The notes under the pieces were generated by a model that saw only the letters and a program-made list of their open reading frames with translations, made no database searches and was not told the origin of the DNA. 64,000 nt of DNA, taken from the NCBI GenBank assembly GCA_963725875.1, contig CAVRZZ010000004.1, positions 279,758 through 343,757 of the forward strand. Direction: 5' to 3'. Of this stretch, positions 1-64,000 are shown one piece after another (the first letter of the stretch is position 1; each line of letters begins with the position of its first letter). Source of the DNA: an uncultured Chloroflexia bacterium. Lineage in GTDB: Bacteria; Chloroflexota; Limnocylindria; Limnocylindrales; CSP1-4. The position numbers were made by a program, and so were the translations under genes.

Positions 1-461
1 CCGTCTGCGTCTCGAACTCGCTGCACCACTTCGCCGACCCGTCCCCGGTGCTCGCCGGGATGCTGCGCGTGCTCCGCCCGGGCGGACTGGTGATCGTCAA
101 CGAGATGTACCGCGACGGGCAGTCCGAAACGCAGACGACCCACGTCCTGCTCCACCACTGGTGGGCGGCCGTGGGCACGGTCCGGGGCGAGGTCCACCGG
201 GAGACCTACCGGCGTGCCGAGATCGTGGCGCTCGTCGAGGGCCTCGGCCTCGCCGACCTGCGGCTCGTGGACCTGGCCGACGCGGACGAAGACCCGCACG
301 ACCCGCAGACGGTCGCGGAGATGGAGGCGGCCGTCGACCGCTACGTCGCGCTCGCGGAGGGGCATCCCGAGCTCCAGGCGCGCGGCGAGGAGCTGCGCGC
401 CCGCGTGCGCGAGGTCGGCGTGCGCAGCGCCACGCAGGTCGTCGCGATCGGCCGCCGCTGA
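1..461 (+). CDS. class I SAM-dependent methyltransferase, C-terminal part (5' end lies outside window)
   Basis: The frame is open from nt 3. Motif '...NSLHHFADPSPVLAGMLRVLRPGGLVIVNE' is typical of the post-II/III region of Rossmann-fold methyltransferases. The ORF table shows only the 48..461 portion. Confidence 0.65.
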   Translation, partial: VCVSNSLHHFADPSPVLAGMLRVLRPGGLVIVNEMYRDGQSETQTTHVLLHHWWAAVGTVRGEVHRETYRRAEIVALVEGLGLADLRLVDLADADEDPHDPQTVAEMEAAVDRYVALAEGHPELQARGEELRARVREVGVRSATQVVAIGRR

Positions 462-476
462 GCCGGACGCTGGCGC

Positions 477-1220
477 TCATCCGGCGGTCGCGGCCGCCGC
501 GAGCGCCGCAGCCACGGCCTGGACGTCCCGGTAGAACGCGGTGGCGCGGAGCCGGTCGGGGTCGCCCAGGCTCGCCTCGTATCCATCGTCGTAGGCGATC
601 ACCCCGAGGAGCGCCACGTTGCCGTCGTCGAGGCGGCCGCCGGCCCCCCCGGCCCCGTCGCCGTGGGCGAGGTTCGAGACCAGCCCGAGGACGGACAGGT
701 CCAGTCGCCGCAGGACCTCGAGGGTCTTGCGGGTCGTCACGAGCGTGAGCTCCGACGGCGTGGTGACCACGAGGTACTCCGCCCTGGGCAGGTACCGTGC
801 CGCGTCGAGCAGGGTGTCGCCGAAGCCGGGCGGCATGTCGACGACGAGGACGTCGAGGGCGTCCCAGATCGTGACCGCCAGCAGCTCCAGGATGGCGTTC
901 GTGACGTCGCTGCCGCGCAGGAGCGCGGGACGCTCGCCGACGATGCTCGCGATCGACATGAACGTGACGCCTGCGACCCGGTCGGGCACGAGGCCGCCGT
1001 CCTCGTGAAGCCCCGGGCGCGGGACGCCGAGAATCACGTGGTCTGACGGCCCCCAGAGGTCGAGGTCCAGCAGGCCGACACGCTGCCCGTCCGCGGCGAG
1101 GGCCAGGGACAGCCCGACGGCGACGGAGCTCTTGCCGATCCCTCCCTTGCCGCCGGTGATCGCCACCACGCGCCGCACGTCCCGAAGTCGCCGCTCGACC
1201 ACGGCCGGACGAGGATCCAC
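477..1220 (-). CDS. Mrp/MinD (ApbC/NBP35)-family P-loop ATPase; candidate ATP-type HypB-like partner of HypA
   Basis: Deviant Walker A 'ITGGKGGIGKSSVAV', 'LLDLDLWGPS', 'VVDMPPGFGD'. A GTG start lies 6 nt after the hypA stop. It is the C-terminal 248 aa of the 477..2474 ORF. Confidence 0.8.
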   Translation of the reverse strand: MDPRPAVVERRLRDVRRVVAITGGKGGIGKSSVAVGLSLALAADGQRVGLLDLDLWGPSDHVILGVPRPGLHEDGGLVPDRVAGVTFMSIASIVGERPALLRGSDVTNAILELLAVTIWDALDVLVVDMPPGFGDTLLDAARYLPRAEYLVVTTPSELTLVTTRKTLEVLRRLDLSVLGLVSNLAHGDGAGGAGGRLDDGNVALLGVIAYDDGYEASLGDPDRLRATAFYRDVQAVAAALAAAATAG

Positions 1221-1225
1221 CCGCG

Positions 1226-1630
1226 CTACCCGTTGACCGCGACGAGCGAGACACCCCGGCCGCCGGTCACGGCGAAGTCGGGGCTGGAGCAGGCGGGGCA
1301 GTCCACGTAGAGGCCGACCATCTCCGGCAGGAGGTGGATGTTCTCGCGCTCGTCCTCGGGCAGCGCCGCGAGGCTGTCCTGCAGCGTCCAGGACTGCCCA
1401 CACCGCCGGCAGGCGCACCGGGCCAGGTCGGTCTCGAAGGTGAACCGGGTGTCGGCCAGCTCGGGTGCCTGTGCCTGGGCGGCGCTCAGCCCGAACTCGA
1501 AGGCCCCCCGGTCGACCGACTGGAGCTCGCCGAGCCCGATGACGACCTCGCGGATCGTCGCGATGCTGCGCTCGCGGGCGACCTCGACCGCCTTCGCCAC
1601 CACCGCCTCGGCCAGGGCCCACTCGTGCAT
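1226..1630 (-). CDS. hypA: hydrogenase nickel-incorporation/maturation factor HypA
   Basis: Starts 'MHEWALAEAVV', 134 aa. Two Cys pairs, 'CACRRCG' and 'CPACSS', form the zinc site typical of HypA/HybF. Confidence 0.85.
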   Translation of the reverse strand: MHEWALAEAVVAKAVEVARERSIATIREVVIGLGELQSVDRGAFEFGLSAAQAQAPELADTRFTFETDLARCACRRCGQSWTLQDSLAALPEDERENIHLLPEMVGLYVDCPACSSPDFAVTGGRGVSLVAVNG

Positions 1631-1742
1631 CCGATCCTCGTCTCGCGGGCGTCCGGACCGTCACTCTGCGCGGCCGGGCGGCGAGGGCACGCCGCCCCCG
1701 CATGGTACCCGGCCCCGACCGGCAGCCATCGAAGCTCGCCCG

Positions 1743-2290
1743 GTCCCCGCGATCCCCGGCCTCGCGGGCTCCAGCCCGGTCCTGGTCGGCCGCGAGGCGG
1801 AGCTGCGCGCGCTCGAAGAGGCCGTCGCGACGCGTGCCGAGCGTCCGGTGGTGCTCGTCGGCGGCGAGGCGGGCATCGGGAAGACGCGGCTCACCGGCGA
1901 GCTGGTGTCGCGCGCGGTGGCGGGCGGCGCGACGGTCGCCGTCGGCTCCTGCGTGGAGCTCGGCGCCGACCTCCTGCCGTATGCGCCGTTTGTCGAGTCG
2001 CTCGGCCGCCTCGTCGAAGGGCTCGGCGAGGGCGCCGATGAGGTCCTGGGCCCGGCGCGGGCGGAGCTGGCCCCGCTGCTGCCGGGCGCCGCCGTGACGG
2101 ACGAAGACGGCGCGCTGGGTGCCTGGAGCCGGGGCCGGATGTACGAGGCGGTCCGGGGCCTCCTCGACCGGGCGCCCGACCCCCTCATCCTCGTCCTGGA
2201 GGATGTCCACTGGGCCGACCGCTCCACGCTGGAGCTGCTCCTCTACCTGGCACGGCGCCTTCGTCACGGTGGCCGAGGCGATCGACGACG
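1743..2290 (+). pseudogene. N-terminal STAND/AAA ATPase fragment of a large ATP-binding LuxR (LAL) regulator; the frame is lost near 2270
   Basis: Frame 0 encodes 'VLVGREAELRALEEA...VLVGGEAGIGKTRL...LVLEDVHWADRSTLELLLYLARRL' and then degenerates. No canonical start codon was found, and the start is unclear. Confidence 0.5.
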
Positions 2291-4281
2291 ACCTGCTGCC
2301 CGGCGAGCGGGTGCGCCTCCACGCGGCGCTGGCACGGATCCTGCGCGAGCGACCGGATCTTGCGAGCGGCACGTCGGCCGGTGCGGCGGCCGAGCTGGCC
2401 CACCACCTGCTCGCGGCGCGCGACCTCCCCGCGGCGCTCCAGGCAACCGTTCGAGCCGCGGACGACGCCGCCATCGCACGTGCGTATCCGGAGGCTCGCG
2501 ACCTGTACGAGCGTGCGCTCGAGCTCTTCCAGCAGGTGCCCGGGGCCGACGCCCTGGCCGGGATCGATCGCGCGGGCCTCCTGGACCGGGCCGCGGAGGC
2601 GAGCTACCACGCCGGCGACGCCGGCCGCGCGGTCGCGCTCGGTCGCCTCGCGGTGGTCGAGGCGGAGGAGGCGGGCGACACGACCCGGACGGGGTACCTC
2701 CTCGTGCGCCTCACCGAGTGGACGGAGGAGCAGGGCGACTGGCGCGCGATCCCCGCCCTCGCCGAGCGGGCACTGACCCTCGTGCCGGAAGAGCCGCCGT
2801 CGCCCGAGCGTGCCTTCGCCCTGATCGGCCGGGCCTCCGCCCTCTTGCATCAGAGCCGCAACCGCGACCATGCGCAGGCGGCGGCTGAAGCTGCCCACGT
2901 CGCGGCCGCGTGCGGCGCCACCGGCTACGAGGCGATCGCGCGATCCATGCGAGCGACCGGGCTCGTCGGCCTGGCCCGTGACGAGGAGGCGATCGAGGAG
3001 GTGGAGCGCGCTGCGGCGCTTGCCGCGGCATCCGGCGGCACCGAGGAGGCCGTGATCGTCACCGCCAACCGCCTGGCCGTCTACGGGTTCCCCGGTCACC
3101 TCGAACGCCTGGGCGGCGTCCTGGCCGAGGCCCGTCGGGCCTTCGACCGCGAGGGGTCGCTCGTTCTCACCGAGCCATACCTCGACCTCTGGGAGGCCTG
3201 CATCATGGAGTGGCAGGGCCGGCGGTCGGAGGCCGAGGAGCTCATCTCCGAGCACATCGGCCGCGCCGCGGCGGGGCCGACGACACGCAGTGAGCTCCTC
3301 TCACAGCGGGGCGTCCTGCGCGTTCGTCGTGGCCTGCTGGAAGCGGGAGAGGACGACGCGCGCGCCGCTCTCCAGTTCGGCTACGCGGTCTTCGCGGAGA
3401 CCGCCGCCGAGGCATGCGAGACGCTCGCGGAGGCGGCCCTTCTGCGCGGCGACCCGGCGGCCGCCCTGGAACGCGTCGAAGAAGGGCTGGCGGCCCTCGA
3501 GCCGACCGACGACGTGTCGCGGCGGGCGCACCTGCACGCCCTCGGGCTGTGCGTCGCCGCAGACTTGGCCGAGCGATCGCGGGCGCGGCGCGACCAGAAG
3601 CTCGCAGAGGTCGCCTTGGCGGCAGCCGGCCGCCATCGCGAGCGCCTCCAGGCGGCGCTCGACGGCCGCCTGATCGAGGAAGGCGGCGTCAACGATCTCG
3701 TGCGGGCGATGGGCGCATGGGGGCTGGCCGAGGCGAGCCGGTGCGCCGGCGAGCCAGACCCGGACGCGTGGGCCGCGGCTGGCGCGGCGCTTCCGGCTGT
3801 CGGCGAGACCCACCTCGCGGCGTACTGCCGCCTCCGCGAGGCGGAGGCCGCCCTCGCTGGGCCGGGAGACCGGGCTCGGGCTGAACGCGCGCTGCGCGAG
3901 GCACGAGGTTGGGCCGTCATGGTCGGGGCGGAGCCGCTCCTGAACGACGTCGACACCCTGGCGCGACGCGCGCGGCTGGACCTGGCGGGGGCCCAGCCGC
4001 CCGACGGAGCTCCGTCAACGATGGGCGGCCCCACGGCGGCGGCCCCGGACCCGTACGGCCTGAGCCCGCGCGAGCGAGAGGTGCTCGCGCTCCTCGTGGA
4101 CGGGCGGACGAACCGCGAGATTGGCGCCGCGCTCTTCATCAGCGAGAAGACCGCCAGCGTCCACGTCAGCCACATCCTCGACAAGCTCGGCGTGACGAGC
4201 CGTGGTGCGGCGGCCGCGTTGGCGGCTCGTGGCGGACTCGTGAACCTTCCCCCACCCGACCAGCCGGCCCGCGGCAGCTGA
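2119..4281 (+). CDS. LuxR-family regulator, helical/TPR-like region plus C-terminal HTH (C-terminal two-thirds of the disrupted LAL regulator)
   Basis: 720-aa ORF. After the frame change it continues 'AEAIDDDLLPGERVRLHAALARIL...' and ends with the GerE/LuxR HTH 'LSPREREVLALLVDGRTNREIGAALFISEKTASVHVSHILDKLGV'. The first ~50 codons of the ORF are out-of-frame overlap with the N-terminal fragment. Confidence 0.7.
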   Translation: MPGAGAGCTRRSGASSTGRPTPSSSSWRMSTGPTAPRWSCSSTWHGAFVTVAEAIDDDLLPGERVRLHAALARILRERPDLASGTSAGAAAELAHHLLAARDLPAALQATVRAADDAAIARAYPEARDLYERALELFQQVPGADALAGIDRAGLLDRAAEASYHAGDAGRAVALGRLAVVEAEEAGDTTRTGYLLVRLTEWTEEQGDWRAIPALAERALTLVPEEPPSPERAFALIGRASALLHQSRNRDHAQAAAEAAHVAAACGATGYEAIARSMRATGLVGLARDEEAIEEVERAAALAAASGGTEEAVIVTANRLAVYGFPGHLERLGGVLAEARRAFDREGSLVLTEPYLDLWEACIMEWQGRRSEAEELISEHIGRAAAGPTTRSELLSQRGVLRVRRGLLEAGEDDARAALQFGYAVFAETAAEACETLAEAALLRGDPAAALERVEEGLAALEPTDDVSRRAHLHALGLCVAADLAERSRARRDQKLAEVALAAAGRHRERLQAALDGRLIEEGGVNDLVRAMGAWGLAEASRCAGEPDPDAWAAAGAALPAVGETHLAAYCRLREAEAALAGPGDRARAERALREARGWAVMVGAEPLLNDVDTLARRARLDLAGAQPPDGAPSTMGGPTAAAPDPYGLSPREREVLALLVDGRTNREIGAALFISEKTASVHVSHILDKLGVTSRGAAAALAARGGLVNLPPPDQPARGS

Positions 4282-4410
4282 GTTCCGTCGGTCCGCCGGC
4301 AAACCACACTCGCCGCGTGGGCACGGTCGGGGCGCGCCCGTCTCCAGCTTGGAGGCTGAGGCCGGCGGTGTGTGCCCGGGCCGGCGGAACCGGGTGGGGC
4401 CGGCTGCGCC

Positions 4411-4431
4411 CTGAGCAGACTATCTGCTCAG
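4411..4431. terminator. hairpin (8-bp perfect inverted repeat CTGAGCAG-actat-CTGCTCAG) between convergent genes
   Basis: Read directly in the sequence. It lies between the LuxR gene stop (4281) and the stop of the minus-strand gene at 4527. No T-tract, as is common in GC-rich genomes. Confidence 0.3.
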
Positions 4432-4526
4432 CGGCGGGTCCCTTGAGCACGGAAGTCACGCCGGGGTGCAGATTTAGCGTGAGCTCCGCGCTCCCACCCC
4501 CCGAACCTGACCAGACTACCAGCCGC

Positions 4527-5387
4527 TCAGGCCGGCAGCGGCGGGTCGTACTCGACGTCGGTCAGCTCCACCTCGATGTACGGCAGCTCGGTCCCGTCGG
4601 GGAGCGTCCAGACGGCGGCGCCGCTGACGGGCAGGCGGAGGCCCTCGAACTCGCCGTAGGCGTAGGTCGGCGCGGTCCACGGCCGGAGCTCGAACCCCTT
4701 GCCGACCATCGCGTGGCGCTCTGCGCGGAAGGCGACCAGGGCGCCCTCAGCGTCGATCTCGAGCGTGCCGCTCACGCGCAGGTTGCCGTCCGCGATCGAA
4801 ACGCCCACGTGCGTGTCGTCGATCGCCTCCCAGGTCACCCGCTCACGAAGGAAGGCGCTGGGAAACCACGGCATCTCGGAGAGGTGGCGCAGGAGCGAGG
4901 CTCGGTCCATCTCCGGGCCGGCGGCGTCGACGAAGGGGATCAGCGCGCCGGCCTTGATCGTCATGAGCCCGCGTCCCTCGAGGTAGCCGTCGCGGCCGCG
5001 CACGACGGGTAGAGCGGCCGGGCCGACGGTCGCGTCCCAGACGAAGCCCGGCGGCTCGACCGTGTACCACTGCTCGGCGACGAGGGGGAAGGTCATCCCG
5101 CCCGGGGAGGGTCGCATCCGGCAGGCCTGGCGCACGCGCACCGTGTCGACCATCGGGCGACCGACGACGCCGGCGTGGCGCAGGTAGCGCTGGGCGGGCT
5201 CGGGCAGACCGGCCAGCATCACGTCGGTCACCAGCGGCGGGTGCGGTGGCCGCGGCGCCCCGACCAGACGACGACGGTCGTCGGCGACGTCGCGGTCGAA
5301 CCGCCGGGCGGCCGCGACGACCACCGCGGCCAGGCCCGCGAAGACGACCAGCTTGACCAGGAACAGGCGCACGAACAGGCGGAGCAT
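4527..5387 (-). CDS. hypothetical protein with N-terminal TM anchor (DUF-type, function unknown)
   Basis: ATG 'MLRLFVRLFLVKLVVFAGLAAVVV' is preceded by GGAGGTG. The soluble domain of about 250 aa has no recognisable catalytic motif. Confidence 0.6.
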   Translation of the reverse strand: MLRLFVRLFLVKLVVFAGLAAVVVAAARRFDRDVADDRRRLVGAPRPPHPPLVTDVMLAGLPEPAQRYLRHAGVVGRPMVDTVRVRQACRMRPSPGGMTFPLVAEQWYTVEPPGFVWDATVGPAALPVVRGRDGYLEGRGLMTIKAGALIPFVDAAGPEMDRASLLRHLSEMPWFPSAFLRERVTWEAIDDTHVGVSIADGNLRVSGTLEIDAEGALVAFRAERHAMVGKGFELRPWTAPTYAYGEFEGLRLPVSGAAVWTLPDGTELPYIEVELTDVEYDPPLPA

Positions 5388-5454
5388 CGGGGCACCTCCG
5401 CTCGAGATGGTCGGCGGTCGGGCCGGCGTCACGCGAGTGCCGGAGGTCGTCCGG

Positions 5455-5560
5455 CGCGACCCCGGTCGGCCCACGGCGGCCCACAACGGCCCACAAACGG
5501 CCGGCAGCGGCTGGCAACGGCCCACGGGCGGCCCACAACGGCCGGCAGCGGCCGGGCGAG
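5455..5560. repeat. cluster of about 5 direct copies of GGCCCAC(R)ACGGCC(GGCAGCGGC) in the upstream region of the 4527..5387 gene
   Basis: Read directly: 'cggcccacggcggcccacaacggcccacaaacggccggcagcggc...ggcccacgggcggcccacaacggccggcagcggcc'. Confidence 0.35.
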
Positions 5561-5583
5561 CCCCGCGCGCGCCGGCGTGCGTC

Positions 5584-6357
5584 CTACAGGTCGGCGACGT
5601 CGATGAGGCCGCGGCGGATCGCGTACTTAAGGAGCTCCACCCGGTCGTGGAACCCGAGCTTCTCCATCACGTTCGCCCGGTAGTTGTGGATCGTCTGCTC
5701 CGAGAGGTGGAGCGTCCGGGCGATCTCGCGGTTCGTGTGGCCGACGGCGGCCAGGAGCATCACCTCGCGCTCACGCTCGCTGAGCGACTCGTACGGATCC
5801 TCGAGCGCTCCGCCGGGCGTCTTGAGCACGTACGTGTTGACCATTCTTGTGACGATCGACGGGCTGACGTACGTCTGGCCCCGGCTGATCGAGCGAAGCG
5901 CCGTCACGAAATCCGAGGCCTGGGCCTCGCGCGTCAGGAAGCCGTCGGCGCCCGCCTTGATCGCCAGCGAGAACTGCTCGCTCGTGCAGCGGCACTCGAC
6001 GGCCAGGATCTTCATCGACGGCTTCGCGGCCCGCACCGCCTCGATCATCTGGAACGACGTGCAGCCCGACCGATCGTACGGCAGGCACTCGGTGATGACC
6101 ACGTCGGCGGGCGACTGCACGATCTCCTCGCGCATCGCGGTACGGTCGACGACCTCGCCGATCACCTCCATGTCGGGCTCGGCGTCGATCACCTCGCGCA
6201 GGCCGACGTTGAGCATTGGGAAGTCGAAGATGGCCAGGAGCACGCCCAGCCGCTTGCCGTTTCCCGGAACGTGCCCGTTCGTGCTCACGCCGACCTCGTC
6301 ACCTCGCGCAGGGCGCCAACCAAGAACGCCCGCGACGCGGGTATCACTATCGGCCAA
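5584..6357 (-). CDS. atypical NarL/FixJ-family response regulator (receiver-like domain plus LuxR HTH) lacking the phospho-acceptor Asp
   Basis: C-terminal GerE HTH 'LSEREREVMLLAAVGHTNREIARTLHLSEQTIHNYRANVMEKLG'. In the receiver domain the expected D is replaced: 'DVVITECLPYD' versus canonical 'DVVLMDLxMP'. The acidic pair is 'DF' and the conserved Lys is replaced: 'GFLTRE' versus canonical 'GYLxKD'. The true start may be an internal GTG near 6288. Confidence 0.8.
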   Translation of the reverse strand: MADSDTRVAGVLGWRPARGDEVGVSTNGHVPGNGKRLGVLLAIFDFPMLNVGLREVIDAEPDMEVIGEVVDRTAMREEIVQSPADVVITECLPYDRSGCTSFQMIEAVRAAKPSMKILAVECRCTSEQFSLAIKAGADGFLTREAQASDFVTALRSISRGQTYVSPSIVTRMVNTYVLKTPGGALEDPYESLSEREREVMLLAAVGHTNREIARTLHLSEQTIHNYRANVMEKLGFHDRVELLKYAIRRGLIDVADL

Positions 6358-6442
6358 CGGTGGGGGTGTCGACGTAGGGCCATCCGTCGCTTCCGGCGAT
6401 CCCTGTGGCCCCTTGCGGACGGGACGAGGGGCACCCCGGCCA

Positions 6443-6558
6443 GCGCCGAGGTACCGTGCCAGGTGCCGTTGACCGGTGCGAGTGCCGCCGCGCCGTGCCG
6501 GGACCGGCGCACCGTGCCGGGTGCCGTTGACCGGTGCGAGTGCCGCCGCGCCGTGCCG
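6443..6558. repeat. 58-bp perfect/near-perfect tandem direct repeat (x2) upstream of the response-regulator gene
   Basis: 'cgtgccaggtgccgttgaccggtgcgagtgccgccgcgccgtgccgggaccggcgcac' occurs twice in tandem. The ORFs at 6476 and 6534 share the identical N-terminus 'MRVPPRRAGTGA' as a consequence. Confidence 0.7.
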
Positions 6559-6600
6559 GGACCGGCGCGCAATGCCGGGGCCGAGGGCAAGTCCTGCCCG

Positions 6601-7377
6601 TCAGTTCGACTGGACCCCCTTGCCGTGGCAGAACGCGCACATCCCCTCGAACGCCTTCAGGTCGTGGGGCGCGACCCGCGGCTGGTCCGGCGACGGGAGG
6701 TGACACGACGTGCACTGCGCGTCCGTGCGCGTGGCGTGGTCCTCCGGCACGGCGCCGACCTTCGCCGCGACGTGACAGGTGAGGCACTTGCCGTCGGTCG
6801 GGGTCGGGTGCGGATAAGCCGCCGCCGGTTGCGAGGTCCCCTGGTGACAGAGGAAGCAGGTCGTCTCGGAGCGGCCCTTCATGCTGTCGGGCAGGGGGGC
6901 GATCGAGCCGTGGCAGGAGAGGCACTTCGAGTTCGCGGCCAGGGAGTGCGGGCGATCCTCGGCAGCCGGTGTCGTCGCCGTGTGGCAGACCAGGCATTGC
7001 TCGGCATGGATCCCGGTGTGGCCGGGCGCCGTCTGCACGAGCCGGTCGTTCGCGTGACACGACGTGCAGCTCCCCCAGCCCTCGAGCGGGTGACCGACCG
7101 GCGGCACGTTTGCCGTCGCGCCCGGCGTCTTGTGGCAGGCGGCGCAGTCGCTGGTCGGCATCACGGCAATCAGGTTGCCCCCCGACGGCGACGGCGCCGG
7201 CGTCGGCTGCTGCGTCGCCGTCGGCGAAGGGGTCGGCGACGGCGCCACGGCCTGCCGGTCGGCCAGTCCGACGTTGATCACGGCGAGCCCGATGCCCACG
7301 CCAACGCCGACCACGATCGCGACGGCAGCCAGGGCCAGGAGCATGCGGCCGATCTTGCGGGCCATCAGCGCGGCCAC
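6601..7377 (-). CDS. membrane-anchored octahaem c-type cytochrome
   Basis: N-terminal TM 'MLLALAAVAIVVGVGVGIGLAV', a Pro/Thr-rich linker 'PSPTPSPTATQQPTPAPSPSGG', and 8 CxxCH motifs (CAACH, CTSCH, CLVCH, CLSCH, CFLCH, CLTCH, CTSCH, CAFCH) in 258 aa. An alternative ATG at 7365 overlaps the NrfD stop (TGATG). Confidence 0.85.
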   Translation of the reverse strand: MAALMARKIGRMLLALAAVAIVVGVGVGIGLAVINVGLADRQAVAPSPTPSPTATQQPTPAPSPSGGNLIAVMPTSDCAACHKTPGATANVPPVGHPLEGWGSCTSCHANDRLVQTAPGHTGIHAEQCLVCHTATTPAAEDRPHSLAANSKCLSCHGSIAPLPDSMKGRSETTCFLCHQGTSQPAAAYPHPTPTDGKCLTCHVAAKVGAVPEDHATRTDAQCTSCHLPSPDQPRVAPHDLKAFEGMCAFCHGKGVQSN

Positions 7378-8948
7378 CCGTCACTGTCGGTGGCCCCGGC
7401 CTGGGGCGGGGTGCCGATGGACCGCCCGCCCGGTTCGACGCCCGGTTCGACGCCCGGTTCGACGCCCGGTTCGACGTGCGGATCGCTCAGCTCGGCGGGC
7501 GGCGCGACGGCGACGGCAGAGGCGGGGGCGACGGCGGTGGCCACCGGATCAACCGGCGACGGATCGACGGGCGTCGTCTCGACCGGCGCCGGATGGACCG
7601 GCCTTTCGTGCCCGTGACGGTCGTGAGCGGGCTTCGCATCCGTCCTGAGCTCCTCGTCCTCCGACTCCACCCAGGCCACACCCGCGTCCACCATGGAGGG
7701 CGCCGGTTGACTTGACGCGAGGAACCCGCCGGCGAGGTGGCCGGTGTGCTCGCCCATCGGCAGGTACCGCTCGGCAAGGGTGTAGGCCAGCCCGAAGAAC
7801 CCGAATGCGCCGAGCACGATCGCCGTCTCGACCAGCGTCGGCGCGTATTCCGCGAAGGGATCGGAGACGACGCCGCCGACGGCGGTCCCCGGGACGATCT
7901 GGCCGGCGCTGACGAAGATCGCGCGGTCCGCGAAGATCCCGAGGAAGACCAGGCAGCAGGTGGCGAAGAGTCCCGCCGGCGTCCGCGTCCGCGGCAGCAG
8001 CACGAGGACCAAGGGGACGACGAGCCCGAGGCCGATCCGAACGACCCAGAACCAGAACGCCAGCGGCCCGGCGAAGATGGCCCGGTTCGCGTCGGCGAGT
8101 CCGGGGATCGCCCCGTACATCCCCCACAGGATCTGCCAGACGATGACGAGCGCCATGACGACCAGCCCGATCGACATGAGGAGGCGTATCGCCGGGATCG
8201 CCAGGGTGAGGGCCCGCTCGTAGCCCGCCAGCCGGTAGCGGTGGACCAGGTAGAAGACGATCCCGAGGAGCGCCGTGCCCGAGAGGACCGCCATCGTCAC
8301 CATCGCCGGCGGCGTAAAGGCGCCGTGCCAGTACGGCCGGGCCGCCAGGACGGCGAAGACCGCGCCCAGCGTCGTCGGCGCCACGACCGCCGTGATCGAC
8401 GAGCAGACGCAGGCCCAGCGGTGGACGCCCCAGTGGTTGGTGAAGATGCTCCAGACCTCGACCATGAGGAACACCAGGTAGACGCCGTAGAAGACGCCCA
8501 TCCACCACATCGGCGAGAACGGCGACGGGCTGAGCACCGCGCCGAAGACCATGCTGATCGGGTAGTGGAGGTCGAGGGCGATGATCCCGAACGCGGTGAT
8601 GAGGGTCAGCAAGGCGAGGACCGCGTGCCGCTTCTCGAGCGGCAGGAACATCTCGATCCCGAACACGGTGCCCAGCGACGAGGCCAGGCAGAGGCCGCTC
8701 GTCGTGATCGCGAAGAAGGCGTACGCGGTGATGAGGATGCCCCATTCGAAGCTGGGGCTCGTCCCCAGGACCTCCCAGCCGGGGGGCAGGGCGAGCAGTG
8801 CCCCGACGGCGCCGATCGTGCAGAGGACGAGCAGGAAGGCGATCCATGCCTTGAGCGCGCGCGGCATGCTGGCGATGTCGTTGGCGGCGGCGCGCGCGGC
8901 TACCCGCGGGTCGAGGGTCAGGCGGCGCTCGGCGACCTGCGCGGTCAT
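7365..8948 (-). CDS. NrfD/PsrC-family polytopic membrane subunit (quinol-interacting) with a low-complexity cytoplasmic tail
   Basis: Starts 'MTAQVAERRLTL' with ATGA overlap onto the upstream gene. More than 10 predicted TM helices and a typical NrfD-like layout. The C-terminal tail carries (VEPG)4. Confidence 0.8.
   Translation of the reverse strand: MTAQVAERRLTLDPRVAARAAANDIASMPRALKAWIAFLLVLCTIGAVGALLALPPGWEVLGTSPSFEWGILITAYAFFAITTSGLCLASSLGTVFGIEMFLPLEKRHAVLALLTLITAFGIIALDLHYPISMVFGAVLSPSPFSPMWWMGVFYGVYLVFLMVEVWSIFTNHWGVHRWACVCSSITAVVAPTTLGAVFAVLAARPYWHGAFTPPAMVTMAVLSGTALLGIVFYLVHRYRLAGYERALTLAIPAIRLLMSIGLVVMALVIVWQILWGMYGAIPGLADANRAIFAGPLAFWFWVVRIGLGLVVPLVLVLLPRTRTPAGLFATCCLVFLGIFADRAIFVSAGQIVPGTAVGGVVSDPFAEYAPTLVETAIVLGAFGFFGLAYTLAERYLPMGEHTGHLAGGFLASSQPAPSMVDAGVAWVESEDEELRTDAKPAHDRHGHERPVHPAPVETTPVDPSPVDPVATAVAPASAVAVAPPAELSDPHVEPGVEPGVEPGVEPGGRSIGTPPQAGATDSDGWPR
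7425..7480. repeat. 12-bp microsatellite (cccggttcgacg)x4 inside the 3' end of the NrfD-family gene
   Basis: Read directly. Encodes VEPGVEPGVEPGVEPG on the minus strand. Confidence 0.5.
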
Positions 8949-9820
8949 CAGACCACCTCGCCTTCGAGGCCGGTGTACCAGACCCGCGGCCGCGTGCCCA
9001 GGCCCGGCTGCATCTGCCGGACCCGCTTTTCCGTGAGGGCGACGCTCACCTGGCTGGCCGGGTCGCGGAGGTCGCCGAAGATCCGGGCGTTGACCGGGCA
9101 GGCCTCGGCGCAGGCCGGCTCCATCCCGCGCGTGATCCGGTGGTAGCAGAAGGTGCACTTGTCCACCACGCCGGCCACGCCCTTGGGCGTGGACTCGCCG
9201 GCGGGGACGATGTAGCGCGCACCGTACGGGCAGGCGACGATGCAGTATCCGCACCCGATGCAGCGGCCCTCGTCGACGAAGACCACCCCGTCCTCGGCCC
9301 GGAACGTGGCGCTGACCGGGCAGACCCACGTGCAGGGCGGGTTCTCGCACTGCATGCACGTCCGCGGCACGAAGTAGGCATCCCGGATGTCCGCCGGCAC
9401 GCCCGCGTCCTCGGCCGGGAAGCCCTGGCGCCCGCCCTCGGGAGAGGTGATGGTGACGGTCCCGTCCTGGGCGAGGACGTGGAGCTCCACCCAGGTCCGG
9501 TTGATCTCGTCGTCCTCGGGCACGTGGTTCTCGAGCTTGCACGCCTCGACGCAGCGGCCGCAGCCGATGCACGTGGTTGTGTCGATGACGAACGCCCAGT
9601 CGTGGGCCGAGGGGTCGTAGTCCGGGACGGGCGGCACCGGCTCGATCGGCGCCGGCTCGGCCGCCCGCGCGGCCTCTCGCGGCGTGCCGAGCGCCGCCGA
9701 GAGCAGCCTCGCGCCGCACAGCGCGGGGACGGCTGCCAGGCCGACCTGCAGCACGCGCCGCCGCGACAGCGTCGCGCGGGCCACCTGCTCGTCGGTGCCG
9801 GCGATGTCGGTGTCGCTCAT
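8948..9820 (-). CDS. Tat-exported NrfC/PsrB-like 4Fe-4S ferredoxin subunit
   Basis: Twin-arginine signal 'LSRRRVLQVGLAAVPALCGA'. Four Cys clusters (CIGCGRCVEAC, CMQCENPPCTWVCP, CIGCGYCIVACP, CTFC...CAEACP) as in CISM-family iron-sulfur subunits. Confidence 0.85.
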   Translation of the reverse strand: MSDTDIAGTDEQVARATLSRRRVLQVGLAAVPALCGARLLSAALGTPREAARAAEPAPIEPVPPVPDYDPSAHDWAFVIDTTTCIGCGRCVEACKLENHVPEDDEINRTWVELHVLAQDGTVTITSPEGGRQGFPAEDAGVPADIRDAYFVPRTCMQCENPPCTWVCPVSATFRAEDGVVFVDEGRCIGCGYCIVACPYGARYIVPAGESTPKGVAGVVDKCTFCYHRITRGMEPACAEACPVNARIFGDLRDPASQVSVALTEKRVRQMQPGLGTRPRVWYTGLEGEVV

Positions 9821-9830
9821 CGGGACGCTC

Positions 9831-10484
9831 CTACTGGCCGGCCGTGGGCCGCTGGTGGCACGTGAGGCAGACGGCGTCGGCGACCTCCTCGTGTCCGACG
9901 GGGACGGGCTTGAGGCCGGCGGGCTTGTGGCAGGTGATGCAGGCGGGCAGGCTGTCGAGGGCATGCGAGATCTCGGGCGGCCGCACCGCGCTCGCTGCGT
10001 GGCTGTCGTGACAGCCGAGGCAGGGCCCACCCGCGTAGTGGAGGTCCAGGTCGACGACCGGGAAGGCGAGCGGCCTGCCGGGCACCTGCGCGTGGCAGAG
10101 CACGCACAAGTCGGCCGTCGGGGTCTCGATCTCGGCGGCCGCCGCGGCGGCGGCGGCCGCGTCGGTGGCCGTCGCCGCGTGCTTCGCGAGCGGGCCGTGA
10201 CAGCTGTCGCAGGCGACCGTCGCGTGGGCCGACGCCTGCCAGGGCGTGTACTCGGGGAGGTGGCAGGCCTGGCAGACCGCCGGGTCCGCGTACTGCGGGG
10301 CCAGGGCCGCCCACGACCGGGCGCTCTCCTCCGGGTGGTAGCCGAACTCGCCGTAGGCCCACGACGCTGCGACGGCCGCCACGCCGGCGACGGCGACCAG
10401 GGCCACACCCGCCACGGCCAGCCCGATCACGCCCTTCCAGCTCGTGGGGCGCAGCCGCCGCGCGACGGCCCGGAGCTGCGTCAC
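9831..10484 (-). CDS. membrane-anchored hexahaem c-type cytochrome (NrfB/ActA-like)
   Basis: The GTG start overlaps the response-regulator stop (GTGA). N-terminal TM 'GVIGLAVAGVALVAVAGVAAVAA'. Six CxxCH motifs (CQACH, CDSCH, CVLCH, CLGCH, CITCH, CLTCH). Confidence 0.85.
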   Translation of the reverse strand: MTQLRAVARRLRPTSWKGVIGLAVAGVALVAVAGVAAVAASWAYGEFGYHPEESARSWAALAPQYADPAVCQACHLPEYTPWQASAHATVACDSCHGPLAKHAATATDAAAAAAAAAEIETPTADLCVLCHAQVPGRPLAFPVVDLDLHYAGGPCLGCHDSHAASAVRPPEISHALDSLPACITCHKPAGLKPVPVGHEEVADAVCLTCHQRPTAGQ

Positions 10485-11185
10485 AGCTCGGCCGCCTGGA
10501 TGACACCGCGGCGCAGGGCGTACCTGAGGAGGTCCACCCGGTCGTGGAAGCCGAGCTTCTCCATGATCGTGGCGCGGTGGTTGTGCACGGTCTGCTCGGA
10601 GACGTGGAGGGCCCGCGCGATCTCGCGGTTCGTGTGCCCGAACGCCGCGAGGCGCAGGATCTCCCGCGAGCGCTCGCTGAGCGCGTCGTAGGCGTCGGCC
10701 GCCACATCCTCGGGTGGCCGGAGGACGTACGTGTTGACCATTCGGGTGACGATCGCGGGGCTGAGGTACGTCTCGCCCCGCAGGATCCGGTGCACGGCGT
10801 CGAGGACGTCCGACGGCTGCGCCTCGCGGGTCAGGAAGCCGTCGGCCCCGGCCTTGATGGCGAGGGAGAACTGCTCGCTGCCGCAGCGGCACTCGATCGC
10901 CAGGATCTTCGCCGCCGGCTTTGCCGCCCGGATCGTCTCGATGGCCTGGGACGAGACGCAGCCGGTGCCGTCATAGGGGAGGCACTCCGTGATGACGACG
11001 TCGGCCGTCGATCGGGCCACGTCGTCGCGCAGCGCTGCGGGATCCTCGAGGACGCCGACGACGTGGAGGTCGGGCTGGGAGTCGATGACGGCGCGGTACC
11101 CGGCGACGAGCGCCGGGAAGGTGGCGATGCCCAGGAAGACGCCCAGCCGCTGGCCGTCGACCGGCGCGGGCCCACGGTCTCCCAT
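10481..11185 (-). CDS. atypical NarL/FixJ-family response regulator, paralogue of the 5584..6357 gene, also lacking the phospho-acceptor Asp
   Basis: Same 'DVVITECLPYD', 'ILAIECRC' and 'GFLTREAQ' substitutions. The acidic pair is 'AT'. LuxR HTH 'LSERSREILRLAAFGHTNREIARALHVSEQTVHNHRATIMEKLG'. Confidence 0.8.
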   Translation of the reverse strand: MGDRGPAPVDGQRLGVFLGIATFPALVAGYRAVIDSQPDLHVVGVLEDPAALRDDVARSTADVVITECLPYDGTGCVSSQAIETIRAAKPAAKILAIECRCGSEQFSLAIKAGADGFLTREAQPSDVLDAVHRILRGETYLSPAIVTRMVNTYVLRPPEDVAADAYDALSERSREILRLAAFGHTNREIARALHVSEQTVHNHRATIMEKLGFHDRVDLLRYALRRGVIQAAEL

Positions 11186-11206
11186 CGTGCTGCTCGCTGA
11201 CCCGGC

Positions 11207-11533
11207 TCAGCCCTGGGTCGCGGCGCCGTGCGCCCGCTTGTGCAGCACGACTGCCCACACCACCGGCGTGGCAGCCAGGATGATCGCGCTCAGGACCACG
11301 CTGACGGTCGCAGCTTCCTTTCCGACGAAGAAGAGAAGGCCGTAGGTGGCGATGAAGAGGACGATGAAGAGGACGGCCATGCTGAGCACCGTGAGCGCCA
11401 GCCACGGCACGATCAGCGATCGCGCGCCGCCGCCGCCGGGCACGCGCATCAGGGCCACGCCCACGACGAGCAGCCAGATCAGGATCGCTGCCAGGACTCC
11501 AACGCTGTCCATGTCCGTGTCCTCGTCACCCAT
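11207..11533 (-). CDS. small integral membrane protein (3 predicted TM helices), hypothetical
   Basis: 'MGDEDTDMDSVGVLAAILIWLLVVGVALM...'. It lies 21 nt upstream of the response-regulator gene on the same strand. Supported only by hydrophobicity and position. Confidence 0.45.
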   Translation of the reverse strand: MGDEDTDMDSVGVLAAILIWLLVVGVALMRVPGGGGARSLIVPWLALTVLSMAVLFIVLFIATYGLLFFVGKEAATVSVVLSAIILAATPVVWAVVLHKRAHGAATQG

Positions 11534-11749
11534 TCGCGTCGGGCTTGATCCGCCCGACGAAGGTGGACTCTGGGGGTACGGAGCGCCAGAGACTATGGCC
11601 GGTCGGGGTAGAAGTGCCTCAACGTCCGCTATGAACTGGGGCGACGGTCGTGGAGTCACACGGGACGCTCGTCGGAAACTGGGCCACGGCCGTTGCTTTC
11701 CGGCCGACGGCCGTCGACGTCACCGCGACGACGGTGGGGTGTTCGGCCC

Positions 11750-12202
11750 TCAGCCGCCCGTCGAGCGTGAGCGTCCGCGGACCCGCGCGACGCCTCGCGC
11801 GATCCCGTAGCCGATCACCACGGGCGTCCCGAAGAAGAACAGCGCCAGCAGCCCGCTGAACGGGTCGACCGGAACCGGGTTGCCGACAGCTGCCGTGAGG
11901 AGCGGGATCGCGACCAGCCCGGCGACGACCCCGAAGGCCACGAATCCCAGCCCCGGCCACCCGCTCGTGAGGAACCCGGCAAGGAAGCCGGCTGCCAGGA
12001 GGAGGAGCGGCGAGATCAGGACGCCGTTGAGCGCGCATCTCGGGGTGAGGCCGTCGGCGGCGCAGCCGAGGAGGGCGCCACCCAGGAGCAGGCTGCCGAA
12101 CAGCGCCGCGGGACACGCGATGGCCACGAGGACGATCGCGGCGACGTCACGCGCGACGGCTCTGGAACCTCTGCTCACCCGGGCCTCCTCTGCAGCCCCC
12201 AT
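11750..12202 (-). CDS. integral membrane protein, hypothetical
   Basis: 'MGAAEEARVSRGSRAVARDVAAIVLVAIACPAALFGSLLLGG...' with 4 predicted TM helices. No other evidence. Confidence 0.45.
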   Translation of the reverse strand: MGAAEEARVSRGSRAVARDVAAIVLVAIACPAALFGSLLLGGALLGCAADGLTPRCALNGVLISPLLLLAAGFLAGFLTSGWPGLGFVAFGVVAGLVAIPLLTAAVGNPVPVDPFSGLLALFFFGTPVVIGYGIARGVARVRGRSRSTGG

Positions 12203-12319
12203 GATGCGCGATCGATCTCCGTCGATGTGGGCACTTCGGCAGGGTTGCGAGCCTTCGACCCGAGTCTCGACGTGCCCCGGCGACACCCGACCAGGGGCAC
12301 GGGCGTAGCCGCCGTCCGG

Positions 12320-13228
12320 TCAGGCGACGGGGAGCGCCGCGCGCCGTGGCCGCCCGGAGATCCCGAAGCGGGCCGGGCCGGATGCGGGCGGCCGCGCTGC
12401 CCCGCCGACCCGCCCACTTGCGAGCGCCACGGCCGCCAGGAGCATCGAGGCGCCGCCGAACCAGAGCGCGGGCAGGGCAACCATCGCGGCGACCGGGACG
12501 GTCCAGGCCCGGTCCGTCCGGGCGCCCCAGGTCACGATCGCGGCCGCGAACGGGAGGCGCAGCCAGACCGGGATCGGGATCGCGGCCCAGGTCCCGACCG
12601 TCTTGTTCGTGCTCGCCGCCAGCACGTCAAACCAGTCGGCCCACGCCGCGGGGGCGATCGTCCAGGAGACGGCCGCGACCGCCGCCGTCGCCCCCAGGGC
12701 GATCCCCAGGTTCCGCCACTCGTGCCGCACGGCGAACCAGAGGAGCCCGACGCCGGGGGTCACCTTCGTGAGGAGGACGAATGCCCACGCGGCCGGCCAG
12801 CGGAAGCCGGCAACGATCGCGACGGCGAGCAGCAGGTGGATGTTCCCGCCCAGGACCTCGAGGATCGCGAACGCGATCGCGACCGTCCACAGGCGCGCGC
12901 CGCAGAGCCAGCGGATGGCGAGCAGGAGCACCATCGTCCAGGCCGCCAGGAAGCCCTCCCACGGCAGCGCCTTCAGGGGTGCGATCGCCTGCAGGAACGC
13001 CGGTGAGTAGACGTAGGCGATCGGCTGGGTCCAGGTCGAGCGCGCGTACGGGTCAGCCAGGTCTGGGAACCAGTAGCAATAGGCTTCCTGGCCGGTCGGC
13101 CAGGCGGCCTCGGACGGGACCCGGTAGGCGAGAACGACGGCCAGGACGACGAACGCCGCAGCGATCCCCACGGCCTCGCGCCGGATGAGCATCCCAGGTC
13201 GTTGACCGGCGATCCTCGTGATGACCAC
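12320..13228 (-). CDS. polytopic membrane protein, GT87/DUF2029-like putative glycosyltransferase
   Basis: Multiple TM helices and an 'AYCYWFPDLADPYARSTW' loop. A GTG start is at 13228 and an alternative ATG at 13192. The family assignment is tentative. Confidence 0.55.
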   Translation of the reverse strand: MVITRIAGQRPGMLIRREAVGIAAAFVVLAVVLAYRVPSEAAWPTGQEAYCYWFPDLADPYARSTWTQPIAYVYSPAFLQAIAPLKALPWEGFLAAWTMVLLLAIRWLCGARLWTVAIAFAILEVLGGNIHLLLAVAIVAGFRWPAAWAFVLLTKVTPGVGLLWFAVRHEWRNLGIALGATAAVAAVSWTIAPAAWADWFDVLAASTNKTVGTWAAIPIPVWLRLPFAAAIVTWGARTDRAWTVPVAAMVALPALWFGGASMLLAAVALASGRVGGAARPPASGPARFGISGRPRRAALPVA

Positions 13229-13519
13229 CCCCGGGTGGAGAGCTCGCTATGCGTCGGCATCGGCCGGCCACGCACCGGCCGGGCACGCGCCCGCCGGGCA
13301 CATGCCGGTCGACCACGCACCGGCCCGCCGCCAGCATGGTCCGGCAGCGCGCTGGGCCCCAGATCCAAAGGTACCGGACCGATGCAACAGCGGGTGGTGC
13401 CCGATCCGGGTTGGTGACCGACGGCACGGTTCAAGGCCGTCGGAATCGCCCTTGTCGGGGAGGCGCGCGGCCGCGACGGTGAGCATGCCGCCACCGGGGC
13501 GGCGCCACAACGGCCGCGG

Positions 13520-14962
13520 TTGCCGCCGAGGGATGGCATGGCCCACGCCACGAGCAGGGGCGCCTACGGGCACCTCGCGGATCGCCTGAACCGCTTCCCG
13601 CAGGGAGCCCCCCCGTCCGACCTCCTGTACCGCATCCTCGCGCTTCTCTTCAGCGAGCGCGAGGCGGGGCTGGTCGCCCGCCTTCCGATCAAGCCGGTCA
13701 CGCCGGTCGCCGCGGCCCGGATCTGGAAGACGAGCGAAGCCGAGGCGCGCCGCGTGCTCGACGGGCTGGCCTCGCGTGCCGTGCTCCTCGACACGGAGGG
13801 CCCGGACGGGGTCGTCTACATCCTCCCGCCGCCGATGGCCGGCTTCTTCGAGTTCTCGATGATGCGGGTCCGCGACGACGTCGACCAGAAGCTCCTCAGC
13901 GAGCTCTTCTACCAGTACCTCACCGTCGAGGATGACTTCATCCTCAACCTGTTCACCCACGGACAGACGCAGCTCGGACGCGTCTTCGTCAACGAGCCCG
14001 CGCTCGCCGAGAGTGCGGACCGTGCGGCGGGCCCCGGATCCGGTCGTGCGAGCGCCACCGCGGCGCGCCTGTCGGCCGCCCGGCCGCCGGGTGCCGAGCC
14101 GTCGGGTGCCCGGCGGCCGCGTGCCGAGCCGCCTGGTGCCCGGCCGCCCCGTGCCGATGCCGGGCTTCACGTCCTCGACTACGAGCGCGCCAGCGAGGTG
14201 ATCGGCACCGCCGAGCACATGGGCGTCGGCACCTGCTACTGCCGCCACAAGATGGAACACCTGGGGCGGGCGTGCAGCGCCCCGCTGGGGATCTGCATGA
14301 CGTTCGGAGGCACGGCCGACGCGCTGATCCGCCACGGCTACGCCCGGCGCGTCGACCGGACCGAGGGGATGGACCTGCTCCAGGAGGCGTACGACCACAA
14401 CCTCGTCCAGTTCGGCGAGAACGTGCAGCGCTCGGTCAACTTCATCTGCAACTGCTGCGGCTGCTGCTGCGAAGCGATGATCGCGGCTCGCCGGTTCGGG
14501 ATGCTCGACCCGGTGCACACGACCAACTTCCTGCCGCACGTCGGCGACGAGGTCTGCAACGGCTGCGGCAAGTGCGTCGACGCCTGCCCGGTGGAGGCGA
14601 TGACGCTCGTCTCGGCGAACGATCCGGCCAAGCCCCGCAAGCGCCGGGCCTCCCTCGACGCCGACATCTGCCTGGGGTGCGGCGTCTGCACGCGCGTCTG
14701 CCCGACGAAGGGGCTCTGGCTGGAGGCCCGTGCACAGCGCGTGGTCACGCCGGTCGACACGCTCCACCGGACGGTGCTCATGGCGATCGAGCGCGGGCGG
14801 CTCCAGGACTGCATCTTCGACAACCGGGCGCTCTTCAGCCACCGGGCGATGGCGGCGATCCTGGGCGTGATCCTCCGCCTGCCTCCGACGAAGCAGGTCC
14901 TGGCCACGGAGCAGATGCGCTCGCGCTACCTCGTGAAGATCCTGGAGCGGGCCAGCTTCTAG
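13520..14962 (+). CDS. winged-helix plus 4Fe-4S ferredoxin-domain protein with Cys-rich 'CNCCGCCCE' motif (putative Fe-S redox/regulatory protein)
   Basis: N-terminal wHTH-like 'LLYRILALLFSEREAGLVARL...ARRVLDGLASRAVLL'. Two ferredoxin motifs 'CNGCGKCVDACP' and 'CLGCGVCTRVCP'. Extra Cys clusters 'CYCRHK' and 'CNCCGCCC'. Confidence 0.8.
   Translation: MPPRDGMAHATSRGAYGHLADRLNRFPQGAPPSDLLYRILALLFSEREAGLVARLPIKPVTPVAAARIWKTSEAEARRVLDGLASRAVLLDTEGPDGVVYILPPPMAGFFEFSMMRVRDDVDQKLLSELFYQYLTVEDDFILNLFTHGQTQLGRVFVNEPALAESADRAAGPGSGRASATAARLSAARPPGAEPSGARRPRAEPPGARPPRADAGLHVLDYERASEVIGTAEHMGVGTCYCRHKMEHLGRACSAPLGICMTFGGTADALIRHGYARRVDRTEGMDLLQEAYDHNLVQFGENVQRSVNFICNCCGCCCEAMIAARRFGMLDPVHTTNFLPHVGDEVCNGCGKCVDACPVEAMTLVSANDPAKPRKRRASLDADICLGCGVCTRVCPTKGLWLEARAQRVVTPVDTLHRTVLMAIERGRLQDCIFDNRALFSHRAMAAILGVILRLPPTKQVLATEQMRSRYLVKILERASF
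14085..14160. repeat. imperfect in-frame tandem repeat encoding (A)RPPGAEPSGARRPRAEPPGARPPRA inside the Fe-S protein gene
   Basis: 'ccgggtgccgagccgtcgggtgcccggcggccgcgtgccgagccgcctggtgcccggccgccccgtgcc' read directly. It forms a low-complexity insertion between the N-terminal domain and the Fe-S domain. Confidence 0.4.
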
Positions 14963-15424
14963 GGGACCGGCGCGCACCACCGGGGCGTTCCGCCGGGTCC
15001 GCCGTCCCCGCCGCGTCCCTCGCAGCGTCCCTCGCCGGGTCGCCGCCGTGCCGCCGCCCCGCCCGCCGCCCCGTCCGCCGGGTGCCGGTTTGAGTTCAAC
15101 GCAACACCGGGTGCGCTCGGGGCGCCGGCGTGCGGGGAACCTGCGTTCAACGTGAGGATTCCCGCATCCGACGGCGCATCGAGCAGGAAGCTTGCGTTGA
15201 ACGTCGGTAATCCGGCAGCTCGGGCGCTCCGGCGCGTCGAGTTGTGGAGTTGGACTCAACGGGGCCAAGGTGGGCCCCGACCCTCGGCCCATGCCCGGCC
15301 CCAGCCCGGGCCCCCAGCCCGTCGTCGAGCAGCGGACCCGGCCGGATGGCCCTGTACCGCCGGGGGCGAGCGGCGAAAGATCGCGGTGAGCGCACCTACG
15401 GCAGGTGCAACATCGCAGGGCGTC

Positions 15425-16015
15425 ATGCGTTTCACCCGCATGGACAGCGTTTCCGCGCCGATGGCGTCGGACGAAGCGCCGCCCGCCCTCGAGCGGGCGC
15501 GCGTCGCCGGGCGCGCCGACGAGGTCGAGCTCGCGACGATCTACGAGGAGCGCCGAGGCGAGCTCCTGGCCTTCCTCGTCGGCATGACCCGCGATCCGTC
15601 CGTCGCGGAGGACCTCCTGCAGGAGACGTTCCTCCGGCTGGTCCGGGAGGCGCGCGCGGGCCGAATGCCCGAGCAGGTCCGGCCGTGGCTCTACCGGACC
15701 GCGGCCAACGCCGCGATCGACCGGGGTCGCCGGGGCGCGAGCCTGGCCCGCCTCCTGCCGCGCCTCCTCGATCGCTCCGACCCGCCACGGCCCGAGAGCG
15801 AGTTCCTGCGCTCCGAGCGCGACGCCGAGCTCCGCGCAGCACTCGGGAGGCTTGCCCCCGACCGGCGCGCCGCCCTGCTGCTCGCCGCCCGCGGCTTCAG
15901 TGGAACCGAGGTGGCGGGCCTCATCGGGCGCACCGACGGCGCAACGCGCACGCTCCTCTGCCGCGCCCGCCTGGAGCTGCGCGGCATCCTCGAGGCGACG
16001 GAGATCCGGCCATGA
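15425..16015 (+). CDS. ECF (sigma-70 family group IV) RNA polymerase sigma factor
   Basis: Region 2 'ELLAFLVGMTRDPSVAEDLLQETFLRLVREA' and region 4 'RRAALLLAARGFSGTEVAGLIGRTDGATRTLLCRAR'. The ATGA overlap with the downstream anti-sigma gene supports co-translation. Confidence 0.85.
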   Translation: MRFTRMDSVSAPMASDEAPPALERARVAGRADEVELATIYEERRGELLAFLVGMTRDPSVAEDLLQETFLRLVREARAGRMPEQVRPWLYRTAANAAIDRGRRGASLARLLPRLLDRSDPPRPESEFLRSERDAELRAALGRLAPDRRAALLLAARGFSGTEVAGLIGRTDGATRTLLCRARLELRGILEATEIRP

Positions 16016-18936
16016 GCACAACCGAGCGCCGCCTCCACGACCGCATCCTCGAGCTCGCCGCCGTGGCGCTCGACTTCCGCCTGGCGCCCGCCGAAGCAGC
16101 CGACCTCGAGGGCCACCTCGCCGCCTGCCCGACCTGCGCCCGGACGGCGGCGGCCCTGCGGGCGGACACGGCCGCCCTCCGACACCCCGCGTCCCTCCTC
16201 CCGTCGCGCCGGACCGACGACGCGGTCGCCGCGGCCATCGCCGGGCGCCGGGTCCGCTCCGGGCCGCGCGCGCTCGTTCTCGTGGCGGCCACCGCCCTGC
16301 TGCTCGTCGCGCTCCTGGGCGCGGCCGCCGTGGGGACCTTCCTCCTGCAGACCCGGCCGCCGATCGTCGAGGTCCCGTCGCCACCGGTCGTCGTCGTGAA
16401 CCCGAGCCCCTCGCCGGCACCCGTCTGGCAGACGGGCACCCTGCCGCCGATGTTCACCGGCGGGCTCGCGTATCCCGTCGCGATCGCCGCGGGCGAGACG
16501 GGGTTCGCCGCGGTCGGCCCGAGAGTGTTCCGCGACGTCGACACGCCCGCCGGCGGCACGGCCGGCGCGTGGCGATCGCGCGACGGCCTTGCGTGGGAGC
16601 CGGCGACAAGCGTTGCGGGCCTCGCGGTCGGCGACAGCCTCGACATCGACGACTACCCGGATCCGGGCCTCGTCGACGTCGCCTGGGGCCCAGCGGGGTT
16701 CGTCGCGGTCGGGATCGCACGGGAGTCGGTCGACCGGGTCGGGGCCGCGTGGCACTCGAGCGACGGCCTTACGTGGGTTCGCACGGACCTTCCGGAGCCG
16801 GCACGCGCCAGGCCCGCGGCAGTGACCTGGAGCGGATCGACGTACGTCATCGTCGGCGTCGTCGAGGAGGAGACGGCCCCGCGCGCGGTGGCGTGGCTCT
16901 CCACCGATGGCCGCTCTTGGCGACGCGTTCCGGACGCCGAGGCGTTCGACATCGGCGGCTACATCACCTACCCGTCGGGCCGCGGCTCGGGCGGCCCCGC
17001 CGACGTGACGGTGACCCAGGACGGCTCGCTCGTCGCTGTCGGGAGAACGTGCACCGGGACGACGAGCATGGACGACACCTATGCGTGCCGGCCGATCGTG
17101 ATCAGCTCGAGCGACGGCGAGGCGTGGAGGACCGAGCCCCTTCCCGACGTCTCCGGCGGCGGCATCTCGCTGCCGTCGTCCGTTGCAGCGACTGCAAAGC
17201 GCGTGGTCGCCGTCTCCGGCGGGGCGGTCGAGGGCGATCCGTCCGTCTTCATCCGCGACGACGCCGGGTGGCGCGTCGTCGATCCGGCGGGTGTGCCGAC
17301 ATTCGCCCGCATCGTCGCATTCGGTGATCGGTTTGTGGCCCTCGCGACCACTGCCACCGCGATCTCCCTGTGGACATCGTCCGACGGCGAGGCGTGGGCG
17401 CCCGTGTCGGGCATGCCGCAACCGCCGGACGTGACGAGCCTCCACGAGGTCGACCTCGTCGCCGCCGGCACGCAGGTCGTCATCGTCGGCTCGGCAGAGG
17501 TGGGCTCCACCGAAGGATGGAGCAGCTTCGCGATCGCCTGGTCCCCGCGCCAGGCCGAGCCCGCCACTCCGACGCCCTCACCGTCCGTCCAGCCGGCGCC
17601 GGCCTGGGTCCCCGCTCCAGGCGCGCTCCCGGTCGCGAGCGGCACCGTCCAGCTCGCCGCGGGTCCGGACGGGGGCACCTACGTCGTCGTGAGCTCGGCC
17701 CGCGATGGGGCGGCGGTCCAGCGCGATCGCAGCGTGCTCGCGCTGCTCGACCCGTCCGGGGAGCCGCGAACCGGGTGGCCCGTCGCGGCCGACGGCTGGG
17801 CCTGCGCGAGCCCGGACGGCAGTGCGTGGCCGCCGGAGGTCGCCGGCGACGGCTCCGTCACGGTGCTGTGCCGCTCGGGGGAGACCCCAGACGGGAGCGT
17901 TCGGACCAGCGCCTCCCGGTTCGACGCGGCGGGCAGGCTGCTCGCCAGCTGGTCGCACGACGGGGAGTCCTCGGGCCGCCCGCGGGTCGTCGACGGCCGA
18001 CTCCTCGTGATCGCCGACGAGGTGACGGAGGAGCAGGTCACCGGTGACAGCGGTCAGGCGGAGACCCGCTACACCGCCGCCTACTGGCTGGACGAGGTGG
18101 CCGCGGACGGCACTCGGCGATCCGGCGTGCGCCTGGACGTGGGCGAGGCTGGCTGGCCAGTCGTGCTGGGCCCCGACGGCACCGCCTATCACGTGGACAT
18201 GGAACAGGGCGTGATTACGGCGTTCGATCTCGACGGCCGGCTCGCCGGCTGGCCCGCGCGGCTCGACGGGAGCCTGTCGGCGCTCGGGTTTGGGCCCGAC
18301 GGCCGGGTCTACGTGACCGTGGCGCCGGCCGCAGCGGGTGCCTCCAGCCTGGTCGTGCTGGCGCGCGACGGCAGCACGGTGGCGAGATCGGACACCTTGC
18401 CCCTCGACGGCACGATCGCCTACAGCGGCGCCGGGCCGGGTGGCCGGCCGATGGCGCCGCTCGTCGCGGACGACGGCACGGCGTTCGTCATCGGCGAGGC
18501 CGCCGACCACACGGTCGTCTACGCGATCGACCCGTCGGGGGCGGTCAAGAGCGGCTGGCCGTATCGAGCGGACACTGCCGTGCAGTGGCAGGGGACCTGC
18601 CCGGCCGAGACCGCCGGTTGCGGCGTCTGGCGCGCGTCGCCCGCGGTGGGCCCGGACGGCATTGTCTACCTGCCACTTGCCGCGCCCGACGCGCAGGTCG
18701 GTGGCAGCGTTGCCGCGATCGGTCCCGACGGCCGGGCGATCGCCGGCTGGCCGATGCACCTCGCACGCCGGGGCGCCGAGTTCTGGGCGGCGGTGGCCGG
18801 GTCCGGTGACACGGCCTGGGCGGTTGCGGTCGAGCCGGAGGCCGGCGGGGGATCCTCGGCGACCGTCCTCGCGTTCGCGGCGGACGGAGCCGTTCGCTCC
18901 CGGACCACGGTGGTCGACCCCAAAGCCGGCAGCTGA
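16012..18936 (+). CDS. zf-HC2-type anti-sigma factor with a single TM helix and an approximately 870-aa extracytoplasmic beta-propeller-like domain
   Basis: N-terminal 'HLAACPTCA' zinc-finger anti-sigma motif. TM 'LVLVAATALLLVALLGAAAVG'. Long ectodomain with repeated 'DG..W'/'W....DG' motifs. Confidence 0.75.
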   Translation: MSTTERRLHDRILELAAVALDFRLAPAEAADLEGHLAACPTCARTAAALRADTAALRHPASLLPSRRTDDAVAAAIAGRRVRSGPRALVLVAATALLLVALLGAAAVGTFLLQTRPPIVEVPSPPVVVVNPSPSPAPVWQTGTLPPMFTGGLAYPVAIAAGETGFAAVGPRVFRDVDTPAGGTAGAWRSRDGLAWEPATSVAGLAVGDSLDIDDYPDPGLVDVAWGPAGFVAVGIARESVDRVGAAWHSSDGLTWVRTDLPEPARARPAAVTWSGSTYVIVGVVEEETAPRAVAWLSTDGRSWRRVPDAEAFDIGGYITYPSGRGSGGPADVTVTQDGSLVAVGRTCTGTTSMDDTYACRPIVISSSDGEAWRTEPLPDVSGGGISLPSSVAATAKRVVAVSGGAVEGDPSVFIRDDAGWRVVDPAGVPTFARIVAFGDRFVALATTATAISLWTSSDGEAWAPVSGMPQPPDVTSLHEVDLVAAGTQVVIVGSAEVGSTEGWSSFAIAWSPRQAEPATPTPSPSVQPAPAWVPAPGALPVASGTVQLAAGPDGGTYVVVSSARDGAAVQRDRSVLALLDPSGEPRTGWPVAADGWACASPDGSAWPPEVAGDGSVTVLCRSGETPDGSVRTSASRFDAAGRLLASWSHDGESSGRPRVVDGRLLVIADEVTEEQVTGDSGQAETRYTAAYWLDEVAADGTRRSGVRLDVGEAGWPVVLGPDGTAYHVDMEQGVITAFDLDGRLAGWPARLDGSLSALGFGPDGRVYVTVAPAAAGASSLVVLARDGSTVARSDTLPLDGTIAYSGAGPGGRPMAPLVADDGTAFVIGEAADHTVVYAIDPSGAVKSGWPYRADTAVQWQGTCPAETAGCGVWRASPAVGPDGIVYLPLAAPDAQVGGSVAAIGPDGRAIAGWPMHLARRGAEFWAAVAGSGDTAWAVAVEPEAGGGSSATVLAFAADGAVRSRTTVVDPKAGS

Positions 18937-19037
18937 CCGCCGACGCCGCCCGGCCGCACCGCCCGGCCGCACCGCCCGGCCACACCGGTGCGATCAACCA
19001 CCCACGGCACCGCAGCGGCGCGCCGGCCGAACCCGGT

Positions 19038-19066
19038 TTGACTGAACAAAGATTCAGTTCTACGCT
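19038..19066 (+). promoter_or_regulatory. sigma-70/SigA-like promoter TTGACT-N17-TACGCT driving the tetR gene
   Basis: Read directly. The -35 TTGACT and -10 TACGCT have a 17-nt spacer. The region is AT-rich relative to the genome, and the downstream TTG start has a GAGAGAAGG RBS. Confidence 0.5.
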
Positions 19067-19090
19067 CTCTCCTGAATCAACGTTCAGTCA
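19040..19090. promoter_or_regulatory. nested palindromic operator pair (CTGAAcaaagaTTCAG and CTGAAtcaacgTTCAG inside outer TGACTGAAC...GTTCAGTCA inverted repeat) overlapping the tetR promoter
   Basis: Read directly. One palindrome is inside the promoter spacer and the other downstream of the -10. This is the classic TetR autoregulation layout. Confidence 0.55.
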
Positions 19091-19103
19091 TCTGGAGAGA
19101 AGG

Positions 19104-19760
19104 TTGGCCGCCGCGGGACGCCCACAGCGCGGAGGGAGGCAGGCAGCGAGCACCGCCAGCCGGGCCCGGCTCCTTGACGCTGCCCGGGTTCTCTTCGCCG
19201 AGCGTGGCTACCACGCCTGCCGGGTGGCCGACGTCGCGCAGCGAGCAGGCATGGGCCCCGGCAACGTCTACTGGCACTTCGACTCGAAGGAAGCGGTCCT
19301 CGCGGCGATCCTGGCCGACGGTTTCGCCGCGCGCGAGGCGATGACCGCCGGGGTGGCCGACGAATACGGCCCGGCGCGCCGCAAGCTGGAGATCCTGGTG
19401 GACCGGACGATCGCCTTCTACACCGAGCAGGCCGCGTTTCTCCGCATCCTCGCCGGCATGTCGGGACCCGGCGGCCGGGAGCTCATCGCCTCGCTCGGGT
19501 TCAACGTGCCGGAGATCGAGCGGCGCAGCCGGGCGAACGTGCGCCGAGTCCTCGCCGAGGCGCGCTCGGAAGGCGCGATCGCCCCTGCGGATCCGGACCA
19601 GCTCGTCGCATTCTTCATGGCGTTCTTCGACGGCCTGCTGGTCGGATCGGACGGGCGCGGGTCCGACGGGCGCGGATCGGACGGGCGCGGGCCCGCCGTG
19701 CCGCAGGAGGGCGTTCGCGACACGGCCCTGCGCCTGCTGGGACATCGGCCCGCGGGGTGA
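19104..19760 (+). CDS. TetR/AcrR-family transcriptional regulator
   Basis: N-terminal HTH 'ARLLDAARVLFAERGYHACRVADVAQRAGMGPGNVYWHFDSKEAVL'. A (GSDGR)3 repeat sits near the C-terminus. TTG start assumed; the ORF table starts at 19038, inside the operator. Confidence 0.8.
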   Translation: MAAAGRPQRGGRQAASTASRARLLDAARVLFAERGYHACRVADVAQRAGMGPGNVYWHFDSKEAVLAAILADGFAAREAMTAGVADEYGPARRKLEILVDRTIAFYTEQAAFLRILAGMSGPGGRELIASLGFNVPEIERRSRANVRRVLAEARSEGAIAPADPDQLVAFFMAFFDGLLVGSDGRGSDGRGSDGRGPAVPQEGVRDTALRLLGHRPAG

Positions 19761-19768
19761 CCGTTGCT

Positions 19769-19812
19769 CGCGCCCCGGGCGAGGGAGCTCGCGCCCCGGG
19801 CGAGGGAGCGCG
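19769..19812. repeat. 22-bp tandem direct repeat (gcgccccgggcgagggagc-)x2 between tetR and the GH18 gene
   Basis: Read directly. Confidence 0.4.
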
Positions 19813-19897
19813 ATGGGCCGGAGAGGGAGCGCGAGGGGCCGCGTGGGGCCGCGAGGGGGCGTTTGACCGTTCGGGCGGCCTCGCCCACGCTTCCCGC

Positions 19898-21187
19898 ATG
19901 CCCCGACGACCGCCTGCCGCGATCGCCCTCGTCGTCGCGATCGCAGTCGCGACGCTGGCGGCCTGCGCGCCCGCGCCCGACGCAACGCCCGCGTCCCCGA
20001 CGACGGCCGGGCCGGACCCCTCGACTTCGGCCTCGGGGACGCCGCGACCGATCCCGGGCCACGAGGTGTACGGCTACGTGCCGTACTGGGAGATGGACGA
20101 CGGGATCGCGGCGCACCTGCGGTCGACGGACCTGACCACCCTCGCCCTGTTCAGCGTCACCAACACGCGCACCGGCGCGATCGACACGAAGCAGAACGGC
20201 TACCGCCGGATCGTCGGCGACGTGGGCCGCCAGCTGATCCGCGAAGCGCGCGAGGGCGGCGTCCGCGTCGAGCTCGTGTTCACGAGCTTCGGGCGCGAGC
20301 GCAACGACGGCTTCTTCGCCGACCTCGAGCTCCAGGACGCGACGATCGCTTCGCTCGTCGCCGTCGTGGCCGACCTCCGCCTCGACGGGGTCAACGTCGA
20401 CGTGGAGGGCCTCGACCCGCTGCAGGTGTCCGCGTACGGCGCGTTCGTGGGGCGGCTGCGCGCTGCGGTCGTGGCGGCCGGCCCCTCGGGCAGGGTGTCG
20501 GCAGCCACCCAGGCGAGCTTCGGTGGCGCGGCGATGGCGGCCGCCGCCGCGCAGGCCGGTGCCGACCGCATCTTCCTCATGGGCTACGACTACCGCGTGG
20601 ACCGCTCGGAGCCCGGGGCCATCGCGCCGCTCGACCGTCGCGATGGCGAGGAGAAGGACCTCGCCTGGTCGCTCGACCTGTACGCGGCGCTCGGCGTCCC
20701 GGTCGAGCGGACGCTCCTGGGCCTGCCGCTGTACGGCCGCTCGTGGCCGGTGACGGATCCGCTGCTCGGGGCGCCGGCGACGGGCCGCGGCGAGACCTGG
20801 GTTCCGCGCCGGAACCTCGAGATCCTGCGTGACCCCTCGATCATCCCCACCCGCGACGAGAGCGAGGTGGTCGAGCTCTACGCCCTCGCCTCCGACGGCA
20901 CGTCGTACCCGCCGGCGCCGTCCCCCGCCGGATCGCCGTTCGCAGGAGGCTCGCCGTCGCCCGCAGGCTCGCCTTCGAGCGGCGCGTCGTCGTCGCCCGC
21001 CTCTCCCGAGGATCGCACCTGGCGCGCGATCTACGTGGACTCGCCCGCCACCCTGGAGACGAAGCTCGCCCTTGCCAACGAGCGCGGGCTGGCGGGCGCC
21101 GGCTTCTGGGCCATCGGCTACGAGCGCGGGCTGCCCGGGTACCGGGAGCTCATCGCGCGCTTCGCCGCCGGCGACCCGATGAAGTAG
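19898..21187 (+). CDS. glycoside hydrolase family 18 (chitinase-like) lipoprotein
   Basis: Lipoprotein signal 'MPRRPPAAIALVVAIAVATLAAC'. GH18-type block 'LDGVNVDVEG' (catalytic DxxDxDxE-like). Ser/Pro-rich linker near the C-terminus. Confidence 0.8.
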   Translation: MPRRPPAAIALVVAIAVATLAACAPAPDATPASPTTAGPDPSTSASGTPRPIPGHEVYGYVPYWEMDDGIAAHLRSTDLTTLALFSVTNTRTGAIDTKQNGYRRIVGDVGRQLIREAREGGVRVELVFTSFGRERNDGFFADLELQDATIASLVAVVADLRLDGVNVDVEGLDPLQVSAYGAFVGRLRAAVVAAGPSGRVSAATQASFGGAAMAAAAAQAGADRIFLMGYDYRVDRSEPGAIAPLDRRDGEEKDLAWSLDLYAALGVPVERTLLGLPLYGRSWPVTDPLLGAPATGRGETWVPRRNLEILRDPSIIPTRDESEVVELYALASDGTSYPPAPSPAGSPFAGGSPSPAGSPSSGASSSPASPEDRTWRAIYVDSPATLETKLALANERGLAGAGFWAIGYERGLPGYRELIARFAAGDPMK

Positions 21188-21198
21188 GGCGAAGCGCC

Positions 21199-21227
21199 GA
21201 AGCGCCCGGGTGAGACCCGGGCGCTTC
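21199..21227. terminator. strong bidirectional hairpin terminator (12-bp perfect stem GAAGCGCCCGGG-tgaga-CCCGGGCGCTTC) between convergent genes
   Basis: Read directly. It lies immediately after the GH18 stop and before the stop of the minus-strand lipoprotein gene. Confidence 0.55.
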
Positions 21228-21288
21228 GGGCGGAAGGAGTCGAATGCGGCGGTATGGCGAGCCGCCCCCGCCGACGTGTCGCGTGTCG

Positions 21289-22353
21289 TCAGCCGCCGTC
21301 GAGGACCTTGAGCAGGACCGCCGGATAGGGTTCCTGACCCTCGTCCGGGTGGGTGTTGCACACGACGACGTACTGGTTGCGGGTCATGACGGTGGTGCCC
21401 GTCTTGTCCACGCGCTCCTTGTCGGGAACCACCACTAGGGCCTCGCCCAGGCCATTCTCGCCGACACCATAGCGATCGAAGCCGGTCCCGGGGATCCTCA
21501 TCCACTCCGGGAACGGGAAGACGTGTTGTGTCTTGGCGTAGGCGAGGACCTGGTCCCACGACGTGCCGTCCAGCACCGGCGTGACGAGGAGGCCCGCCCC
21601 GATCGATCCCTTCTCGAACGCGGGTGCGTTGACCAGGGTGAAGGTGACGGCCGCCCCGCGCGGGATGGCGGTCGGGCCGGCGTAGGTGCACGTCTCGCCG
21701 TCGAAGGTGACCGCGGCGGAGATCGCCAGGGGGGTCGCCGTCGGTGCGGGCGTGGCCGTCGGCCCGGCCGTTGCGGGGGTTGCCTCCACCGTGAGCAGGA
21801 CGGCCGGATAGGGTTCCTGACCCTCGTCCGGGTGGGTGTTGCACACGACGACGTACTGGTTGCGGGTCATGACGGTCGTGCCCGTCTCGTCCACGCGCTC
21901 CTTGTCGGGAACCACCGATAGGGCCTCGCCCAGCCCCTGCTCGCCGTTTCCATAGCGGTCGCGGCCGGTTCCGGGGATCCTCATCCAGTCCGGGAACGGG
22001 AAGACGTGGCGCGTCTCGGCATAGGCGAGGACCTGCGCCCACGTCGTGCCGTCCAGCACGGGCGTGACGAGGAGGCCCGCCCCGATCGATCCCTTCTCGA
22101 ACGCGGGCGCGTTGACCAAAGTGAACGTCACGGCCGAGCCCCGCGGGACGACCGGCGGGCCGGCGTATGCGCACGTCTCGCCGTCGAAGGTGACCGTGGC
22201 GGAGATCGCCAGGGGGGTCGCCGTCGCGGCACCAGGGGTGGCTGCCGCCGGCGTTGCGGTCGCGGGCCCCAGAGTCGCAGCCGGCGAGGCACTCCCGCTG
22301 CAGGCCGCGACCACCAGCACGAGGGCTCCAGTGAGTGTCGTGAAGCGTCTCAT
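21289..22353 (-). CDS. lipoprotein of unknown function built from two tandem copies (about 88% aa identity) of an approximately 145-aa domain
   Basis: Signal 'MRRFTTLTGALVLVVAAC'. Repeat 1 'TPLAISATVTFDGETCAYAG...PYPAVLLTVEA' and repeat 2 'TPLAISAAVTFDGETCTYAG...PYPAVLLKVLDGG'. Confidence 0.75.
   Translation of the reverse strand: MRRFTTLTGALVLVVAACSGSASPAATLGPATATPAAATPGAATATPLAISATVTFDGETCAYAGPPVVPRGSAVTFTLVNAPAFEKGSIGAGLLVTPVLDGTTWAQVLAYAETRHVFPFPDWMRIPGTGRDRYGNGEQGLGEALSVVPDKERVDETGTTVMTRNQYVVVCNTHPDEGQEPYPAVLLTVEATPATAGPTATPAPTATPLAISAAVTFDGETCTYAGPTAIPRGAAVTFTLVNAPAFEKGSIGAGLLVTPVLDGTSWDQVLAYAKTQHVFPFPEWMRIPGTGFDRYGVGENGLGEALVVVPDKERVDKTGTTVMTRNQYVVVCNTHPDEGQEPYPAVLLKVLDGG
21293..22270. 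repeat. intragenic tandem duplication, approximately 485 bp x2, nearly identical at nucleotide level
   Basis: Long identical runs such as 'ggatagggttcctgaccctcgtccgggtgggtgttgcacacgacgacgtactggttgcgggtcatgacgg' occur at about 21330 and about 21815. Confidence 0.7.
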
Positions 22354-22479
22354 GACGCACCGCCTTCTCCTGCCTGTCGCCCCGGTCTCCGTTCGACCGG
22401 GCTTCGCCGCCGATCCTGCCGCCGGTCGGCTAGCGTCGGGCTAGGTGGCGGCTAGCCCGGACCGCCCGAGCGATCGCAT

Positions 22480-25400
22480 CTACTTCGTCCCCCGCCGGAC
22501 CTCCTCGATGTCGCCGAGCACCCCGCCCAGGCTGACCTCCCCCCACGTCAGGTAGGTCAGCGTCGCCTGCGCGAATGCCGCCGCGAGCGGGGTCGGCATG
22601 AGATCGGAGGCTGCGACGCGGAAGGTCGCCGCGCGCAGGGCGCTCCGCAGACGTTCGCCTTCCCGACCCGTGACCTCGTCCAGCCGGACCGCCGGGTCCG
22701 TCGGGCCCGTCGGCCAGATGCCGGCCGGTACGAGGGCCGTCGTCGCCGCGGCGGCGAACTGGTCGTCGAGCAGGAGGTCGACGAAGCGGCGCACCTCGGG
22801 GCGGTCGTGGAAGACCACCACCGTGAAGGCCCGCCCCCGGACCTCGTCGGCGTACGCCGGGTCGCCCGCCGGGAAGGGGAAGGCTGCGAGGGTGGCGGAC
22901 CCGCCCGCGGGCCATGCCGCCCGATCCGTCCCGCCCGCGAGGTGAAGCCAGCATTCGGGTGGGTCGACGAACATGGGCCACGCGGCGATCGCCTCCGGTG
23001 TACGGAGGGCGGAGGCCACGCCGCCGAGCACGTAGCCGTCCCGGAATGCGAGGTTGCCGAGCGCCAGGAACGCGCTCCGCACCGGGTCGCCTGTGAAGGA
23101 TTCCCTGCCCGCGGCCAGCGCTTCGAAGGTGCGGGGACCGGCCGTGTGGAGCACGACCTCCTCGATGAATGCGACGCCGCCTGCTCCGGAGTCGGACCCG
23201 GCCTCGATGCCGAGGCACCAGGGCGTTCGACCCTCGGCGACCATGCGTTCGGCGAGCTTCGCCAGGTCGTCCGAGGACCGAGGGACGGCGTACCCGGCGC
23301 GCTCGAATGCCACCTTCGGGTACCAGACCAGGCTCTCCGCCTCGGTTGCGAATGGCGCGCCGAACAGGCGGCCGTCGGCGGCCGGCCAGGTGCCGTCGGC
23401 GCCGACGGTCCCCAGTCGCACGAGGTAGTCGCCGGCGATCGCGCGGAGCCGTGCGACGTCGACGAAGCCGGACATGTCCACCAGCAGGCCGGCCCGCGCC
23501 AGCTCGGCCACGAGGCCCGGCCGCGAGACGATCGCGACGTCGGGCAGATCTCCCGCCGCGACACGCGCCTCGAGATCGCCGTCTGCGGCGGTCGCCCCGG
23601 TCACGTCGATGCCCGTCTCGTTCTCGAACGCGGAAACGACGGGGGCCAGGTCCACCTGCAGCTGCGAAACCGCCTCCACCCGCGACCCGGCGAGCGATCG
23701 GCTCGCGAGGCGCTCGACGGGAACGACGCCCGATGCCGTGTACACGTCCTCCACGGACGAGCCGGCGGCCGACGTCGTCGAGCATGCCTCGCGATGGAGG
23801 TACGTTCGGCACTCGCCGGGCGTGAGACCACGGCCGGCTGCCGTCGCCGCCAGGGTCATGAGCAGCTCCGGTGCCAGCAGCATGACGCCGCGCGGGTCGC
23901 CCGGGCCGGCTCGGACGGCAACGGGCGCCGCGCTTGCCGGATACGCGATGTGGGACGCCTGGAGCGCCCAGTGCAGGGCGTCCATGGCCTCCTCGACGAC
24001 GTAGCCCCGGTCGGACGTCGCGTCGGCGGCCTGCCATGCCAGCAGCAGGCTGAGCTGTGGATCCGTGCCCAGGTTCCCGATCGAGGCGGCCGCCAGCTCG
24101 CGGGCAGAGGCGAGCGCCCCCTTCTCCCGGGCGGCCTCGCCCTGCCCGTACACGACGACCGACAGCGACGTCGCGACGAGAGCCGCGATGGCCAGCACCG
24201 CCACGAGGGCACGCAGACGGGTCGTCGCGCGGCGCTCGAGTGCGCGCTCGTGCGCGACCTGGGTCGCGGCCGCCTCGTCCAGCCGGCGCCGCTCTGCGTC
24301 GCTCGCGTCGAGCAGCTGGCGCTCCGGGAGGTCCAGGCGCAGGTCGGTCGAGGCAGCCCACGACGCGAAGAGACCAAGCCGGCTCCCGGAGAGCAGGTAG
24401 CCCGGGTCGCGCCCCGAACGGATCCAATCGGCTGCCGCGTCCGCCAGTCGGCGGCGCGTCCAGAGATCCTCGCGCGCCTCCTCGATCCACCCGCCCAGGC
24501 GCGGCCAGCGGGCCAGGAGCGCCTCGTGGGCGACCAGGACGAACGGCTCGCCCGTCACGGCGTCGCGGTCGAACGACAGGAGGCGCCCACGGCCAAACGC
24601 GTCGAGCGCCTCGTCGATGGGCCGTTGATCGTCGGCGAGGGTGCGGAGCTCCGATCGTGCGACCCGCCGGGCCGTCGGTTCGCCGGACTCGCCCGGCACG
24701 ACGAGGCGAAGGAAGGCCTGGCGGGAGATCTCGCGGCCCTCGGCATCCAGGCCGGCGTAGACGTCATCGGCCCGACGGCCGAGCGCCCCCAGCACGCCGC
24801 CGACCGCCGCATACGCCTCGCGCGTCAGACGCTGCCCGTCGCTCCGCTCGAAGAGCTCGGTGAGGGCGTACTGGAGGAGGGGGAGCTCCCCGGGCTGACG
24901 GGCGACATCGGCAATCACCTCGGTCGCGAGTCCCGGTTCAAGGTCGACCCCGACCGACCCCGCCGGTCGCACGATGGCGCGCTCCAGCTCGTCGCGCGTG
25001 AGGGGCGTGACCAGCTCCGTGCCGGCGCGGACCAGCTCCCCGAGCCCGGGGGAGCGGAGCGGACGATCGAGGAAGTCCGCGCGCAACGTGGCGACGACCA
25101 GGAGCCGGCTCTCACGGGCCGAGAGTGCCTCGACGAGCCCCGCGAGGAAGCTCGTCCGCTCGGCCTCGTCGTCGACGAGCGACCAGAGCTCCTCGATCTG
25201 GTCGACCACGAGCACCAGGTGCGCAACGTCATCGGGAAGGGCTAGGGCGACTGCGCCGGCAAGGTCGTGACGCAGCCGTTCGGCGTCCTCGTGCGGGGCG
25301 CCAGACCCAGCCGCGCCGAGAGCCGCCGCGAGCTCGCGGAACGGCCGAGCCCCCGGCAGCATCACGGCGATCGGCCAACCCTCGGAGCCCGCCAGCGCGC

Positions 25401-26382
25401 CGCTGCGGATGGCCGGGACCAGGCCGGCCCGGACGGCGCTGGACTTGCCGCTGCCGCTCGGGCCGACGACGACGAGGAGCCGGCCGGCTCGGGCCACGTC
25501 CCCCAGGCGCTCGACCAGGCGGGCGACGAGCGCCTCCCGGCCGAAGAAGTCGGGGCTGTCCGCCTCCGAGAACGGCCGCAGGCCCTTGTACGGGTTGCGG
25601 GCCCTGCGCTGCCGCGCCGGCACCTCGAGTCGCCGGTCCTGGCGCAGGATCCAGCCCTCGAGCTGCTGGAGCTCGGGGCCCGGGTCGATGCCGAGCTCGC
25701 CACCCAGCATGCGGCGACCTTCGCCGTAGGTCCGGAGCGCCTCCGCCTGCCGCCCGGCCCGATAGAGCGCGACCATGAGCTGGCCGCGCAGGCGTTCGCG
25801 CAGGGGTTCCTGCGCGACGAGCGCCTGGAGCTCGTCGATCACGTCGGGATGCCGGCCAAGCGCGAGGTCGGCCTCCATCCGGTCCTCCAGGGCCCGCAGG
25901 TGGAGCTCGTCCAGGCGCCGGATCTCGGGCTGGACGAACGACTCGTCGGCCAGCTCGGCATACGCCGCGCCGCGCCACAGTGCCAGAGCCTCGTTGAAGT
26001 GCGTGCGGGCCGTCTCGGGATCGCCGGCGAGGACGGCACGCCCCTGCGAGGCCAGCCGCTCGAAGCGGACCGCATCGATCCGGACCGGCTCCACCCGCAG
26101 GACATAGCCGGCCGGCTCCGTCGCCAGGACTCCGTTCAATGAGCCCCGCGACCGTCCCGGGTCCAACGCGTCGCGGAGCCGGGAGACGTGGAAGGCGACG
26201 GTCTTGGCGCCGCTGTCCGGGGGCTCGTCGCCCCACAGCTCGTCGATGATCCGCTCGGCGGAGACGACGCGGTTCGCGTGGATGACGAGGAACGCGAGCA
26301 GGGCCAGCTGCCGGCCTGAGGCGACCGTGAGCCGCCGGCCGTCCTCGACGACCTCGACCGCGCCCAGGACGCGGAACTCCAT
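22480..26382 (-). CDS. one-component membrane regulator: SARP/OmpR-type winged helix + BTAD + NB-ARC/STAND P-loop ATPase + TM helix + C-terminal extracytoplasmic solute-binding (SBP_bac_1-like) domain
   Basis: 'MEFRVLGAVEVVEDGRRLTV...' is SARP/AfsR-like. Walker A 'VVVGPSGSGKSS'. TM 'LRALVAVLAIAALVATSLSVVVY'. C-terminal 'LVWYPKVAFERAGYAVP...TPWCLGIEAG...AAFPFPAG' resembles sugar ABC substrate-binding proteins. 1300 aa. Confidence 0.85.
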   Translation of the reverse strand: MEFRVLGAVEVVEDGRRLTVASGRQLALLAFLVIHANRVVSAERIIDELWGDEPPDSGAKTVAFHVSRLRDALDPGRSRGSLNGVLATEPAGYVLRVEPVRIDAVRFERLASQGRAVLAGDPETARTHFNEALALWRGAAYAELADESFVQPEIRRLDELHLRALEDRMEADLALGRHPDVIDELQALVAQEPLRERLRGQLMVALYRAGRQAEALRTYGEGRRMLGGELGIDPGPELQQLEGWILRQDRRLEVPARQRRARNPYKGLRPFSEADSPDFFGREALVARLVERLGDVARAGRLLVVVGPSGSGKSSAVRAGLVPAIRSGALAGSEGWPIAVMLPGARPFRELAAALGAAGSGAPHEDAERLRHDLAGAVALALPDDVAHLVLVVDQIEELWSLVDDEAERTSFLAGLVEALSARESRLLVVATLRADFLDRPLRSPGLGELVRAGTELVTPLTRDELERAIVRPAGSVGVDLEPGLATEVIADVARQPGELPLLQYALTELFERSDGQRLTREAYAAVGGVLGALGRRADDVYAGLDAEGREISRQAFLRLVVPGESGEPTARRVARSELRTLADDQRPIDEALDAFGRGRLLSFDRDAVTGEPFVLVAHEALLARWPRLGGWIEEAREDLWTRRRLADAAADWIRSGRDPGYLLSGSRLGLFASWAASTDLRLDLPERQLLDASDAERRRLDEAAATQVAHERALERRATTRLRALVAVLAIAALVATSLSVVVYGQGEAAREKGALASARELAAASIGNLGTDPQLSLLLAWQAADATSDRGYVVEEAMDALHWALQASHIAYPASAAPVAVRAGPGDPRGVMLLAPELLMTLAATAAGRGLTPGECRTYLHREACSTTSAAGSSVEDVYTASGVVPVERLASRSLAGSRVEAVSQLQVDLAPVVSAFENETGIDVTGATAADGDLEARVAAGDLPDVAIVSRPGLVAELARAGLLVDMSGFVDVARLRAIAGDYLVRLGTVGADGTWPAADGRLFGAPFATEAESLVWYPKVAFERAGYAVPRSSDDLAKLAERMVAEGRTPWCLGIEAGSDSGAGGVAFIEEVVLHTAGPRTFEALAAGRESFTGDPVRSAFLALGNLAFRDGYVLGGVASALRTPEAIAAWPMFVDPPECWLHLAGGTDRAAWPAGGSATLAAFPFPAGDPAYADEVRGRAFTVVVFHDRPEVRRFVDLLLDDQFAAAATTALVPAGIWPTGPTDPAVRLDEVTGREGERLRSALRAATFRVAASDLMPTPLAAAFAQATLTYLTWGEVSLGGVLGDIEEVRRGTK

Positions 26383-26572
26383 GGGCAGCTGCCCCCTCGG
26401 CGTGCCGCGATCCTAGGCCTTCGCCCGCGTGCTGACGACGGCCGTTCGGACCGATTCGATCCGCTGAGACCGGGGAGGGGCACCTGATCGCCCGAACGCC
26501 CGCGAGTCCTCGGGCGCGCGGGGCACCCGGTGGCCCGACGCTGAGGTGCGATCCCGCGGGCCGTTCTCTTTG

Positions 26573-28198
26573 TCAGCGGCTGAGCGGCACCCCCGCCATC
26601 CGCGCGGCGACGGCGCTGCGGCGCACCTTGCGGGTGTGCGTGCGCGGGAAGTCGGGCTCCGGGAACGGCGCCCGACCCGTGATCCGCTGGTGGACGGCCA
26701 GCCGCCGGTTCGCCGCGCCAACGGCGGCCGAGAGCGCGGTCTCCTCGTCCGCCGGCTGCTCGCTGAACGCGGCCCCCGGGCGATAGGCGAGCGCGATGCG
26801 ACCCGGTTCCGCCTCGTAGACGACCGGCTCCACGAGGCCCTCCTCGATCAGCGCCGCCTCGACGTCCTCGGGATGGACGTTCATCCCGTTCGGCAGGGCG
26901 ATGAGCGAGCGCGTCCGCCCGATCAGGCGCAGCGAGCCCGACGCGTCGACCTCGCCGATGTCGCCCGTCCGGTACCACCCGTCGGGCGTGAACGCCGCAG
27001 CCGTCGAATCCGGGTCCTGCCAGTACCCCGCGAAGACCGACGGCCCCCGGACGACCACCTCGCCGTCGGGCTCGACGCGGATCTTCAGCGGCGGGAGGGT
27101 CCAGCCGACCCGGCCGGGCGGCGTGCGCCCGCGGAAGTTGGTGGTGACGAGACCCGCCTCGGTGGAGCCGTACCCCTGGACCACCTCGACGCCGAGGGCC
27201 TCCCAGTTGCGTTGGAGGGTCGGCGAGAGGTGCGCGGCCGAGCAGAGCACGAGGCGCAGCTCGCCGCCCAGCGCGGCGTGCACCTTCTTGAACAGGCGTC
27301 GCCGGAGCTCCATCGGGAGGTACGGCGCGAAGCGGAGCGCACGGCGGAAGGTCGTACCGCTGCCGGAGCGGTCCGCTTCGCGGCGGATGGCGCCGAAAAG
27401 CAGCTCGAGGACCTGCGGCACGACCACGAGCGCGGTGGCGCGGTGGCCCTTGATCGCCGCCGCGATGACGTCCGGGCGGAGCGTGGTGATGTACTCGGTC
27501 TCGGCGCCCGCGGCGGCCGCGTACACCAGCCCGGCGACCTGCTCCATGATGTGGGACAGCGGCAGGATCGAGACGAACCGGTTGGCGCCCGCCGGGATCG
27601 CCGCCAGGCAGCGCTCGGTCGAGGCCAGCAGCATCGGCTGGGTGATGGTGACGCCCTTCGGGTTGCCGGTCGAGCCCGAGGTGCAGAGGATCTCGATCGG
27701 CTCGTCCGGCGGCGCGGGCGCGCGGGTCGCGAGGGCGGCCACCGCCCCGGACGGCGCCGGGTCGACGAGGTCGTCGAGGTCCATGACCGGCAGGTGCGCG
27801 AGGGCCGGGATCGTCACCGGCTCCAGCGTCGCCCCGGTGCCCAGCAGGATCGCCGTCGGCACCGTGAGCGCCGAGATCCGCTCGACCGTGTCGGGCGTCA
27901 TGCGCGTGTCGAGCGGCACGAGGATCACGTTTGCCCGGGCGGCCGCGAAGAGCGCCGCCGCGAACCCGGGCCCGGGTGCCCCCTGCACCAGGACGCGCTC
28001 GCCGGGCTGGAGGGCCGCCGCGAGCCGGGCCGCGGCGTTCTCGACGGCCGTCCCGAACTCCGTGAACGTCAGCGACTGCTCCCGCGTGGTCGACGTGCGC
28101 ACGCCGAGGAAGGGGGCGGAACCCTGCCTGGCGATCGCGCGCTCCAGCATCTGCGGAAGCGTGGGGGGCAGCGAGATCACGGGTGCGGCTGCGGACAC
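26573..28198 (-). CDS. AMP-dependent acyl-CoA synthetase/ligase (FadD-like)
   Basis: AMP-binding motif 'ILCTSGSTGNPKGV', 'GYGSTEAG', 'GWYRTGDIG', and C-terminal conserved Lys 'THTRKVRR'. The start is uncertain: GTG at 28198 or ATG at 28150. Confidence 0.8.
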   Translation of the reverse strand: MSAAAPVISLPPTLPQMLERAIARQGSAPFLGVRTSTTREQSLTFTEFGTAVENAAARLAAALQPGERVLVQGAPGPGFAAALFAAARANVILVPLDTRMTPDTVERISALTVPTAILLGTGATLEPVTIPALAHLPVMDLDDLVDPAPSGAVAALATRAPAPPDEPIEILCTSGSTGNPKGVTITQPMLLASTERCLAAIPAGANRFVSILPLSHIMEQVAGLVYAAAAGAETEYITTLRPDVIAAAIKGHRATALVVVPQVLELLFGAIRREADRSGSGTTFRRALRFAPYLPMELRRRLFKKVHAALGGELRLVLCSAAHLSPTLQRNWEALGVEVVQGYGSTEAGLVTTNFRGRTPPGRVGWTLPPLKIRVEPDGEVVVRGPSVFAGYWQDPDSTAAAFTPDGWYRTGDIGEVDASGSLRLIGRTRSLIALPNGMNVHPEDVEAALIEEGLVEPVVYEAEPGRIALAYRPGAAFSEQPADEETALSAAVGAANRRLAVHQRITGRAPFPEPDFPRTHTRKVRRSAVAARMAGVPLSR

Positions 28199-28508
28199 GG
28201 TCGACGGGCCTCGGTTGGGCGACCGCCGGGAGTGCCGAGCGGCAGGGTGGGAGGGGCCGGATGGCTCTCGGCGGCTGGGACGAGGAGAGCATATCCGCAT
28301 GGAGCCTCGGGCGCCGGCGGACGCCACGGCGCGAGGGAGGGTGGCATGGAACAGGCGAACGACACGCCCGGCGACGGGCTTCGCAGGGAGGTGGTACCAG
28401 TCCGCAGGCTCGCCGTACGCGATGAGCGAGCCCATCCTGCGCCGTCCACCGTCCGCCGGACGCTACCGGGCGCGCCGACTGACGCCCCGCGCAGCGCGGC
28501 TGCGGTCG

Positions 28509-28997
28509 TCAGCCCGCCCGGACGGGCGCGGCGCCCTCCTCGACCGGGAGCTCGATGATCGTCCGGATCTGCTCCGGCGGCGTCTCCGGCTCGCTCAGGT
28601 AGACCTCGCGGGGCGGCCCCGCGGCGGCGAACCCGTGGGCCTCGATCCAGGCCGTGATCTCGGCGTAGGCTTCCCCGACCGTGTCGTACGGACCGACGTG
28701 GAGAAGCGTCGCGAACGTACCGGCGGGGAGCTCCTGGAGCTGCCAGCCGGCCGGCGGCTCGACCGGCCGGGCCACCGGCGCGCAGATCTCGATGTCGAAC
28801 GGCTCGCCCGACGCCGGCGTCCCGTGGTAGATGACGAACGGCGGGCCGTCCGGCGCGGCTCCACGCGCACCGAGATGCCCGTAGACCTCGCCGAAGGCGG
28901 GCCCCATCACGCTGCCGATGTCGGCCAGCGTCACCGCGAACCACTTCGACACGACCAGGGCGGCCTCGCGCCGCCCGACCTTCACCTCGCGTCCCAT
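28509..28997 (-). CDS. GyrI-like/AraC-effector-binding small-molecule-binding domain protein
   Basis: 162 aa. 'YHGTPASGEPFDIEICAPV...TLLHVGPYDTVGEAYAEITAWIEAHG' matches the GyrI-like fold. Confidence 0.6.
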   Translation of the reverse strand: MGREVKVGRREAALVVSKWFAVTLADIGSVMGPAFGEVYGHLGARGAAPDGPPFVIYHGTPASGEPFDIEICAPVARPVEPPAGWQLQELPAGTFATLLHVGPYDTVGEAYAEITAWIEAHGFAAAGPPREVYLSEPETPPEQIRTIIELPVEEGAAPVRAG

Positions 28998-29072
28998 CCT
29001 GCGCGCCTCCTCGCCATCCCGCGCATGCTGACTCGCGGGCCGGCGACCATCCTGCGCGCCTCCCGCCCATCC
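28991..29072. repeat. 26-bp direct repeat (ccatcctgcgcgcctcc(t/c)cgcccatcc) x2 spanning the start of the GyrI-like gene and its upstream region; a second short repeat 'ggcggtcggcagt' x2 follows
   Basis: Read directly in the divergent GyrI-like/htrA intergenic region. Confidence 0.35.
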
Positions 29073-29380
29073 TGCCAGAGCCCTTCGACCCAGCGGTCGG
29101 CAGTTCGGTGGACTGGCGGTCGGCAGTCGGCGATCCGGCGGATCGTTGGCGCTTCCGGCGCCGATCGGCGCTGCCTGGTTGCCTCCCGCGTCGCCCGTTG
29201 CGAGCCGGCGACAAAGCGTCCGGTTGCGATCCGGCGCCCACCCGGCGAAGAAACCGCAACGTCAAGGAACCTTCACCACCTCGGCGGGCTCCCGTTCACC
29301 CGACATGACGATGCTGCACGACGACACCCCGGGCCCCAAGCACGTTCCTGTCGAGATCCCGCCCGGGTGGAAGGAAACCG

Positions 29381-30976
29381 ATGACCGACATGCAGCCCTC
29401 CTCGACCCCCGATCTCCCGCGGCCCCCCGCAGGTGCTCCGGGCCCCTCGTTCGACGCCGCACTCGCCGCGCAGGTCACGCCGGAGGCGACGCCCGTGGCG
29501 ACCCCCCCTGCGACGCCCCTGACCACCCCACCGGCAGACGGCGCCGAGGTCACCCAGCCGGTGCGATGGACGCCGGCGACCTCCACCACCGAGACCGCCG
29601 ATCCGCGCGTCGAGCCCCCCGCTCCCGCGCCCTGGACCGCCCCGCCGCCCGATTCCGTCGCGCCCCAGCGCGCCCGCCGCGCGGTCGGGCCGGGGTTCGT
29701 CATGGCCGCCGTCCTCGCGACCGCGGTCCTCACCGCCGGTGGGACGTACGTCGCCGTGACCGCCGCGAACGGCGACACGTCGCTCCCCGCCGCACCGACC
29801 GGGGTCCAGACCGGGAACCAGGCAACGCCCACCCCCGCGACCGCCACGCCCGCCCCCGTGACCGCGGCGCCCGCCCCCGTCGCCAACGAAGGCTCCGTCG
29901 TCGAGGTCGTCAAGGCCGTCAGCCCGGCGGTGGTCACCATCGTCGCCGAGAGCGCCCAGGGGACGGGCACCGGCTCCGGCGTGATCTTCGACGCGAACGG
30001 CCTGATCCTCACGAACCGCCACGTCGTGTCGGGCAACCCCACCAAGCTGACGGTCAAGCTCAAGGACGGCCGCACGCTCGACGGGACGATCTACGGCATC
30101 GACACGCTCACCGACCTCGCCATCGTCAAGGTGAACGAGACCGGCCTCCCGACCGCCGCGATCGGCGACTCGTCGACGATCCAGGTGGGCCAGCAGGCGA
30201 TCGCGATCGGCAGCCCGCTCGGCGAGTTCACCGACTCGGTGACGACCGGGATCATCTCGGCGATCGGCCGGAGCATCGACGTCGAGGATGGCACGACGCT
30301 CTCGAACCTCCTCCAGACCGACACCGCCATCAACCCCGGCAACAGCGGCGGCCCGCTGCTCGACGGGAGCGGCAAAGTGATCGGCATCAACACCGCCATC
30401 GCCGGCAACGCCGAAGGAATTGGGTTCGCCATCCCGGTCAACATCGCCCGGCCGCTGCTCGCCCAGGCGTCCGCCGGCCAGCCGCTGGCCCGCGCGTGGC
30501 TCGGGATCCGCTTCCAGACGATCGATCCGGAGCTCAAGGCGGCGGCAAACCTGCCGGTCGACAACGGGGCGTGGATCCCGTCCTCTACCGCACTCAGCCA
30601 GGGGAACGCCGGGACGGAGACCCCGGCTCCCAGCCAGGACCCGAACTTCGGCCTGACACCCGACCAGCTCAACGAGCTCTTCAAGCAGTTCGGCATCGAC
30701 CCGAACCAGGTCCCGCAGGGCCAGCAGGGCCAGGGCCAGGGCCAGGCGGTGACCCCGCAGGATCCCATCGTCGCGGGCAGCCCGGCCGAGGCGGCCGGCC
30801 TCGCCGCCGGCGACATCATCACCGCGGTGGACGGCACGACGCTCGACGCGGCGCACCCGCTCGACCTCGTGATGAGCCAGCTCGCCCCGGGCGAGACGGC
30901 AAGCCTCGACGTCTTCCGCAACGGCCAGTCGATGAAGATCTCCATCACCCTGGGGACGCGTCCCGCGGACCTGTAG
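29381..30976 (+). CDS. htrA: HtrA/DegP-family trypsin-like serine protease with PDZ domain, membrane anchored
   Basis: GGAAGGA RBS. Catalytic triad context 'TNRHVV' (His), 'DLAIVKV' (Asp), 'GNSGGPL' (Ser). TM 'VMAAVLATAVLTAGGTYVAV'. C-terminal PDZ 'GSPAEAAGLAAGDIITAVDG'. Confidence 0.9.
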   Translation: MTDMQPSSTPDLPRPPAGAPGPSFDAALAAQVTPEATPVATPPATPLTTPPADGAEVTQPVRWTPATSTTETADPRVEPPAPAPWTAPPPDSVAPQRARRAVGPGFVMAAVLATAVLTAGGTYVAVTAANGDTSLPAAPTGVQTGNQATPTPATATPAPVTAAPAPVANEGSVVEVVKAVSPAVVTIVAESAQGTGTGSGVIFDANGLILTNRHVVSGNPTKLTVKLKDGRTLDGTIYGIDTLTDLAIVKVNETGLPTAAIGDSSTIQVGQQAIAIGSPLGEFTDSVTTGIISAIGRSIDVEDGTTLSNLLQTDTAINPGNSGGPLLDGSGKVIGINTAIAGNAEGIGFAIPVNIARPLLAQASAGQPLARAWLGIRFQTIDPELKAAANLPVDNGAWIPSSTALSQGNAGTETPAPSQDPNFGLTPDQLNELFKQFGIDPNQVPQGQQGQGQGQAVTPQDPIVAGSPAEAAGLAAGDIITAVDGTTLDAAHPLDLVMSQLAPGETASLDVFRNGQSMKISITLGTRPADL

Positions 30977-31026
30977 CACTGCCGCCGCGCCGCGGCCTGT
31001 CGCGTCCCGGCTGAGGCACGGCACCG

Positions 31027-31063
31027 CTCGAGGCCCTCGTCACCACCCGGTGGCGGGGGCCTC
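31027..31063 (+). terminator. GC-rich hairpin (CGAGGCCC...GGGCCTCG) downstream of htrA
   Basis: Read directly. It lies 50 nt after the htrA stop. Confidence 0.35.
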
Positions 31064-31240
31064 GGTCTGCCGGTTCACTCTCGACCACGGTGCGGGGACG
31101 AAACCATCCAGGCGTCCCGTGCCTCATGCCAGTGAGACCTTCGGTTCGGCGTGACTGCCGCCCGGGGCCGTGCGCCTGCCACACAGGAGCGGCCACCGGC
31201 GGCGGGCGGCCCCCGAACCGGTCGACGAACGGAGCGGCGC

Positions 31241-32488
31241 GTGACCACGAACCAGGCAAGCCATCGACTGCTGGCAGGCCCGCCCCCGGCCGGGGACGCC
31301 GAGCGTCTCGAGACGCACCGGGCCAGGCTCGGTCCCCTCCCGCGCTCCGGTGACCGCCGCGATCTCATCGCGAGCCTCGAGGCGAGCGGCCTGCTGGGGC
31401 GAGGCGGCGCCGGGTTCCCGGTGGGGCGCAAGTGGCGCGCCCTCGCGGAGCGCAGCCACGGCCGGGCCGTCGTCGTCGCCAACGGCGCCGAGGGCGAGCC
31501 GGGCAGCGCGAAGGACCGGGTCCTGATGTCCTACCGGCCGCACCTGGTGGTCGACGGCGCCGTCCTCGCCGCCGACGCCATCGGCGCGGGCGAGATCGTC
31601 TTCTACGTCGGCCGCGAGCACGGTTCCGCGGTCGCCTCGATCGCCCGGGCGATCGAGGAGCGGAAGGCCGAGGTCCGCCAGCCGATGCGCCTCGTGACGG
31701 CGCCGATCGGCTACGTCGCCGGCGAGGCCTCAGCGGCGGTCCACTACATCAACAGCGCGGACGCCCGGCCGATCACGACGCCGCCCCGCGTGTCCGAGCG
31801 GGGCGTGGCCGGCCGTCCGACGCTCGTCCAGAACGTCGAGAGCCTCGCCTACGCGGCCCTCATCGCCCGGTTCGGGGAGGAGTGGTACCGCTCGGCGGGC
31901 CGGCTCCAGTCCCGGGGAACGGCCCTCGTCACGGTCACCGGGGCCGTGCGCGAGCAGGGCGTCCGCGAGATCGAGCTGGGAACGACGGTCGGGGAGGTGG
32001 CCACGGCCGCCGGCGGCATCTCCAGCGGCGTCCAGGCGGTCGTGCTGGGAGGCTACTTCGGGACGTGGGCCCGGGCCGGCGACGCCTGGGGCCTGCCGCT
32101 CGACCCCGCCGTGATGCGGGCGCACGGCCTGACGTTCGGCTGCGGGATGGTCGGCCTGCTGCCCACCGACGTGTGCGGCGTGTCGGCCACGGCCGAGATC
32201 ATGGCGTTCATGGCGGAGGAGAGCGCGGGCCAGTGCGGCCCGTGCGTCTTCGGGCTGCGAGCGATCGGGGACGCGACGCGGCGGATCGCGGACGGTGTCG
32301 CGGGCGCCGCGGAGCTCGGCGACGTCGAGCGGTGGACGGCGCAGGTCCCCGGGCGCGGCGCGTGCCACCACCCCGATGGCGCGGTCCAGCTCATGGTCAG
32401 CGCCCTCAACGTCTTCGGCGACGAGTTCGCCCGCCACGCGCGAACCGGCCGGTGCTCGGTCACGGGCTCGCGCGTCGAGGTGGCCTGA
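31241..32488 (+). CDS. NuoF-like (complex I 51-kDa family) NAD(H)-binding flavoprotein with SLBB and 4Fe-4S domains, stand-alone
   Basis: 'GLLGRGGAGFPVGRKW' matches the NuoF 'GRGGAGFPTGxKW'. C-terminal Cys cluster 'CGPCVFG...GACHHPDG'. The GTG start has a GGAG RBS. Confidence 0.8.
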   Translation: MTTNQASHRLLAGPPPAGDAERLETHRARLGPLPRSGDRRDLIASLEASGLLGRGGAGFPVGRKWRALAERSHGRAVVVANGAEGEPGSAKDRVLMSYRPHLVVDGAVLAADAIGAGEIVFYVGREHGSAVASIARAIEERKAEVRQPMRLVTAPIGYVAGEASAAVHYINSADARPITTPPRVSERGVAGRPTLVQNVESLAYAALIARFGEEWYRSAGRLQSRGTALVTVTGAVREQGVREIELGTTVGEVATAAGGISSGVQAVVLGGYFGTWARAGDAWGLPLDPAVMRAHGLTFGCGMVGLLPTDVCGVSATAEIMAFMAEESAGQCGPCVFGLRAIGDATRRIADGVAGAAELGDVERWTAQVPGRGACHHPDGAVQLMVSALNVFGDEFARHARTGRCSVTGSRVEVA

Positions 32489-32489
32489 G

Positions 32490-32711
32490 ATGGACCGCAG
32501 GCTCCGCGTGGACTGGATCAAGTGCGACGGCTACGGACTGTGCGGCGACCTCGCCCCGGATCTCATCGACCTCGACGACTGGCGGTACCCGGTCATTCGC
32601 CCGGGCGCGGTCGATCGCGGCGACCTGCACGACGCCCAGCGGGCCGTCGACTGCTGTCCGATGGGAGCGCTCATCCTCGAGCAGGTGCCCGCGGACCGGC
32701 GGACGGCCTGA
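32490..32711 (+). CDS. small ferredoxin (single-cluster, 3Fe-4S/4Fe-4S type)
   Basis: 73 aa. 'MDRRLRVDWIKCDGYGLCGDLAPDLIDL...VDCCPMGAL'. The start is 1 nt after the NuoF-like stop. Confidence 0.7.
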   Translation: MDRRLRVDWIKCDGYGLCGDLAPDLIDLDDWRYPVIRPGAVDRGDLHDAQRAVDCCPMGALILEQVPADRRTA

Positions 32712-32775
32712 CCTCCGCGCGGAGCAGCGAGGCCTCGGCGGCCCCGACGGCCGGCCGACCGGAGGCTGGGGGCCC

Positions 32776-33534
32776 CTACGTGCCCAGGTAGATGCGGATC
32801 CCGGCCACGATCCCGATCGCGTAGCGGTCGCGGCCGGTGGCGCTCTTCATGCGCCGCGCGTCGCCGGCGTTCTTCATGTTGCCGAGCTCCACCATGACCA
32901 CCGGGATGTCCGACAGGTTGAACGTGGCGTAGTCCGTCCGGTTCCTGATCCCGGCGGTGGCGTAGTAGTTCGCGATCGGCAGGCCGGCCCGCACGAGCCC
33001 TGCTCGCACCGCCCGGGCGAGCGTCGCCGAGCGCCCGTAGATGTCGTCGGTGTAACCGCGGACCAGGCCCGGCTTCATGACGTAGAAGCCGCGGTGGGAC
33101 GAGGCCGAGCCGTCGGCGTGGATGGCGACGGTCAGCCGCGCGTGCACCTTCGTGCCGAGCTTCCCGCGCACGTCGACGCACGGGCCGACGCCCGTGTCGC
33201 TCGGGCGGGTCATGTAGACCGTCGCCCCGAGCGCCTGGAGGCGCGCCTTGACGCGCAGCGCCACGGCGTAGTTGAACCGGTGCTCCGGGTACCCGGAGAC
33301 CGTCGTCGTCCCGACCGTGGCGCAGGCCCGCCACCCGGTCCCCGTCCAGACCTTGCGCGAGATCTGGGCGATGTGCGTCGCGTTGCCGCCGTTGTGCCCG
33401 GGATCGACCGCGATGACGACGCCCGCGAGGGGCAGGGCGGCTGCGTCGGCGTGGATGGCGGAGGGCGGTGCGAGGCCGAGGGTACTGGCGAGCATGATCG
33501 CGACGACGATCAGTGTGAGGCGGCGGAGGTCCAT
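32776..33534 (-). CDS. N-acetylmuramoyl-L-alanine amidase (Amidase_3 family), secreted
   Basis: Signal 'MDLRRLTLIVVAIMLASTLGLA'. 'VIAVDPGHNGGN' zinc-binding start and 'AHADGSAS...VMVELGNMKNAGDA' as in AmiA/CwlM-type amidases. Confidence 0.8.
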   Translation of the reverse strand: MDLRRLTLIVVAIMLASTLGLAPPSAIHADAAALPLAGVVIAVDPGHNGGNATHIAQISRKVWTGTGWRACATVGTTTVSGYPEHRFNYAVALRVKARLQALGATVYMTRPSDTGVGPCVDVRGKLGTKVHARLTVAIHADGSASSHRGFYVMKPGLVRGYTDDIYGRSATLARAVRAGLVRAGLPIANYYATAGIRNRTDYATFNLSDIPVVMVELGNMKNAGDARRMKSATGRDRYAIGIVAGIRIYLGT

Positions 33535-33734
33535 GCCCGGGAGTGTACCGACGACGTCCAGCCGATCCGATGCCCCGATCCGATGCCCCGGAAGTCCCGT
33601 GGCCGGCCGTCGGCGGGCAAGGTACCCTGTGCGGGCTGGGGCGGCAGGCGGGCGCACCAGGTCAGCGAACCGCCGAACCACCGCAACAGGATGGGGGATC
33701 GGATCGTCCCAGCACGTACGGCCGGAGGCGCGCC

Positions 33735-35652
33735 ATGCGCCGGGCCAGCAAGGTAGTTGCCGCCCCGATGACGATCACGCCAGACACCCATCCCGCCGGC
33801 CGGCGGTTCCCGTTCGGGAAGCTCGTGCTCGGGTTCCTCGCCGGGCTGGCCCTCGCGCTCGCCTTCGGCTCCGGAGCGCTCCTGGCCTACCAGGGGCAGT
33901 ACGCCGATCGCGTCTACCCGGGCGTGACGGTCGACGGCGTGGACGTCTCCGGCCTCACGCGCGACGCGGCCCGGGCGCAGCTCGAGGCCGAGCTGGCCGG
34001 CTACGCGGTGGGCACCGCGGTCGTCACGATCGACGGGAACCCGGTCCCGATCTCGTACGCGGCCCTCGGTCGGCGTGCCGACGTCGACGGGCTCATGGAG
34101 CTGGCGTGGTCGGTCGGCCGCGGCCAGGAAGACCCGCTCGGGCGCGCCGCCCAGGGCGTCCGGAGCCTTCTCGACGGCACCCGGATCGCCCCGCTCGTGG
34201 TGGTCGACCCGGAGGCCGTGCAGCGCGAGCTGACCACGCTGGCGCTCGCCGTCAACCGGGCGCCGGTCGAGCGGCTCCGCGACGGTCACGGAGACCGGGT
34301 TCGTGGCGAGCCCGGCCGTCGCCGGGAAGGTGGTCCCCCGCGCCGAGATCGCCGCGGCGCTTCTCGCCCAGCTCGCCGACCCGGCCGCCCCCGACACCCT
34401 CGAGCTGGCCTACGAGACCGTCCCCGTGGAGCCGTACGTCGACGACAACGCGGTCGCCGGCGCAATCGCCTCTGCGAACCGCATGGCGACCGACGTGGCG
34501 CTGACCGCGGGCACGGAGACCTGGACGATCAAGGCCGCGACCGTTCGGAAGTGGATCGGCTTCGAGACCACGACCGACGGGTACCACCCGGCGATCGCCC
34601 CGGCGGCACCCACGAAGGCGCTGAAGGACCTCGCGAAGAAGATCGACACGGCGCCGAAGGAGGCGACCTTCGTCGTCCGGAGCGGCGGCTCGCTCGGCGT
34701 CGTCGCGAGCAGGGACGGCCGCACCCTCGACGTGAAGGCCTCGGCGCCGCTCGTCGCCCGGGCGGTCGCCGATCGCGTCGCGGCGACGACCGCGCCGGAA
34801 CCGGTTGCCCTGACGATCAAGGTCGTCAAGCCGAAGCTGTCGACCGAAGAGGCGAAGAAGCTCGCCCCGCGCATGCGGAAGGTCTCGTCGTGGACCACGT
34901 ACTACGAGGTCAGCGAGCGCAACGGCTTCAGCAACAACATCTCGATCCCCGCGCGCGACCTGGACGGCACCATGGTCGGCCCCGGGGAGGTCTTCGACTT
35001 CTGGAAGTCCATCGGGCCCGTCACCGCGGCCCGGGGTTACCGCTACGGCGGCGCGATCATCAACGGCCGCTCGCAGCCGACCGGCGCCTTCGCGGGCGGG
35101 ATCTGCTCGACCTCGACGACGCTGTTCAACGCGGTTGCCCGGGCCGGCTACGAGATGCTGGCCCGGCACAACCACTACTACTACATCAGCCGCTACCCGA
35201 CGGGCCTCGACGCGACCGTGGCGATCGAGGGCGGGTCCGTCACGACCATGTCCTGGAGGAACGACTCCGAGTACCCGGTCATGATCCGCTCGTCCGCGCG
35301 GCCCGGCGTGGTCTCGTTCTCCGTGTACGCGGTGGCGGTCAACAATCGCGTGGCCGTCGGCGGCGGCTCCAGGGTCCCCGGCCCGGCCAACGTGACGTAC
35401 CGCGTCGCCAACGGGCGGACCGTGACCTTCGCCACGTCGGCCAAGCGCAACTACCTGAATGCCGGGAGCAGCACGCAGCGGACCACTTCCCTGCCGGCCG
35501 GCACCGTGAGGGTCGTGGAGTACGCGACCGACGGCTTCGACATCACGGTCACGCGCACCGTGCGGGAGGGAAGCACCGTGCTCCACCGGAACACGTGGTT
35601 CTCCCACTACGCCAAGGTGGACGGGCTCACCCTGATCGGTGCCAGGAGGTAG
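33735..35652 (+). pseudogene. VanW-family protein gene interrupted by a +1 frameshift near 34276 (or a sequencing error)
   Basis: Frame 0 encodes a TM helix plus an N-terminal domain up to '...LALAVNRAPVE'. Frame 1 continues with the VanW domain '...ATVTETGFVASPAVAGKVV...YRYGGAIINGRSQPTGAFAGGICSTSTTLFNAV'. Confidence 0.6.
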
Positions 35653-35783
35653 CGAGTCCCCGCGGCGGACGCTTGCTGTCGTCGCCCGGCCCCGCAGGGC
35701 CACCGCGCGGGGTGCGGGCGGCAAGTTGCCCGAGGACACGACGACCCGCGGTGGGACGGCGCCGTTGACGCCGTAGATGGCCG

Positions 35784-36599
35784 TCAGGTTGGGCTGGCCC
35801 CTGTCGGCGCCGACCTCACCTCCGCGCTCGCCGCCGGGTCGGTGAGGTCGCGTTCGATCGCCGCCGGGATGCCCGCATCGTCCGGGGACGACCGGGAGCG
35901 AAGCAGGCCGCGGCCGACCAGGACGAGCCACGCGATCGTGAGCAGCGTCGCGGCGATCGCAAGCGGGCTGACCTCGCCGGTCAGCGCCGTCTGCGCAACC
36001 GAGGCGATGCCCACCACACCGGTCGCCACCCCCACGGCGCCGGTCGCCCGCCCAAACGTGCCGCGCAGGATCACCAGGCCGGCGACGATGATCCCGATCG
36101 AGAGCGTCAGGATGCTGGCGATCGCCTGCAGCGGGGAGCTGAGCACGGCCGACGGGTAGCCCGCGGCCGCCACGACGATGGCGCGCTGATCCGCCGTCGC
36201 CGCCGCCGCGTACTGCTCGCCGAGGGCGATCAGGGACGCGTAGGCGGGCCACGTCACGGCCAGGTCCAGCCCGACGAAGAGGAGCGTGAAGGCGGTCGCC
36301 AGCAGCATCGCCGGCTCGTTCGAACGTCGCAGCGCGGCGTACAGGGCGATCGCGACCGGGACGAACAGCACGTCGGTGAGCACGGACAGCGCCACGATCG
36401 CCCACCAGGCTCCCGCGGTCCCCGCGTGGTAGTCGAGTCGCGCCTCGGCGCCGCTCGGTGGCGCCCCGACGGCGGCGAAGATGGGGATGGTGGCAACGTA
36501 GCCGGCCGCCAGGAGCAGGGAGGCGACGCCGCCGATCCGGGGCATCCAGGCTGCGGCGCTGACGCTGCCGGAGCCCTCGGCCGCACGCGTGACGTTCAT
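35784..36599 (-). CDS. polytopic membrane protein, DUF4386-like
   Basis: 'MNVTRAAEGSGSVSAAAWMPRIGGVASLLLAAGYVATIPIF...' with 5-6 TM helices. It is a paralogue-like relative of the 39675..40427 gene. An alternative start is M104. Confidence 0.5.
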   Translation of the reverse strand: MNVTRAAEGSGSVSAAAWMPRIGGVASLLLAAGYVATIPIFAAVGAPPSGAEARLDYHAGTAGAWWAIVALSVLTDVLFVPVAIALYAALRRSNEPAMLLATAFTLLFVGLDLAVTWPAYASLIALGEQYAAAATADQRAIVVAAAGYPSAVLSSPLQAIASILTLSIGIIVAGLVILRGTFGRATGAVGVATGVVGIASVAQTALTGEVSPLAIAATLLTIAWLVLVGRGLLRSRSSPDDAGIPAAIERDLTDPAASAEVRSAPTGASPT

Positions 36600-36762
36600 G
36601 GCTCCCACCTCCCCGGGCCCGTCCACGCGGACCGTGAACGAACTGTGCGTCGGGCGGGTGGCATGCGCCATCCGGCCACCCAGCGCCCCGGAGGTGGGGC
36701 TACCCCCAGTGCGACGAAGCCCGGATCCCGGGGGGCCTGCCCGGCCCCGCGGTTCGCCCGCC

Positions 36763-37917
36763 TCACTTCGATGGGCGAAGACCCAGCACGCGGACCGCGG
36801 CGCCCGGCATCTTGTCCCACCAGTGGCCGTGGCGGCGGTAGACGGCGGGCTCGCGGTCGGCGAGCAGGGCGACCAGGGCGCCGGCCTCGGCCTCGAGCCC
36901 GGCCCACGCCTCCTCGGAGAGGGAGTGGAAGGCGGTCGCCTCGATGCCGCCCGCAGCCGAGCGCCAGACCCCGGCGACATGGCCGTCGACCAGCAGGGTC
37001 GGCAGGACGTCGCCGTTGTTCCGGGTGACCAGCCGTCGGTAGTCCGGCGGGATGACGCGGCTTCGGTCGGCGTAGGCGAGCAGGGTGCTGTCCCACATCG
37101 CCATGAGGCGCGGCGGCGCGGACGCGTCTTCCGGCGGGAGCAGGCCCCCGGGCACGTCGAAGAGCCCGGTGCCGTCCGGCCCCTCGAGCGTGACCGCGGT
37201 CCCGTCGGCGACCAGCGACGTCAGCGCGTCGCGGACCCGCGCCCGCGGCTGGAGCATCCCGAACTGGGCGAGGTCCTGCGCCGAGGCGGGTCCGAACCCC
37301 TCCAGGTAGCGCCGGGCCAGCACCCGCAGGGCGGCCTCCGGGTCGCCCGACCGGCGCCGGTCGGGGCCCGCGGCGTACGAGGGTCGCCGGCCGAACGACC
37401 ACGGCCCACCGGTAGGGGCGTGGACGAGCGGCGCGAACGTCCGCAGTGCCCACCATGCGCGCCCGTGGACCGGCCCCCCGGGTCTGCCCGAAAGCCAGGC
37501 CTCGACGTCGGCGTTCGCGCGCGGTTGCGCCGCGAACGCGAGGAGCGGCTCGATGAGCGCGTCCGCGTCGGCGGCCGTCAGCCCCGTCACGGTGAAGCGG
37601 CGGTCGTGCAGCCGCGAGGCGCGGAGGCTCGGCTGCATCGCCTCGTGGAACGCCGGGTAGTCGGCCGCGTCGACGGCGTGGAGGGCGATCCGCATGAGCG
37701 TGGCCTTGACGACCTCGCCGCCGGCAAAGGCGCGATCCAGGTCGACGGGGTCGAAGCCGGTGAGCCGATTCCAGAGGGCGACGTACGGCGAGGCGGGCTC
37801 CTGCGCCTGCACCGCGACGACGCGGTGCAGGCCATCGACCACGTCCAGGGGTTCCCGCCGCAGCAGCAGCTGCCGGCCCAGGGTGGCCCGGTTGAGCTGT
37901 CGCGAGGTCAGCGCCAT
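36763..37917 (-). CDS. YcaQ/AlkZ-family (DUF1006) winged-helix DNA glycosylase-like protein
   Basis: 'MALTSRQLNRATLGRQLLL...HRVVAVQAQEPASPYVALWNR' is characteristic of the DUF1006 N-terminus. GGAGGG RBS. Confidence 0.7.
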   Translation of the reverse strand: MALTSRQLNRATLGRQLLLRREPLDVVDGLHRVVAVQAQEPASPYVALWNRLTGFDPVDLDRAFAGGEVVKATLMRIALHAVDAADYPAFHEAMQPSLRASRLHDRRFTVTGLTAADADALIEPLLAFAAQPRANADVEAWLSGRPGGPVHGRAWWALRTFAPLVHAPTGGPWSFGRRPSYAAGPDRRRSGDPEAALRVLARRYLEGFGPASAQDLAQFGMLQPRARVRDALTSLVADGTAVTLEGPDGTGLFDVPGGLLPPEDASAPPRLMAMWDSTLLAYADRSRVIPPDYRRLVTRNNGDVLPTLLVDGHVAGVWRSAAGGIEATAFHSLSEEAWAGLEAEAGALVALLADREPAVYRRHGHWWDKMPGAAVRVLGLRPSK

Positions 37918-37963
37918 GACGGTTCCCTCCCACGCCGGCCGTCAGCAGGCGCCGGGACCTTGC

Positions 37964-37978
37964 CGTGCGGTACGGTCT
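37964..37978. promoter_or_regulatory. palindrome CGGTAcggtcTACCG in an AT-rich spacer upstream of the antitoxin gene (candidate operator)
   Basis: Read directly. Local GC is about 45% versus about 72% overall. Confidence 0.3.
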
Positions 37979-37998
37979 ACCGTATGCTACACAATGCA

Positions 37999-38274
37999 AT
38001 GAAAAGTATCGGTGTAACGGAGCTGCGCCAGCGGACGGCGGAGATCCTCGAGTCGCTTCACGACGCCGAAGAGCCGGTCGCGATCCTGCAGCGTTCGCAG
38101 ACGACCGCCTACCTGGTTGATGCGAGGCGCTACGAAGCCGAGCGCGACGAGCTGCGTGCTGCTCGACGGGCCCTCTTCCTGCGCGAGGTCCGAGAGGCCG
38201 AGGCCGAGTACGCCGCCGGCGACTCGTCGGACTACGCGGACATGGACGCCCTCCTGGCGGACCTCCGCGGCTGA
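37999..38274 (+). CDS. type II antitoxin, Phd/YefM family
   Basis: 'MKSIGVTELRQRTAEILESLHDAEEPVAILQRSQTTAYLVDARRYEAERDELRAARRA', 91 aa. Confidence 0.8.
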   Translation: MKSIGVTELRQRTAEILESLHDAEEPVAILQRSQTTAYLVDARRYEAERDELRAARRALFLREVREAEAEYAAGDSSDYADMDALLADLRG

Positions 38275-38284
38275 AGGGATCGAC

Positions 38285-38539
38285 GTGCGGGTCATCGCAT
38301 CGTCCCGCTTCCTGCGGCGGGCGCGGAAGCTGAAACCCCCGCGGGACGAGCTCCTCCGGGCGGCCCTGCGGCGCTTCGCGATCGACCCACAGGATCCGCT
38401 ACTTCGGACGCACAAGCTCAAGGGCGACCTCGGTGACTACTGGGCGTTCCGGGTCGACGACGACTTGCGGGTGCTCTTCCGCTGGGATGGCGACATCTGC
38501 TTCCTGGTCGCGCTGGGCTCCCACGACGAGGTGTACTGA
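38285..38539 (+). CDS. type II toxin, RelE/ParE family
   Basis: The GTG start lies 10 nt after the antitoxin stop, following an AAGGGA RBS. '...RTHKLKGDLGDYWAFRVDDDLRVLFRWDGDICFLVALGSHDEVY'. Confidence 0.8.
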   Translation: MRVIASSRFLRRARKLKPPRDELLRAALRRFAIDPQDPLLRTHKLKGDLGDYWAFRVDDDLRVLFRWDGDICFLVALGSHDEVY

Positions 38540-38744
38540 TCCCGGCCTCATGAGCGAGGCGGTGAAGCGGGTCGTGGCCGCTGCCCGGCATCCGACCACG
38601 CGCTGCCAGCGTGCGGCCCAGCCTTCACGCAGCAGGGAGGGCTGTCCCTGTAGACATGTCTCCTGGTGACGCGGCCGAGACGCGCTCGGCGGGTGGTTGG
38701 CCCGCGGAGGAGTGATGGTGCGGCCATCTTCCGTTGGTGGAGAC

Positions 38745-38955
38745 CTCGGCGTCGAGCGAACCTACTCCAGGCCCCACGTCTCCAACGACAACCTCTCCAG
38801 CGAGAGCCAGTTCCGGACCCTCAAGTACCGGCCGACCTTCCCGGCCCGCTTGGGCTCGCTCGAGGACGCCCGGGCCTTCTGCTGGGAGTTCCTCCCCTGG
38901 TACCACACGCAGCACCATGTGGCGGGATTGTCGCCCGGATCGCGGACCGTCCGGG
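38745..38955 (+). mobile_element. remnant of a DDE transposase (integrase-core/rve C-terminal segment), no intact ORF
   Basis: 'RTYSRPHVSNDNLSSESQFRTLKYRPTFPARLGSLEDARAFCWEFLPWYHTQHH' resembles the conserved C-terminal block of rve-domain transposases. It has no start and the flanks are degraded. Confidence 0.6.
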
Positions 38956-39061
38956 GGCCGTTCGCCTCTTGGCTGACCTGGGATGGGCGTCTATCGTGCA
39001 AAGCGAGTTGGACGGGCAGCCGTTGGGGGTGCCACCGATGTTCCTGAGCCAAGTTCACTTC

Positions 39062-39547
39062 ATGTGGCGTGACCTCGGCCGAGCCCGCGGGCGCCGGGCC
39101 GCCCTTCTCCTGCTCGGGCCGATGGTGGCCTTCCTGGTCCTGGCGCTCCCAACCACTCTGAGCGCGGCACCGGTCACCGACCACACCGATCTGCCGGGCA
39201 CGGGCAGCCGCACCGGCCCGCAGATCCACCTTCGCGGCAGTTACGGGATGACAATCTCGATCACCGGGCAGGCTGGCTGCACATACCAGGTGATGGTCAA
39301 CGGCCCTGGCCTCGGGCATGGGTTCGGGCAGTTCTCCTTCCCGAGTGACGCCACGGCACGTCAGCAGCGGGTATCGACGGGGAGCCTCCCGGAACTTGCG
39401 GACGGCCTGTACACGATCGCCACGACGGCGACGGGTTGCGGCCAATGGACCGTGAGCCTCGACCGAACGATGGCGCCCAGTAACGTCGACGCACGCTCGC
39501 GCACATGGCGGTCCGGTCGCCCGCCGGCGCGGAGCCCGCGGACGTAG
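39062..39547 (+). CDS. hypothetical secreted protein
   Basis: Signal-like 'MWRDLGRARGRRAALLLLGPMVAFLVLALPTTLSAAP'. No homology recognised. Confidence 0.4.
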   Translation: MWRDLGRARGRRAALLLLGPMVAFLVLALPTTLSAAPVTDHTDLPGTGSRTGPQIHLRGSYGMTISITGQAGCTYQVMVNGPGLGHGFGQFSFPSDATARQQRVSTGSLPELADGLYTIATTATGCGQWTVSLDRTMAPSNVDARSRTWRSGRPPARSPRT

Positions 39548-39678
39548 CAGTCGATCGACGTCGCGGCCGTTGCCAGGATGTGTACGCGCACCTCGTTCTC
39601 CCGGGGAACGGGAGTCGCGAGTTCCTCGACCCGGAGGACTTCCGGCGGACCGTACCGGGTGCAGACGACGGCCTTCAT
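39525..39678 (-). pseudogene. N-terminal fragment (about 50 aa) of a medium-chain dehydrogenase/quinone oxidoreductase gene
   Basis: 'MKAVVCTRYGPPEVLRVEELATPVPRENEVRVHILATAATSIDCYVRGL' then loss of similarity. The rest of the gene is absent. Confidence 0.55.
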
Positions 39679-40427
39679 GCCCGAGCCCCCTCGGCCTGCG
39701 GATGCACGCGCCCCTTCTCGGCCGGCAGGCCCGCCCCGGAGTCGACGACCTTCACGCCCTTGAAGAGGAGCCAAAGGCCCAACCCGACCTCGGCGGCGAA
39801 GCTCACGACGAGCCCGGGGTAGCGGATCGCGGGGTAGTCCGGCAGCAGCAAGGCCTGGAGGAACCAGATCAGGACGGCGATCCCGTCGAGCACCAGGAGG
39901 ACGCCCAGGAACCGGGGAAGGAACCGGGACTTGTAGACCAGGTAGCCGAGCGGGAACAGCCACGTGGCGAAGAACAGCTGGGCCGTGACGAAGCCCGCCT
40001 TGTAGACGTTGATGGACAGGTACGCCAAGCCCTCCAGCTGTGCCGCCGAGTAGGCCTGCATGTGGCTGGAGGCGTCACCCTGCAGCAGTGCGGAGACCAG
40101 CCCCAGCATGCTCGCACCCTGGATGGCGACGCCGACCGCGTTGAGCAGCAGGAACAGCAGCGCCAGGTTCCTGTTGACCGGTCGCAGGAGAACGTAGAGG
40201 CCCCAGGCGACCATGAGGAAGAGGAAGCCAGACGTCAACGCGACGACGAGGGCCAGGCGGAACGACCCCTCGTTCGCGATCATCGCTTGGTAGACCTGCG
40301 GCGCTCCACCCAGCCCGATCTGCCCCAGCGCAGTGGCAAGCACGGAAGCCACGATGTACGCGAGGTAGAGGCCGCCGGTGATCCTGGACACCTTGTCCGG
40401 CGCCAGCTGATTGGTGACGACAGGCAT
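39675..40427 (-). CDS. DUF4386-family polytopic membrane protein
   Basis: GAAGGAG RBS then ATG. 'MPVVTNQLAPDKVSRITGGLYLAYIVASVL...' with 6 TM helices. Confidence 0.65.
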   Translation of the reverse strand: MPVVTNQLAPDKVSRITGGLYLAYIVASVLATALGQIGLGGAPQVYQAMIANEGSFRLALVVALTSGFLFLMVAWGLYVLLRPVNRNLALLFLLLNAVGVAIQGASMLGLVSALLQGDASSHMQAYSAAQLEGLAYLSINVYKAGFVTAQLFFATWLFPLGYLVYKSRFLPRFLGVLLVLDGIAVLIWFLQALLLPDYPAIRYPGLVVSFAAEVGLGLWLLFKGVKVVDSGAGLPAEKGRVHPQAEGARA

Positions 40428-40873
40428 CTCAGCTACTCCTTCAGTGACAGGCAGATCACCCTGCTTCGGCATCTCGCGGACGTGACGCACCCCCTGGCGC
40501 AGGAACCGCGACAGGACAGGCGCTGAGGCTGACGACCTCGTGACCGCGCAGCGCCTCCAGGAATGGCTGGAAGCTGCCGCACACCAGGCAGCGCAAGATC
40601 TTCCCGTCAACCTCCACATCGCCGACACCCGATGCCCGCTCGACCTGCCGAGCGGGAGGGACGCCGACGAAGCTGACTTCCACTCGTTGTGTCGCTAGCT
40701 CCCGGGTCATGCTCGCCAGCCTAGGAGGGCCCATCGGAGCGGACATCGATGGAATTCGTGATCGGGTCGCTAGGCGATCGGCGTCAGCGTCCTTGCCGTG
40801 CGTGACATCCGGTTCGCCATGGCCGAGCCCGCTCGCTCAGGGCGGGTGTCGACCAGATCCGCCTCGGTGTCCG

Positions 40874-43210
40874 CTACTGGTTCGACGACGCCATCCAGGC
40901 CGCGATCTGGGCGCGCGAGTTGACGCCGAGCTTGTTCAGGATGCTGCGGATGTGGCTGTCGACGGTGTGCTCCGAGATGAACAGGCGCGAGCCGATCTCC
41001 TTGTTGGTCATGCCCTCGGCGACCAACCGGGCGACCTCCACCTCGCGCATCGAGAGCAACGCATCGCCGGCGCCACCGTCCGAAGCCGCCACGGCAACGC
41101 GGGCGGACTCGCCGAGTGCGAGCCGTATTGCGGCGTCCCGGGTCAGCCGTCGCCCGACCGTCGTCTCGGCCTCGAACCTTCGGCCACCAAGGTCCGCAAT
41201 CGCCGCCTGTTCGGCCTGGCCCACCAGTGGAGCGAGGAATGGCATGACGCGGGCGCCGGCGCTGATTCGAATGGTGTCGGCGGCTCCGAGGAGCTGCGCC
41301 GCGAGCCGTGCATGTCCGCTCCTGGCGGCATGGCAGCCCAACGCGTCGAGCAGGTAGGACTGCTGCACGCGGTCATCGAGCTGGCGAGCGATCCGCAATG
41401 CCTCCGCGAACAGGGGCTTCGACGCGCCGAGTTCACCGGCGATGAAGGCGGCCATGCCCAGGTGCATCAGCCAGGTCTTGAGCCCGTAGAGGTCGCCCAC
41501 CTCCCGGCTGAGAACGACGCCTTCGGAGGCTGCGGATCTGACTGCGTCGAGGTCGCCCTCGAAGAGGCCGCCAAACGCTCGAGCCTGCAGGACTACGAGC
41601 GCAGCCCCAACGTCATTGATCCCACCTGCCACCGCTTGAGCCTCGTCGCGCAGGCGCCTCGCGGATGCCCGGTCGCCGGCCATGTTCGCGGCGATCGAAG
41701 CCATGGACAGCGACTCCGCCAGCGGACCGAGCCGACCGGCCTCTCGATTCGCGGTCACCGCGCGTTCGAGGGCGGGTGTGGCAGCGGTGGGATCGACCAG
41801 CAGCACGTGGAGGTATCCGCGCATGTGCTCAGCCCGAGCCTGGGGCTCCGGCTCACCTCGTCCAAGCGCGAGGAACGCATCCAGCCACCGGACGCCCTCG
41901 GTGGTCGCACGCGTGGCCCAGAACCAGCGGAGGGACGCGGCGAGATCCATTCCGCGTGAGACATCCTCATGAACCAGGCAGCGCCCAAGGACCGACCGGA
42001 TGTTGTCGATCTCCAGGTCCATCCATCCGAGCCACTCGACCAGCCCATAGCGAGCCACCTCGGCCGATCGCCGGCACCGTGTGACGTAGTACTCGGTACA
42101 TCGCTCCTCGAAGACGTCCTCCTCGCCGGCCGCTCGCAACTTGAGGCCGGCGAATTCGCGCATCGTCTCGTGCAGCCGAAAGCAGGCGAGGCCCCCCATG
42201 TCCTCCTTCGTCACCAGCGACTTGTCGACCAGCGATGACAGCAGGTCCAATGCGCGTGCTGCCGGCACGTCGTCGGACGTGCCCACCGACTCGACGTCCT
42301 CGAGCGTGAACCTGCCGGCGAACACGCACAGCCGCCGCAGCAGCGTCCGCTCGTCCGGCCCCAGCAGGTCGTGGCTCCACTCGATGGTGGTTCGCAGCGT
42401 CTGGTGGCGCGGGAGCGCCGCGCGACTTCCTCCTGTCAGCAGACCGAACCGGTCGGTGAGGCGATCGAGGATCTGCTCCACCGAGAGGACCCGCGTCCTG
42501 ACCGCCGCGAGTTCGATGGCCAGCGGCAGCCCGTCCAGCCGGCGGCACAGGTTTACCACCGCAGCCCGGTTGGAGGCGGTGAGCTCGAAGGTGCCTGAGG
42601 CAGCCGAAGCCCGCTCGGTGAAGAGCACGACCGCCTCGTTCTGGCGGACCTGATCCATGGGCTCGTCGGCCGCGGCGCGAGGCAGCTCGAGCGGGGGAAT
42701 CGGGAGCACGTGCTCCTCCGGAATAGCTAACGGCTCGCGGCTGGTCGCGATCACCCGAACGCCCGGCGCAGCCTTGAGGAGATCGGTCACGAGCAGCGAG
42801 GCCGCTCCGAGCAGGTGCTCGCAGTTGTCCACCACGAGCAACAGCTCCTTGTCGCGCAGGTAGGAGAGCAGGAGAGCCCGTGGCTCGGTCGCGGACTGGT
42901 CACGCAGGTCCAGGGACGCCAGCATGGCGCTGGCGACGAGGCCCTGGTCCCGAAGGTCGGCGAGCTCCACCAGCCATGCGCCGTCCCGGAAGCCGCGTCT
43001 GAGGTCGGTGCCGGACCGGATCGCGAGGCGGGTCTTGCCCACACCACCAGGGCCGACGAGGCTGACCAGGCGGGCTGTGGTGAGCTTCTTCCTGAGCTCG
43101 GCAAGCTCACGGCGACGGCCGATGAAGCTCGTCGCCTCAGCCGGAAGGTTGCCCGGGCGGCGGGTGGGCCTGGCCATGGTGGACAGCACGTTACTACGGG
43201 CATGCGCCAC
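40874..43210 (-). CDS. LuxR-family transcriptional regulator with N-terminal NB-ARC/STAND ATPase and helical repeat region
   Basis: Walker A 'LVGPGGVGKTRLA', 'LLLVVDNCEH', 'GLPLAIELAA' (GxP motif). C-terminal HTH 'MREVEVARLVAEGMTNKEIGSRLFISEHTVDSHIRSILNKLGV'. Confidence 0.85.
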   Translation of the reverse strand: MAHARSNVLSTMARPTRRPGNLPAEATSFIGRRRELAELRKKLTTARLVSLVGPGGVGKTRLAIRSGTDLRRGFRDGAWLVELADLRDQGLVASAMLASLDLRDQSATEPRALLLSYLRDKELLLVVDNCEHLLGAASLLVTDLLKAAPGVRVIATSREPLAIPEEHVLPIPPLELPRAAADEPMDQVRQNEAVVLFTERASAASGTFELTASNRAAVVNLCRRLDGLPLAIELAAVRTRVLSVEQILDRLTDRFGLLTGGSRAALPRHQTLRTTIEWSHDLLGPDERTLLRRLCVFAGRFTLEDVESVGTSDDVPAARALDLLSSLVDKSLVTKEDMGGLACFRLHETMREFAGLKLRAAGEEDVFEERCTEYYVTRCRRSAEVARYGLVEWLGWMDLEIDNIRSVLGRCLVHEDVSRGMDLAASLRWFWATRATTEGVRWLDAFLALGRGEPEPQARAEHMRGYLHVLLVDPTAATPALERAVTANREAGRLGPLAESLSMASIAANMAGDRASARRLRDEAQAVAGGINDVGAALVVLQARAFGGLFEGDLDAVRSAASEGVVLSREVGDLYGLKTWLMHLGMAAFIAGELGASKPLFAEALRIARQLDDRVQQSYLLDALGCHAARSGHARLAAQLLGAADTIRISAGARVMPFLAPLVGQAEQAAIADLGGRRFEAETTVGRRLTRDAAIRLALGESARVAVAASDGGAGDALLSMREVEVARLVAEGMTNKEIGSRLFISEHTVDSHIRSILNKLGVNSRAQIAAWMASSNQ

Positions 43211-43454
43211 CGACGCCGGTCAACCAGCTACCGGATCACGGATCCCATCGCGCCGCACCTGCGGTTCGTCGACGTCCACCGGGGACGCGTTCCGCACGCG
43301 CCCCGTCATCGCGGTGTTGCGCCTGCGATCGAAGCGCGGCAATGGTTCACGTCCTTCACCGACAAGACAGGGAGCCCCGGCCGCTGCCGGGGCTCCCTGC
43401 GGGGAAGGTGACGCCGGGACCGTCAGCTCGGGGCGGATCCCGTCGTCGCCAGCA

Positions 43455-44306
43455 TCACTTACGGCCGCCGCCGCCGCCGCCCACCACGTTGATGACGATG
43501 GTGACCGTGTCCGGCGCGGTCGGGTCGGAGACGTAGGTCCCCGCGTCGACCCCCGTGATGGTGACCGACGGGATCGAGAACGTGATCTCGTACAGGCCCG
43601 CGGCCGTCACGCGCAGGTTGTAGCCGTATACGACGGCGCCGCCCGCGTTGATCTCGGCGGTCGGGTTGGAGCCCGGCTGCACCACGATCGCACCGGTGGC
43701 GTAGTTCTTGACGGAGAACGTTGCAGCTCCGTCGAAGACCCGCACGGGGCTGAATGTCGTCGGGGTGGCGTGGTGGGTCTGGCCGCCGTCGTCAGACGCG
43801 GCGAGGGTCCCATACGCGGATTCGCGGTCGAGCTTGTCCGGCTCCAGCTTGGCGACGGTGTAGCCGTCCATCGTCACGCCCGTGAAGTCGAACAGGCCGA
43901 GCTCCACGCGGATCGGCTTGCCGACCATCAGCTTCGCGTCGCCCGACAGGTTGTCTCCCCAGGCGCCCGTCGCCGATGCCGCCGTCGCGGTGTAGCACTG
44001 GGCCTGCCACTTGTGCACGCCCTGCACGTAGTAGTACGCGTCGGGATCGATCGGGTACCCGGTCTTCGGGGCACCGGCGGGCGGCACGAGCACCGACGGC
44101 GTCCCCACGCCGCACGTGACACCCGTGAAGCCGCCGCTGACCATGATCGTCGGCACAGACAGGTTGTTGGTGAGCGTCTCCTCACCGCCCCCGCCCCCGC
44201 CGCCCCCGCCACCGCCTGGTCCCTTGGCCAGCACGCTGGCCGGCAGCAGCAGGGCCATGACGACGATGAGGATGAGAGGCGAGACCGCGCGTGACCTGCG
44301 GTTCAT
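43455..44306 (-). CDS. secreted protein of unknown function with Gly-rich linkers
   Basis: Signal 'MNRRSRAVSPLILIVVMALLLPASVLA', (G)13 linker, and C-terminal GGGGGRK. Confidence 0.65.
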   Translation of the reverse strand: MNRRSRAVSPLILIVVMALLLPASVLAKGPGGGGGGGGGGGEETLTNNLSVPTIMVSGGFTGVTCGVGTPSVLVPPAGAPKTGYPIDPDAYYYVQGVHKWQAQCYTATAASATGAWGDNLSGDAKLMVGKPIRVELGLFDFTGVTMDGYTVAKLEPDKLDRESAYGTLAASDDGGQTHHATPTTFSPVRVFDGAATFSVKNYATGAIVVQPGSNPTAEINAGGAVVYGYNLRVTAAGLYEITFSIPSVTITGVDAGTYVSDPTAPDTVTIVINVVGGGGGGRK

Positions 44307-44446
44307 CGGTGTCCTCCCCGGGAGGGGCGGCCTCGATCATCGGACGAGGCTCCCTTCCCCAGCATTCACCGGCGATCCGCGTCGGTGAGCGGTCGCGCCG
44401 GTCAGGCGCGACCACTACATGGTCGGGACCCGAGAGTGCGGCGTCG

Positions 44447-45220
44447 TCACCCGTTCCGACGCTCGCTCATCACCGGAACCGGTGATTCCGTCGGCTCGTC
44501 GGCGAGATGGTGCGGGCAGATGTCCGTCGCCGTCAGGTATCCGCAGTGGAGCGCCGCCCGCACAGCGTCCGAGCGCCCGCGAACGCCAAGCTTCCCGTAG
44601 ATGTGCGTTAGATGGGTCTTTGCGGTGTTGGGCGACACGAACAGCCGGCTGGCGATCTCGTCGACGGGAATGCCAGTTGCCGCCAGGCGAAGAACCTCGA
44701 GCTCGCGTGCGGTGAGCTGCTCGATCACGCCGCGCCCTCCCGGGGCCGCCGGCAGTCGAGCCGTGGTCGGGTTCGCCACCTGGGTCCGCGCGCGCACGGC
44801 GCGGGGCACGAGCACGATGAACGCGGCCCCGGTCAGCACGTACGTCAGCACCTGGACGTACGCGTGCGGAGTGTCGAAGACACGATCGACGGTGATCACG
44901 GAGCCTGCCGTGGCTACCACGCCGCCGGCGACCAGGGCGGTCGTGGCAGGCCCGGGCCCGAACAACAGTGCTATGCCGATCACCAGGGTCAGGACCACCA
45001 GAAGGTGCGTGCCGTGGTCGAGATCCAGGATGCCCAGCTCGAGGAAGGCGACGGCGCCCGCGACGGCCACGAGGGCCGCGGCGTGGCGGACAGAGGAACG
45101 AGTCCTGGATTCTGCCGGCCGGTCGAACAGATCGGTAGCAGCGGCACCGATGCTCACGGCGACGCTCCCTTCCCCGGATTCGCAACTGTCGCTCCCCGCT
45201 GCGTCGGACACAAGTACCAA
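44447..45220 (-). CDS. membrane-anchored LuxR-family HTH protein
   Basis: 3-4 predicted TM helices followed by 'LTARELEVLRLAATGIPVDEIASRLFVSPNTAKTHLTHIYGKLGV'. Confidence 0.65.
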   Translation of the reverse strand: MVLVSDAAGSDSCESGEGSVAVSIGAAATDLFDRPAESRTRSSVRHAAALVAVAGAVAFLELGILDLDHGTHLLVVLTLVIGIALLFGPGPATTALVAGGVVATAGSVITVDRVFDTPHAYVQVLTYVLTGAAFIVLVPRAVRARTQVANPTTARLPAAPGGRGVIEQLTARELEVLRLAATGIPVDEIASRLFVSPNTAKTHLTHIYGKLGVRGRSDAVRAALHCGYLTATDICPHHLADEPTESPVPVMSERRNG

Positions 45221-45441
45221 AGGTCATGTGCACCGCCTGGGGAACGCGAAGTGACGCCGCCCGCGCGACGGATGGCGGCCCGAGGCCGCCGCGGACCGGC
45301 CGCCGCGATGCCGACGGCCCTGGGCTCCACCAGGGGTCGCCAGGCTTCAGGCTGGGCGGCCTCTCGCGCCCCGGACTCCTGGAGCAGGCACCGCGCCCGA
45401 GTCGCCCGGCGATCCAGCCAGACAGGTCCGCGAGACGGGCA

Positions 45442-46575
45442 TCAGGGGCGGCTCGAAGGCGAGGCAGAGCCGATCGGGCCTCCCGCGTCCTGATTCGAGC
45501 CACCGCTGGGTCGCGGGGTCGCGCCGCCTCCGCCGCCCGATGACCCAGGGCCCGACCCGCCGCTCGGGGTCGCAGGTGGCTGGGCGGTCGTCCGCGGTGT
45601 GGCCCGAGGAGTCGAGCCCGGCGCGGCCGAGGGCCTTGGTGTGGGACCAGGTGTCTTGGCGGGACCGGGAGAGGCCGGCGGCCCGGTGGCTCCGGCGGGT
45701 GCTGGAGGCGCCGTCGGCCCGGGTGAGGGAGGTCCGGCCCCACCGGGCGTTCCGGGGCCGCCGGTGGCGCCGGGCGTGCCTGGCTTCTGCGAGCCCCGCG
45801 TCGACGGAATGCTGCTCGGCAGCGGTTCCCCGGTGCCCGACGGGCCAGGGCCGGGCCCGGGGCCTCCGCCCGGCTCCCCGAGCGCGCCGAGGAGCAGACG
45901 AGCCGCGACCTGGGCCTCGAGGCGGGCCCCGTCCAGTGCAGGGTCACCGGCGCCGATCATCGACAAGACCTCGAGCTGCGCCCGGACCCGGACCGCAAGC
46001 TCCGCTGCCGTCGGCGCGTCTACGGGACCTCCGTCTGCGGATTCGATGGCAATCGCGGCGTAGGCTCGGAGGGCGGCCACGGTGGACCCAGCATCGCCAT
46101 GAACCGAGGCGGCGGACGCCTCGGAGATGCGGGCGTCGAGTCGCTCCACCTGCGCCCGGGTCCGATCGTCCGGCGATCCGGGCAGGAACAGCTCCTCCGA
46201 CGCGACGCGAGCGCCGTACAACGGTCCGCCGGGGACGGACGCCGCGACGGTCCCCAGGCTCATCGCAAGCAGCAGGCCTGCCGCAATGAGGACGAGGGCT
46301 GGGCGGTGCCCGCCCCGGCGGATCTCGGGCGCCGCACCGGCCGGGGGAAGGGCGCGACCGGGGGCACCCTGGAGTGCGTTGGCTCGATCTGTCGTCGCGG
46401 CGAAGGCACCGAGGACGGCGGCCCGGCTGGCCGTGAGGCGAGGGTCCTCGGGATCGGGATCCAGGGCCGCGGCCATCCTCACCATGCGGACGGGAAGGTC
46501 GCCGGCATCGCCATCCCACGCGGGGCCTGCGGGTTTGTGCGGGAGGCGCTTGTGCAGCCGATCGAGGAGGCTCAT
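45442..46575 (-). CDS. putative anti-sigma factor-like membrane protein (single TM, Pro/Gly-rich C-terminus)
   Basis: The start 'MSLLDRLHKRL' overlaps the sigma stop (ATGA). TM 'ALVLIAAGLLLAMSLGTVAASV'. Long PGT-rich tail. Confidence 0.6.
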   Translation of the reverse strand: MSLLDRLHKRLPHKPAGPAWDGDAGDLPVRMVRMAAALDPDPEDPRLTASRAAVLGAFAATTDRANALQGAPGRALPPAGAAPEIRRGGHRPALVLIAAGLLLAMSLGTVAASVPGGPLYGARVASEELFLPGSPDDRTRAQVERLDARISEASAASVHGDAGSTVAALRAYAAIAIESADGGPVDAPTAAELAVRVRAQLEVLSMIGAGDPALDGARLEAQVAARLLLGALGEPGGGPGPGPGPSGTGEPLPSSIPSTRGSQKPGTPGATGGPGTPGGAGPPSPGPTAPPAPAGATGPPASPGPAKTPGPTPRPSAAPGSTPRATPRTTAQPPATPSGGSGPGSSGGGGGATPRPSGGSNQDAGGPIGSASPSSRP

Positions 46576-47153
46576 GCGGGGCCTCCGTCCATCTCCGCGC
46601 CAGCCGGCCCGAGAATTCCCCGGAGAGCAGCCAGTGCGCGGTGCTGGAGGACCCTGACGGCGCCGTTGCTCCGTCCCATCAGGACGGCGGTCTCCGCCGG
46701 CGAGAGTTCGGCAAAGAACCGCCAGACAAGGACCTCGCGCTGGTCGGCCGGCAGCGCGCCGAGCGCCTGGCGGAGGACTGCACGGTCCTGGTCCTGTTCT
46801 GCGGCGGCGACAGGATCCCCCGCGTCCGACGCCCGGTCGATGGCATCCTCCAGCGGTACTCCCGGGTGGGCAGTGCGCCGATGGTCGATCACGGCATTCC
46901 GGGCGATTCGAAAGACCCACGCTCCGAAGGGGAGGCCGCGCGAGCGATACCGGGGAAGCGCCTCGATCATCTTGACGAACGTCCGCTGGAGAAGCTCCTC
47001 GGCGACATCGGCGTCGCCGAGCTGGTGACGCAGAAACCTCCGGACGCGTGGGGCGTAGGCGTCATAGAGGCCGGCAAACGCGGCCGCGTCGCCCGCGGCC
47101 GCACGACGAACGAGTGCGTCGATGACGGCTTCGTCGCGGTGAGGATCGTCCAT
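46572..47153 (-). CDS. ECF (group IV) sigma factor
   Basis: 'FAGLYDAYAPRVRRFLRHQLGDADVAEELLQRTFVKMIEAL' is region 2. 'QREVLVWRFFAELSPAETAVLMGRSNGAVRVLQHRALAALR' is region 4. Confidence 0.85.
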   Translation of the reverse strand: MDDPHRDEAVIDALVRRAAAGDAAAFAGLYDAYAPRVRRFLRHQLGDADVAEELLQRTFVKMIEALPRYRSRGLPFGAWVFRIARNAVIDHRRTAHPGVPLEDAIDRASDAGDPVAAAEQDQDRAVLRQALGALPADQREVLVWRFFAELSPAETAVLMGRSNGAVRVLQHRALAALRGILGPAGAEMDGGPA

Positions 47154-47290
47154 CGAAGGAGCCAGGTCACCTCCACGGCTTCCTGGTCGGCCGACCCTTG
47201 GTCGACGGGCCGGCCGGCAGCATTCCCATGATGGTGCTGCATTGGTCGACCCGTCCGCTCGTCACGCCCGTGAAGACGAGATGGGCTGGC

Positions 47291-47929
47291 TCACGACCCG
47301 TGACGCCCACCCGGCGCACCGTTCGGATCGGGCGGGCAGGTCGACGAAGGGTCCGGGCTCGTCGTTGAAGCCGGGCCCGGCCCCGCCTGCGCCTGGGCCT
47401 GCTGCTGCGCCTGGGCCTGCTGCTGCGCCTGGGCCTGCTGCTGCGCCTGGGCCTGCTGCTGCGCCTGGGCCTGCTGCTGCGCCTGGGCCTGCTGCTGCGC
47501 CTGGGCCTGCTGCTGCGATCGAACCCGCTGCGGGCTCTGCGGCCCGGGCGCGGTGGCCGCCCCATCTCGGACCTGTTCGCGATCGCGGTCCCCGTCATGG
47601 TCGCAGAGCGCACCCGGGTCACACTCTTGGTCCCGATCCCGATCCCGATCCCGGTCGCCGTCCCGGTCCCGATCCTGATCCTGATCGCGGTCGCCGGCGA
47701 CGATCACGACGTCGGCGGTGACAATGGTGGCGTGGCTGCGATCCTGGTCTCGGAGCTGATCCTGGGCGCCGAGACGCGTCTGGTCACGGTCCTTCGCGAC
47801 GCTCATGTCCGCGCCGACAGGCACGGCGGCCGGTGTGCTCGACGCCAGCGCGAGCGTCGCCACGACGGCACCGCCACTCACCACGGCGGCAATCTTCGCG
47901 GCAAGGGCGACGGGGATGATGCCAATCAT
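47291..47929 (-). CDS. secreted low-complexity protein (signal peptide, Asp/Arg dipeptide-rich region, (QQQAQA)n tract)
   Basis: 'MIGIIPVALAAKIAAVVSGGAVVATLALASS' is signal-like. The coding strand was chosen because of the signal peptide. The plus-strand alternative encodes (PGPAAA)n without a start context. Confidence 0.5.
   Translation of the reverse strand: MIGIIPVALAAKIAAVVSGGAVVATLALASSTPAAVPVGADMSVAKDRDQTRLGAQDQLRDQDRSHATIVTADVVIVAGDRDQDQDRDRDGDRDRDRDRDQECDPGALCDHDGDRDREQVRDGAATAPGPQSPQRVRSQQQAQAQQQAQAQQQAQAQQQAQAQQQAQAQQQAQAQQQAQAQAGPGPASTTSPDPSSTCPPDPNGAPGGRHGS
47385..47520. repeat. 18-bp perfect tandem repeat (gcctgggcctgctgctgc) x7.5
   Basis: Read directly. It encodes (QQQAQA)n on the minus strand. 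Confidence 0.8.
47630..47695. repeat. hexanucleotide microsatellite-like tract (GATCCC/GGTCCC/GATCCT variants)
   Basis: 'tcccgatcccgatcccgatcccggtcgccgtcccggtcccgatcctgatcctgatc' read directly. It encodes the (RD)n-rich region. Confidence 0.5.
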
Positions 47930-48205
47930 CGCGATGTCCTCCGGGCCGGCGGCGGGCCCCTGCCCGGAGAGGCGCCGTTCCCGTTCGACCCGCAGCAACG
48001 AACGGGCGGCACTCCTGTTACGGCCAAGCGCCTGCCGTCACGCTCCATGCTGGGGTTCGGGACGTTCGGCCCTCGCCCCGCGCATCACGGACGCCCACGC
48101 TAAGCGGTTGGCGGGGAGCTCTGACACGCGGTCCACGCCCCGGCCGCCCGGACCGCGCCGAGCCACTGGCGAGACCGACCCGCGGTGAAGCCTCAGGAGG
48201 TTCCC

Positions 48206-49390
48206 GTGCGCTGGAACCACTCGGTCTCGCGAGGGGTCGTCGCCTTGGTCGTCGCCACGATCCTGGTTGTGGGCGCCGCTGGTCCGCCCCCGGTCGCAGC
48301 AACCACGCCCGGGGCGGAGGCGGTCATCGTCGTGTTCCGCGACAGCGTTCTGGATCCGGTCGCGGTGACGGCCCGGATGGCCCGGGACCATGGGTTCGCG
48401 GCTGATCACGTGTACCGGTATGCGCTGAAGGGGTTCTCGGCAACGCTGCCGGCGCGGGCGCGGCAGGCCCTGCTGCGCAGCCCCAACGTCGCCTACATCG
48501 CGCCCGACGCCGTGGCGACCCTGGCGGACACGCAGACCGGTGCCACCTGGGGGCTCGACAGGATCGACCAGCGGTCACGGACCCTCGACGGCCTGTACCA
48601 CTACGCGGCGACCGGCGTCGGCGTCACGGCGTACGTCATCGACACGGGCATCCGACTCTCGCACGAGGAGTTCGAGGGCCGCGCCTCCACGGGGTTCAAC
48701 TTCCTCGGCGACGGGGTCGATGAGTGCAACGGCCACGGGACGCACGTGGCCGGGACCATCGGCGGGAAGACCTACGGCGTGGCCAAGGGCGTCACGCTCG
48801 TCTCGGTGCGGGTCTTCCCCTGCATCGGCGAGACCCCGGACAGCGAGATCATCAGGGGACTCGACTGGATGATCGGCGCCCACCAGGAGGGCGACCCAGC
48901 GGTCGCCAACATGAGCCTCAGCGGGCCGATCAACCTGGCGCTCGACGATGCCGTGCGAAACGCCATCACGGATGGCATCAGCGTCGTCATCGCAGCCGGG
49001 AACGGTACCGACAACGACTGGCGGGCCGTGGATGCCTGTGGCTTCTCGCCGGGTCGCGTCGCCGAGGCGATGACCATGGGGGCCACCACCAGCAAGGATC
49101 AGAAGGCCTCGTTCTCGAACTACGGCCCCTGCGTCGACTGGTTCGCCCCCGGGGCCTCGATCACGTCGGCGTACGACTGGAGCGACACGGCCTTCGCGAC
49201 CATGAACGGCACGTCCATGGCGACCCCGCACACCACGGGCGTCGCCGCTCTCTACCTGGAGACGCACCCTTCGGCGACTCCGGCCGCTGTGCGGGACGCG
49301 CTCTACGCGGCGTCGACGAAGGGGATCGTCAAGTCGTCGAGATCAACCAACAACCACCTGCTGTACAGCATCACCGGCGCATCGGACTGA
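48206..49390 (+). CDS. secreted S8-family (subtilisin-like) serine peptidase with I9 propeptide
   Basis: AGGAGG then 5 nt then GTG. Catalytic 'YVIDTGI' (Asp), 'HGTHVAGT' (His), 'GTSMATPH' (Ser). An alternative ATG start is at 48185. Confidence 0.85.
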   Translation: MRWNHSVSRGVVALVVATILVVGAAGPPPVAATTPGAEAVIVVFRDSVLDPVAVTARMARDHGFAADHVYRYALKGFSATLPARARQALLRSPNVAYIAPDAVATLADTQTGATWGLDRIDQRSRTLDGLYHYAATGVGVTAYVIDTGIRLSHEEFEGRASTGFNFLGDGVDECNGHGTHVAGTIGGKTYGVAKGVTLVSVRVFPCIGETPDSEIIRGLDWMIGAHQEGDPAVANMSLSGPINLALDDAVRNAITDGISVVIAAGNGTDNDWRAVDACGFSPGRVAEAMTMGATTSKDQKASFSNYGPCVDWFAPGASITSAYDWSDTAFATMNGTSMATPHTTGVAALYLETHPSATPAAVRDALYAASTKGIVKSSRSTNNHLLYSITGASD

Positions 49391-50138
49391 GCCAGGTGGT
49401 GAACGGCGGCCCAGAGTCGGGCGATCTGAACGCGTCTACGACCGCGCGGGCCTCGGATGGAGCGACCCCGGTCCGAACGAGGAGTTCACCCACTGGTCCC
49501 AGGTGATCGCGGACCTGCACGCGGCTCGCCCGCCTAACGGGAACGCGTTCGAAGCTGGCAATCCTCACCATCACCTGCGTCTGCATCGGCGCCAAGCCGT
49601 GCTTGGGAGTTCGTTCCCAGGCTCTGAGTCCGCGGCTCCATCTCGTCCACCAACCACCCACGCGACCCGAGGTCCCCACCGCGGCCTGGATCAACCCGCC
49701 GGCGAGAAGGGAGGAGCCACCTCAGTAGTCAGCTGAGGTGCGGAGTGCCGTGTATCTCACGCGTAAGGCTCGGTCTGGCGGGGACACGACTCCAGCGACC
49801 CCTCGGATCGGGCGGGAGGCCACCCGCGGCGCGTCCGCTCGTCAGGCGAGAGCGGCGACTGGCCGTCGCGGACGAGGTCTGCCGGCGTCCGCAGGACGTC
49901 CCTTATGTCGGGCTGGAGGTTCGCCGGGTCGGTGAGCCGCGACCACGAGCGCCGGCCTACAGACACTGTTCAGCGTTGTGACGACGCTCTCTCAGCCGTC
50001 CATTGGGACGGCGCTTCCCACTGGCCAGACCGGGAGCCTACTGCCGACGCCGGGCTCGATTCGCAAATCACAAGACTCGGCTTGAAGCGCCGCACCACTG
50101 AAGGTGATTGACCGTCGGACTCGAAGCTCGACCGGAAT

Positions 50139-51047
50139 ATGTCGACGATCGTCTGCGTCATCTGCGCGACGGGCTGCCGCGTCGCGCCGGGGGGAAAGGG
50201 GGCGAACCAAGCGGCCGCCGCCGCGGCGATGGGCAGCAGCGTGACGTTCGTCGGCTGCGTCGGCGACGACCCGGAGGCGACCCTCGCGATTGCGTCGCTG
50301 ACCGAGCGTGGAATCGACATCTCGCAGCTCGCTCGCCACCCCGGAACAGCGACGGGGACGGCCGCGATCTTCGTGGACGACCGCGGCGAGAATGTCATCG
50401 CAGTCGATCCCGGCGCGAACCATCTGCTCTCTCCGGCCACGGTCGCGGAGCACCTGGCGTCGACGCGGTACGACGTGGTCCTCGCCCAGCTGGAGATCGA
50501 CGCGAAGGCGGTCCTTGCCGCGGCGAAGTCCAGCTCGAACGCCACCTTCATCCTGAACCCGGCGCCGATCCCGGCGGATGCCGCCACCTTGCGAGAGCTG
50601 CTCCAGCATGCGGATGTAATCGTCCCGAATCGGCCGGAGCTGGCCCGTCTCTCCGGGGCGCCGGTCCCGGCCACCCGTGAGGCGCTCGATGGCTGCGTCC
50701 GACGGCTCGGGTTCTCCGGCATCCTGGTCGTCACGCTCGGCGCGGATGGCGTCGTGGTGTACGAGGGCGGGGCTGACGGGAGGCGCGCGACGTGGATCGA
50801 GCCGGTGAGGGTGCAAAGCGTGGACACCACCGGCGCGGGCGACGCGTTCTGCGGCGTCCTCGCGCACGTACTCGCCGCGGGGGGCGACGTCATCGAGGCT
50901 GCCCGCCGGGCGAACGAGATGGCGGCCTTCAGTACGACGGTCGCGGGTGCCCGCGTCCCGCTCGATCTCCTCGCCACCGCGGCAAGCGCCGATGTCAGAG
51001 CGGCAAGTCGGCCGCCAAGGAGTGGAGCGCAAGCCCGACCGACATGA
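50139..51047 (+). CDS. PfkB/ribokinase-family carbohydrate kinase with an abnormally short N-terminus
   Basis: 'GGKGANQA' lies only 18 aa from the start (normally about 35-40). 'DTTGAGDAF' anion hole is present. It may be a truncated or degenerate copy. Confidence 0.65.
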   Translation: MSTIVCVICATGCRVAPGGKGANQAAAAAAMGSSVTFVGCVGDDPEATLAIASLTERGIDISQLARHPGTATGTAAIFVDDRGENVIAVDPGANHLLSPATVAEHLASTRYDVVLAQLEIDAKAVLAAAKSSSNATFILNPAPIPADAATLRELLQHADVIVPNRPELARLSGAPVPATREALDGCVRRLGFSGILVVTLGADGVVVYEGGADGRRATWIEPVRVQSVDTTGAGDAFCGVLAHVLAAGGDVIEAARRANEMAAFSTTVAGARVPLDLLATAASADVRAASRPPRSGAQARPT

Positions 51048-52122
51048 CGGACTCGTCGAACAGGACGTTGTTGGAATGGTTGAAGGCCGTTCGCTCGTCA
51101 ACCTGCGCACCCAGATAGAGCATGGCGCCTGGCCAGCGGTGCAGGAAGTAGGCGAAGTCCTCGATCACCATGGAGGGTTGGGGCATCTCGCGCACCGGTA
51201 GCCCGGGTCGCTCTGTGTCATGAGCGGCCGTGAGGGCGCCGAGGATCCCGGGATCGTTCATCACGGCTGGGTACCCGTCGATGACCTGGAGCGTCGCGCG
51301 TAGCCCAAGCGACGCGCCGACGTCGGCGGTCAGCGCGTGGAGCCGCTCGTGGAGGAATCCGCGGACCTCCTCACTGAGGGTCCGGATCGTTCCGCGCAGG
51401 GTTCCGCTCGCCGGGATGACGTTGACCGTGCTGCCGGCGATCGCCTCCGTGACGGTCGCGACCAGCGGCTCGCGCCTACCGAGATCGGACACGATGTCGT
51501 GGAGGCCACGGGTCCAGACTGTCATCGCGTCGATCGGGTTCGCGGTCAGGTGCGGAGCACTCGCATGTCCCCCGGGGCCTTCGAACACCACCCGGAACCA
51601 GTCGCCATACGCCATGAAGCACCCGGGCCGCGACATGACAACCCCGGCCGGCACGACGGCATTGACGTGGATGGCGAAGGCGACGGCGCTCGCCGGCAGC
51701 TCGCGCATCGCCTCGTGCTCGAGAACGGCGAGGGCGCCGCGGTCGGCCTCCTCGCCCGGCTGGAACGCGAGGACCACGTCGTGCGCGGGAGGCTCCGCGG
51801 AGAACAGCTCGGCCGCCCCGAGGAGCATCGCCATGTGCAGATCGTGGCCGCACGCATGCATTGCGCCGGGCACGTGCGACGAGAACGGCAAGCCAGTTCG
51901 CTCCTCAATGGACAGAGCATCCATGTCGGCTCGCAAGATTCGGGGCCGGCCGCCAGCGGTGCGACCTCGGATCTGGGCAGTGACGCCGCCGGCCTCCCGG
52001 ATCTCGGGCGCGAGGCCGAGTGCGTGGAGGTGGTCCCCGACGTACCGGTGCGTGGCCGGGAGTTCCAGTCCAACCTCAGGGTGGGCATGGAGATGTCGCC
52101 GGTGGTCGATCATGGATGACAT
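50995..52122 (-). CDS. M20D-family amidohydrolase (N-acyl-amino acid/hippurate hydrolase-like)
   Basis: 'MIDHRRHLHAHPEVGLEL', 'MHACGHD', 'QPGEE', 'GGHASAPH'. GAGAGGG RBS. It is the C-terminal 375 aa of a 742-aa read-through ORF. Confidence 0.8.
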   Translation of the reverse strand: MSSMIDHRRHLHAHPEVGLELPATHRYVGDHLHALGLAPEIREAGGVTAQIRGRTAGGRPRILRADMDALSIEERTGLPFSSHVPGAMHACGHDLHMAMLLGAAELFSAEPPAHDVVLAFQPGEEADRGALAVLEHEAMRELPASAVAFAIHVNAVVPAGVVMSRPGCFMAYGDWFRVVFEGPGGHASAPHLTANPIDAMTVWTRGLHDIVSDLGRREPLVATVTEAIAGSTVNVIPASGTLRGTIRTLSEEVRGFLHERLHALTADVGASLGLRATLQVIDGYPAVMNDPGILGALTAAHDTERPGLPVREMPQPSMVIEDFAYFLHRWPGAMLYLGAQVDERTAFNHSNNVLFDESVMSVGLALHSLAADLPL

Positions 52123-52356
52123 CAACGCCGCCGCCCTCTCGTGCCGCGGCCAGGTGCCCGATGGCGAGTCCATCACCGGATTGTAGGTCGCAGGAGGGAC
52201 CGGACGCCCTTCGGTCGGCCGTCGCATGCAGACAACGTCCGCACAGTCGCAGCGCGCCAGCGTTGCGAGCGCCAGGAGGGTTACCCCCGCTCCCAGGGAA
52301 GGAGTGAAGCCCGGATGATGACCTGGTCGGATGTTCCGCGTACCCTCACTTGAGGC

Positions 52357-53364
52357 ATGGTGAATCGCGCCCTGATCGGCTGGCTGCTTGACTCCGACCC
52401 CGCGCTGCGCTGGCAGGTCGAGCGGGACCTGCTCGACGCCCCGCGGGAGGTCTGGGTGGCGACGCGCGCTCGCGTCGCGACCGAGGGGTTCGGCGCGCGT
52501 CTGCTCGCCCTGCAGGATCCGGACGGTCAGTGGGCAGGCGGCGCGTTCTTCCCCCGCGGCTTCGACTTCAACGGGCCTGAAGCGGCGGAGGGGGCAGGCC
52601 AGCCGTGGACGGCGACGACATGGTCGCTGAACTCGCTCCGCGAGTGGGGCGTCGACGCCTCCGTGCTGACGGACACCGCCCAGCGCCTCGCGGCGAACAG
52701 CCGCTGGGAGTACGACGACCTGCCGTACTGGGGTGGCGAGGTCGACTGCTGCATCAACGGGTGGACGCTCGCGAACGGCGTCTGGCTCGGCGCCGACGTC
52801 GAGGGCCTCGCGTCGTGGTTCGTCGAGCACCGGATGGCCGACGGCGGCTGGAACTGTGAGTGGGTCGAGGGGTCGACCCGGTCGTCGTTCCACTCCACGC
52901 TGAACGCCCTCAAGGGCCTGCTCGCCCACGAGGCCGCGACCGGCGGGACCGACGAGTCGCGTGCCGCGCGCCGTGCCGGCCAGGAGTACCTGCTCGAGCG
53001 CGGGCTCATGCGTCGGCTGTCGACCGGCGAGGTGGTCGCTCCGTGGGTGACGCGGTTCGCCTACCCGTTCCGATCGTTCTACAGCGTGCTGAATGCCGCC
53101 GACTACTTCCGCGCCGCGTCCCTCGTCGACGGCACGTCGCCCGACCCGCGGATGGCGGACGCGATCGAGGCGATCCGCTCCGAGCGGCAGCCCGACGGCA
53201 CCTGGCTCCAGGCGCGGCGGCACCCGGGTCGAGTGTGGTTCGAGGTCGATGTGCCCGCAGGGGAGCCATCGAAGTGGCTCACGCTGTCCGGCGCGCGTGT
53301 CCTTCGGTGGTGGGACGCAGCGCAGGCGGGCCGCGGCGCAGGCGGCCGGGCCGCTACGCCTTGA
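52357..53364 (+). CDS. hypothetical protein with prenyltransferase/terpene-cyclase-like (alpha/alpha-toroid, 'DGxW') repeats
   Basis: Repeated 'DGQWAGG', 'DGGWNCEW', 'DGTWLQ' motifs. The assignment is tentative. Confidence 0.5.
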   Translation: MVNRALIGWLLDSDPALRWQVERDLLDAPREVWVATRARVATEGFGARLLALQDPDGQWAGGAFFPRGFDFNGPEAAEGAGQPWTATTWSLNSLREWGVDASVLTDTAQRLAANSRWEYDDLPYWGGEVDCCINGWTLANGVWLGADVEGLASWFVEHRMADGGWNCEWVEGSTRSSFHSTLNALKGLLAHEAATGGTDESRAARRAGQEYLLERGLMRRLSTGEVVAPWVTRFAYPFRSFYSVLNAADYFRAASLVDGTSPDPRMADAIEAIRSERQPDGTWLQARRHPGRVWFEVDVPAGEPSKWLTLSGARVLRWWDAAQAGRGAGGRAATP

Positions 53365-53470
53365 GGCCGTTCCCTCCCACGTTCGGCGGTCGCGGTCGTA
53401 GCCAAGGGCAGTCCCCGGTCATGGGGCATTCGTCGACCGTGACGACGTTGCGCCGCGCCTGTCCCCGCGG

Positions 53471-54982
53471 TCAGGCCCTGTGCGCCGCCATCCGCCGGAC
53501 CGCGACGAGCTTCGCCGTGCCGAGCACGAGCGGCACGGAGGCGAGCAGGAGCAGGGTCACGCCGACGTCCGGCAGCGTCCACATGGTGAACCGCCAGCCA
53601 CCGACGATATCGAATTCCCGTGCGGAGCCGGCGAGCCCGATGAGGAGCGGGAGGCCCAGGAGGACGACGAGCGGGAGCGCAAGGTCGGCCAGGACAGTCC
53701 GCACCGTCATCACTCGGCGGCCGCGCCGGTCGGCCGTCCACCAGCGGCGGGTCCATGTTCGCGCCCGCCATGCATGCGCGACGAGGAGGCCCGCCAGCGC
53801 CAGCAGCACGACGTCCACGACGGCGTACACCGTGCGCACGGTCGGTGGGCCCGGCACGGGATCGGACCCGCTGCTCAGCCTGAGCACGTCGAGGGCGATG
53901 TCGGCAGCGCCGCGCGGCAGCCCGAGGAGCTGGGTAGGGTTGGCGTTCATGAGCACGACGACGCCGCGCCCGGCACCGGGCTCGACGAGGATGTCTGCGT
54001 TCGTCCCGAGGGTCGACCCGCTCTGACCGCTGGCCGCGCCTGCCGCGGCTGCGCCCATCGGCGCCCAGTCTGTCGTCAGCGCGGGCGCCGGCACGACGGC
54101 ACGCTCGCCGCCGACGATGTCGGTGCCGTTCACGGCGCCGCCCGCGGCGAGCGCCGCGACGAAGCGGGCCATGTCGTCGGCGTTCGAGACGTGGTATCCG
54201 GCGGGCACGACACCGTCCGGAAACGGCTCCGCGACGGGGACGGGCATCCCGAAGAGGTAGCGGTGGCCCGTGGGCCCGGGTGGCACGGCGTCACCCCGCG
54301 CCGCGCTCGCCGCCATCCCGAGCGGCCCGAAGACGTGGTCGGCGAGGTACGCGTCATACGGCTGGCCGCTCGCCGCCTCGATGAGGACGCCCAGGAGCAC
54401 ATAGTTGAGGTTCGAGTACTCGTAGGCGCCGACTGGCCGGTCGGGTCGGACCGACGACAGCGACCTGGCGATGCCCTCCGCTGTCAGCCCAGGCTCGTAC
54501 CAGCGGGGATCCTGGCCATCGGCCGTCGACAGGCCGCTCGTGTGGGCCAGGAGCGTCGCGACGGTCATCGCGTCGAGGTGCCCCGCCGGCGCGTCGAGGG
54601 TGAACCACGGCAGGTAGCGCACGAGCGGCGCGTCGAGGTCGATGGCGCCACTCGCCGCGAGCTGGCGGACGGCCAGGGCGGTGATCGACTTGCCGACCGA
54701 GCCGACGATGAGTTGCGACGTCGTGGTCATCGGCGAGCCATCGACGGTTGAGCCGAAGGCGCCCTCGTACACCCGCTGCCCGCGCTCGACCACGATTGCG
54801 GCGAGGCCCGGGATGCCGGATGTCTCCATCGCCTCTCGAAGGTAGGCGTCGATCGCCCCCGCGTCGTCCGAGCTCGCGACGGGGGTCGCGGCGACTGCGG
54901 CGACCAGGAACGTCCCGGCGAAGAGGGCCGCGCGTCGCAGTCGTCGCGCTGGTGCCGACGTGATCGTCTCCTCGTGGCTCAC
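53471..54982 (-). CDS. beta-lactamase-family serine hydrolase/PBP-like esterase with C-terminal TM helices
   Basis: 'GSVGKS' (SxxK), 'YSNLNY' (YxN). The N-terminal segment 'AALFAGTFLVAAVAATPVASS' is signal- or anchor-like. Two C-terminal TM helices. Confidence 0.8.
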   Translation of the reverse strand: MSHEETITSAPARRLRRAALFAGTFLVAAVAATPVASSDDAGAIDAYLREAMETSGIPGLAAIVVERGQRVYEGAFGSTVDGSPMTTTSQLIVGSVGKSITALAVRQLAASGAIDLDAPLVRYLPWFTLDAPAGHLDAMTVATLLAHTSGLSTADGQDPRWYEPGLTAEGIARSLSSVRPDRPVGAYEYSNLNYVLLGVLIEAASGQPYDAYLADHVFGPLGMAASAARGDAVPPGPTGHRYLFGMPVPVAEPFPDGVVPAGYHVSNADDMARFVAALAAGGAVNGTDIVGGERAVVPAPALTTDWAPMGAAAAGAASGQSGSTLGTNADILVEPGAGRGVVVLMNANPTQLLGLPRGAADIALDVLRLSSGSDPVPGPPTVRTVYAVVDVVLLALAGLLVAHAWRARTWTRRWWTADRRGRRVMTVRTVLADLALPLVVLLGLPLLIGLAGSAREFDIVGGWRFTMWTLPDVGVTLLLLASVPLVLGTAKLVAVRRMAAHRA

Positions 54983-55325
54983 CCGTCACCCCTCCGCGAC
55001 CGAACCGCCCGGTCCTCGTGTGCGGCGTCGCGGCGTGCTGCCGGGAGTGCGGCCATGGTGCGCCCCGTCCCCTGGGCGCACACGAGCCCGGCGTCACGAC
55101 TTCGGGCGCCATGTGGCCGGGACATGCGGGGGCGTGGCGACACCGCGCGGTGAAGTCGCCCTGCGGCACGTCGGGCGGGGCCGGCAGGAGTAGGACGCTG
55201 ACCGACACGCCCTCGTTGTCCGATCCGTGGCACGCCCGGAGGGCATCCAGCGCGCGCGAACAGCACGGACGAAGGTGGCCCGGGTGTGCGCTCGACCCCT
55301 TCCAGTGGTCTGGCATCCTGTAGCA

Positions 55326-56870
55326 GTGAGCTTCGAAGCAACGGCAGGCGTCGGCGTCGGCTCGTGGATCGAACGGCGAGCGCGGGTCCATCCGGATCGC
55401 CCCGCGATCATCACCGGGGGTCGATCGGTCACCTACGGGAAGCTGGCCGAGCGGATTCGCCGGCTGGCGGGCGGTCTCGACCGCCTCGGGGTCGTGCGGG
55501 GCGATCGCGTCGCCTGGATTGGCCCCAACCACGGCGCCTTCCTCGAGGCGTTCTTCGCGGCCGGCACGCTTGGCGCCGTCATTGCCCCGGTCAATCACGG
55601 CCTGGCGTCGAACGAGCGTGCCAAGGTGCTGGAGGACGCCGAGCCCACGGTGTTGATCGAGCATCACGCCGTGGCGCCCACCCGCGCGCCCGCCTCGGTC
55701 CGCCACCGCCTCGTCGTCGGCCCGGGTGTTGTGGCGGGCGCTATCGACTACGAGACGTTCGTCGCTGGGTCGCCGGATCATGTGCTCGAGGTACGCATCG
55801 CCCTCGACGACCTGCTCTTCCTACCCCACACCTCGGGCACGACCGGGTCTCCCAAGGGCGTGATGCTGAGCCACGGCAACGTGACCTGGAACGTCGTCAA
55901 CTTCCTGTCCCGCGCCGACTTCAGGGGCGACGACGTGACGATTGCCATCGCCCCGTTCTTCCGGGTCGGCGGCACGGGCGTCAACGTGCTGCCCGTGCTC
56001 TTCCTCGGCGGCACCGTCGTCGTGCCGGACGACGTCACTGGTGATGGGCTCCTCGGGGTCATCCAACGGCACCGTGTCAGCGTCGGCTTCGGCAACCCGG
56101 ACGTGCTTGACGAGCTGACGCGCGCCGAGCGATGGGCGGGGGCCGACCTGTCCGGCATCCGGTTCATCCTGACCGGGGGTGCACCGGTACCCGAACGGTT
56201 GATCCGCGCGTACCACGACCGCGGGGTCGCGCTGGTCCAGGGCTACGGGCTCTCAGAGGCGGGCCCCCTCGTCCTGCTTCTCGACGCCGAGCGTTCGCTC
56301 CAGAAGGTCGGGTCTGCCGGTCGACCGCCTCTGCTCGTCGACATCCGGATCGTCGATCTCGACGGGCACGATGTCGAGCCTGGCCAGACCGGCGAGCTGC
56401 TGGCACGTGGCCCGAACGTCATGTCCGGGTACTGGCGGCGACCCGCCGAGACCGGGGAGGCGCTGGTCGCAGGTGGCTGGCTGCGCACCGGTGATGCGGC
56501 TCGCGTGGACGACGAGGGCGACGTCTGGATCGTCGATCGCGTCGACGCCAGCTTCATCGCCGGCGGTCGGACGGTATATCCCGGCGATGTCGAGCGCCAG
56601 CTCATGACCCATCCCGCGGTCGCCGACGCCGGGGTCGTGCCGATTGCCACCCCCGAGGGCGACATGGCCGGAGCGGCGTTCGTCGTCCTGCTGCCCGGGA
56701 GCTCGGTGACCGAGACGGAGCTTCTCGAGTTCGCCCGCAGGCGCCTCGGCCCATACGAGGTGCCGTCCTCGATCACCCCTCTCGACCGGCTCCCGCGGAG
56801 CTCGGTCGGCAAGCTGCTGCGGGCCGACCTGCGCACTCTCGCCGGTAGTGAGGCCGCCGAGGAGGGTTGA
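55326..56870 (+). CDS. AMP-dependent acyl-CoA synthetase/ligase
   Basis: 'LPHTSGTTGSPKGV', 'GYGLSEAG', 'GWLRTGDAA'. GTG start assumed. The ORF table begins at 55227. Confidence 0.8.
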   Translation: MSFEATAGVGVGSWIERRARVHPDRPAIITGGRSVTYGKLAERIRRLAGGLDRLGVVRGDRVAWIGPNHGAFLEAFFAAGTLGAVIAPVNHGLASNERAKVLEDAEPTVLIEHHAVAPTRAPASVRHRLVVGPGVVAGAIDYETFVAGSPDHVLEVRIALDDLLFLPHTSGTTGSPKGVMLSHGNVTWNVVNFLSRADFRGDDVTIAIAPFFRVGGTGVNVLPVLFLGGTVVVPDDVTGDGLLGVIQRHRVSVGFGNPDVLDELTRAERWAGADLSGIRFILTGGAPVPERLIRAYHDRGVALVQGYGLSEAGPLVLLLDAERSLQKVGSAGRPPLLVDIRIVDLDGHDVEPGQTGELLARGPNVMSGYWRRPAETGEALVAGGWLRTGDAARVDDEGDVWIVDRVDASFIAGGRTVYPGDVERQLMTHPAVADAGVVPIATPEGDMAGAAFVVLLPGSSVTETELLEFARRRLGPYEVPSSITPLDRLPRSSVGKLLRADLRTLAGSEAAEEG

Positions 56871-56879
56871 CCGCGCGGA

Positions 56880-57110
56880 GCCGGAGTACCTGGCGCGCCC
56901 GGTACCGGGACGGCGGCCTCGATGCCCTCGAGCCGCGCTCGCGCCGGCCACGCAGCAACCCCGGCCGGACGCCGGAGGAGGTCCGGCTGGTAACGCCCGA
57001 ACCGCTCAAGCGCCCGCGCAGCTCGTGGATCCGCTTCGAGGCCTCGGCGCCCAACGAGCCGTGGCAGCCCGACCTTGGTCCCATCGGGCATCGTGACCCG
57101 ATGATCAGGC
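56880..57110 (+). mobile_element. remnant of a transposase N-terminus (HTH_32-like segment fused to the start of a DDE core), heavily deleted
   Basis: 'WRARYRDGGLDALEPRSRRPRSNPGRTPEEV' and 'RFEASAPNEPWQPDL' resemble the IS481/IS3-type 'RSRRPHRSPxRTP' and 'PGELWQxD' blocks. No complete ORF. Confidence 0.5.
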
Positions 57111-57166
57111 CGCATGCCGTCCCTCACCACGCGCCCGTGTTGCCTGGGCGCTCGCGTCGGCGAGCC

Positions 57167-57886
57167 TCAGCTCGCGATCGACCGGATCCGCTCGGTCGTC
57201 GTGGGGACCGATCGCTCCACGAGCCTCCAGGCGCCGTCGCGCCAGACCTCGTAGGCGCGGAACACGCACGGCACACCCTTGGCCGTCACCACCTCTGGCC
57301 CGTCCATCAACTGGAAGTGGAGGTGCGGGGCGGTCGAGTTGCCGGTGTGACCCACCCGTCCGAGCACGTCGCCCTCGTGTACGACCTGGCCGGGCGTGAC
57401 CGCCACCGACCCGGTCGTCAGGTGGGCGAACCCGGCATAGGCCTCGTCGCAGCGGAGGATGACGTGGTTGCCGAGAACCCGGTGCAGCCCGTCTGGTGTG
57501 GCCCGGAAGGTGACTGCTGTCCTGAGCACGAGGGCGAGCTCCCGCAGGGGGTGGATCCTGGCGCGCTCGGGCAGCCCGTCCCGGGCTGCGACGACCTCTC
57601 CGTCGAGGGGCGCATGGACGGGTTCCCCCCAGCCGTGGCACTCGCGGGTCGGTACGCCGACCAGCAGGGTCCGCAGGCCGCCGGCGGGGTGGTAGCGGCC
57701 ATTCCGGTCGGGATCGAAGCGGATGAGGTCGAACGCGTAGCGCTGCGCCAGCATGTCGGTCCCGTGGCTCGGGATCCGGCTCCCGGGCGAGTGCACGGCC
57801 ATCCACTCGCCACGCAGGGGAAAGTCGACAACGAGCGCCCCCTCGAGCTCGGACGGAGACCCGGGAACATCCACGCTCGGGATCAT
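57167..57886 (-). CDS. M23-family metallopeptidase (peptidoglycan endopeptidase-like)
   Basis: 'HxxxD' then 'GHTGNSTAPHLHFQL' zinc-binding motifs. Confidence 0.75.
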   Translation of the reverse strand: MIPSVDVPGSPSELEGALVVDFPLRGEWMAVHSPGSRIPSHGTDMLAQRYAFDLIRFDPDRNGRYHPAGGLRTLLVGVPTRECHGWGEPVHAPLDGEVVAARDGLPERARIHPLRELALVLRTAVTFRATPDGLHRVLGNHVILRCDEAYAGFAHLTTGSVAVTPGQVVHEGDVLGRVGHTGNSTAPHLHFQLMDGPEVVTAKGVPCVFRAYEVWRDGAWRLVERSVPTTTERIRSIAS

Positions 57887-57928
57887 AGGCTCGTCCCGCG
57901 TGGTCGGGCGGCTCGTCGCCGGCTGCCT

Positions 57929-57975
57929 TGGCGCGCCCTGAGGGCGTCGGGCGCGCAGGAGCCGGACAGATCCGC
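57929..57975. repeat. dispersed intergenic repeat, type A (TTGGCGCGCCCTGAGGGCGTCGGGCGCGCAGGAGCCGGACAGATCCGC)
   Basis: Near-identical to 60712..60759. It lies in the divergent M23/GT4 promoter region. Confidence 0.7.
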
Positions 57976-58129
57976 GGCCGGCCGATCTCAACCGCGCCGC
58001 TTCCCGGAGCGCAGGCTCGGTGCCATGGCTGTCGACCCGAGACGCCACCGCGCAGGTGATCCACTCCCGAGGAACCCCGGGTCGGCATCGCAGGCTTCAC
58101 CGCCGGCCGTGTTCAGGCAGGATGGGGGG

Positions 58130-59374
58130 ATGCGGATCCTGCTCTGGCACGGTTACCTGCTCGGCGGCACCGGCTCCAACGTCTACACGCGCCAGCTCGC
58201 GCGTGCGTGGATGCGGGCGGGACACGACGTCACGGTGTTCTGCCAGGAGCCGCGACCCGACGCGCACGACCTCGGCGGCGCACCCGTCGTCCGGCCTGAC
58301 GTCGGTGGACTCCTGCCGGTGTTCGTCGTGGACCGCTACGAGGGATACGAGGTCAAGCTCGTTCAGGACTGCCGGGTCGACGAGCTCGATCGCTGGGTGG
58401 AGGCGAATGCCAGGGCCGTGATCGAGCACCTCCCGGCCGACGTCGTCTTCTGCAATCACGTCCTGCTCGGGGGACCGGTCGGCGTGGCCAGCGGCTCGCG
58501 CTTCGCGGTGAAGGCGCATGGCTCGGAGCTCGAGTACGCGATGCGGGGCAACCCGACCCTGGCGGCGTGGGGGCGAGACTGCCTTCAGCAGGCCGCTGCT
58601 ACCTTCGTCGGCTCCGCCCACGTGCGTCGCGTTCTCGGGGACGTGTGCGGCCACGTCGATCGCGTCCACGAAGTCCCGCCGGGGGTCGACATCGACGACT
58701 GGATGCCAGAGGAGCGGGCTACGGCGCTCGCCGCCCTCCTGGCTGAGGCATGGCGCGACCCCCCGAACCCGGCCAACGCCGAGGAGCGGCTTCCCGACGA
58801 AGGGAACGCCGAGCGCCTCGGCCGATTCCTCGACGGCGACCGGCCGACGGTCGTCTACTTCGGGAAGCTCATGCGCAACAAGGGGGTGCACGTGCTCCTC
58901 GAGGCGCTCGACGGCGTCGACGCACGCACGATCATCGTCGGCTTTGGGGATCACCGTCCGGAGCTGGAACGGCTCGCCGGCGAAGGAGTCCTCTTCACGG
59001 GTCCGCTCGAGCACCGGCATCTTGTGCACCTGCTCGCCCTGGCTGACGCGTGCGTCGTCCCGTCAACCTTTCCCGAGGCGTTCGGGATGGTTGCCGCCGA
59101 AGCCGCTGCCACCGGGTGCCCGCCGCTGGTTGCGCGCCACTCTGGGCTTGCGGAGATCGCCGCCGGCCTCGCGGAGGAATACCCGCCGGAGCTGCGCCAC
59201 CTCGCCGGCTTCACCTCGGGCGACGTGGGTGATCTCCGGGTGAAGCTCACTGAGCTCCTCGCCCTCGGCCCGACCGATCGGGCGGCCATTCGCGCCTCGG
59301 CGCGGCGGGCCGCGGTGGAGCGGTGGAGCTGGACCAGTGTCGCGCACCGGCTCCTGGAGCCGCTCGCACGCTGA
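58130..59374 (+). CDS. GT4-family (GT-B, 'glycosyl transferase group 1') glycosyltransferase
   Basis: 'MRILLWHGYLLGGTGSNVYTRQLARAWMRAGHDVTVF' and the EX7E-like region 'PSTFPEAFGMVAAEAAATGCPPLV'. Confidence 0.85.
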   Translation: MRILLWHGYLLGGTGSNVYTRQLARAWMRAGHDVTVFCQEPRPDAHDLGGAPVVRPDVGGLLPVFVVDRYEGYEVKLVQDCRVDELDRWVEANARAVIEHLPADVVFCNHVLLGGPVGVASGSRFAVKAHGSELEYAMRGNPTLAAWGRDCLQQAAATFVGSAHVRRVLGDVCGHVDRVHEVPPGVDIDDWMPEERATALAALLAEAWRDPPNPANAEERLPDEGNAERLGRFLDGDRPTVVYFGKLMRNKGVHVLLEALDGVDARTIIVGFGDHRPELERLAGEGVLFTGPLEHRHLVHLLALADACVVPSTFPEAFGMVAAEAAATGCPPLVARHSGLAEIAAGLAEEYPPELRHLAGFTSGDVGDLRVKLTELLALGPTDRAAIRASARRAAVERWSWTSVAHRLLEPLAR

Positions 59375-59403
59375 CACGAGTCCTCGTTCCCCGCTCAGAT
59401 CGA

Positions 59404-59490
59404 TGGCGCGCCCGGAGGGCTGCCAACACTCTCTGCCAACCATCGTGACTGAGGGAGTGGACGTGCTGATTGAGGCACTCCGAGCCGCGT
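59404..59490. repeat. dispersed intergenic repeat, type B (shared 5' core TGGCGCGCCCGGAGGG plus a conserved CGCCAAC..TCGTGAyTGAGGG..GACGTG segment with a stem-loop GGAGTG-N16-CACTCC)
   Basis: About 80% identical to 63424..63510. It lies in a convergent intergenic region. Confidence 0.7.
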
Positions 59491-59628
59491 AGCCAGTGGG
59501 CTACGCGGACGGGAACGACCTGGACCGGACGGATTGGTCGGAATCGGCCAATGCCAAGTCGGATGGCACTCCAGAGAAGCAGCCCGCTCGTCCTCGGAGG
59601 GCGAGCGGAGCGCCGTGGGGAGCCACGG

Positions 59629-59985
59629 CTAAGGACCGTCGAGCCTCAGCCGCGTGCCTCTCAGCGTGATCTGGCGATCGTCGACGCCGCCGTCCGGGAG
59701 CGGTCGGGAGATCGAGCCGGACACCTCGTAGGTCTCCCCGTCCTCGGATACTTCCACGCTGCCCGCGGCGGTCTGCCAGCCGACGAATGAACGGTCTTCC
59801 GCCTCGATGGGGCGTGTGACCAGGAGTTCCGCGCGGCGGTCGCCCGTCGCTCGCCAGACGCCCTGCGCGCCATGAAACGCGGAAGTGACGAGCATGGTCC
59901 CGTCCTCGCGGAAGCCATGGGTGACGCGGCTCCTCGTCGCGTCCTCGACTTCGACCAACCAGACCCCGACGAGTGGGTGGGTCAT
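59629..59985 (-). CDS. hypothetical small protein (118 aa)
   Basis: ATGA overlap with the upstream SRPBCC gene. No motif recognised. Confidence 0.5.
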   Translation of the reverse strand: MTHPLVGVWLVEVEDATRSRVTHGFREDGTMLVTSAFHGAQGVWRATGDRRAELLVTRPIEAEDRSFVGWQTAAGSVEVSEDGETYEVSGSISRPLPDGGVDDRQITLRGTRLRLDGP

Positions 59986-60398
59986 ATCGCCTCGGCCTCG
60001 ATCAGCTCCTTCATGTTCCGAAGGCTTCGCTCCATGAAGGCCGGGTCGAACCGGTCGATCCCGGCAGGCAACTGCACCGACGTCGCGAGCCGGGTCGCGG
60101 TCCTCCCGACGGCGTCGAAGGTCGTCCGGCCGGCGATCTCGAAGGGTCCGTCGCGGATGACCATCCCGATGGCGCGCTCAGGTTCGAACTCGACGACCTC
60201 CATGGTCCCCTCCACCGGGGTCGCCCCGCGGGTGTTCCGGCGCCGGATGACCGTCCCGACGCCGATCGGTCCGTCGGTCACCGGCCAGAGCTCGATGCCC
60301 GGATCCCAGCGCGGATGGTTCCGGATGTGCTCGACGGCGTAGAAGTCGAACACCACGGCCGGCGGGCGTTCGATGACGATCGATCGCTCAACGTTCAT
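59982..60398 (-). CDS. SRPBCC (polyketide cyclase/dehydrase, Bet v1-like) family protein
   Basis: 'MNVERSIVIERPPAVVFDFYAVEHIRNHPRWDPGIE...' has the typical SRPBCC N-terminus. Confidence 0.65.
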   Translation of the reverse strand: MNVERSIVIERPPAVVFDFYAVEHIRNHPRWDPGIELWPVTDGPIGVGTVIRRRNTRGATPVEGTMEVVEFEPERAIGMVIRDGPFEIAGRTTFDAVGRTATRLATSVQLPAGIDRFDPAFMERSLRNMKELIEAEAI

Positions 60399-60711
60399 GG
60401 TCCCCCTCCCTGACCGCGGCGTCGGCGCCCCGCGTCGGCGGATTGTGCCCGCCCCATCGGCGGTTGTCCAGACGCGCCACGAGCCATCCGTGTCCCCAAC
60501 CACGGTGGTGGGGCCAGCACCGCCGCGCTGGGCAGTGCCGGGGCTCGGGACAGCCGGCTGAGGAAGCCCCGCCGAGAGGCGAACGGCCCCCCGCCCGACC
60601 GGTGCGCGTCCCATCTACGCCCGGTGCGGAGCCGGGGGCGAGCGTCGGAGCGAGGGTAACGACGTCCGCTCATCGCTCATCGCCTCGGCGACGTTGCGGG
60701 CGAGGAGGAGC

Positions 60712-60759
60712 ATGGCGCACCCGGAGGGCGTCGGGCGCGCAGGAGCCGGACAGATCCGC
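60712..60759. repeat. dispersed intergenic repeat, type A copy 2
   Basis: 'atggcgcacccggagggcgtcgggcgcgcaggagccggacagatccgc'. It lies in a divergent promoter region. Confidence 0.7.
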
Positions 60760-60775
60760 AGCGCATACTCAGGCA

Positions 60776-61771
60776 ATGGCGGAGATGCCCGGCTTCACGC
60801 CGAGCGTGAACCGTTCGATCATCGTCGGCATCCCGGACCTGCCGGGAGGGCTCCGTGGGGCACGCGCCTTCGACTGGCTGTCGAGCGTCGGCATCGCCCG
60901 CCGGGTCCGCGAGCGGCTCCCGGGCGTCGATCTCGCCCCCGTGCCGGACGGGCTTGGGACGGACGTCATCATCGCTGCGGCGCCGTACCCGAGGGCACTC
61001 GACGCCATGGTCACGGCAGGTGACGCCACGGCCATGGCGCTTGCCGACGATCTCGGGGTGGCGCTCGCGGGGCTCGTCGTGACGCTCGTTCTTGGACCCC
61101 CGGATGCGCGCGCCGCACGCCCCGACTGGCCGGCCGAGCACTGGGAGCGCTGGGCGGCCGTGCGCCGGATCGTGCTGGGGGGCGGGATCGCCTCCGGTGT
61201 GCTCGGCAGGCGACTGGTCGCGTCTGCGACCGCGTGGCTACCCCGCCTGGGCGGGAGCGAGGTTCACCTCCGGCTGGCCGACGATCCCGGATCGCTGGCC
61301 CTGCTCGGCGCCGCGACGAGGCTGCCTGACGGGCCGGCGGTGCTCGTCGATGCCGGTCTCACGTGGATCAAGCGTGGACTCGCCACGGTTCACGACGGGC
61401 GATGCGTCACCCTTACCACCATGGCGGCCGTGACCCCACCGCTCGGCCCGCGAGCTGGCGCGCTCGCCGACTTCCTTGCGGACGCGGCCGCCGACGTCGT
61501 CCAGGGCTCGAGCGTGTCGTCGGCCGGGTTCGCAGTCGCCGCAGACGTGGATACGATCGGCCAGCCGCTCGCCGGCCAGCCGGGACTCTACGGGTCCCTT
61601 GGGACGGTCTTGCTCGCACGACGGCTTGCCGACCGCCTCGGAGATCGCCTCGGCTACCCGGTCACCGTGCAGACCGTCAACGACGGGGATGCCGCGGCCG
61701 CGGCGATGGCCGGAGAGGCGGACGCGGTGATCATGCTGGGAACGGCGATCGGCGTCGGGCTCAACGTCTGA
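60776..61771 (+). CDS. hypothetical protein (possibly ASKHA/ROK-like fold; unassigned)
   Basis: 'MAEMPGFTPSVNRSIIVGIPDLPGG...AAAMAGEADAVIMLGTAIGVGL'. No firm motif. Confidence 0.5.
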   Translation: MAEMPGFTPSVNRSIIVGIPDLPGGLRGARAFDWLSSVGIARRVRERLPGVDLAPVPDGLGTDVIIAAAPYPRALDAMVTAGDATAMALADDLGVALAGLVVTLVLGPPDARAARPDWPAEHWERWAAVRRIVLGGGIASGVLGRRLVASATAWLPRLGGSEVHLRLADDPGSLALLGAATRLPDGPAVLVDAGLTWIKRGLATVHDGRCVTLTTMAAVTPPLGPRAGALADFLADAAADVVQGSSVSSAGFAVAADVDTIGQPLAGQPGLYGSLGTVLLARRLADRLGDRLGYPVTVQTVNDGDAAAAAMAGEADAVIMLGTAIGVGLNV

Positions 61772-61860
61772 GGGCCCGCGGCCGCGACGTGGGTGCCCGA
61801 CAGGGCGGCATCCGCTCCCGTGTCGCCGGCCGGCCGATCGCACCGGGGTTCGGGAAGACC

Positions 61861-61895
61861 TGGCGCGCCCGGAGGGCGTCGTGACTTTGCCCAGC
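61861..61895. repeat. dispersed intergenic repeat, short hybrid copy (TGGCGCGCCCGGAGGGCGTCGTGACTTTGCC)
   Basis: Shares the core with type A and the CGTGACT segment with type B. Confidence 0.6.
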
Positions 61896-62259
61896 AGCCC
61901 GACGGTTCGATCTGGGCGACCACGGACTCCTCGGCATCGAACCATCCGGCATCGCGTTCGACGCGCGCGCCGACGGACGAAGCCGCTGCGGGAGCGTCCT
62001 GAGCCACGGGAGCGCACCGCGACGCAGCTCGGCCAGGTCGAGGGCTCGGGCACTGCGCGGGCGCTCGGCCATGAACCGCTCGATGGTCTGCTCGAGTCGC
62101 GAGCCGAGTGACCGCCCGGCCGCGCGCCCGATCTCGCGGAGCGTGCCCGCGTCGCGATGGACGTGATCCGATGTGGCGCTCACGGTCTGCGCGTCCTGCC
62201 CTGGCCACCTGGGAGTCGGGGGGATGAGTTCGCGCGGATGCGCTGCGATACTCAATGCG

Positions 62260-63405
62260 ATGTCCCTTCGCGCGTCATCCGCGGACGGTGGCCCGATCGC
62301 TGCGATGCGGCTGACGGCCCAGCGCCTCGGCACCACGCGTTCCGCGTCGCCCGCGGACGCGGTGCGGTGGATGCTGGCCGTCCAGGCGCAGGAGCTGCCG
62401 GGCGCGAAGTGGTCGCTGGGGTTGCGCACCGCTGGCTGCACGGAGGCCGCCGTGGACGCGGCGCTCAACGCGGGTGAGATTGTCCGCTCCTGGCCGTTGC
62501 GCGGAACCCTCCACCTCGTAGCTGCCGAGGACATCGTCTGGCTCCTCTCGCTCACAGGATCGCGCCAGATCGGCCGCGCGGCGTCTCGTCGCAGCGCGCT
62601 CGGGATCACGGACTCGGACATCGGGCGCGCTGATGACGCGGTGCGGGCTGCCCTCGCAGGCAGGCGCACTCTGCCCCGGGACCAGCTCCTCGCGCGGATC
62701 CGGGCGGCCGGTGTTGCGACGGACGGCCAGCGGGGCTACCACCTGATATGGCACCTGGCGCACGGGGGGACGCTCGTCATGGGCGCTGCCGACGGTCGGG
62801 GCCAGGTGTTCGCGCTGCTCGAGGACTGGGTGACGATCCCGCCGACCATCGACCGCGACGAGGCCCTCGGCCAGCTCGCCCTTCGCTATCTGCGATCCCA
62901 CGGCCCCGCAGGCGACGCGGACCTGGCTCGGTGGGCGGGCATCCCCCTCGGCGAGGCTCGGCGGGGACGCGCCATCTGCGGCGCCGTGCTGGCGACGATC
63001 GAGCTCGGAGGCAGGACCTACCACCTCGACCCCGACACGCTCGATCGCGAGACGGCTGCCGTTCCCCCACCTGTGACCCGGACCCTCTTGCTGCCGGGCT
63101 TCGATGAGTACCTCCTGGGGTACGGGGATCGGTCGGCGGTCCTGGCACCCGAGCATGCCGACCGCATCGTCCCCGGCGGCAACGGGCTGTTCCGGCCGAC
63201 GATCGTCGTCGACGGCCGGGTGGTCGGCACGTGGCGCCGGACGGCCCGCGCCGGAGACATCCTCGTCGTTCCCGAGCTGTTCGGCCCGCCTGATGCCGAG
63301 CTGCTCGCCGGCCTCTCTGACGCGGCCAGGGCATACGGGTCGTTCCTGGGTCGGGACGCCCTCCTCGCCACTATCGGACTCGCGGCGCCTGGCGCGTCAA
63401 CCTGA
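62260..63405 (+). CDS. YcaQ/AlkZ-family (DUF1006) winged-helix DNA glycosylase-like protein, second paralogue
   Basis: 'AVRWMLAVQAQELPGAKWSLGLR' matches the 'VVAVQAQEP' block of the first copy. The ORF table starts at 62173; the ATG at 62260 is preferred. Confidence 0.65.
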   Translation: MSLRASSADGGPIAAMRLTAQRLGTTRSASPADAVRWMLAVQAQELPGAKWSLGLRTAGCTEAAVDAALNAGEIVRSWPLRGTLHLVAAEDIVWLLSLTGSRQIGRAASRRSALGITDSDIGRADDAVRAALAGRRTLPRDQLLARIRAAGVATDGQRGYHLIWHLAHGGTLVMGAADGRGQVFALLEDWVTIPPTIDRDEALGQLALRYLRSHGPAGDADLARWAGIPLGEARRGRAICGAVLATIELGGRTYHLDPDTLDRETAAVPPPVTRTLLLPGFDEYLLGYGDRSAVLAPEHADRIVPGGNGLFRPTIVVDGRVVGTWRRTARAGDILVVPELFGPPDAELLAGLSDAARAYGSFLGRDALLATIGLAAPGAST

Positions 63406-63423
63406 GGTCAATGCACGACGAGC

Positions 63424-63510
63424 TGGCGCGCCCGGAGGGATCCGAACCCGCTCCGCCAACATTCGTGATTGAGGGCGTCGACGTGTCTGTCGCGACCCTA
63501 CGAGCTGCGT
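63424..63510. repeat. dispersed intergenic repeat, type B copy 2
   Basis: 'tggcgcgcccggagggatccgaacccgctccgccaacattcgtgattgagggcgtcgacgtgtctg'. It lies in a convergent intergenic region. Confidence 0.7.
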
Positions 63511-63546
63511 GAAGGGGGATTGTCGCCCCGATGCCGCGGCAGGAGC

Positions 63547-64000
63547 TCAACGCATCGGTGCCGACGGCCCGACGCGCCGGCCGTCGCGGTAGACGTCGCG
63601 AATCCTCCCCGACAGCCCGACCACGTCGAGCGGGTCGCCATCGACGACAACCAGGTCGGCAGCGAGCCCGGGGAGGACGCGTCCGATCTCGTCCTCGAGT
63701 CCCAGGAGCTCGGCGGCGAACGCGGTGCCCGCCCGCAGGGCCTCGTCCGGCGGAATCCCACAGGCGACGAGGAGCTCGAGCTCCCGCAGGTTCGTGCCGT
63801 GGGGCTTGATGGGGCAGTCTGTCCCCATCGCGATCCGAATCCCGCGACGATGCGCGCGGCGCACGACGTCCCGGTGTCGCTCGACGACCTCAGGCGCCAA
63901 TCCCTCCGCGGCAAGGAGCGTCGGGACGAACACGGTCCCAGCCTCGGCCATCACCTCGATGGCTGCGTCATCGAGCAGGAGCCCGTGCTCGATGGAGTCC
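63547..64000 (-). CDS. metal-dependent amidohydrolase-superfamily protein, C-terminal part (5' end outside window)
   Basis: 'AMGTDCPIKPHGTNLREL...VVVDGDPL' is typical of the amidohydrolase C-terminus. The frame is open to the window edge. Confidence 0.6.
   Translation of the reverse strand, partial: DSIEHGLLLDDAAIEVMAEAGTVFVPTLLAAEGLAPEVVERHRDVVRRAHRRGIRIAMGTDCPIKPHGTNLRELELLVACGIPPDEALRAGTAFAAELLGLEDEIGRVLPGLAADLVVVDGDPLDVVGLSGRIRDVYRDGRRVGPSAPMR

Follow-up and report, generated by a model that had tools for sequence, protein, structure and literature searches.

Gene content and layout of the locus

Two genes on the minus strand occupy the far left end of the window (the whole 64-kb stretch of DNA that was analysed; GC content 72.5%), with 476 bp of sequence visible on their left side. 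The first, hypA (1226..1630; ATG at 1630, stop TAG at 1228-1226), encodes a 134-aa nickel metallochaperone. The second (477..1220; GTG start at 1220-1218, stop at 479-477) encodes a 247-aa ATPase of the Mrp/MinD type, which we assign, by orthology to a protein of Thermococcus kodakarensis, as a putative ATPase-type HypB. The pairing of hypA with such an ATPase had been proposed in the preliminary description of this DNA, and both genes proved real, on this strand and at these positions. It had further placed a GTG start 6 nt after the hypA stop. The start codon is supported by the N-terminal MDPRPxxxxRRL segment, which is conserved throughout the family, the Thermococcus protein included, but the spacer read from the sequence is 5 nt (1221..1225, minus strand). 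In the public gene call (P0001, 230 aa) the start is set 17 codons too far downstream. The 5-nt spacing suggests that the two genes are translationally coupled and form one bicistronic operon.

The 5' region of the operon (1631..1700, minus strand) contains a Shine-Dalgarno-like GAGGA at 1639-1635, 4 nt ahead of the hypA ATG, and is common to a divergently oriented LuxR-family gene. This LuxR-family gene looks frame-shifted. A consensus scan of positions 1-2600 found no sigma-70 promoter or intrinsic terminator, a result that is uninformative because the genome has 72% GC. No Ni/Co riboswitch or other RNA element was found upstream of hypA with Rfam, and the window gave a single Rfam match, to an unrelated c-di-GMP-II riboswitch.

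The HypA protein

HypA matches Pfam PF01155 (8.7e-20; 71.3 bits, cutoff 28.9) and passes the NCBIfam model NF003008 (131.1 bits, family cutoff 125). Its best match in the PDB is T. kodakarensis HypA (3a43, 4.6e-21), whereas bacterial HypAs reach only 1e-3. The two proteins are 37% identical and share the MHE nickel motif (M1-H2-E3 here, in an N-terminus reading MHEWALAEA...), the CxxC...CxxC zinc site (C74/C77/C111/C114 here) and an insertion of about 20 residues with a histidine that completes the nickel site (His98 in T. kodakarensis, H99 here). According to reviews, nickel in the T. kodakarensis HypA-HypB complex is bound by MHE and His98. The insertion motif, E96-N-I-H99-L-L-P102-E103, reads ENIHLLPE in the window and EDIHFIPE in T. 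kodakarensis; the family pattern is E-x-[IV]-H-x-x-P-E, and in E. coli HypA the segment with the invariant histidine is deleted. All 78 ATPase-adjacent HypAs keep E96, H99, P102, E103, C111 and C114, and 77 of the 78 keep H2 and E3. Judged by its sequence, the HypA described here is of the insertion-bearing (Thermococcus-type) subfamily, with H99 corresponding to His98 in Thermococcus.

Assignment of the ATPase

The ATPase carries a deviant Walker A motif, GGKGGIGKS (G24-K25-G-G-I-G-K30-S31), a Walker B motif (D128-M-P-P-G) and D52/D54; at least 82 of 85 family members share the Walker A and Walker B residues. Residues specific to the family are also present (R4, R11, L12, L50, L53, H61, E112, D139, S156, G219 and L224). 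The reference protein for comparison is the ATPase-type HypB of T. kodakarensis, given in PMC7055735 and PMC13202556 as TK2007, with the structure PDB 3VX3 and the HypA complexes 5AUN/5AUO/5AUP (Sasaki 2013, Watanabe 2015). A phmmer search of the PDB matched the ATPase to this protein (3vx3/5aun-5auq) at 8.8e-56 over residues 1-237, compared with 1.9e-35 for ApbC (8zkc) and 1e-11 or weaker for MinD. The two proteins are 47% identical from end to end, the N-terminal DPR...RL segment included, and H61, E112, D139 and S156 are common to both proteins. As in T. kodakarensis, hypA lies immediately upstream.

The predicted structure agrees with the sequence. In a Foldseek search with the AF2 model (pLDDT 86.4), the top 12 matches were all T. 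kodakarensis ATPase-type HypB (TM 0.81-0.94), and superposition on 5auo/5aun/5auq/3vx3 gave TM 0.86-0.94 and rmsd 1.7-2.5 A; the shared features include the fold, the deviant Walker A, the Walker B and the lack of the ApbC CxxC. In a neighbour-joining (NJ) distance tree without bootstrap, the HypA-adjacent ATPases fall into a single group that includes T. kodakarensis HypB and the window protein, apart from E. coli ApbC, the true Thermococcus Mrp paralogs and MinD. The earlier proposal that the ATPase is an ATP-type HypB like that of T. kodakarensis is thus borne out by its sequence, its predicted fold and the tree. On these grounds, we take the gene downstream of hypA to encode an ATP-type HypB partner of HypA, an ortholog of the T. 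kodakarensis protein and no member of ApbC/Mrp.

The two systems also differ. The host here is a high-GC, probably aerobic soil-type member of the Chloroflexota, probably Limnocylindria/Ellin6529-like to judge by synteny and by the labels of the closest homologues, whereas T. kodakarensis is a hyperthermophilic archaeon. The pair described here stands outside any hyp/hydrogenase cluster, whereas the Thermococcus loci have hycI-, hycG- and hycE-like genes within a few kb. Finally, the window protein is known from its sequence and a model, whereas the Thermococcus protein has been characterised biochemically; the ATP-dependent complex with HypA, the raised nickel affinity and the HypA-stimulated ATPase activity are all established for T. 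kodakarensis only.

Relation to the GTPase HypB

The usual partner of HypA in E. coli, H. pylori and M. jannaschii is a G3E GTPase HypB. In hyp clusters the ATPase takes the position of that partner behind hypA, and it would share the role of NTP-dependent partner of HypA in nickel delivery. The two are unrelated in P-loop class, however: the ATPase is a SIMIBI MinD/Mrp protein, and it lacks a nickel site rich in His or Cys; the T. kodakarensis ATPase-type HypB itself binds no nickel (PMC7055735). Identity as a G3E GTPase HypB (NKxD motif, CH metal site) was rejected, as phmmer with E. coli HypB (E <= 1e-3) matched nothing in the window and nothing in the fetched loci. Accordingly, the two types of HypB did not co-occur and no GTPase HypB was found in any of about 170 loci among the matches listed; this includes, among those matches, the hypCDEF/[NiFe]-hydrogenase clusters that hold the pair.

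Distribution of the hypA-ATPase pair

Genome and metagenome scans yielded about 170 loci with the pair among the matches listed, drawn from over 15 bacterial phyla and from several groups of archaea. In 81 of 87 loci among the matches listed, hypA is directly upstream on the same strand (five of the six exceptions are contig ends), and the gap is 30 nt or less, or the genes overlap, in 74 of those 81. Among the metagenome matches listed, hypA directly precedes the ATPase gene in 73 of 80 loci. The coupling of the two genes is therefore strict across taxa, and the residues that bind nickel, zinc and nucleotide are all conserved.

Genes for hypCDEF and/or [NiFe]-hydrogenase lie within 10 kb in 32 of 82 and 29 of 86 loci among the matches listed. 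Together, 61 of 168 (about 36%) are linked to hyp or hydrogenase genes and about 64% are unlinked, again among the matches listed. The linked bacterial loci include Acidobacteriota, Planctomycetota, Gemmatimonadota, WOR-3, Stahlbacteria, Fraserbacteria and Bipolaricaulia, as well as Spirochaetales, Clostridia and Pelotomaculum/Desulfotomaculaceae.

The preliminary description had implied that such a pair is rare in bacteria. The survey does not agree with this: the pair is common but unnamed, and the copy in the window is an ordinary member. Its ATPase passes no NCBIfam model, and members are found in public databases as 'P-loop NTPase' or 'ATP-binding protein involved in chromosome partitioning'. 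In reviews, ATP-type HypB is described for T. kodakarensis only; it is in fact a large and coherent family that spans over 15 bacterial phyla, with nearly every member in translational coupling to a HypA of the insertion-bearing type. Where hydrogenase maturation is scored by the presence of G3E hypB, organisms carrying the pair will be called HypB-deficient in metabolic reconstructions.

Genomic context and the proposed nickel-delivery mechanism

Pfam scans of about 55 predicted genes, together with HMM searches of all six-frame ORFs, revealed no hydrogenase large or small subunit, hydrogenase protease, HypC/D/E/F, G3E HypB, urease, CODH or IsrA-like multi-Fe-S flavoenzyme in the 64 kb. Nor were hydrogenase or hyp genes found in 13 close relatives, up to 10 kb on both sides, so the earlier observation that no hydrogenase genes lie near the pair holds for the window and for these relatives. 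Among the matches listed, none of the 17 loci of the Chloroflexota (Limnocylindria-like) clade to which the window belongs has hydrogenase or hypCDEF neighbours, and the three short contigs that the metagenome scan contributed to this clade are all unlinked. Given the window and the 17 clade loci, there is no direct genomic link to hydrogenase within the clade. In the NJ tree, however, the clade nests among hydrogenase-linked bacterial members.

We consider it likely that the pair is a Thermococcus-type nickel-insertion module whose client hydrogenase and hypCDEF genes are encoded elsewhere in the genome. The class Ellin6529/Limnocylindria carries, according to published reports, group 1l [NiFe]-hydrogenases set apart from other clusters. 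If the module works like its structurally solved homologue from T. kodakarensis, the ATPase would stand in for the G3E GTPase HypB. Its ATP-bound dimer would bind two HypA molecules, and this binding would place the histidine of the zinc-domain insertion (H99) beside the N-terminal Met-His-Glu. The two elements may then form a high-affinity site that captures cytosolic nickel, and the complex would come apart on ATP hydrolysis. Both this mechanism and the identity of the client are inferred.

From the isolation of the pair, the preliminary description had suggested service to another nickel enzyme. That step was not supported, since about 64% of the fetched loci among the matches listed are unlinked in any case, no alternative client is conserved beside the unlinked pairs, and the class is reported to have [NiFe]-hydrogenases.

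Alternative explanations

The first alternative is that the genes encode a genuine HypA/ATPase-HypB chaperone which, in this Chloroflexota clade, supplies a nickel client other than hydrogenase or acts in general nickel buffering. Precedents for such a role exist. For example, the isr operon of Acetobacterium wieringae comprises IsrA, two HypA, HypB and ferredoxin, in a genome without [NiFe]-hydrogenase or hypCDEF (PMC10134865); hypA has been published as lying near 73% of 988 IsrA homologues; and reviews state that H. pylori HypA also serves urease. The isr operon resembles the present locus in that HypA and HypB are encoded away from [NiFe]-hydrogenase genes. There, however, the proposed client, a 901-aa FAD/Fe-S oxidoreductase, is in the operon of the chaperones, whereas here the HypB is of the ATPase type, no client is adjacent and the window holds no IsrA-like protein. 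The uniform lack of hyp and hydrogenase neighbours in the clade (17/17 among the matches listed) and the relatively few hydrogenases per genome reported for the lineage are consistent with a non-hydrogenase client, as are sporadic metal-related neighbours, namely a FUR-family regulator divergent from hypA (L085), FeoB (L004) and VIT1 (L090).

Nevertheless, we regard this explanation as unlikely. In an all-against-all clustering of ORFs from 82 loci among the matches listed, only the pair itself was shared by the unlinked loci. The lineage-specific neighbours of unlinked pairs are housekeeping genes (glutamine synthetase, esterase, MFS transporter), and the others include purine-catabolism genes and a Pyr_redox_2 flavoprotein. 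Neither urease, CODH nor an IsrA-like enzyme is present in the window, the clade sits inside hydrogenase-linked members in the tree, group 1l hydrogenases apart from other clusters are reported for the class, and lack of linkage is the commoner state of the whole family (about 64% of all loci among the matches listed). If unlinked Chloroflexota pairs were to serve another enzyme, the short list of non-hydrogenase HypA clients would grow.

The Pyr_redox_2 gene was considered as an IsrA-like client and rejected. Only the two closest relatives have it, 8 nt ahead of hypA, and its product is a plain 454-aa flavoprotein without Fe-S domains; in the window its slot is taken by the opposite-strand LuxR gene, and the other clade loci lack it too. 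Large Pyr_redox_2/Fer4/NuoF proteins occur at 10 loci, nine of which also have [NiFe]-hydrogenase and/or hyp genes, and this suggests that these proteins are electron-transfer subunits associated with hydrogenase.

A more specific idea is that the Limnocylindria-like pair has been uncoupled from hydrogenase maturation, with another client or a nickel buffer in its place, and is perhaps tied to a multihaem cytochrome/NrfD block ([TM protein]-LuxR regulator-multihaem cytochrome-FeS-NrfD-multihaem cytochrome-LuxR regulator). This block adjoins the pair in five clade loci, and in three it follows immediately downstream; we give the idea only an outside chance.

It is very improbable that the pair is a decaying remnant, functionless since the loss of a hydrogenase. 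The absence of a linked client and the apparent frameshift in the neighbouring LuxR-family gene would fit decay, but both ORFs are intact, with GC3 values of 0.94-0.97 (0.97 in hypA) typical of coding sequence in this genome, and every invariant residue of the family is kept in HypA and in the ATPase. Moreover, the pair is conserved across a Chloroflexota clade spanning 63-88% identity, with dN/dS values of 0.23-0.68 that are probably overestimated because extreme GC3 constrains synonymous sites.

It is hardly credible that an ApbC/Mrp-type Fe-S carrier, or some other ATPase of the MinD/ParA type, lies beside hypA here by chance: although the ATPase matches PF10609 (Mrp/NUBPL; 1.3e-47), finds its best NCBIfam matches in MrpORP and ApbC and bears public annotations of a general P-loop or chromosome-partitioning kind, its NCBIfam scores are far under the cutoffs (NF008669 for ApbC, 135.7 against 348; NF041136 for MrpORP, 137.3 against 450), it contains zero cysteines, its alignment with ApbC is confined to residues 12-185 whereas that with T. 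kodakarensis HypB is full length, it stands apart from ApbC, the Thermococcus Mrp paralogs and MinD in the tree, and hypA is adjacent in about 95% of some 170 loci among the matches listed. A conserved CxxC and clear orthology to ApbC had been named beforehand as the findings that would speak for a carrier; instead, the ApbC 'ICSNCGH' segment after 'VENMS' is deleted, as in T. kodakarensis HypB, and this missing CxxC, with the sub-cutoff scores, contradicts a carrier identity. The ATPase shares with ApbC, Mrp, Nbp35 and Cfd1 the Pfam family, the core fold and the nucleotide-binding motifs, but it lacks their cluster-bridging CxxC and the N-terminal MIP18/DUF59-type extension of ApbC, falls in a separate clade and has another genomic partner. 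A CooC/AcsF identity was likewise rejected: without cysteines the protein has no CxC nickel motif, no CODH gene is present in the window, and no CooC structure appeared among its PDB matches at E <= 1e-3. With an HMM of the ATPase family, members scored 255-404 bits, compared with 131-132 bits for the Mrp paralogs.

Gene layout and reading frames

Both genes lie on the minus strand. hypA (134 aa) opens with an ATG at 1630 and ends in a TAG at 1228-1226, with, on direct reading of the sequence, a Shine-Dalgarno-like GAGGA 4 nt 5' of the ATG, and the ATPase gene follows as a 247-aa ORF from a GTG at 1220 to 477. The preliminary description had placed a GTG-started ATPase gene 6 nt downstream of the hypA stop; the arrangement holds, but the gap is 5 nt. 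Both genes are coding, as judged from a GC3 of 0.94-0.97 (window GC, 72.5%), and the GTG is the correct ATPase start, since an N-terminal MDPRPxxxxRRL segment is kept throughout the ATPase family and also in the crystallised Thermococcus protein. The public gene call for the window ATPase (record P0001) is 230 aa, 17 codons short; the conserved N-terminus is missing from this call and from P0012, another public record of the family. Public names of the family are uninformative ('P-loop NTPase', 'ATP-binding protein involved in chromosome partitioning') across L001-L171, the fetched loci of related hypA-ATPase pairs in other genomes and metagenomes. No NCBIfam model matched the ATPase family above its own cutoff, and no RNA element was found 5' of the operon.

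Identity of the ATPase and HypA

By every testable criterion, the window pair is a member of the ATPase-type HypB/HypA system known from Thermococcus kodakarensis; a like function, including ATP-dependent complex formation and a gain in Ni affinity, is predicted. The ATPase falls in Pfam PF10609 (Mrp/NUBPL), far below both the ApbC and the MrpORP equivalog models. Its match to T. kodakarensis ATPase-type HypB (3VX3, 5AUN-5AUQ; 8.8e-56, 47% identity) spans the full length, and that to ApbC (1.9e-35) only the core region. The top 12 PDB structure matches of an AlphaFold2 model (pLDDT 86.4, pTM 0.89) are Thermococcus ATPase-type HypB chains (TM 0.86-0.94, rmsd 1.7-2.5 A), with ApbC eight orders of magnitude behind. 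In a neighbor-joining (NJ) tree, the HypA-adjacent ATPases, including T. kodakarensis HypB, form one group, and E. coli ApbC, the Thermococcus Mrp paralogs and MinD fall outside it. Among 85 family members, the P-loop residues K25, K30 and S31, D52/D54, the Walker B D128 and N183 are kept in at least 82; R4, R11, L12, L50, L53, H61, E112, D139, S156, G219 and L224 scarcely vary across the family, and ApbC/Mrp differ at these positions. An ApbC-type Fe-S carrier with a CxxC motif, the identity that the preliminary description had held would tell against its reading, is ruled out, as the window ATPase has zero cysteines and, like T. kodakarensis HypB, has a deletion in place of the 'ICSNCGH' CxxC segment that ApbC and the true Thermococcus Mrp paralogs carry.

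HypA points the same way. It scores above threshold with Pfam PF01155 and, at 131.1 bits against a cutoff of 125, with NF003008, the curated NCBIfam model for HypA. By far its closest solved structure is T. kodakarensis HypA (4.6e-21), against only 1e-3 for bacterial HypAs; the window and T. kodakarensis proteins both carry a zinc-domain insertion of about 20 residues. In an alignment of 78 HypAs adjoining such ATPases, H2 and E3 are kept in 77, and both C-terminal zinc cysteines are invariant. Also invariant are the E, H, P and E of an E-x-[IV]-H-x-x-P-E segment (window E96, H99, P102 and E103), which is entirely absent from E. coli HypA. According to reviews, the Ni ligands of the Thermococcus HypAB complex are the MHE motif and His98, and a nanomolar Ni site arises on complex formation; window H99 is the counterpart of His98.

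Distribution and hydrogenase linkage

A protein search with the window ATPase returned 656 matches at E <= 1e-20, the nearest (60-80% identity) being Chloroflexota/Limnocylindrales MAGs. Scanning one genome per GTDB species gave at least 80 loci, and metagenomes gave 80 more, 73 of them with hypA. The GTDB-species loci listed include bacteria (Chloroflexota, Acidobacteriota, Planctomycetota, Gemmatimonadota, Myxococcota, Acidimicrobiia, Bipolaricaulota, Cloacimonadota, WOR-3, Stahlbacteria, Fraserbacteria, Spirochaetales, Clostridia, Pelotomaculum/Desulfotomaculaceae and one deltaproteobacterium) and archaea (Thermococcus, Bathyarchaeia, Asgard archaea and Methanosarcinales/Methanophagales). 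A same-strand hypA lies immediately 5' of the ATPase gene in 81 of 87 loci, with a gap of at most 30 nt or an overlap in 74 of the 81; five of the six loci lacking it are truncated by a contig end.

All six-frame ORFs were searched for neighbours, at first with E. coli Hyp, Hya and Hyc proteins as queries and next with HMMs built from the initial matches. hypC/D/E/F, a [NiFe] large or small subunit or a maturation protease lay within 10 kb of the pair in 32/82 and 29/86 loci, and complete hypFCDE sets are present at many linked bacterial loci. The E. coli HypB query, a G3E GTPase, had no match in any fetched locus. From the adjacency to hypA, this linkage and the absence of G3E HypB, it follows that in bacterial hyp clusters the ATPase occupies the HypB slot, as in Thermococcus. 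Such systems, which the reviews consulted discuss solely for T. kodakarensis, are widespread in bacteria, yet unnamed there.

Candidate clients of the window pair

The window ATPase falls in a Chloroflexota clade nested inside a high-GC bacterial group (NJ tree), whose hydrogenase-linked members include loci from Gemmatimonadetes (L056), Acidobacteriota (L009), Planctomycetota (L042) and Spirochaetales (L078). No hyp or hydrogenase genes were found near the pair in any of 17 fetched clade loci (given as the window, L001-L005, L016, L084-L086 and L089-L094); as these share ancestry, the unlinked state is a property of the lineage and not 17 independent events. The pair's genes are intact, with pairwise dN/dS of 0.23-0.68 within the clade, values that are probably too high because extreme GC3 constrains synonymous sites. 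In published surveys, the Ellin6529/Limnocylindria class ('Edaphomicrobia', 'Eulabeiota') encodes group 1l [NiFe]-hydrogenases for oxidizing atmospheric H2; hydrogenases are comparatively scarce in each genome, and their clusters do not co-localise with other clusters. Given these group 1l enzymes, a putative distal hydrogenase is a plausible client.

The preliminary description had suggested that the pair, isolated from hydrogenase genes, might serve another Ni enzyme. Precedents exist: H. pylori HypA also serves urease (reviews), and in Acetobacterium wieringae, whose genome has neither [NiFe]-hydrogenase nor hypCDEF, HypA and HypB are encoded in a proposed isoprene reductase operon (PMC10134865). 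We nevertheless consider such a client improbable here; no result gave it positive support. The Pyr_redox_2 gene 8 nt 5' of hypA in the two closest relatives encodes a simple flavoprotein without Fe-S domains, and its slot in the window holds an opposite-strand LuxR-family gene. Clustering of all neighbouring ORFs gave no gene family common to unlinked pairs, and neither urease, CODH, an IsrA-like enzyme nor a recognisable Ni transporter is encoded in the window.

Other features of the window and related loci

The window gene at the position where the closest relatives (L001, L084) have Pyr_redox_2 encodes a large LuxR-family (LAL-type) regulator (~1700-4281, plus strand) and is seemingly disrupted: the N-terminal AAA/P-loop portion reads in the frame of ORF 1338-2888 and the TPR and GerE portion in ORF 2119-4281, with a frame switch near 2250-2270 and the usual middle region apparently missing. 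Either the gene is a pseudogene or the assembly is in error here. A DUF6544/DUF6920 protein (4527-5486, minus strand) is syntenic with the pair in the same relatives (L001:7283-8143, L084:7267-8130).

A conserved minus-strand block (5584-11533) encodes a three-TM protein of ~105 aa (11207-11533), a LuxR-type response regulator (10481-11185), a multihaem cytochrome c (9831-10484), a 4Fe-4S HybA/NrfC-like protein (8948-9820), NrfD (7365-8948), a cytochrome with eight CxxCH motifs (6601-7377) and a second LuxR-type regulator (5584-6288); the block has no catalytic (for example, molybdopterin or hydrogenase) subunit. It recurs at L086:11025-16784, L090:10973-17204, L091:11357-16704 and L003:4120-4998; in three clade relatives it lies immediately 3' of the hypA-ATPase pair on the same strand, and in the window it is 4 kb upstream of the pair.

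A stand-alone NuoF-like protein (Complex1_51K and NADH_4Fe-4S), followed by a small Fer4_15 ferredoxin (31241-32711, plus strand), occurs in the window unaccompanied by other Nuo subunits or by hydrogenase subunits; L091 has this two-gene unit too (5356-6839), 3 kb from hypA. FeoB is near the pair in four loci from three phyla (L004:11256-13706, L012, L044 and L059), a FUR-family regulator is divergent from hypA in L085 (8936-9442), and a VIT1 iron/manganese transporter is near the pair in L090 (3984-4685). A 1300-aa protein (22480-26382, minus strand) combining an OmpR-type winged helix, BTAD, an nSTAND1 NTPase and a C-terminal periplasmic solute-binding-protein domain is a SARP/STAND regulator of unusual architecture. 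A c-di-GMP-II-GAG riboswitch (RF03169; 48105-48189, plus strand; 66.9 bits, E 3.5e-11) is directly followed by a subtilase S8 gene with an I9 inhibitor domain (48206-49390).

Follow-up and report, generated by a model that had tools for sequence, protein, structure and literature searches.

An NrfCD-type operon with two membrane-anchored multihaem cytochromes in an uncultured Chloroflexota of Limnocylindria type: a candidate quinone-pool:cytochrome c oxidoreductase

Gene clusters combining an NrfD-like membrane subunit, a 4Fe-4S protein and multihaem cytochromes were proposed to encode menaquinone:cytochrome c oxidoreductases for extracellular electron transfer in the Methanoperedenaceae. One of these clusters is upregulated on electrodes, and their NrfD subunits are reported to cluster with sequences from Chloroflexota (Dehalococcoidales) (PMC7327174, PMC10874420). 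In the Gram-positive iron reducer Carboxydothermus ferrireducens, multihaem cytochromes with anchor domains of the CISM family were proposed as quinol oxidases (PMC7829351). The lack of a catalytic subunit is in itself not unusual among NrfCD complexes, as illustrated by Nhc and Qrc (PMC8076601). The operon described here adds a Limnocylindria-type variant to the already proposed complexes of NrfD, Fe-S protein and multihaem cytochromes. A preliminary description had regarded such a system as undescribed for high-GC actinobacterial-type genomes; clusters with the same gene content are on record from Methanoperedenaceae (PMC7327174, PMC10874420).

The window (the whole stretch of DNA analysed, 64 kb long) comes from an uncultured soil Chloroflexota of Limnocylindria type. 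It had first been attributed to a high-GC actinobacterial-type genome, but nearly all relatives of the module in the genome collection carry the label Chloroflexota, refined in most of the cases with a more precise assignment to Candidatus Limnocylindria or Limnocylindrales. Limnocylindria are uncultured, and the genomes of the module's lineage were recovered largely from soils. The module proper comprises four genes tightly packed on the minus strand (6601-10484), coding a hexahaem cytochrome c, a Tat-exported four-cluster NrfC-like protein, a 10-helix NrfD-like subunit and an octahaem cytochrome c. The wider span initially assigned to it (5584-11185) also took in two paralogous regulators. 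The features of the region are the following:

11207-11533, minus strand: small membrane protein, 108 aa, 3-4 TM helices predicted from hydropathy; first gene of the conserved unit
10481-11185, minus strand: regulator A, NarL/LuxR-family response-regulator-like, 234 aa, GerE 67.2 bits
9831-10484, minus strand: membrane-anchored hexahaem cytochrome c, 217 aa, 6 CxxCH, one N-terminal TM helix (residues 19-37)
8948-9820, minus strand: NrfC/PsrB-type four-[4Fe-4S] ferredoxin, 290 aa, Tat motif SRRRVL, 16 Cys in four cluster motifs
7365-8948, minus strand: NrfD/PsrC-family integral membrane subunit, 10-helix ActC type, 527 aa, PF03916
6601-7377, minus strand: membrane-tethered octahaem cytochrome c, 258 aa from GTG 7377, 8 CxxCH, TM helix at residues 16-34
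6453-6583, no strand: tandem repeat of a 58-bp unit, 2.3 copies with 93% match, within the 312 nt separating the octahaem gene from regulator B
5584-6288, minus strand: regulator B, paralogue of regulator A, 234 aa, GerE 70.8 bits, downstream of the operon

The content first ascribed to the four genes is borne out by their motifs and by Pfam searches, in which PF03916 matched the NrfD-like, Fer4_11 the NrfC-like and multihaem families the hexahaem protein. A total of 49 genes was called in the 64 kb and the ORFs of all six frames were scanned for CxxCH; only the hexahaem and octahaem genes carry at least two such motifs. This, together with the invariance of the motifs in homologues (all six in the hexahaem protein, the first five in the second cytochrome), shows that the motifs are not there by chance. 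As originally stated, none of the 49 genes codes a molybdopterin, NrfA-like or ActB1/D/E/F protein, and no NrfA-type CxxCK motif was found in the window. The gene overlaps GTGA, ATGA and TGATG had been proposed to couple the four genes. TGATG is present at both the NrfC/NrfD and NrfD/octahaem junctions, while no ATGA junction exists in the window and the GTGA stop/start overlap lies between regulator A and the hexahaem gene rather than within the structural set of four. The hexahaem and NrfC genes are separated by a 10-nt spacer containing GGAG. The 4-nt overlap between regulator A and the hexahaem gene recurs in 53 of 64 loci. Overlaps of 4 nt or 1 nt join genes here and at most of the ~64-76 related junctions, an organization that argues for stoichiometric co-production.

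The reading that we tentatively favour is that the NrfCD module here forms the basis of a quinone-pool:multihaem-cytochrome c oxidoreductase, complete in itself, that passes electrons to acceptors beyond the membrane. NrfD, with ten helices and no cofactor, would oxidise menaquinol at a site close to its outer face, and the electrons would enter the four [4Fe-4S] clusters of the exported NrfC. They would then pass to the proximal, all-bis-His hexahaem cytochrome docked on NrfC and on to the distal cytochrome, a pentahaem core that here has eight haems, its own membrane helix and a flexible Pro/Thr/Ser linker of ~45 residues. The cell being a Chloroflexota of monoderm type, the final acceptors outside its membrane would most likely be extracellular or wall-associated, for instance Fe(III)/Mn(IV) minerals, humic quinones or other cytochromes. 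We infer the physical assembly of the complex, any proton translocation, the order of the cytochromes, the electron direction and the identity of quinone and acceptor. Direct observations are the gene content, the motifs for cofactors, the signals for topology, the NrfD fold, the operon structure and the conservation throughout the lineage. None of the cofactor motifs or export signals is lacking, and across 52-69 homologues they are largely invariant.

The Fe-S subunit is, as first described, a Tat-exported four-cluster ferredoxin (SRRRVL motif, 16 Cys, Fer4_11 71.8 bits). Its 16 Cys are conserved among homologues, 52 of 68 of which have a Tat-like motif, and in the last cluster motif (CTwCYHR) the residue after the second Cys is a conserved Tyr. 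DsrO is the best NCBIfam model (191.7 bits, cut-off 200), followed by TtrB and NrfC; the best PDB match is PsrB (2vpw_B, 9e-44), and ActB chains of alternative complex III (ACIII) match at about 1e-20 to 1e-23. Assignment of the membrane subunit to the NrfD/PsrC type is supported by a PF03916 score of 72 bits (cut-off 25.8). This subunit is presumed to hold the quinone/quinol site; from about residue 415 onwards its C-terminal tail is of low complexity. Its sequence is too diverged for any PDB sequence match; its closest structural neighbours are ActC and ActF of ACIII, including those of the Chloroflexus complex. The nearest sequence outgroup, which scores ~300 bits against the family profile, consists of anchor subunits of molybdopterin enzymes (operons Mo-pterin A - Fe-S B - NrfD C) from Desulfuromonas soudanensis, from Clostridiales PH28_bin88 and from one metagenome contig; the Fe-S subunit of these operons has only ~185 aa. 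Natural fusions of NrfD to a cytochrome were found among the relatives (P0244, with 679 aa and 8 CxxCH, P0243 and P0017), and they keep the cytochrome's own TM helix, consistent with the topology.

Another idea is that the operon is an anchor and electron-supply module for a conventional terminal reductase, its catalytic subunit being a NrfA-, MccA- or Otr-type haem enzyme or a molybdoenzyme encoded elsewhere. An NrfCD pair does serve a separate catalytic cytochrome in NrfABCD and MccACD (PMC8076601), the closest outgroup works with molybdopterin enzymes, and PsrB is the nearest NrfC structure. However, the catalytic subunit reported as missing is indeed absent from the window, and none is conserved or ever linked at ~80 related loci, inspected up to 10 kb per side in differing neighbourhoods. 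The operon already has two cytochromes of its own, its NrfC carries its own Tat signal (the outgroup Fe-S subunits are much shorter) and CxxCK is lacking. We regard this arrangement as quite improbable.

The count of six CxxCH and one TM helix agrees with the anchored hexahaem protein originally described. All six motifs and six further His (H87, H102, H149, H162, H174, H198) are invariant in 52 homologues, implying bis-His ligation. The family profile has the decahaem MtrA chain 6r2q_A as best PDB match (E 3.9e-8), followed by octahaem nitrite reductases (matched in their N-terminal part), cytochrome c554 and NrfB; Pfam matches are Cytochrom_c3_2 and Cytochrome_C7, and the AF2 model is of poor quality. 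At locus L062 the hexahaem subunit forms the N-terminal part of a 24-haem protein that continues with c7-type repeats; its gene directly precedes nrfC and it replaces the second cytochrome. In the window this second cytochrome has, as reported, 8 CxxCH in 258 aa, a TM anchor and a Pro/Thr linker, although a start at ATG 7365 (254 aa), favoured by homologues, appears more likely than GTG 7377. Its motifs lie ~24 residues apart between residues 78 and 247. Homologues have 5 (45 of 66), 8 (17) or 7 (3) haems, with the extra ones aligned at the C-terminus; the alignment indicates that the protein is ancestrally pentahaem with a 3-haem C-terminal extension in one clade. The first five CxxCH are invariant in 54 homologues, as are H96, H120, H124 and a His at 144/145, while M166 is near-invariant; PDB profile matches are weak. 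Haem number varies only distally (5, 7 or 8 in the second cytochrome, and the 24-haem protein of L062), as one would expect if the chain were an electron wire that can be lengthened.

Some of these features would also fit a substitute for complex III, in which menaquinol is oxidised through NrfD, NrfC and the hexahaem protein in the same way, and the tethered second cytochrome shuttles electrons to a membrane terminal oxidase or denitrification enzymes, like the anchored cytochromes c of monoderms. The module would then be in effect a stripped-down ACIII. Met166 suggests one His/Met, possibly higher-potential haem on the pentahaem core, which could be an exit haem analogous to ActE and would suit delivery to an oxidase too. 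The linker between TM helix and first haem (median 44 aa, 40% Pro/Thr/Ser) is of the flexible kind that a tethered shuttle needs; its ~45 residues fit such a shuttle as well as a wall-spanning arm, and wall crossing is not required. The present arrangement, cytochrome - Fe-S - NrfD - ... - cytochrome, resembles that of act operons (actA-actB-actC...actE); ActC and ActF are the nearest structural relatives of the NrfD subunit, and the module is conserved across a lineage with genomes largely from soils. ACIII genes often adjoin oxidase genes, but haem-copper oxidase, CuA and Rieske signatures are absent within ~10 kb in all 80 loci. The defining ActB1 domain and ActD/E/F are missing, the 24-haem and 8-haem expansions are hard to square with a short hop to an oxidase, and two paralogous modules per genome are unexpected for a housekeeping complex III. 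We consider this scheme rather unlikely. The conduit from the quinone pool to the exterior of a monoderm-type envelope, a reasonable reading of the sequence, gains support from the 24-haem version of the hexahaem protein and the NrfD-cytochrome fusions in relatives.

Across ~80 Chloroflexota loci there is hardly any departure from the gene order small membrane protein - regulator - hexahaem - NrfC - NrfD - second cytochrome, in which neighbouring genes mostly overlap by 4 nt; the unit recurs with NrfD identity down to ~50% and in changing neighbourhoods. Two paralogous modules occur in some genomes (e.g., L013+L022, L041+L043, L072+L075). The ~10-kb flanks of the ~80 loci show no molybdopterin, NrfA-like, haem-copper oxidase, Rieske or NiFe-hydrogenase signatures, and genes for porins, S-layer proteins or surface cytochromes show no consistent linkage to the module; sulfur-metabolism genes were found in neither window nor flanks. 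The 108-aa protein has no family match in Pfam, NCBIfam or PHROGs and its homologues share few conserved residues, yet in 60 of ~80 loci they directly precede the regulator, with a typical gap of 13-14 nt. Regulators A and B are of LuxR/NarL type (GerE 67-71 bits) and are not cytochromes. Their receiver domains are degenerate: Response_reg scores are 23.1 bits in A (cut-off 30.2) and, also below cut-off, 27.4 bits in B. Alignment of A to VraR shows the phospho-acceptor Asp replaced by Glu, the conserved Thr by Glu/Cys and Lys by Arg, with the N-terminal acidic pair missing; its family has conserved Cys residues (ECxP...GC, CRC). A role in controlling operon expression or assembly is probable for regulator A and for the small membrane protein. 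Regulator B, the more conserved paralogue (77-92% identity in close loci), occurs mainly in the clade with the 8-haem cytochrome, whose gene it follows. The 58-bp tandem repeat is absent from all related loci examined and so is a local feature of this genome. In the window and in L010 (2 of ~80 loci), a hypA gene and a Mrp/ApbC-like NTPase gene are located outside the conserved unit, ~4-5 kb away, with unrelated genes between them and the operon.

The sequence cannot tell the electron direction; the same NrfCD module reduces quinone in Qrc and Nhc (PMC8076601, PMC13059093). Run that way, the cytochromes would take electrons from extracytoplasmic donors (Fe(II), reduced humics, an exported hydrogenase or formate dehydrogenase) and NrfCD would reduce menaquinone, drawing protons from the cytoplasm and conserving energy. 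QrcA is likewise hexahaem. Qrc and Nhc are NrfCD complexes with multihaem cytochromes as sole peripheral redox partners (PMC8076601, PMC13059093), and the Tyr in the last NrfC Cys motif appears equivalent to the essential Y113 position of QrcC (PMC13059093). The nearby hypA and NTPase genes could point to a hydrogenase donor, but such maturation genes are linked in only 2 of ~80 loci, across unrelated genes, and no hydrogenase or formate dehydrogenase structural gene is present in any flank. QrcC reaches 114 bits (cut-off 400), QrcD has no match and the molybdopterin-like QrcB is missing; the all-bis-His low-potential haem chains are compatible with uptake without favouring it. We find electron uptake unlikely and retain quinol oxidation towards the exterior.

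Compared with known systems, the module was correctly judged to be neither canonical Nrf, Psr/Ttr, Qrc nor ACIII: NCBIfam scores are far below cut-offs, a molybdopterin-like domain is lacking and there is a single NrfD-like subunit. ACIII (ActABCDEF(G); 6BTM, 6F0K, 6LOD, 8K9E), also found in Chloroflexota, shares a four-cluster Fe-S protein on the periplasmic side, where ActB2 is the homologous part (~1e-20 to 1e-23), an N-terminally anchored multihaem cytochrome coded just upstream of it and a second cytochrome downstream. It differs by its ActB1 domain, ActD, ActE and ActG, by its additional NrfD-like subunit and by cytochromes of 5 and 1 haems, against 6 and 5-8 here, without significant ActA sequence match (E 0.01-0.5). 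PsrABC/TtrABC-type molybdoenzymes provide the best PDB match of the Fe-S subunit and share the operon type of the nearest NrfD outgroup, but cytochromes take the place of their molybdopterin subunit, absent in the window and 80 related loci, and the present Fe-S subunit is ~100 residues longer with its own Tat signal. QrcABCD and NhcABCD/HmcABCDEF, the cytochrome c3:menaquinone oxidoreductases of sulfate reducers, likewise combine NrfCD with multihaem cytochromes only and have no substrate-converting site; an additional small subunit in the membrane is part of Nhc and Hmc (PMC8076601), and the present unit has a small membrane protein. NCBIfam sets them apart (QrcC 114/400, HmcB 97.6/420, QrcD and HmcC unmatched), as do the missing QrcB and the membrane tethers of both present cytochromes, suiting a monoderm, whereas theirs serve soluble periplasmic cytochrome c3; the electron direction is probably opposite. 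The DsrJOP part of DsrMKJOP offers the best curated models for both subunits (DsrO 191.7 bits, DsrP 51.6) and the same arrangement of membrane-anchored cytochrome c, NrfC-like and 10-helix NrfD-like proteins, but DsrP is far below its cut-off (350), DsrM and DsrK are absent nearby and DsrJ is trihaem in contrast to the 6- and 8-haem cytochromes. In the monoderm Carboxydothermus ferrireducens the CISM-anchor cytochromes, through which electrons from quinol are proposed to enter extracellular electron transfer (PMC7829351), each consist of one fused polypeptide and lack the hexahaem/NrfC pair; they resemble the NrfD-cytochrome fusions of relatives (P0244) by description, the anchor domain not being named NrfD. 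The NrfD-type clusters of Methanoperedenaceae (ANME-2d) have an extra b-type cytochrome and unknown genes, lack an embedded LuxR-type regulator or small membrane protein, and belong to an archaeal host, in contrast to the bacterial Limnocylindria-type lineage largely from soils. On gene content as described, they share the NrfD-like subunit, the four-[4Fe-4S] protein, multihaem cytochromes (two 7-haem ones in one cluster) and a single-membrane cell (PMC7327174, PMC10874420).

Gene prediction from codon usage and translation of the ORFs located a compact group of genes on the minus strand of the window, whose G+C content is 72-75%. The genes are the following, in the order of their transcription:

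11207-11533, minus strand, small membrane protein of 108 aa
10481-11185, minus strand, LuxR-type regulator (regulator A)
9831-10484, minus strand, hexahaem cytochrome c
8948-9820, minus strand, NrfC-like Fe-S protein
7365-8948, minus strand, NrfD-like membrane protein
6601-7377, or 6601-7365 from the ATG favoured by homologues, minus strand, octahaem cytochrome c (the second cytochrome)
5584-6288, minus strand, second LuxR-type regulator (regulator B), beyond a 312-nt spacer from the octahaem gene

The genes for regulator A and the hexahaem cytochrome overlap in a GTGA sequence, the 10-nt gap between the hexahaem gene and nrfC includes a GGAG, and TGATG is found at both the nrfC/nrfD and the nrfD/octahaem junctions. 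In the six frames of the whole 64-kb window, two or more CxxCH motifs occur only in the hexahaem and octahaem ORFs. The four redox proteins are as set out in the preliminary description, but the range assigned to them there, 5584-11185, has the two regulators and not cytochromes at its ends. The spacer that separates the octahaem gene from regulator B contains a 58-bp tandem repeat (6453-6583; 2.3 copies, 93% identical). Its candidacy as a conserved regulator-binding array was rejected because the repeat is absent from all related loci.

Relatives of the NrfD-like protein were found at 123 places in a genome collection of 185,579 species, and 80 loci were kept for analysis. Almost all are from Chloroflexota MAGs, so that the earlier attribution of the module to an actinobacterial-type genome was wrong. 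Finer labels, where present, are mostly Candidatus Limnocylindria or Limnocylindrales; other labels occur in three of the 80 loci (two Anaerolineaceae and one Candidatus Sulfomarinibacteraceae). The collection does not include the genome of the window, and public assemblies contained no exact match to its NrfC protein; the nearest relative in the collection has 86% NrfD identity. The comparison of co-occurrence that had been proposed for the four genes returned the same gene order across the related loci, namely small membrane protein, regulator, hexahaem cytochrome, NrfC, NrfD and second cytochrome, while the neighbourhoods beyond this unit differ. Clustering of all genes of the 80 loci found NrfD in 80, NrfC in 78, the regulator in 70, the hexahaem cytochrome in 68 (with six CxxCH in 65), the second cytochrome in 66 and the small membrane protein in 60; absences are mostly due to short contigs. 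A 4-nt overlap is found at 53 of 64 regulator/hexahaem junctions and likewise at 53 of 64 NrfD/second-cytochrome junctions. The small membrane proteins have no match in Pfam, NCBIfam or PHROGs. Some MAGs carry two paralogous modules.

The best-supported reading of the module is an NrfCD-type quinone-pool:multihaem-cytochrome oxidoreductase. A quinol site on NrfD would be the first element of the chain, from which electrons would pass to the four Fe-S clusters of NrfC, then to a docked hexahaem cytochrome, and finally through the tethered penta- or octahaem cytochrome to a partner beyond the membrane.

The family assignments proposed for the two central subunits were confirmed by Pfam. The NrfD-like protein matches PF03916 with 72 bits (cut-off 25.8) over residues 60-352 and has the haem-free polytopic fold of two four-helix-bundle repeats (8 helices), to which the ActC/QrcD/DsrP type adds two further helices. 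This places it among the 10-helix, ActC-type members of the family. Sequence searches of the PDB, whether started from the protein or from a 39-sequence profile, were without a match, and only the fold comparison succeeded. Residues ~415-527 form a low-complexity tail that varies, also in length, among homologues; a perfect 12-nt repeat (4.2 copies, 7427-7476) encodes VEPG repeats of this tail. The NrfC-like protein matches Fer4_11 (71.8 bits) and has the features of an NrfC/PsrB four-cluster ferredoxin, with 16 Cys in four motifs that are conserved among homologues and a signal for export to the outer face (Tat motif SRRRVL in the window, SRR.FL in the family). In its last Cys motif the Tyr after the second Cys appears conserved, a position that is essential in QrcC (PMC13059093). 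Among curated models DsrO scores highest (191.7 bits, slightly below the cut-off of 200), followed by TtrB, NrfC, ArrB, HybA and QrcC, all far below their cut-offs. The closest solved relative is PsrB (9e-44), with the ACIII ActB chains at ~1e-20 to 1e-23.

A search of 1.84 billion representatives with the NrfD family profile retrieved only 1,647 proteins at a threshold of E<=1e-3, of which 169 reach E<=1e-30; about six full-length 50%-identity clusters make up the family proper. Scanned members of the next tier (~140-300 bits) weakly resemble DsrP, HmcC and QrcD. In the three contexts checked (3/3; Desulfuromonas soudanensis, Clostridiales PH28_bin88 and a metagenome contig), these proteins anchor operons with a molybdopterin A subunit, an Fe-S B subunit and the NrfD C subunit. 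By analogy the module could anchor a catalytic enzyme whose gene lies elsewhere. Signatures of molybdopterin enzymes, haem-copper oxidases, Rieske proteins and NiFe hydrogenases are absent from the flanks of the 80 loci and from the remainder of the window, which codes for regulators, proteases, cell-wall enzymes and a NuoF-like protein, with hypA and a gene for an Mrp/ApbC-like NTPase at the left edge. We consider such an anchoring role very unlikely.

The oxidoreductase reading gives the two cytochromes different places in the chain. The hexahaem protein has six CxxCH and one N-terminal TM helix. The six motifs and six additional His are invariant among 52 homologues, so that all its haems are probably bis-His ligated. 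The top match of its family profile is the decahaem MtrA chain 6r2q_A (E 3.9e-8), followed by octahaem nitrite reductases (N-terminal domain), cytochrome c554 and NrfB; its homologues are annotated without exception as hypothetical or generic cytochromes. An AF2 model built on 67 aligned sequences was of low quality (pLDDT 60.3, pTM 0.33). In the octahaem protein a linker rich in Pro, Thr and Ser joins a TM helix to a region with eight CxxCH at intervals of ~24 residues. Second cytochromes carry five haems in 45 loci, eight in 17 and seven in three, and their alignment reveals that a core of five haems is conserved and that the clade of the window has extended it at the C-terminus. The linker between TM helix and first haem has a median length of 44 residues (range 36-88; 40% Pro/Thr/Ser) whereas that of the hexahaem cytochrome is 35 residues long and well conserved. 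This contrast suggests that the hexahaem cytochrome is proximal and docked and the second cytochrome distal and mobile. A profile search of the PDB with the second cytochrome gave marginal matches to NrfB, MtrA and the ActA TM region (E ~0.006-0.01), which do not support a specific ActA relationship.

In the pentahaem core H96, H120 and H124 are invariant, a His is found at 144/145 and Met166 is near-invariant, so that one haem may be His/Met-ligated. Such a haem, together with the ActC-like fold of NrfD, would be in keeping with a stripped-down complex III that feeds a terminal oxidase through the tethered cytochrome. The loci and the window carry no haem-copper oxidase signature in the segments surveyed, and we regard this role as possible but unlikely.

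The flow of electrons from the oxidoreductase is tentatively taken to be outward, with menaquinol oxidized and extracellular or wall-associated acceptors reduced. We infer this direction, which the sequence does not fix, and hold it at somewhat short of an even chance. It is favoured because the module is self-contained, because additional haems, to a maximum of 24, occur at its distal ends alone, and because, like those of monoderm electron-transfer systems, its cytochromes are tethered to the membrane. In locus L062 the gene immediately before nrfC-nrfD (552-2372) codes for a 24-haem protein, and the locus lacks the usual second cytochrome; locus L057 has an extra 24-haem gene of the same kind (4940-6904). 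The N-terminal part of these proteins (a third in L062) corresponds to the hexahaem subunit and is followed by c7-type repeats. NrfD and the downstream multihaem cytochrome are also found as single polypeptides, in the relatives P0244 (679 aa, 8 CxxCH), P0243 and P0017 (locus L007). The fusions retain the TM helix of the cytochrome, which fits an NrfD that ends in the cytoplasm. The P0244 fusion looks genuine; in P0017, P0256 and P0259 there are frameshift-like stretches, and these three could be products of misassembly. In four loci (L014:13445-19691, L017:5772-10394, L050:1419-8148 and L053:116-2364) the module adjoins a System II cytochrome c biogenesis cluster with genes for TPR/CcmH-like, CcdA, ResB, ResC/CcsA and ResA-like thioredoxin proteins; a membrane decahaem cytochrome of the NapC/NirT type and a protein of the PCYCGC/CYCXC family are encoded there as well. 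Outward flow is also favoured by the role proposed for clusters of the same gene content: an extracellular one, with transcript support, in Methanoperedens (PMC7327174, PMC10874420), and the same role in Gram-positive iron reducers (PMC7829351).

The LuxR/GerE helix-turn-helix is intact in the two regulators. Their Response_reg domain scores below the cut-off and the canonical phospho-acceptor pocket of the NarL family is missing: the receiver is without the acidic pair, and Asp is replaced by Glu, Thr by Glu/Cys and Lys by Arg. It bears cysteines that are conserved in the family. It is unusual that over 80% of the loci have a degenerate-receiver regulator translationally coupled to a structural gene of respiration; one possibility is that the regulator acts in auto-regulation and is perhaps redox-responsive. 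In the most far-reaching reading, the module would be a minimal, wall-reaching wire from menaquinol to the cell exterior that Limnocylindria generally own, made of NrfCD and of two multihaem cytochromes that are tethered to the membrane and can grow to as many as 24 haems. In the absence of oxygen the cells could use it to respire minerals or humics or to exchange electrons, and the phosphorylation-independent, Cys-bearing, coupled LuxR-type regulator would sense redox directly and turn the operon on. This joint reading is speculative, and we would give it only a modest chance of being right as a whole.

Several other features were found in the window. The hypA gene (hydrogenase nickel chaperone) and the gene for the Mrp/ApbC-like P-loop NTPase (477-1630, minus strand) suggest that a cluster of genes for hydrogenase maturation or hydrogenase subunits lies just beyond the left edge. 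The pair was seen near the module only in L010 among the related loci, and a functional link to the module is weak, with linkage in only two of ~80 loci. A 474-aa Fer4 protein (13538-14962, plus strand) has a conserved N-terminus and a two-[4Fe-4S] domain near the C-terminus with generic ferredoxin matches only; it was rejected as a partner for its divergent placement and synteny in only ~13 close loci. At 31241-32711 (plus strand) the gene for a stand-alone NuoF-like flavoprotein (218 bits, under the NuoF cut-off) is followed by that of a 73-aa single-cluster ferredoxin; the window has no other complex I genes. A c-di-GMP-II (GAG variant) riboswitch aptamer (48105-48189, plus strand; 66.9 bits, gathering score 40) lies directly upstream of a subtilase (S8) gene (48185-49390), slightly overlapping its called start. 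Two large signalling proteins are encoded on the minus strand: a 1300-aa fusion of Trans_reg_C winged-helix, BTAD, nSTAND1 NTPase and solute-binding-protein domains (22480-26382) and a 771-aa STAND-like NTPase with a LuxR HTH (40874-43189). At 37999-38539 (plus strand) a Phd/YefM antitoxin gene precedes a gene whose YafQ-toxin match is below threshold (26.7 bits, cut-off 30), and the two may form a type II toxin-antitoxin system; the G+C content around it (~38-44 kb) is ~68-69%, below the remainder of the window. Two AlkZ-like DNA glycosylase paralogues are found at 36763-37917 (minus strand) and 62305-63405 (plus strand).

NrfCD complexes are a major, only partly charted link between the quinone pool and redox chemistry outside the membrane. 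Limnocylindria are a widespread class of uncultured Chloroflexota, recovered largely from soil and freshwater. The module is a compact NrfCD complex without a molybdopterin-like subunit, forms a small sequence family of its own and has become fixed in a Chloroflexota lineage that is abundant and uncultured. Should it serve as an electron outlet, the predicted physiology of these common bacteria would gain extracellular electron transfer, or a new substitute for complex III. The module would also be a small four-subunit system in which to study how, in single-membrane cells, NrfD couples quinol chemistry to cytochrome wires. Its interest comes mainly from the host lineage, the minimal composition and the embedded regulator, translational coupling of a regulator gene inside a respiratory operon being an unusual arrangement. 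The literature searched holds no description of the cluster in Limnocylindria/Ellin6529 or in any Chloroflexota/Chloroflexi, and the papers retrieved for complex III in this class all dealt with unrelated subjects.

Comparison with known complexes agrees with the initial view that the module is not a canonical Nrf, Psr/Ttr, Qrc or ACIII system, as it lacks the defining features of each. In ACIII, ActB is a molybdopterin-oxidoreductase-like domain fused to an Fe-S part, whereas the Fe-S protein here has 290 aa and Fer4 domains only, and the window has no PF00384 or PF04879 match. ACIII also has two NrfD-like subunits (ActC, ActF), ActD and the monohaem ActE; each of the 80 loci has a single NrfD-like subunit and no monohaem cytochrome, the only other membrane protein being the unrelated 108-aa one. 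In NrfABCD, NrfA has a CxxCK haem, a motif found in neither cytochrome here; NrfC scores 141.4 bits against 377.6 and the NrfD model TIGR03148 has no match. Psr, Ttr and Arr combine their B and C subunits with a molybdopterin catalytic subunit that is absent from the window and from ~10 kb around the 80 loci, unlike the outgroup loci L083-L085, which are the three molybdopterin operons of the next NrfD tier. For DsrMKJOP, DsrP reaches 51.6 bits (cut-off 350) and DsrO remains at 191.7 bits (cut-off 200); trihaem DsrJ is a Dsr feature, and DsrMK-like genes are absent from the window and flanks. With respect to QrcABCD, QrcC scores 114.1 bits (against 400), QrcD has no match at E<=0.01 and a molybdopterin-like (QrcB) gene is lacking. 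Hmc/Nhc have a 16- or 9-haem cytochrome c3-family subunit, compared with 6 + 8 haems that are MtrA/NrfB-like by profile here; HmcB scores 97.6 bits (against 420) and HmcC has no match. A Qrc/Nhc-like uptake module that reduces menaquinone is improbable in our estimate. The absence of a molybdopterin-like subunit, the single NrfD-like subunit and equivalog scores far below cut-offs set the module apart from ACIII, Qrc, Nhc and DsrJOP, even if it would work like them. In gene content the module falls among the "NrfD-type MK:cytochrome c oxidoreductase" clusters, a loosely defined group, and those of Methanoperedenaceae match it in their combination of NrfD-like, 4Fe-4S and multihaem proteins (PMC7327174).

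What the first reader, a model, noticed from the sequence alone, without database searches (positions are those of the whole stretch)
22480..26382. 1300-aa transmembrane one-component regulator: SARP DNA-binding + BTAD + NB-ARC ATPase inside, sugar-ABC-type solute-binding domain outside
Cytoplasmic AfsR-like modules (OmpR-type winged helix, BTAD, Walker A 'GPSGSGKSS') are followed by a single TM helix and a C-terminal domain resembling family-1 extracellular solute-binding proteins. This would couple extracellular ligand binding directly to a STAND-type transcriptional activator. It is a rare signalling architecture. The gene is co-directional with an upstream acyl-CoA ligase gene.
Basis: partly seen in the sequence, partly recalled or inferred. 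Interest (0 to 1): 0.6.

Follow-up and report, generated by a model that had tools for sequence, protein, structure and literature searches.

The report
Membrane-spanning SARP–STAND regulator with sugar-binding ectodomain
This gene encodes a single protein that appears to sense a solute outside the cell with a transporter-type binding domain, pass the signal through one membrane helix to an NLR-like ATPase switch, and switch on the neighbouring lipoprotein gene through a SARP DNA-binding head. That combination has not been described for SARP or STAND regulators.

Summary
ORF 22480-26382 (-) encodes 1300 aa with these parts:
- OmpR-type wHTH and BTAD (together, a SARP domain)
- an ATPase of Pfam family nSTAND1 (E 1.7e-114), not NB-ARC
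- one strong transmembrane helix (aa 726-744)
- a juxtamembrane domain
- a complete family-1 solute-binding domain (AF2 pLDDT 92.8; TM-score 0.80 to glucose and oligosaccharide binding proteins)

Topology is N-in, C-out. Of 107 homologues with one predicted helix, 106 have more Lys/Arg on its N-terminal side. The only invariant cysteines lie in the C-terminal half.

New finding: 25 nt past the stop codon lie three heptamers at an exact 11-bp period (CTAGCCG, CTAGCCC, CTAGCCG). They are followed by 8 nt and a -10-like CAGGAT. This is the published SARP promoter geometry, and it sits in front of an uncharacterised lipoprotein gene with two cupredoxin-like domains. Box and lipoprotein gene recur in 11 of 12 SARP-type loci (49-88% identity) whose other neighbours mostly differ. 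Both are absent from the one cyclase-output and one kinase-output relative whose context was read.

The acyl-CoA ligase linkage is not conserved.

The architecture is common in Chloroflexota soil metagenomes but absent from SARP classifications. I rate it a new variant of known kinds. The ligand and the lipoprotein's function are unknown.

The parts
22480..26382 (-). Whole gene: 1300-aa SARP-nSTAND1-TM-SBP regulator
   Evidence: ORF and translation. GC3 0.90. Identical protein P0001 in public data, and more than 100 clusters with the same architecture.
26101..26319 (-). OmpR-type winged-helix DNA-binding domain (aa 22-94)
   Evidence: Pfam Trans_reg_C, 48.5 bits. Together with BTAD it matches AfsR (8k60, E 4.1e-45) and EmbR (2fez, E 8.4e-36).
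25645..26079 (-). BTAD transcriptional activation domain (aa 102-246)
   Evidence: Pfam PF03704, E 4.5e-47, covering the full profile 1-146.
24403..25593 (-). nSTAND1 STAND NTPase (aa 264-660). Walker A GPSGSGKSS is at aa 307-315 (nt 25438-25464). The Walker B region has invariant D394, Q395 and E398. Invariant H619 in 'VAHEAL' is a possible MHD-type switch.
   Evidence: Pfam PF20703, E 1.7e-114, profile 1-378 of 379. Invariant residues come from the 25-sequence alignment A3. The motif roles are my inference.
24151..24207 (-). Single transmembrane helix (core aa 726-744, LVAVLAIAALVATSLSVVV), preceded by an Arg-rich segment
   Evidence: Kyte-Doolittle 2.72 over 19 aa; it is the only segment above 1.9. 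Conserved in 118 of 120 homologues, with a positive-inside bias in 106 of 107.
23686..24150 (-). Extracytoplasmic juxtamembrane domain (about aa 745-898), mixed helix and strand, with invariant C858 and C867. The motif ARELAAAS..NLGxDPxLSLLLA is shared with WD40-type nSTAND1 proteins.
   Evidence: AF2 model of aa 760-1300. Invariant residues. The same motif follows the helix in other nSTAND1 proteins.
22483..23685 (-). Family-1 (carbohydrate-type) solute-binding domain (about aa 899-1300), with invariant W1020, W1055, C1056, C1144 and the DRPE motif at 1193-1196
   Evidence: Pfam SBP_bac_1. PDB sequence matches. AF2 pLDDT 92.8. Foldseek against ppGBP, AcbH, NagB and RafE with TM-scores up to 0.81.
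22427..22455 (-). Predicted SARP box: three direct heptamers at an exact 11-bp period. CTAGCCG at 22455-22449, CTAGCCC at 22444-22438, CTAGCCG at 22433-22427.
   Evidence: Unique in the 64-kb window with 0 mismatches; 0.02 expected at up to 3 mismatches. The same geometry is aligned across 10 loci. In the leave-one-out matrix scan the window site scores 33.1 bits against 11.5 for the next best of 127,916 positions.
22413..22418 (-). -10-like hexamer CAGGAT, 8 nt downstream of the third heptamer. There is no -35 consensus.
   Evidence: Fixed 8-nt spacing in all 10 loci. No sigma-70 consensus promoter was found. The geometry matches the published SARP rule (PMC10936776).
22379..22402 (-). GC-rich stem-loop in the predicted 5' untranslated region (GCCCGGTC-gaacgga-GACCGGGGC)
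   Evidence: A 6-7 bp stem at the same position in the 5'-UTR sequences of 7 lipoprotein-gene loci and of the second L002 target, with differing stem sequences. Individual z-scores are modest, from +1.1 to -5.6.
21289..22353 (-). Predicted target gene: a 354-aa lipoprotein (lipobox LVVAAC) with two tandem cupredoxin-like domains of an uncharacterised family
   Evidence: Translation. Homologous one-domain lipoproteins lie directly downstream in L001-L005, L164, L165 and L166, and in L008 and L009 by reading the DNA. No Pfam, NCBIfam or PADLOC match. AF2 pLDDT 80.8. Weak cupredoxin matches.

Best explanation
This is a single-pass (N-in, C-out) membrane-bound one-component transcription activator.

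Proposed sequence of events:
1. The extracytoplasmic family-1 solute-binding domain binds a small ligand, most likely a mono- or oligosaccharide.
2. Closure of the binding domain is passed through the juxtamembrane domain and a helix that probably runs continuously through the membrane.
3. The cytoplasmic nSTAND1 ATPase behaves like other STAND switches. It exchanges ADP for ATP and self-associates.
4. Self-association lines up the N-terminal SARP domains side by side on three 11-bp-phased heptamers. These replace the -35 element of the promoter just downstream of the regulator's own stop codon.
5. RNA polymerase is recruited and transcribes a secreted cupredoxin-like lipoprotein gene.

Shown here: the domain content, the topology signals, the binding-protein fold, the conserved box with SARP geometry, and the conserved regulator-lipoprotein gene pair.

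Inferred: ligand class, signal transmission, ATP-driven oligomerisation, actual DNA binding and activation.
For: Architecture and fold:
- Domains by Pfam.
- The SARP part resembles AfsR and EmbR.
- The ectodomain model is confident. Its best 50 PDB matches are nearly all carbohydrate binding proteins.

Topology:
- One helix, conserved across homologues, with a positive-inside bias.
- The only invariant cysteines are in the C-terminal half.

ATPase:
- Walker A, the Walker B region and a conserved His are invariant.

Target promoter:
- The triple heptamer is unique in the window.
- The geometry (three repeats at an 11-bp period, 8 nt, then a -10) is the same in 10 loci even though the repeat sequence differs. 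L165 uses CAAAGCG.
- In leave-one-out scans the site ranks first in 9 of 10 loci.
- Across 1.1 Mb of fetched loci, the only scores above 25 bits are these sites and one further promoter-proximal site in L002/L009.
- The geometry equals the published SARP rule: repeats 11 or 22 bp apart, with the 3' repeat 8 bp from the -10 (PMC10936776).

Gene pair:
- The lipoprotein gene and the box are present in 11 of 12 SARP-type loci, whose other neighbours mostly differ.
- They are absent from the cyclase-type locus L006, the kinase-type locus L007 and seven Actinomycetota loci read downstream.
Against: - No experiment exists for any member of this family.
- The ligand is unknown. Identity to characterised binding proteins is only 12-20%. 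No ABC permease genes or obvious sugar-catabolic operon are linked.
- The box could be bound by a different SARP encoded elsewhere in the genome.
- One SARP-type homologue at 44% identity (L162) lacks both the box and the lipoprotein gene.
- Some promoters score weakly in leave-one-out scans (L003 8.1 bits, L164 10.1 bits).
- How a membrane-tethered oligomer reaches DNA is untested.
- I could not read model coordinates, so conserved residues were not mapped onto the binding cleft.
Confidence: 0.62

Rival explanations
1. The system works as a co-component or feedback sensor. The ectodomain does not bind a free solute, or not only that. It docks the downstream-encoded lipoprotein, much as ToxS or VtrC pairs with the periplasmic domain of ToxR or VtrA. 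The lipoprotein would then be both target and co-sensor, forming a feedback loop.
For: - The lipoprotein gene follows the regulator gene in 11 of 12 SARP-type loci. It is missing from the cyclase-output and kinase-output loci read.
- Both proteins are extracytoplasmic.
- The lipoprotein family is tiny (52 clusters). In every locus where its context was read it lies next to this regulator.
- Membrane-bound wHTH regulators with a downstream periplasmic partner are an established class (PMC9214523).
- No transporter genes suggest a nutrient ligand.
Against: - The lipoprotein gene has its own activator-type promoter and is not translationally coupled, which fits a target better than an obligate partner.
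- The same ectodomain clade works with cyclase, kinase and other outputs without this lipoprotein.
- The binding-protein fold is complete and two-lobed, as in ligand-binding relatives.
- No complex prediction could be run.
Confidence: 0.2
2. The membrane form is inactive. The signal triggers proteolysis near or within the membrane, which releases the soluble SARP-STAND part. That part then acts like a cytoplasmic AfsR-type regulator.
For: - It solves the problem of a membrane-anchored oligomer reaching DNA.
- An HtrA-like Trypsin-PDZ protease gene lies nearby in the window (29381-30976) and in L002.
- Regulated proteolysis is known for membrane-bound transcription factors and anti-sigma factors (general knowledge).
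Against: - The HtrA gene was seen only in the window and L002 among the loci read.
- No site-2 protease gene is linked.
- The target promoter sits within about 30-70 bp of the regulator's own stop codon in every locus with the box. That favours action while the regulator is still tethered.
- ToxR and CadC act while membrane-bound (general knowledge).
Confidence: 0.1
3. It is an nSTAND1 conflict or immunity sensor of the kind described for this ATPase clade. The ectodomain would detect an invader-derived or kin-derived molecule, and the SARP domain would drive a defence response.
For: - nSTAND1 was defined in predicted counter-invader systems (PMC8195603).
- Relatives of the ectodomain are fused to a caspase domain (P0284).
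- Relatives of the ATPase carry kinase or WD40 domains.
Against: - No PADLOC defence family matches either protein.
- The genes read in the neighbourhoods are mostly housekeeping or unrelated, and no recognised defence system was seen.
- The output is a transcription-factor domain aimed at a small lipoprotein gene, not a toxic effector.
- The ectodomain is a nutrient-type binding fold.
Confidence: 0.05

Closest known systems
AfsR and other 'large' SARPs of Streptomyces (SARP + NB-ARC + TPR)
   Same: - N-terminal OmpR-type wHTH plus BTAD (E 4.1e-45 to AfsR chains).
- A central STAND-class ATPase.
- Predicted operator of 11-bp-phased direct repeats, with the 3' repeat 8 bp from the -10.
   Different: - The ATPase is nSTAND1, not NB-ARC.
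- No TPR sensor arm was detected (only sub-threshold TPR matches inside the BTAD).
- A membrane helix and an extracytoplasmic solute-binding sensor replace the cytoplasmic sensor arm.
- The host is most likely Chloroflexota, with no biosynthetic cluster in view.
- The NCBIfam AfsR model scores 214 bits against a cut-off of 1430.
- Current SARP classifications list only small, medium, large and SARP-LAL types. One of them calls SARPs exclusive to actinobacteria (PMC10972967; bioRxiv 10.64898/2026.09.02.748808).
ToxR / CadC / VtrA-type membrane-bound one-component regulators
   Same: - N-terminal cytoplasmic OmpR-type wHTH, a single membrane helix and an extracytoplasmic sensor domain.
- A small extracytoplasmic protein encoded immediately downstream (co-component theme, PMC9214523).
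   Different: - About 630 aa of BTAD and STAND ATPase lie between the DNA-binding domain and the membrane.
- The sensor is a binding-protein fold, not a ToxR-type periplasmic domain.
- The only sequence signal is a chance-level match (CadC model E 0.18).
- The downstream gene has its own promoter.
MalT (E. coli), a sugar-responsive STAND transcription activator
   Same: A STAND ATPase couples binding of a (probably carbohydrate) ligand to oligomerisation and transcription activation (general knowledge; cited as a non-immune STAND in PMC13581612).
   Different: - MalT is wholly cytoplasmic, senses maltotriose with its own sensor arm and uses a LuxR-type C-terminal DNA-binding domain.
- Here sensing is outside the cell, through a transporter-type binding domain.
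- No homology beyond the STAND class was tested.
nSTAND1 proteins of predicted conflict systems (Kaur et al. 2021)
   Same: The same Pfam ATPase family. Modular build with an N-terminal output, a central ATPase and a C-terminal sensor (PMC8195603).
   Different: - The output is a transcription factor, not a toxin or adaptor.
- Neither a defence context nor a PADLOC match was found.
- In all 13 related nSTAND1 proteins examined, a membrane helix directly follows the ATPase.
- I found no description of that feature in the papers read.
Solute-binding proteins used in signalling (stand-alone SBPs that stimulate receptors; SBP-like sensor domains such as BvgS)
   Same: A transporter-type binding fold is used for signal perception outside the cytoplasm (review PMC8050422).
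   Different: - The review tabulates stand-alone binding proteins that stimulate chemoreceptors, kinases and cyclases, plus one indirect Ser/Thr-kinase case.
- Searches of that review for 'fused', 'BTAD', 'Trans_reg_C' and 'one-component' found nothing.
- Here a family-1 domain is covalently fused.

Membership tests
SARP (Streptomyces antibiotic regulatory protein) family | N-terminal OmpR-type winged helix followed by a BTAD domain | tested here: met
   Pfam Trans_reg_C at 48.5 bits and BTAD at E 4.5e-47. AfsR E 4.1e-45 and EmbR E 8.4e-36 over aa 2-369 and 2-249.
SARP (Streptomyces antibiotic regulatory protein) family | Target promoters with direct repeats 11 or 22 bp apart, the 3' repeat 8 bp from the -10 | tested here: met
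   Three heptamers at an 11-bp period, 8 nt, then CAGGAT at 22455-22413. The arrangement is conserved in 10 loci. The rule is quoted from PMC10936776. Binding by this protein is not testable here.
SARP (Streptomyces antibiotic regulatory protein) family | Actinobacterial host and control of a secondary-metabolite cluster | tested here: not met
   The closest named homologues are Chloroflexota MAGs. The neighbours are housekeeping-type genes with no biosynthetic cluster.
AfsR-type large SARP | NB-ARC ATPase plus C-terminal TPR array; NCBIfam AfsR equivalog score | tested here: not met
   NF053617 scores 214 bits against a cut-off of 1430 and matches only aa 2-309. The ATPase is PF20703 nSTAND1, and no TPR family scores above threshold.
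STAND NTPases, nSTAND1 clade | Match to the family profile over its full length, with intact Walker A and B | tested here: met
   PF20703, 383.8 bits (cut-off 27.1), profile 1-378 of 379. GPSGSGKSS, D394, Q395 and E398 are invariant in 25 homologues.
STAND NTPases, nSTAND1 clade | Nucleotide-dependent oligomerisation switch | not testable with these tools
   Needs ATPase assays and SEC, or cryo-EM.
nSTAND1 conflict (counter-invader) systems | Effector or adaptor domains, and a defence-island context | tested here: not met
   No PADLOC hit. Neighbours are an acyl-CoA ligase, a GyrI-like protein, HtrA, GH18 and TetR.
Family-1 extracellular solute-binding proteins (SBP_bac_1, carbohydrate type) | Profile match and a two-lobed binding-protein fold | tested here: met
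   60.4 bits against a cut-off of 26. AF2 pLDDT 92.8. Foldseek E 2e-17 and TM-scores of 0.80-0.81 to 5xpj and 3oo6.
Family-1 extracellular solute-binding proteins (SBP_bac_1, carbohydrate type) | Extracytoplasmic location | tested here: met
   Predicted from the single helix, the positive-inside bias in 106 of 107 homologues, and conserved Cys only in this half. This is prediction, not experiment.
Family-1 extracellular solute-binding proteins (SBP_bac_1, carbohydrate type) | Delivery of substrate to a cognate ABC importer encoded nearby | tested here: not met
   No binding-protein-dependent permease genes adjoin the regulator in the window or in the homologous loci read.
Family-1 extracellular solute-binding proteins (SBP_bac_1, carbohydrate type) | Binding of a defined ligand | not testable with these tools
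   Needs thermal shift, ITC or a crystal structure.
ToxR-like membrane-bound one-component regulators | Cytoplasmic N-terminal wHTH, one membrane helix and a periplasmic sensor | tested here: met
   Topology as above. This is a resemblance in layout only.
ToxR-like membrane-bound one-component regulators | Homology to ToxR or CadC outside the wHTH | tested here: not met
   Only a chance-level CadC match (E 0.18, aa 13-52). The sensor domain has a different fold.

The most novel reading that the evidence does not exclude
This protein would stand for a so far undescribed class of membrane-spanning NLR-like (STAND) receptors. These perceive signals outside the cytoplasm through ectodomains: family-1 binding proteins, Bmp/PnrA-type binding proteins or WD40 propellers. 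They pass the signal through a single helix to an oligomerising ATPase, with interchangeable outputs: a SARP transcription factor, an adenylate cyclase or a Ser/Thr kinase. The SARP version forms a self-contained sensor-regulator-promoter-target cassette. Its target promoter is kept beside the regulator gene, so that the membrane-tethered protein can reach it.
Probability: 0.45. Interest if true: 0.75.

Novelty: new variant of a known kind. Interest (0 to 1): 0.62.

Why it matters
**For STAND/NLR biology.** STAND/NLR proteins are usually treated as cytosolic receptors, and SARPs as soluble actinobacterial antibiotic regulators. This protein would extend both ideas. It would be an NLR-like switch driven from outside the cell, and a SARP working at the membrane in Chloroflexota. 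Judging by the named homologues, these are Limnocylindria-type soil bacteria with few studied regulators.

**A directly testable circuit.** Sensor, switch, DNA-binding head, operator and target gene all lie within 5.1 kb. That should allow the ectodomain ligand, transmembrane control of a STAND ATPase and SARP operator recognition to be tested on a small reconstituted piece.

**Engineering.** The relatives with cyclase and kinase outputs suggest a reusable transmembrane chassis, which could be useful for biosensor design.

Tried and rejected
**Ideas rejected**
- NB-ARC assignment: Pfam gives nSTAND1.
- Functional link to the upstream acyl-CoA ligase: not conserved.
- Defence system: no PADLOC match.
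- Autoregulation, or further box copies in the window: none. The next best matrix score is 11.5 bits.
- Canonical copper cupredoxin for the lipoprotein. Only two Cys are invariant, there is no His/Cys/His/Met set, and the fold matches are weak (E 4e-3, TM-score 0.44).

**Searches that gave little**
- The look-up of encoding contigs had no record for the identical protein P0001, so the source contig could not be read beyond the window.
- RNAalifold on the MAFFT-aligned 5' untranslated regions predicted nothing, because the alignment was poor. Single-sequence folds show the stem, but with modest z-scores.
- Literature searches for membrane-bound SARPs or SARP-STAND-SBP fusions found nothing relevant.

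**Weak leads, not claimed**
- Recognition-helix differences track box differences only loosely.
- A chito-oligosaccharide ligand is hinted at by several weak signals: NagB2 at E 2.6e-5, NgcE at E 3e-4, and a GH18 gene nearby in the window and in L002. None of these is conserved across the family.

Full report
**1. The observation**

The window is about 72-75% G+C. ORF 22480-26382 on the minus strand encodes 1300 aa. Its codon-position G+C pattern is that of a real gene (GC3 0.90), and its N-terminus aligns with that of its homologues.

Pfam finds:
- Trans_reg_C, aa 22-94
- BTAD, aa 102-246, E 4.5e-47
- nSTAND1 (PF20703), aa 264-660, E 1.7e-114, covering the full profile
- SBP_bac_1, aa 914-1207, 60.4 bits against a cut-off of 26

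No NB-ARC family was listed in that scan. NCBIfam's AfsR model matches only the SARP part, at 214 bits against a cut-off of 1430.

So the described modules are all present. The only error is the ATPase family.

**2. Topology**

A Kyte-Doolittle scan finds one segment above 1.9, at aa 726-744 (score 2.72). Of 120 homologues, 118 have a strong segment in the equivalent place after the ATPase. The two without it are truncated.

Among the 107 with a single predicted segment:
- The 15 residues on the N-side carry on average 5.4 Lys/Arg, against 1.6 on the C-side.
- N exceeds C in 106 of 107.

There is no N-terminal signal sequence. In a 25-sequence alignment, the only invariant cysteines are C858, C867, C1056 and C1144, all after the helix. 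This is the pattern expected for disulfides outside the cytoplasm. These are predictions, but they agree: N-in, C-out.

**3. The ectodomain**

Residues 760-1300 were modelled with 46 aligned sequences (pLDDT 92.8, pTM 0.92). Foldseek against the PDB gives 950 matches at E <= 1e-3. The best 50 are nearly all carbohydrate-binding proteins of ABC importers:
- glucose-binding ppGBP (5xpj), E 2e-17, TM-score 0.80
- AcbH (3oo6), TM-score 0.81
- chitin-oligosaccharide NagB
- xylo-oligosaccharide binders
- RafE

Identity is 12-20%. Sequence search alone finds RafE at E 1.8e-7 and NagB2 at E 2.6e-5.

The first roughly 140 residues after the helix form a separate juxtamembrane domain. The ligand cannot be named from this. 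A carbohydrate is the default reading.

**4. The cytoplasmic part**

Residues 2-369 match AfsR chains from the cryo-EM complexes at E 4.1e-45. Residues 2-249 match EmbR at E 8.4e-36.

In the ATPase, G307, S309, G310, G312, K313, S314, S315, D394, Q395, E398, R434 and H619 are invariant. I read H619, in 'VAHEAL', as the counterpart of the MHD/HD switch recently exploited in AfsR (bioRxiv 10.64898/2026.09.02.748808). That is inference only.

**5. Context and the new finding**

Neighbours in the window:
- upstream, an acyl-CoA ligase and a GyrI-like protein
- downstream, a 354-aa ORF with no Pfam match
- further out, GH18, TetR and HtrA genes

Gene tables were read for ten SARP-type homologous loci at 44-77% identity. 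Two more, L008 and L009, were read only downstream of the regulator. The neighbours differ from locus to locus. Only L002 repeats the window's upstream neighbours. The exception is a small co-directional gene 88-155 nt downstream of the regulator.

That gene encodes a lipoprotein. It has a lipobox (..LVVAAC..), a Pro/Thr/Ala linker, and a domain of about 130 aa carrying 'VTFDGxxCxYxGP' and a second invariant Cys. The window version has two tandem copies of the domain.

The family is small: 52 clusters even with a profile search, all unnamed, with no Pfam, NCBIfam or PADLOC match. An AF2 model (pLDDT 80.8) is a beta-sandwich. Its best, weak PDB matches are cupredoxins (AcoP E 4e-3, TM-score 0.44; EfeO). 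No copper-ligand set is conserved.

**6. The operator**

The intergenic region contains, on the minus strand:
- CTAGCCG at 22455-22449
- CTAGCCC at 22444-22438
- CTAGCCG at 22433-22427
- 8 nt of spacer
- CAGGAT at 22418-22413

The triple repeat occurs once in 64 kb with no mismatch, where 0.02 matches are expected at up to 3 mismatches. There is no sigma-70 consensus promoter.

The same arrangement is present in all 10 loci aligned: three heptamers at an exact 11-bp period, an 8-nt spacer, then a -10-like hexamer of the form nAnnnT, usually (C/G)AGGAT. It holds even where the repeat sequence has changed. L003 uses CTGTCC and L165 uses CAAAGCG.

With position matrices built without the tested locus, the site ranks first in 9 of 10 loci and second in L003. 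In the window it scores 33.1 bits, against 11.5 for the next best of 127,916 positions.

A matrix built from all sites was run over 1.1 Mb of fetched loci. The only scores above 25 bits are these sites and one extra site in L002/L009. That extra site lies in front of a divergent gene for a small repeat-containing membrane protein.

The AfsR structural paper states that SARP promoters carry direct repeats 11 or 22 bp apart, with the 3' repeat 8 bp from the -10 (PMC10936776). The match in geometry is exact.

Box and lipoprotein gene are absent from:
- the cyclase-output relative L006
- the kinase-output relative L007
- seven Actinomycetota loci read downstream
- one distant SARP-type locus, L162

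I conclude that the lipoprotein gene is very probably the direct target.

**7. Mechanism**

The best-supported reading is a membrane-bound one-component activator:
- ligand binding outside the cell
- transmission through the juxtamembrane domain and the helix
- a STAND switch and self-association inside the cell
- SARP protomers occupying three phased repeats in place of a -35 element
- recruitment of RNA polymerase, as shown for AfsR

In every locus with the box, the operator lies within about 30-70 bp of the regulator's stop codon. This would keep the target close to the site of co-translational membrane insertion, which is my inference.

The rivals are:
- a ToxS/VtrC-like co-sensor role for the lipoprotein
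- proteolytic release of the cytoplasmic part
- a conflict-system role

**8. The wider family**

The module is reused:
- All 13 nSTAND1 relatives examined have a single helix directly after the ATPase.
- The ectodomains are family-1 binding proteins, Bmp/PnrA-type binding proteins (L017, L012) or WD40 propellers (L036, L092, L021).
- The outputs are SARP, adenylate cyclase (P0091 and others) or Ser/Thr kinase (P0114, L036).

In a library of one representative per 50%-identity cluster, the ectodomain has 187 relatives at E <= 1e-30. Among the best 150:
- 72 include the juxtamembrane part.
- 26 look like ordinary secreted binding proteins of 400-520 aa, at roughly 31-38% identity.

Close relatives of the binding domain are also fused to:
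- Ser/Thr kinases
- a short SARP-like protein without a STAND ATPase (P0261, only the BTAD scored)
- an MscS-cNMP protein
- a caspase-TPR protein

**9. Host**

The named homologues are 'Candidatus Limnocylindrales', 'Chloroflexi' and 'uncultured Chloroflexia' MAGs (88% identity to MFD00032.bin.1.157). More distant relatives are in Acidimicrobiia and other Actinomycetota.

**10. Comparison with the literature**

- nSTAND1 was named in predicted counter-invader systems (PMC8195603).
- SARP reviews and a 2026 survey list small, medium, large (NB-ARC-TPR) and SARP-LAL types only. One calls SARPs exclusive to actinobacteria, and none mentions membrane forms.
- The review of binding proteins in signalling tabulates stand-alone proteins stimulating receptors. 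Searches of it for 'fused' and 'BTAD' found nothing.
- Full-text searches for the combination found nothing relevant.
- JGI's automatic names ('DNA-binding SARP family transcriptional activator/ABC-type glycerol-3-phosphate transport system') show that the fusion has been seen by pipelines but not interpreted.

**11. Verdict**

The protein is a new variant built from known parts. It now comes with a concrete predicted operator and target gene. The ligand, the lipoprotein's role and transmembrane control of the ATPase remain open.

Noticed in passing
window 22379-22402 (-): A GC-rich stem-loop lies in the predicted 5' untranslated region of the lipoprotein gene, about 10 nt after the -10. A 6-7 bp stem sits at the same place in the 5'-UTR sequences of 7 lipoprotein-gene loci and of the second L002 target, with different stem sequences. 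Individual fold z-scores are modest. It may stabilise the mRNA or act as a regulatory element.
   Followed up: partly
L002 7868-7910 (-), and the same site in L009 at 2904 (-): A second SARP-type triple repeat (CTTGCCG, CTCACCG, CAAACCG, then 8 nt and GAACGT; 25.3 bits). It lies in front of a divergent gene for a small single-pass membrane protein with four SEYLRxIARxW-like repeats. This suggests that the regulon has more than one member in some genomes.
   Followed up: partly
L017 2950-6228 and L012 1697-5440: SARP-nSTAND1-TM proteins whose ectodomain is a Bmp/PnrA-type (nucleoside-type) binding protein instead of family 1. This is a second, independent fusion of a binding protein to the same chassis, seen in Chloroflexia and Acidimicrobiia.
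   Followed up: partly
L036 2113-6600, L092 834-5657, L021 2365-6519: Ser/Thr kinase-nSTAND1 proteins (L036, L092) and an nSTAND1 protein with no N-terminal domain detected (L021). All carry a strong single helix followed by large WD40 arrays. If the topology rule holds, the WD40 propellers are extracytoplasmic, which would be unusual.
   Followed up: no
proteins P0261, P0262, P0264, P0273, P0281, P0284: Close relatives of the ectodomain are fused to other signalling modules: a short SARP-like protein without a STAND ATPase (BTAD detected), Ser/Thr kinases, an MscS channel with a cNMP-binding domain, and a caspase with TPR repeats.
   Followed up: partly
window 15244-18936 (+): The mechanical 1230-aa ORF has a wrong-frame-looking Arg/Pro/Gly-rich first 250 codons or so. 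The real gene probably starts near 16012 (MSTTERRLHDRILE...CPTC...). It looks like a zf-HC2-type anti-sigma factor with a membrane helix and a large outer domain. No Pfam hit was obtained at E <= 1e-3.
   Followed up: partly
window 19757-21187 (+) and L002 16907-18178 (-): A GH18 (chitinase-like) gene lies a few kb from the regulator in the window and in one homologous locus. Together with weak NagB2 and NgcE similarity of the ectodomain, this is a faint hint of a chito-oligosaccharide ligand. It is not conserved in the other loci.
   Followed up: partly
window 28509-30976: A GyrI-like small-molecule-binding protein gene and a divergent HtrA-type Trypsin-PDZ protease gene lie upstream of the acyl-CoA ligase. 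The same trio recurs in L002 only.
   Followed up: no
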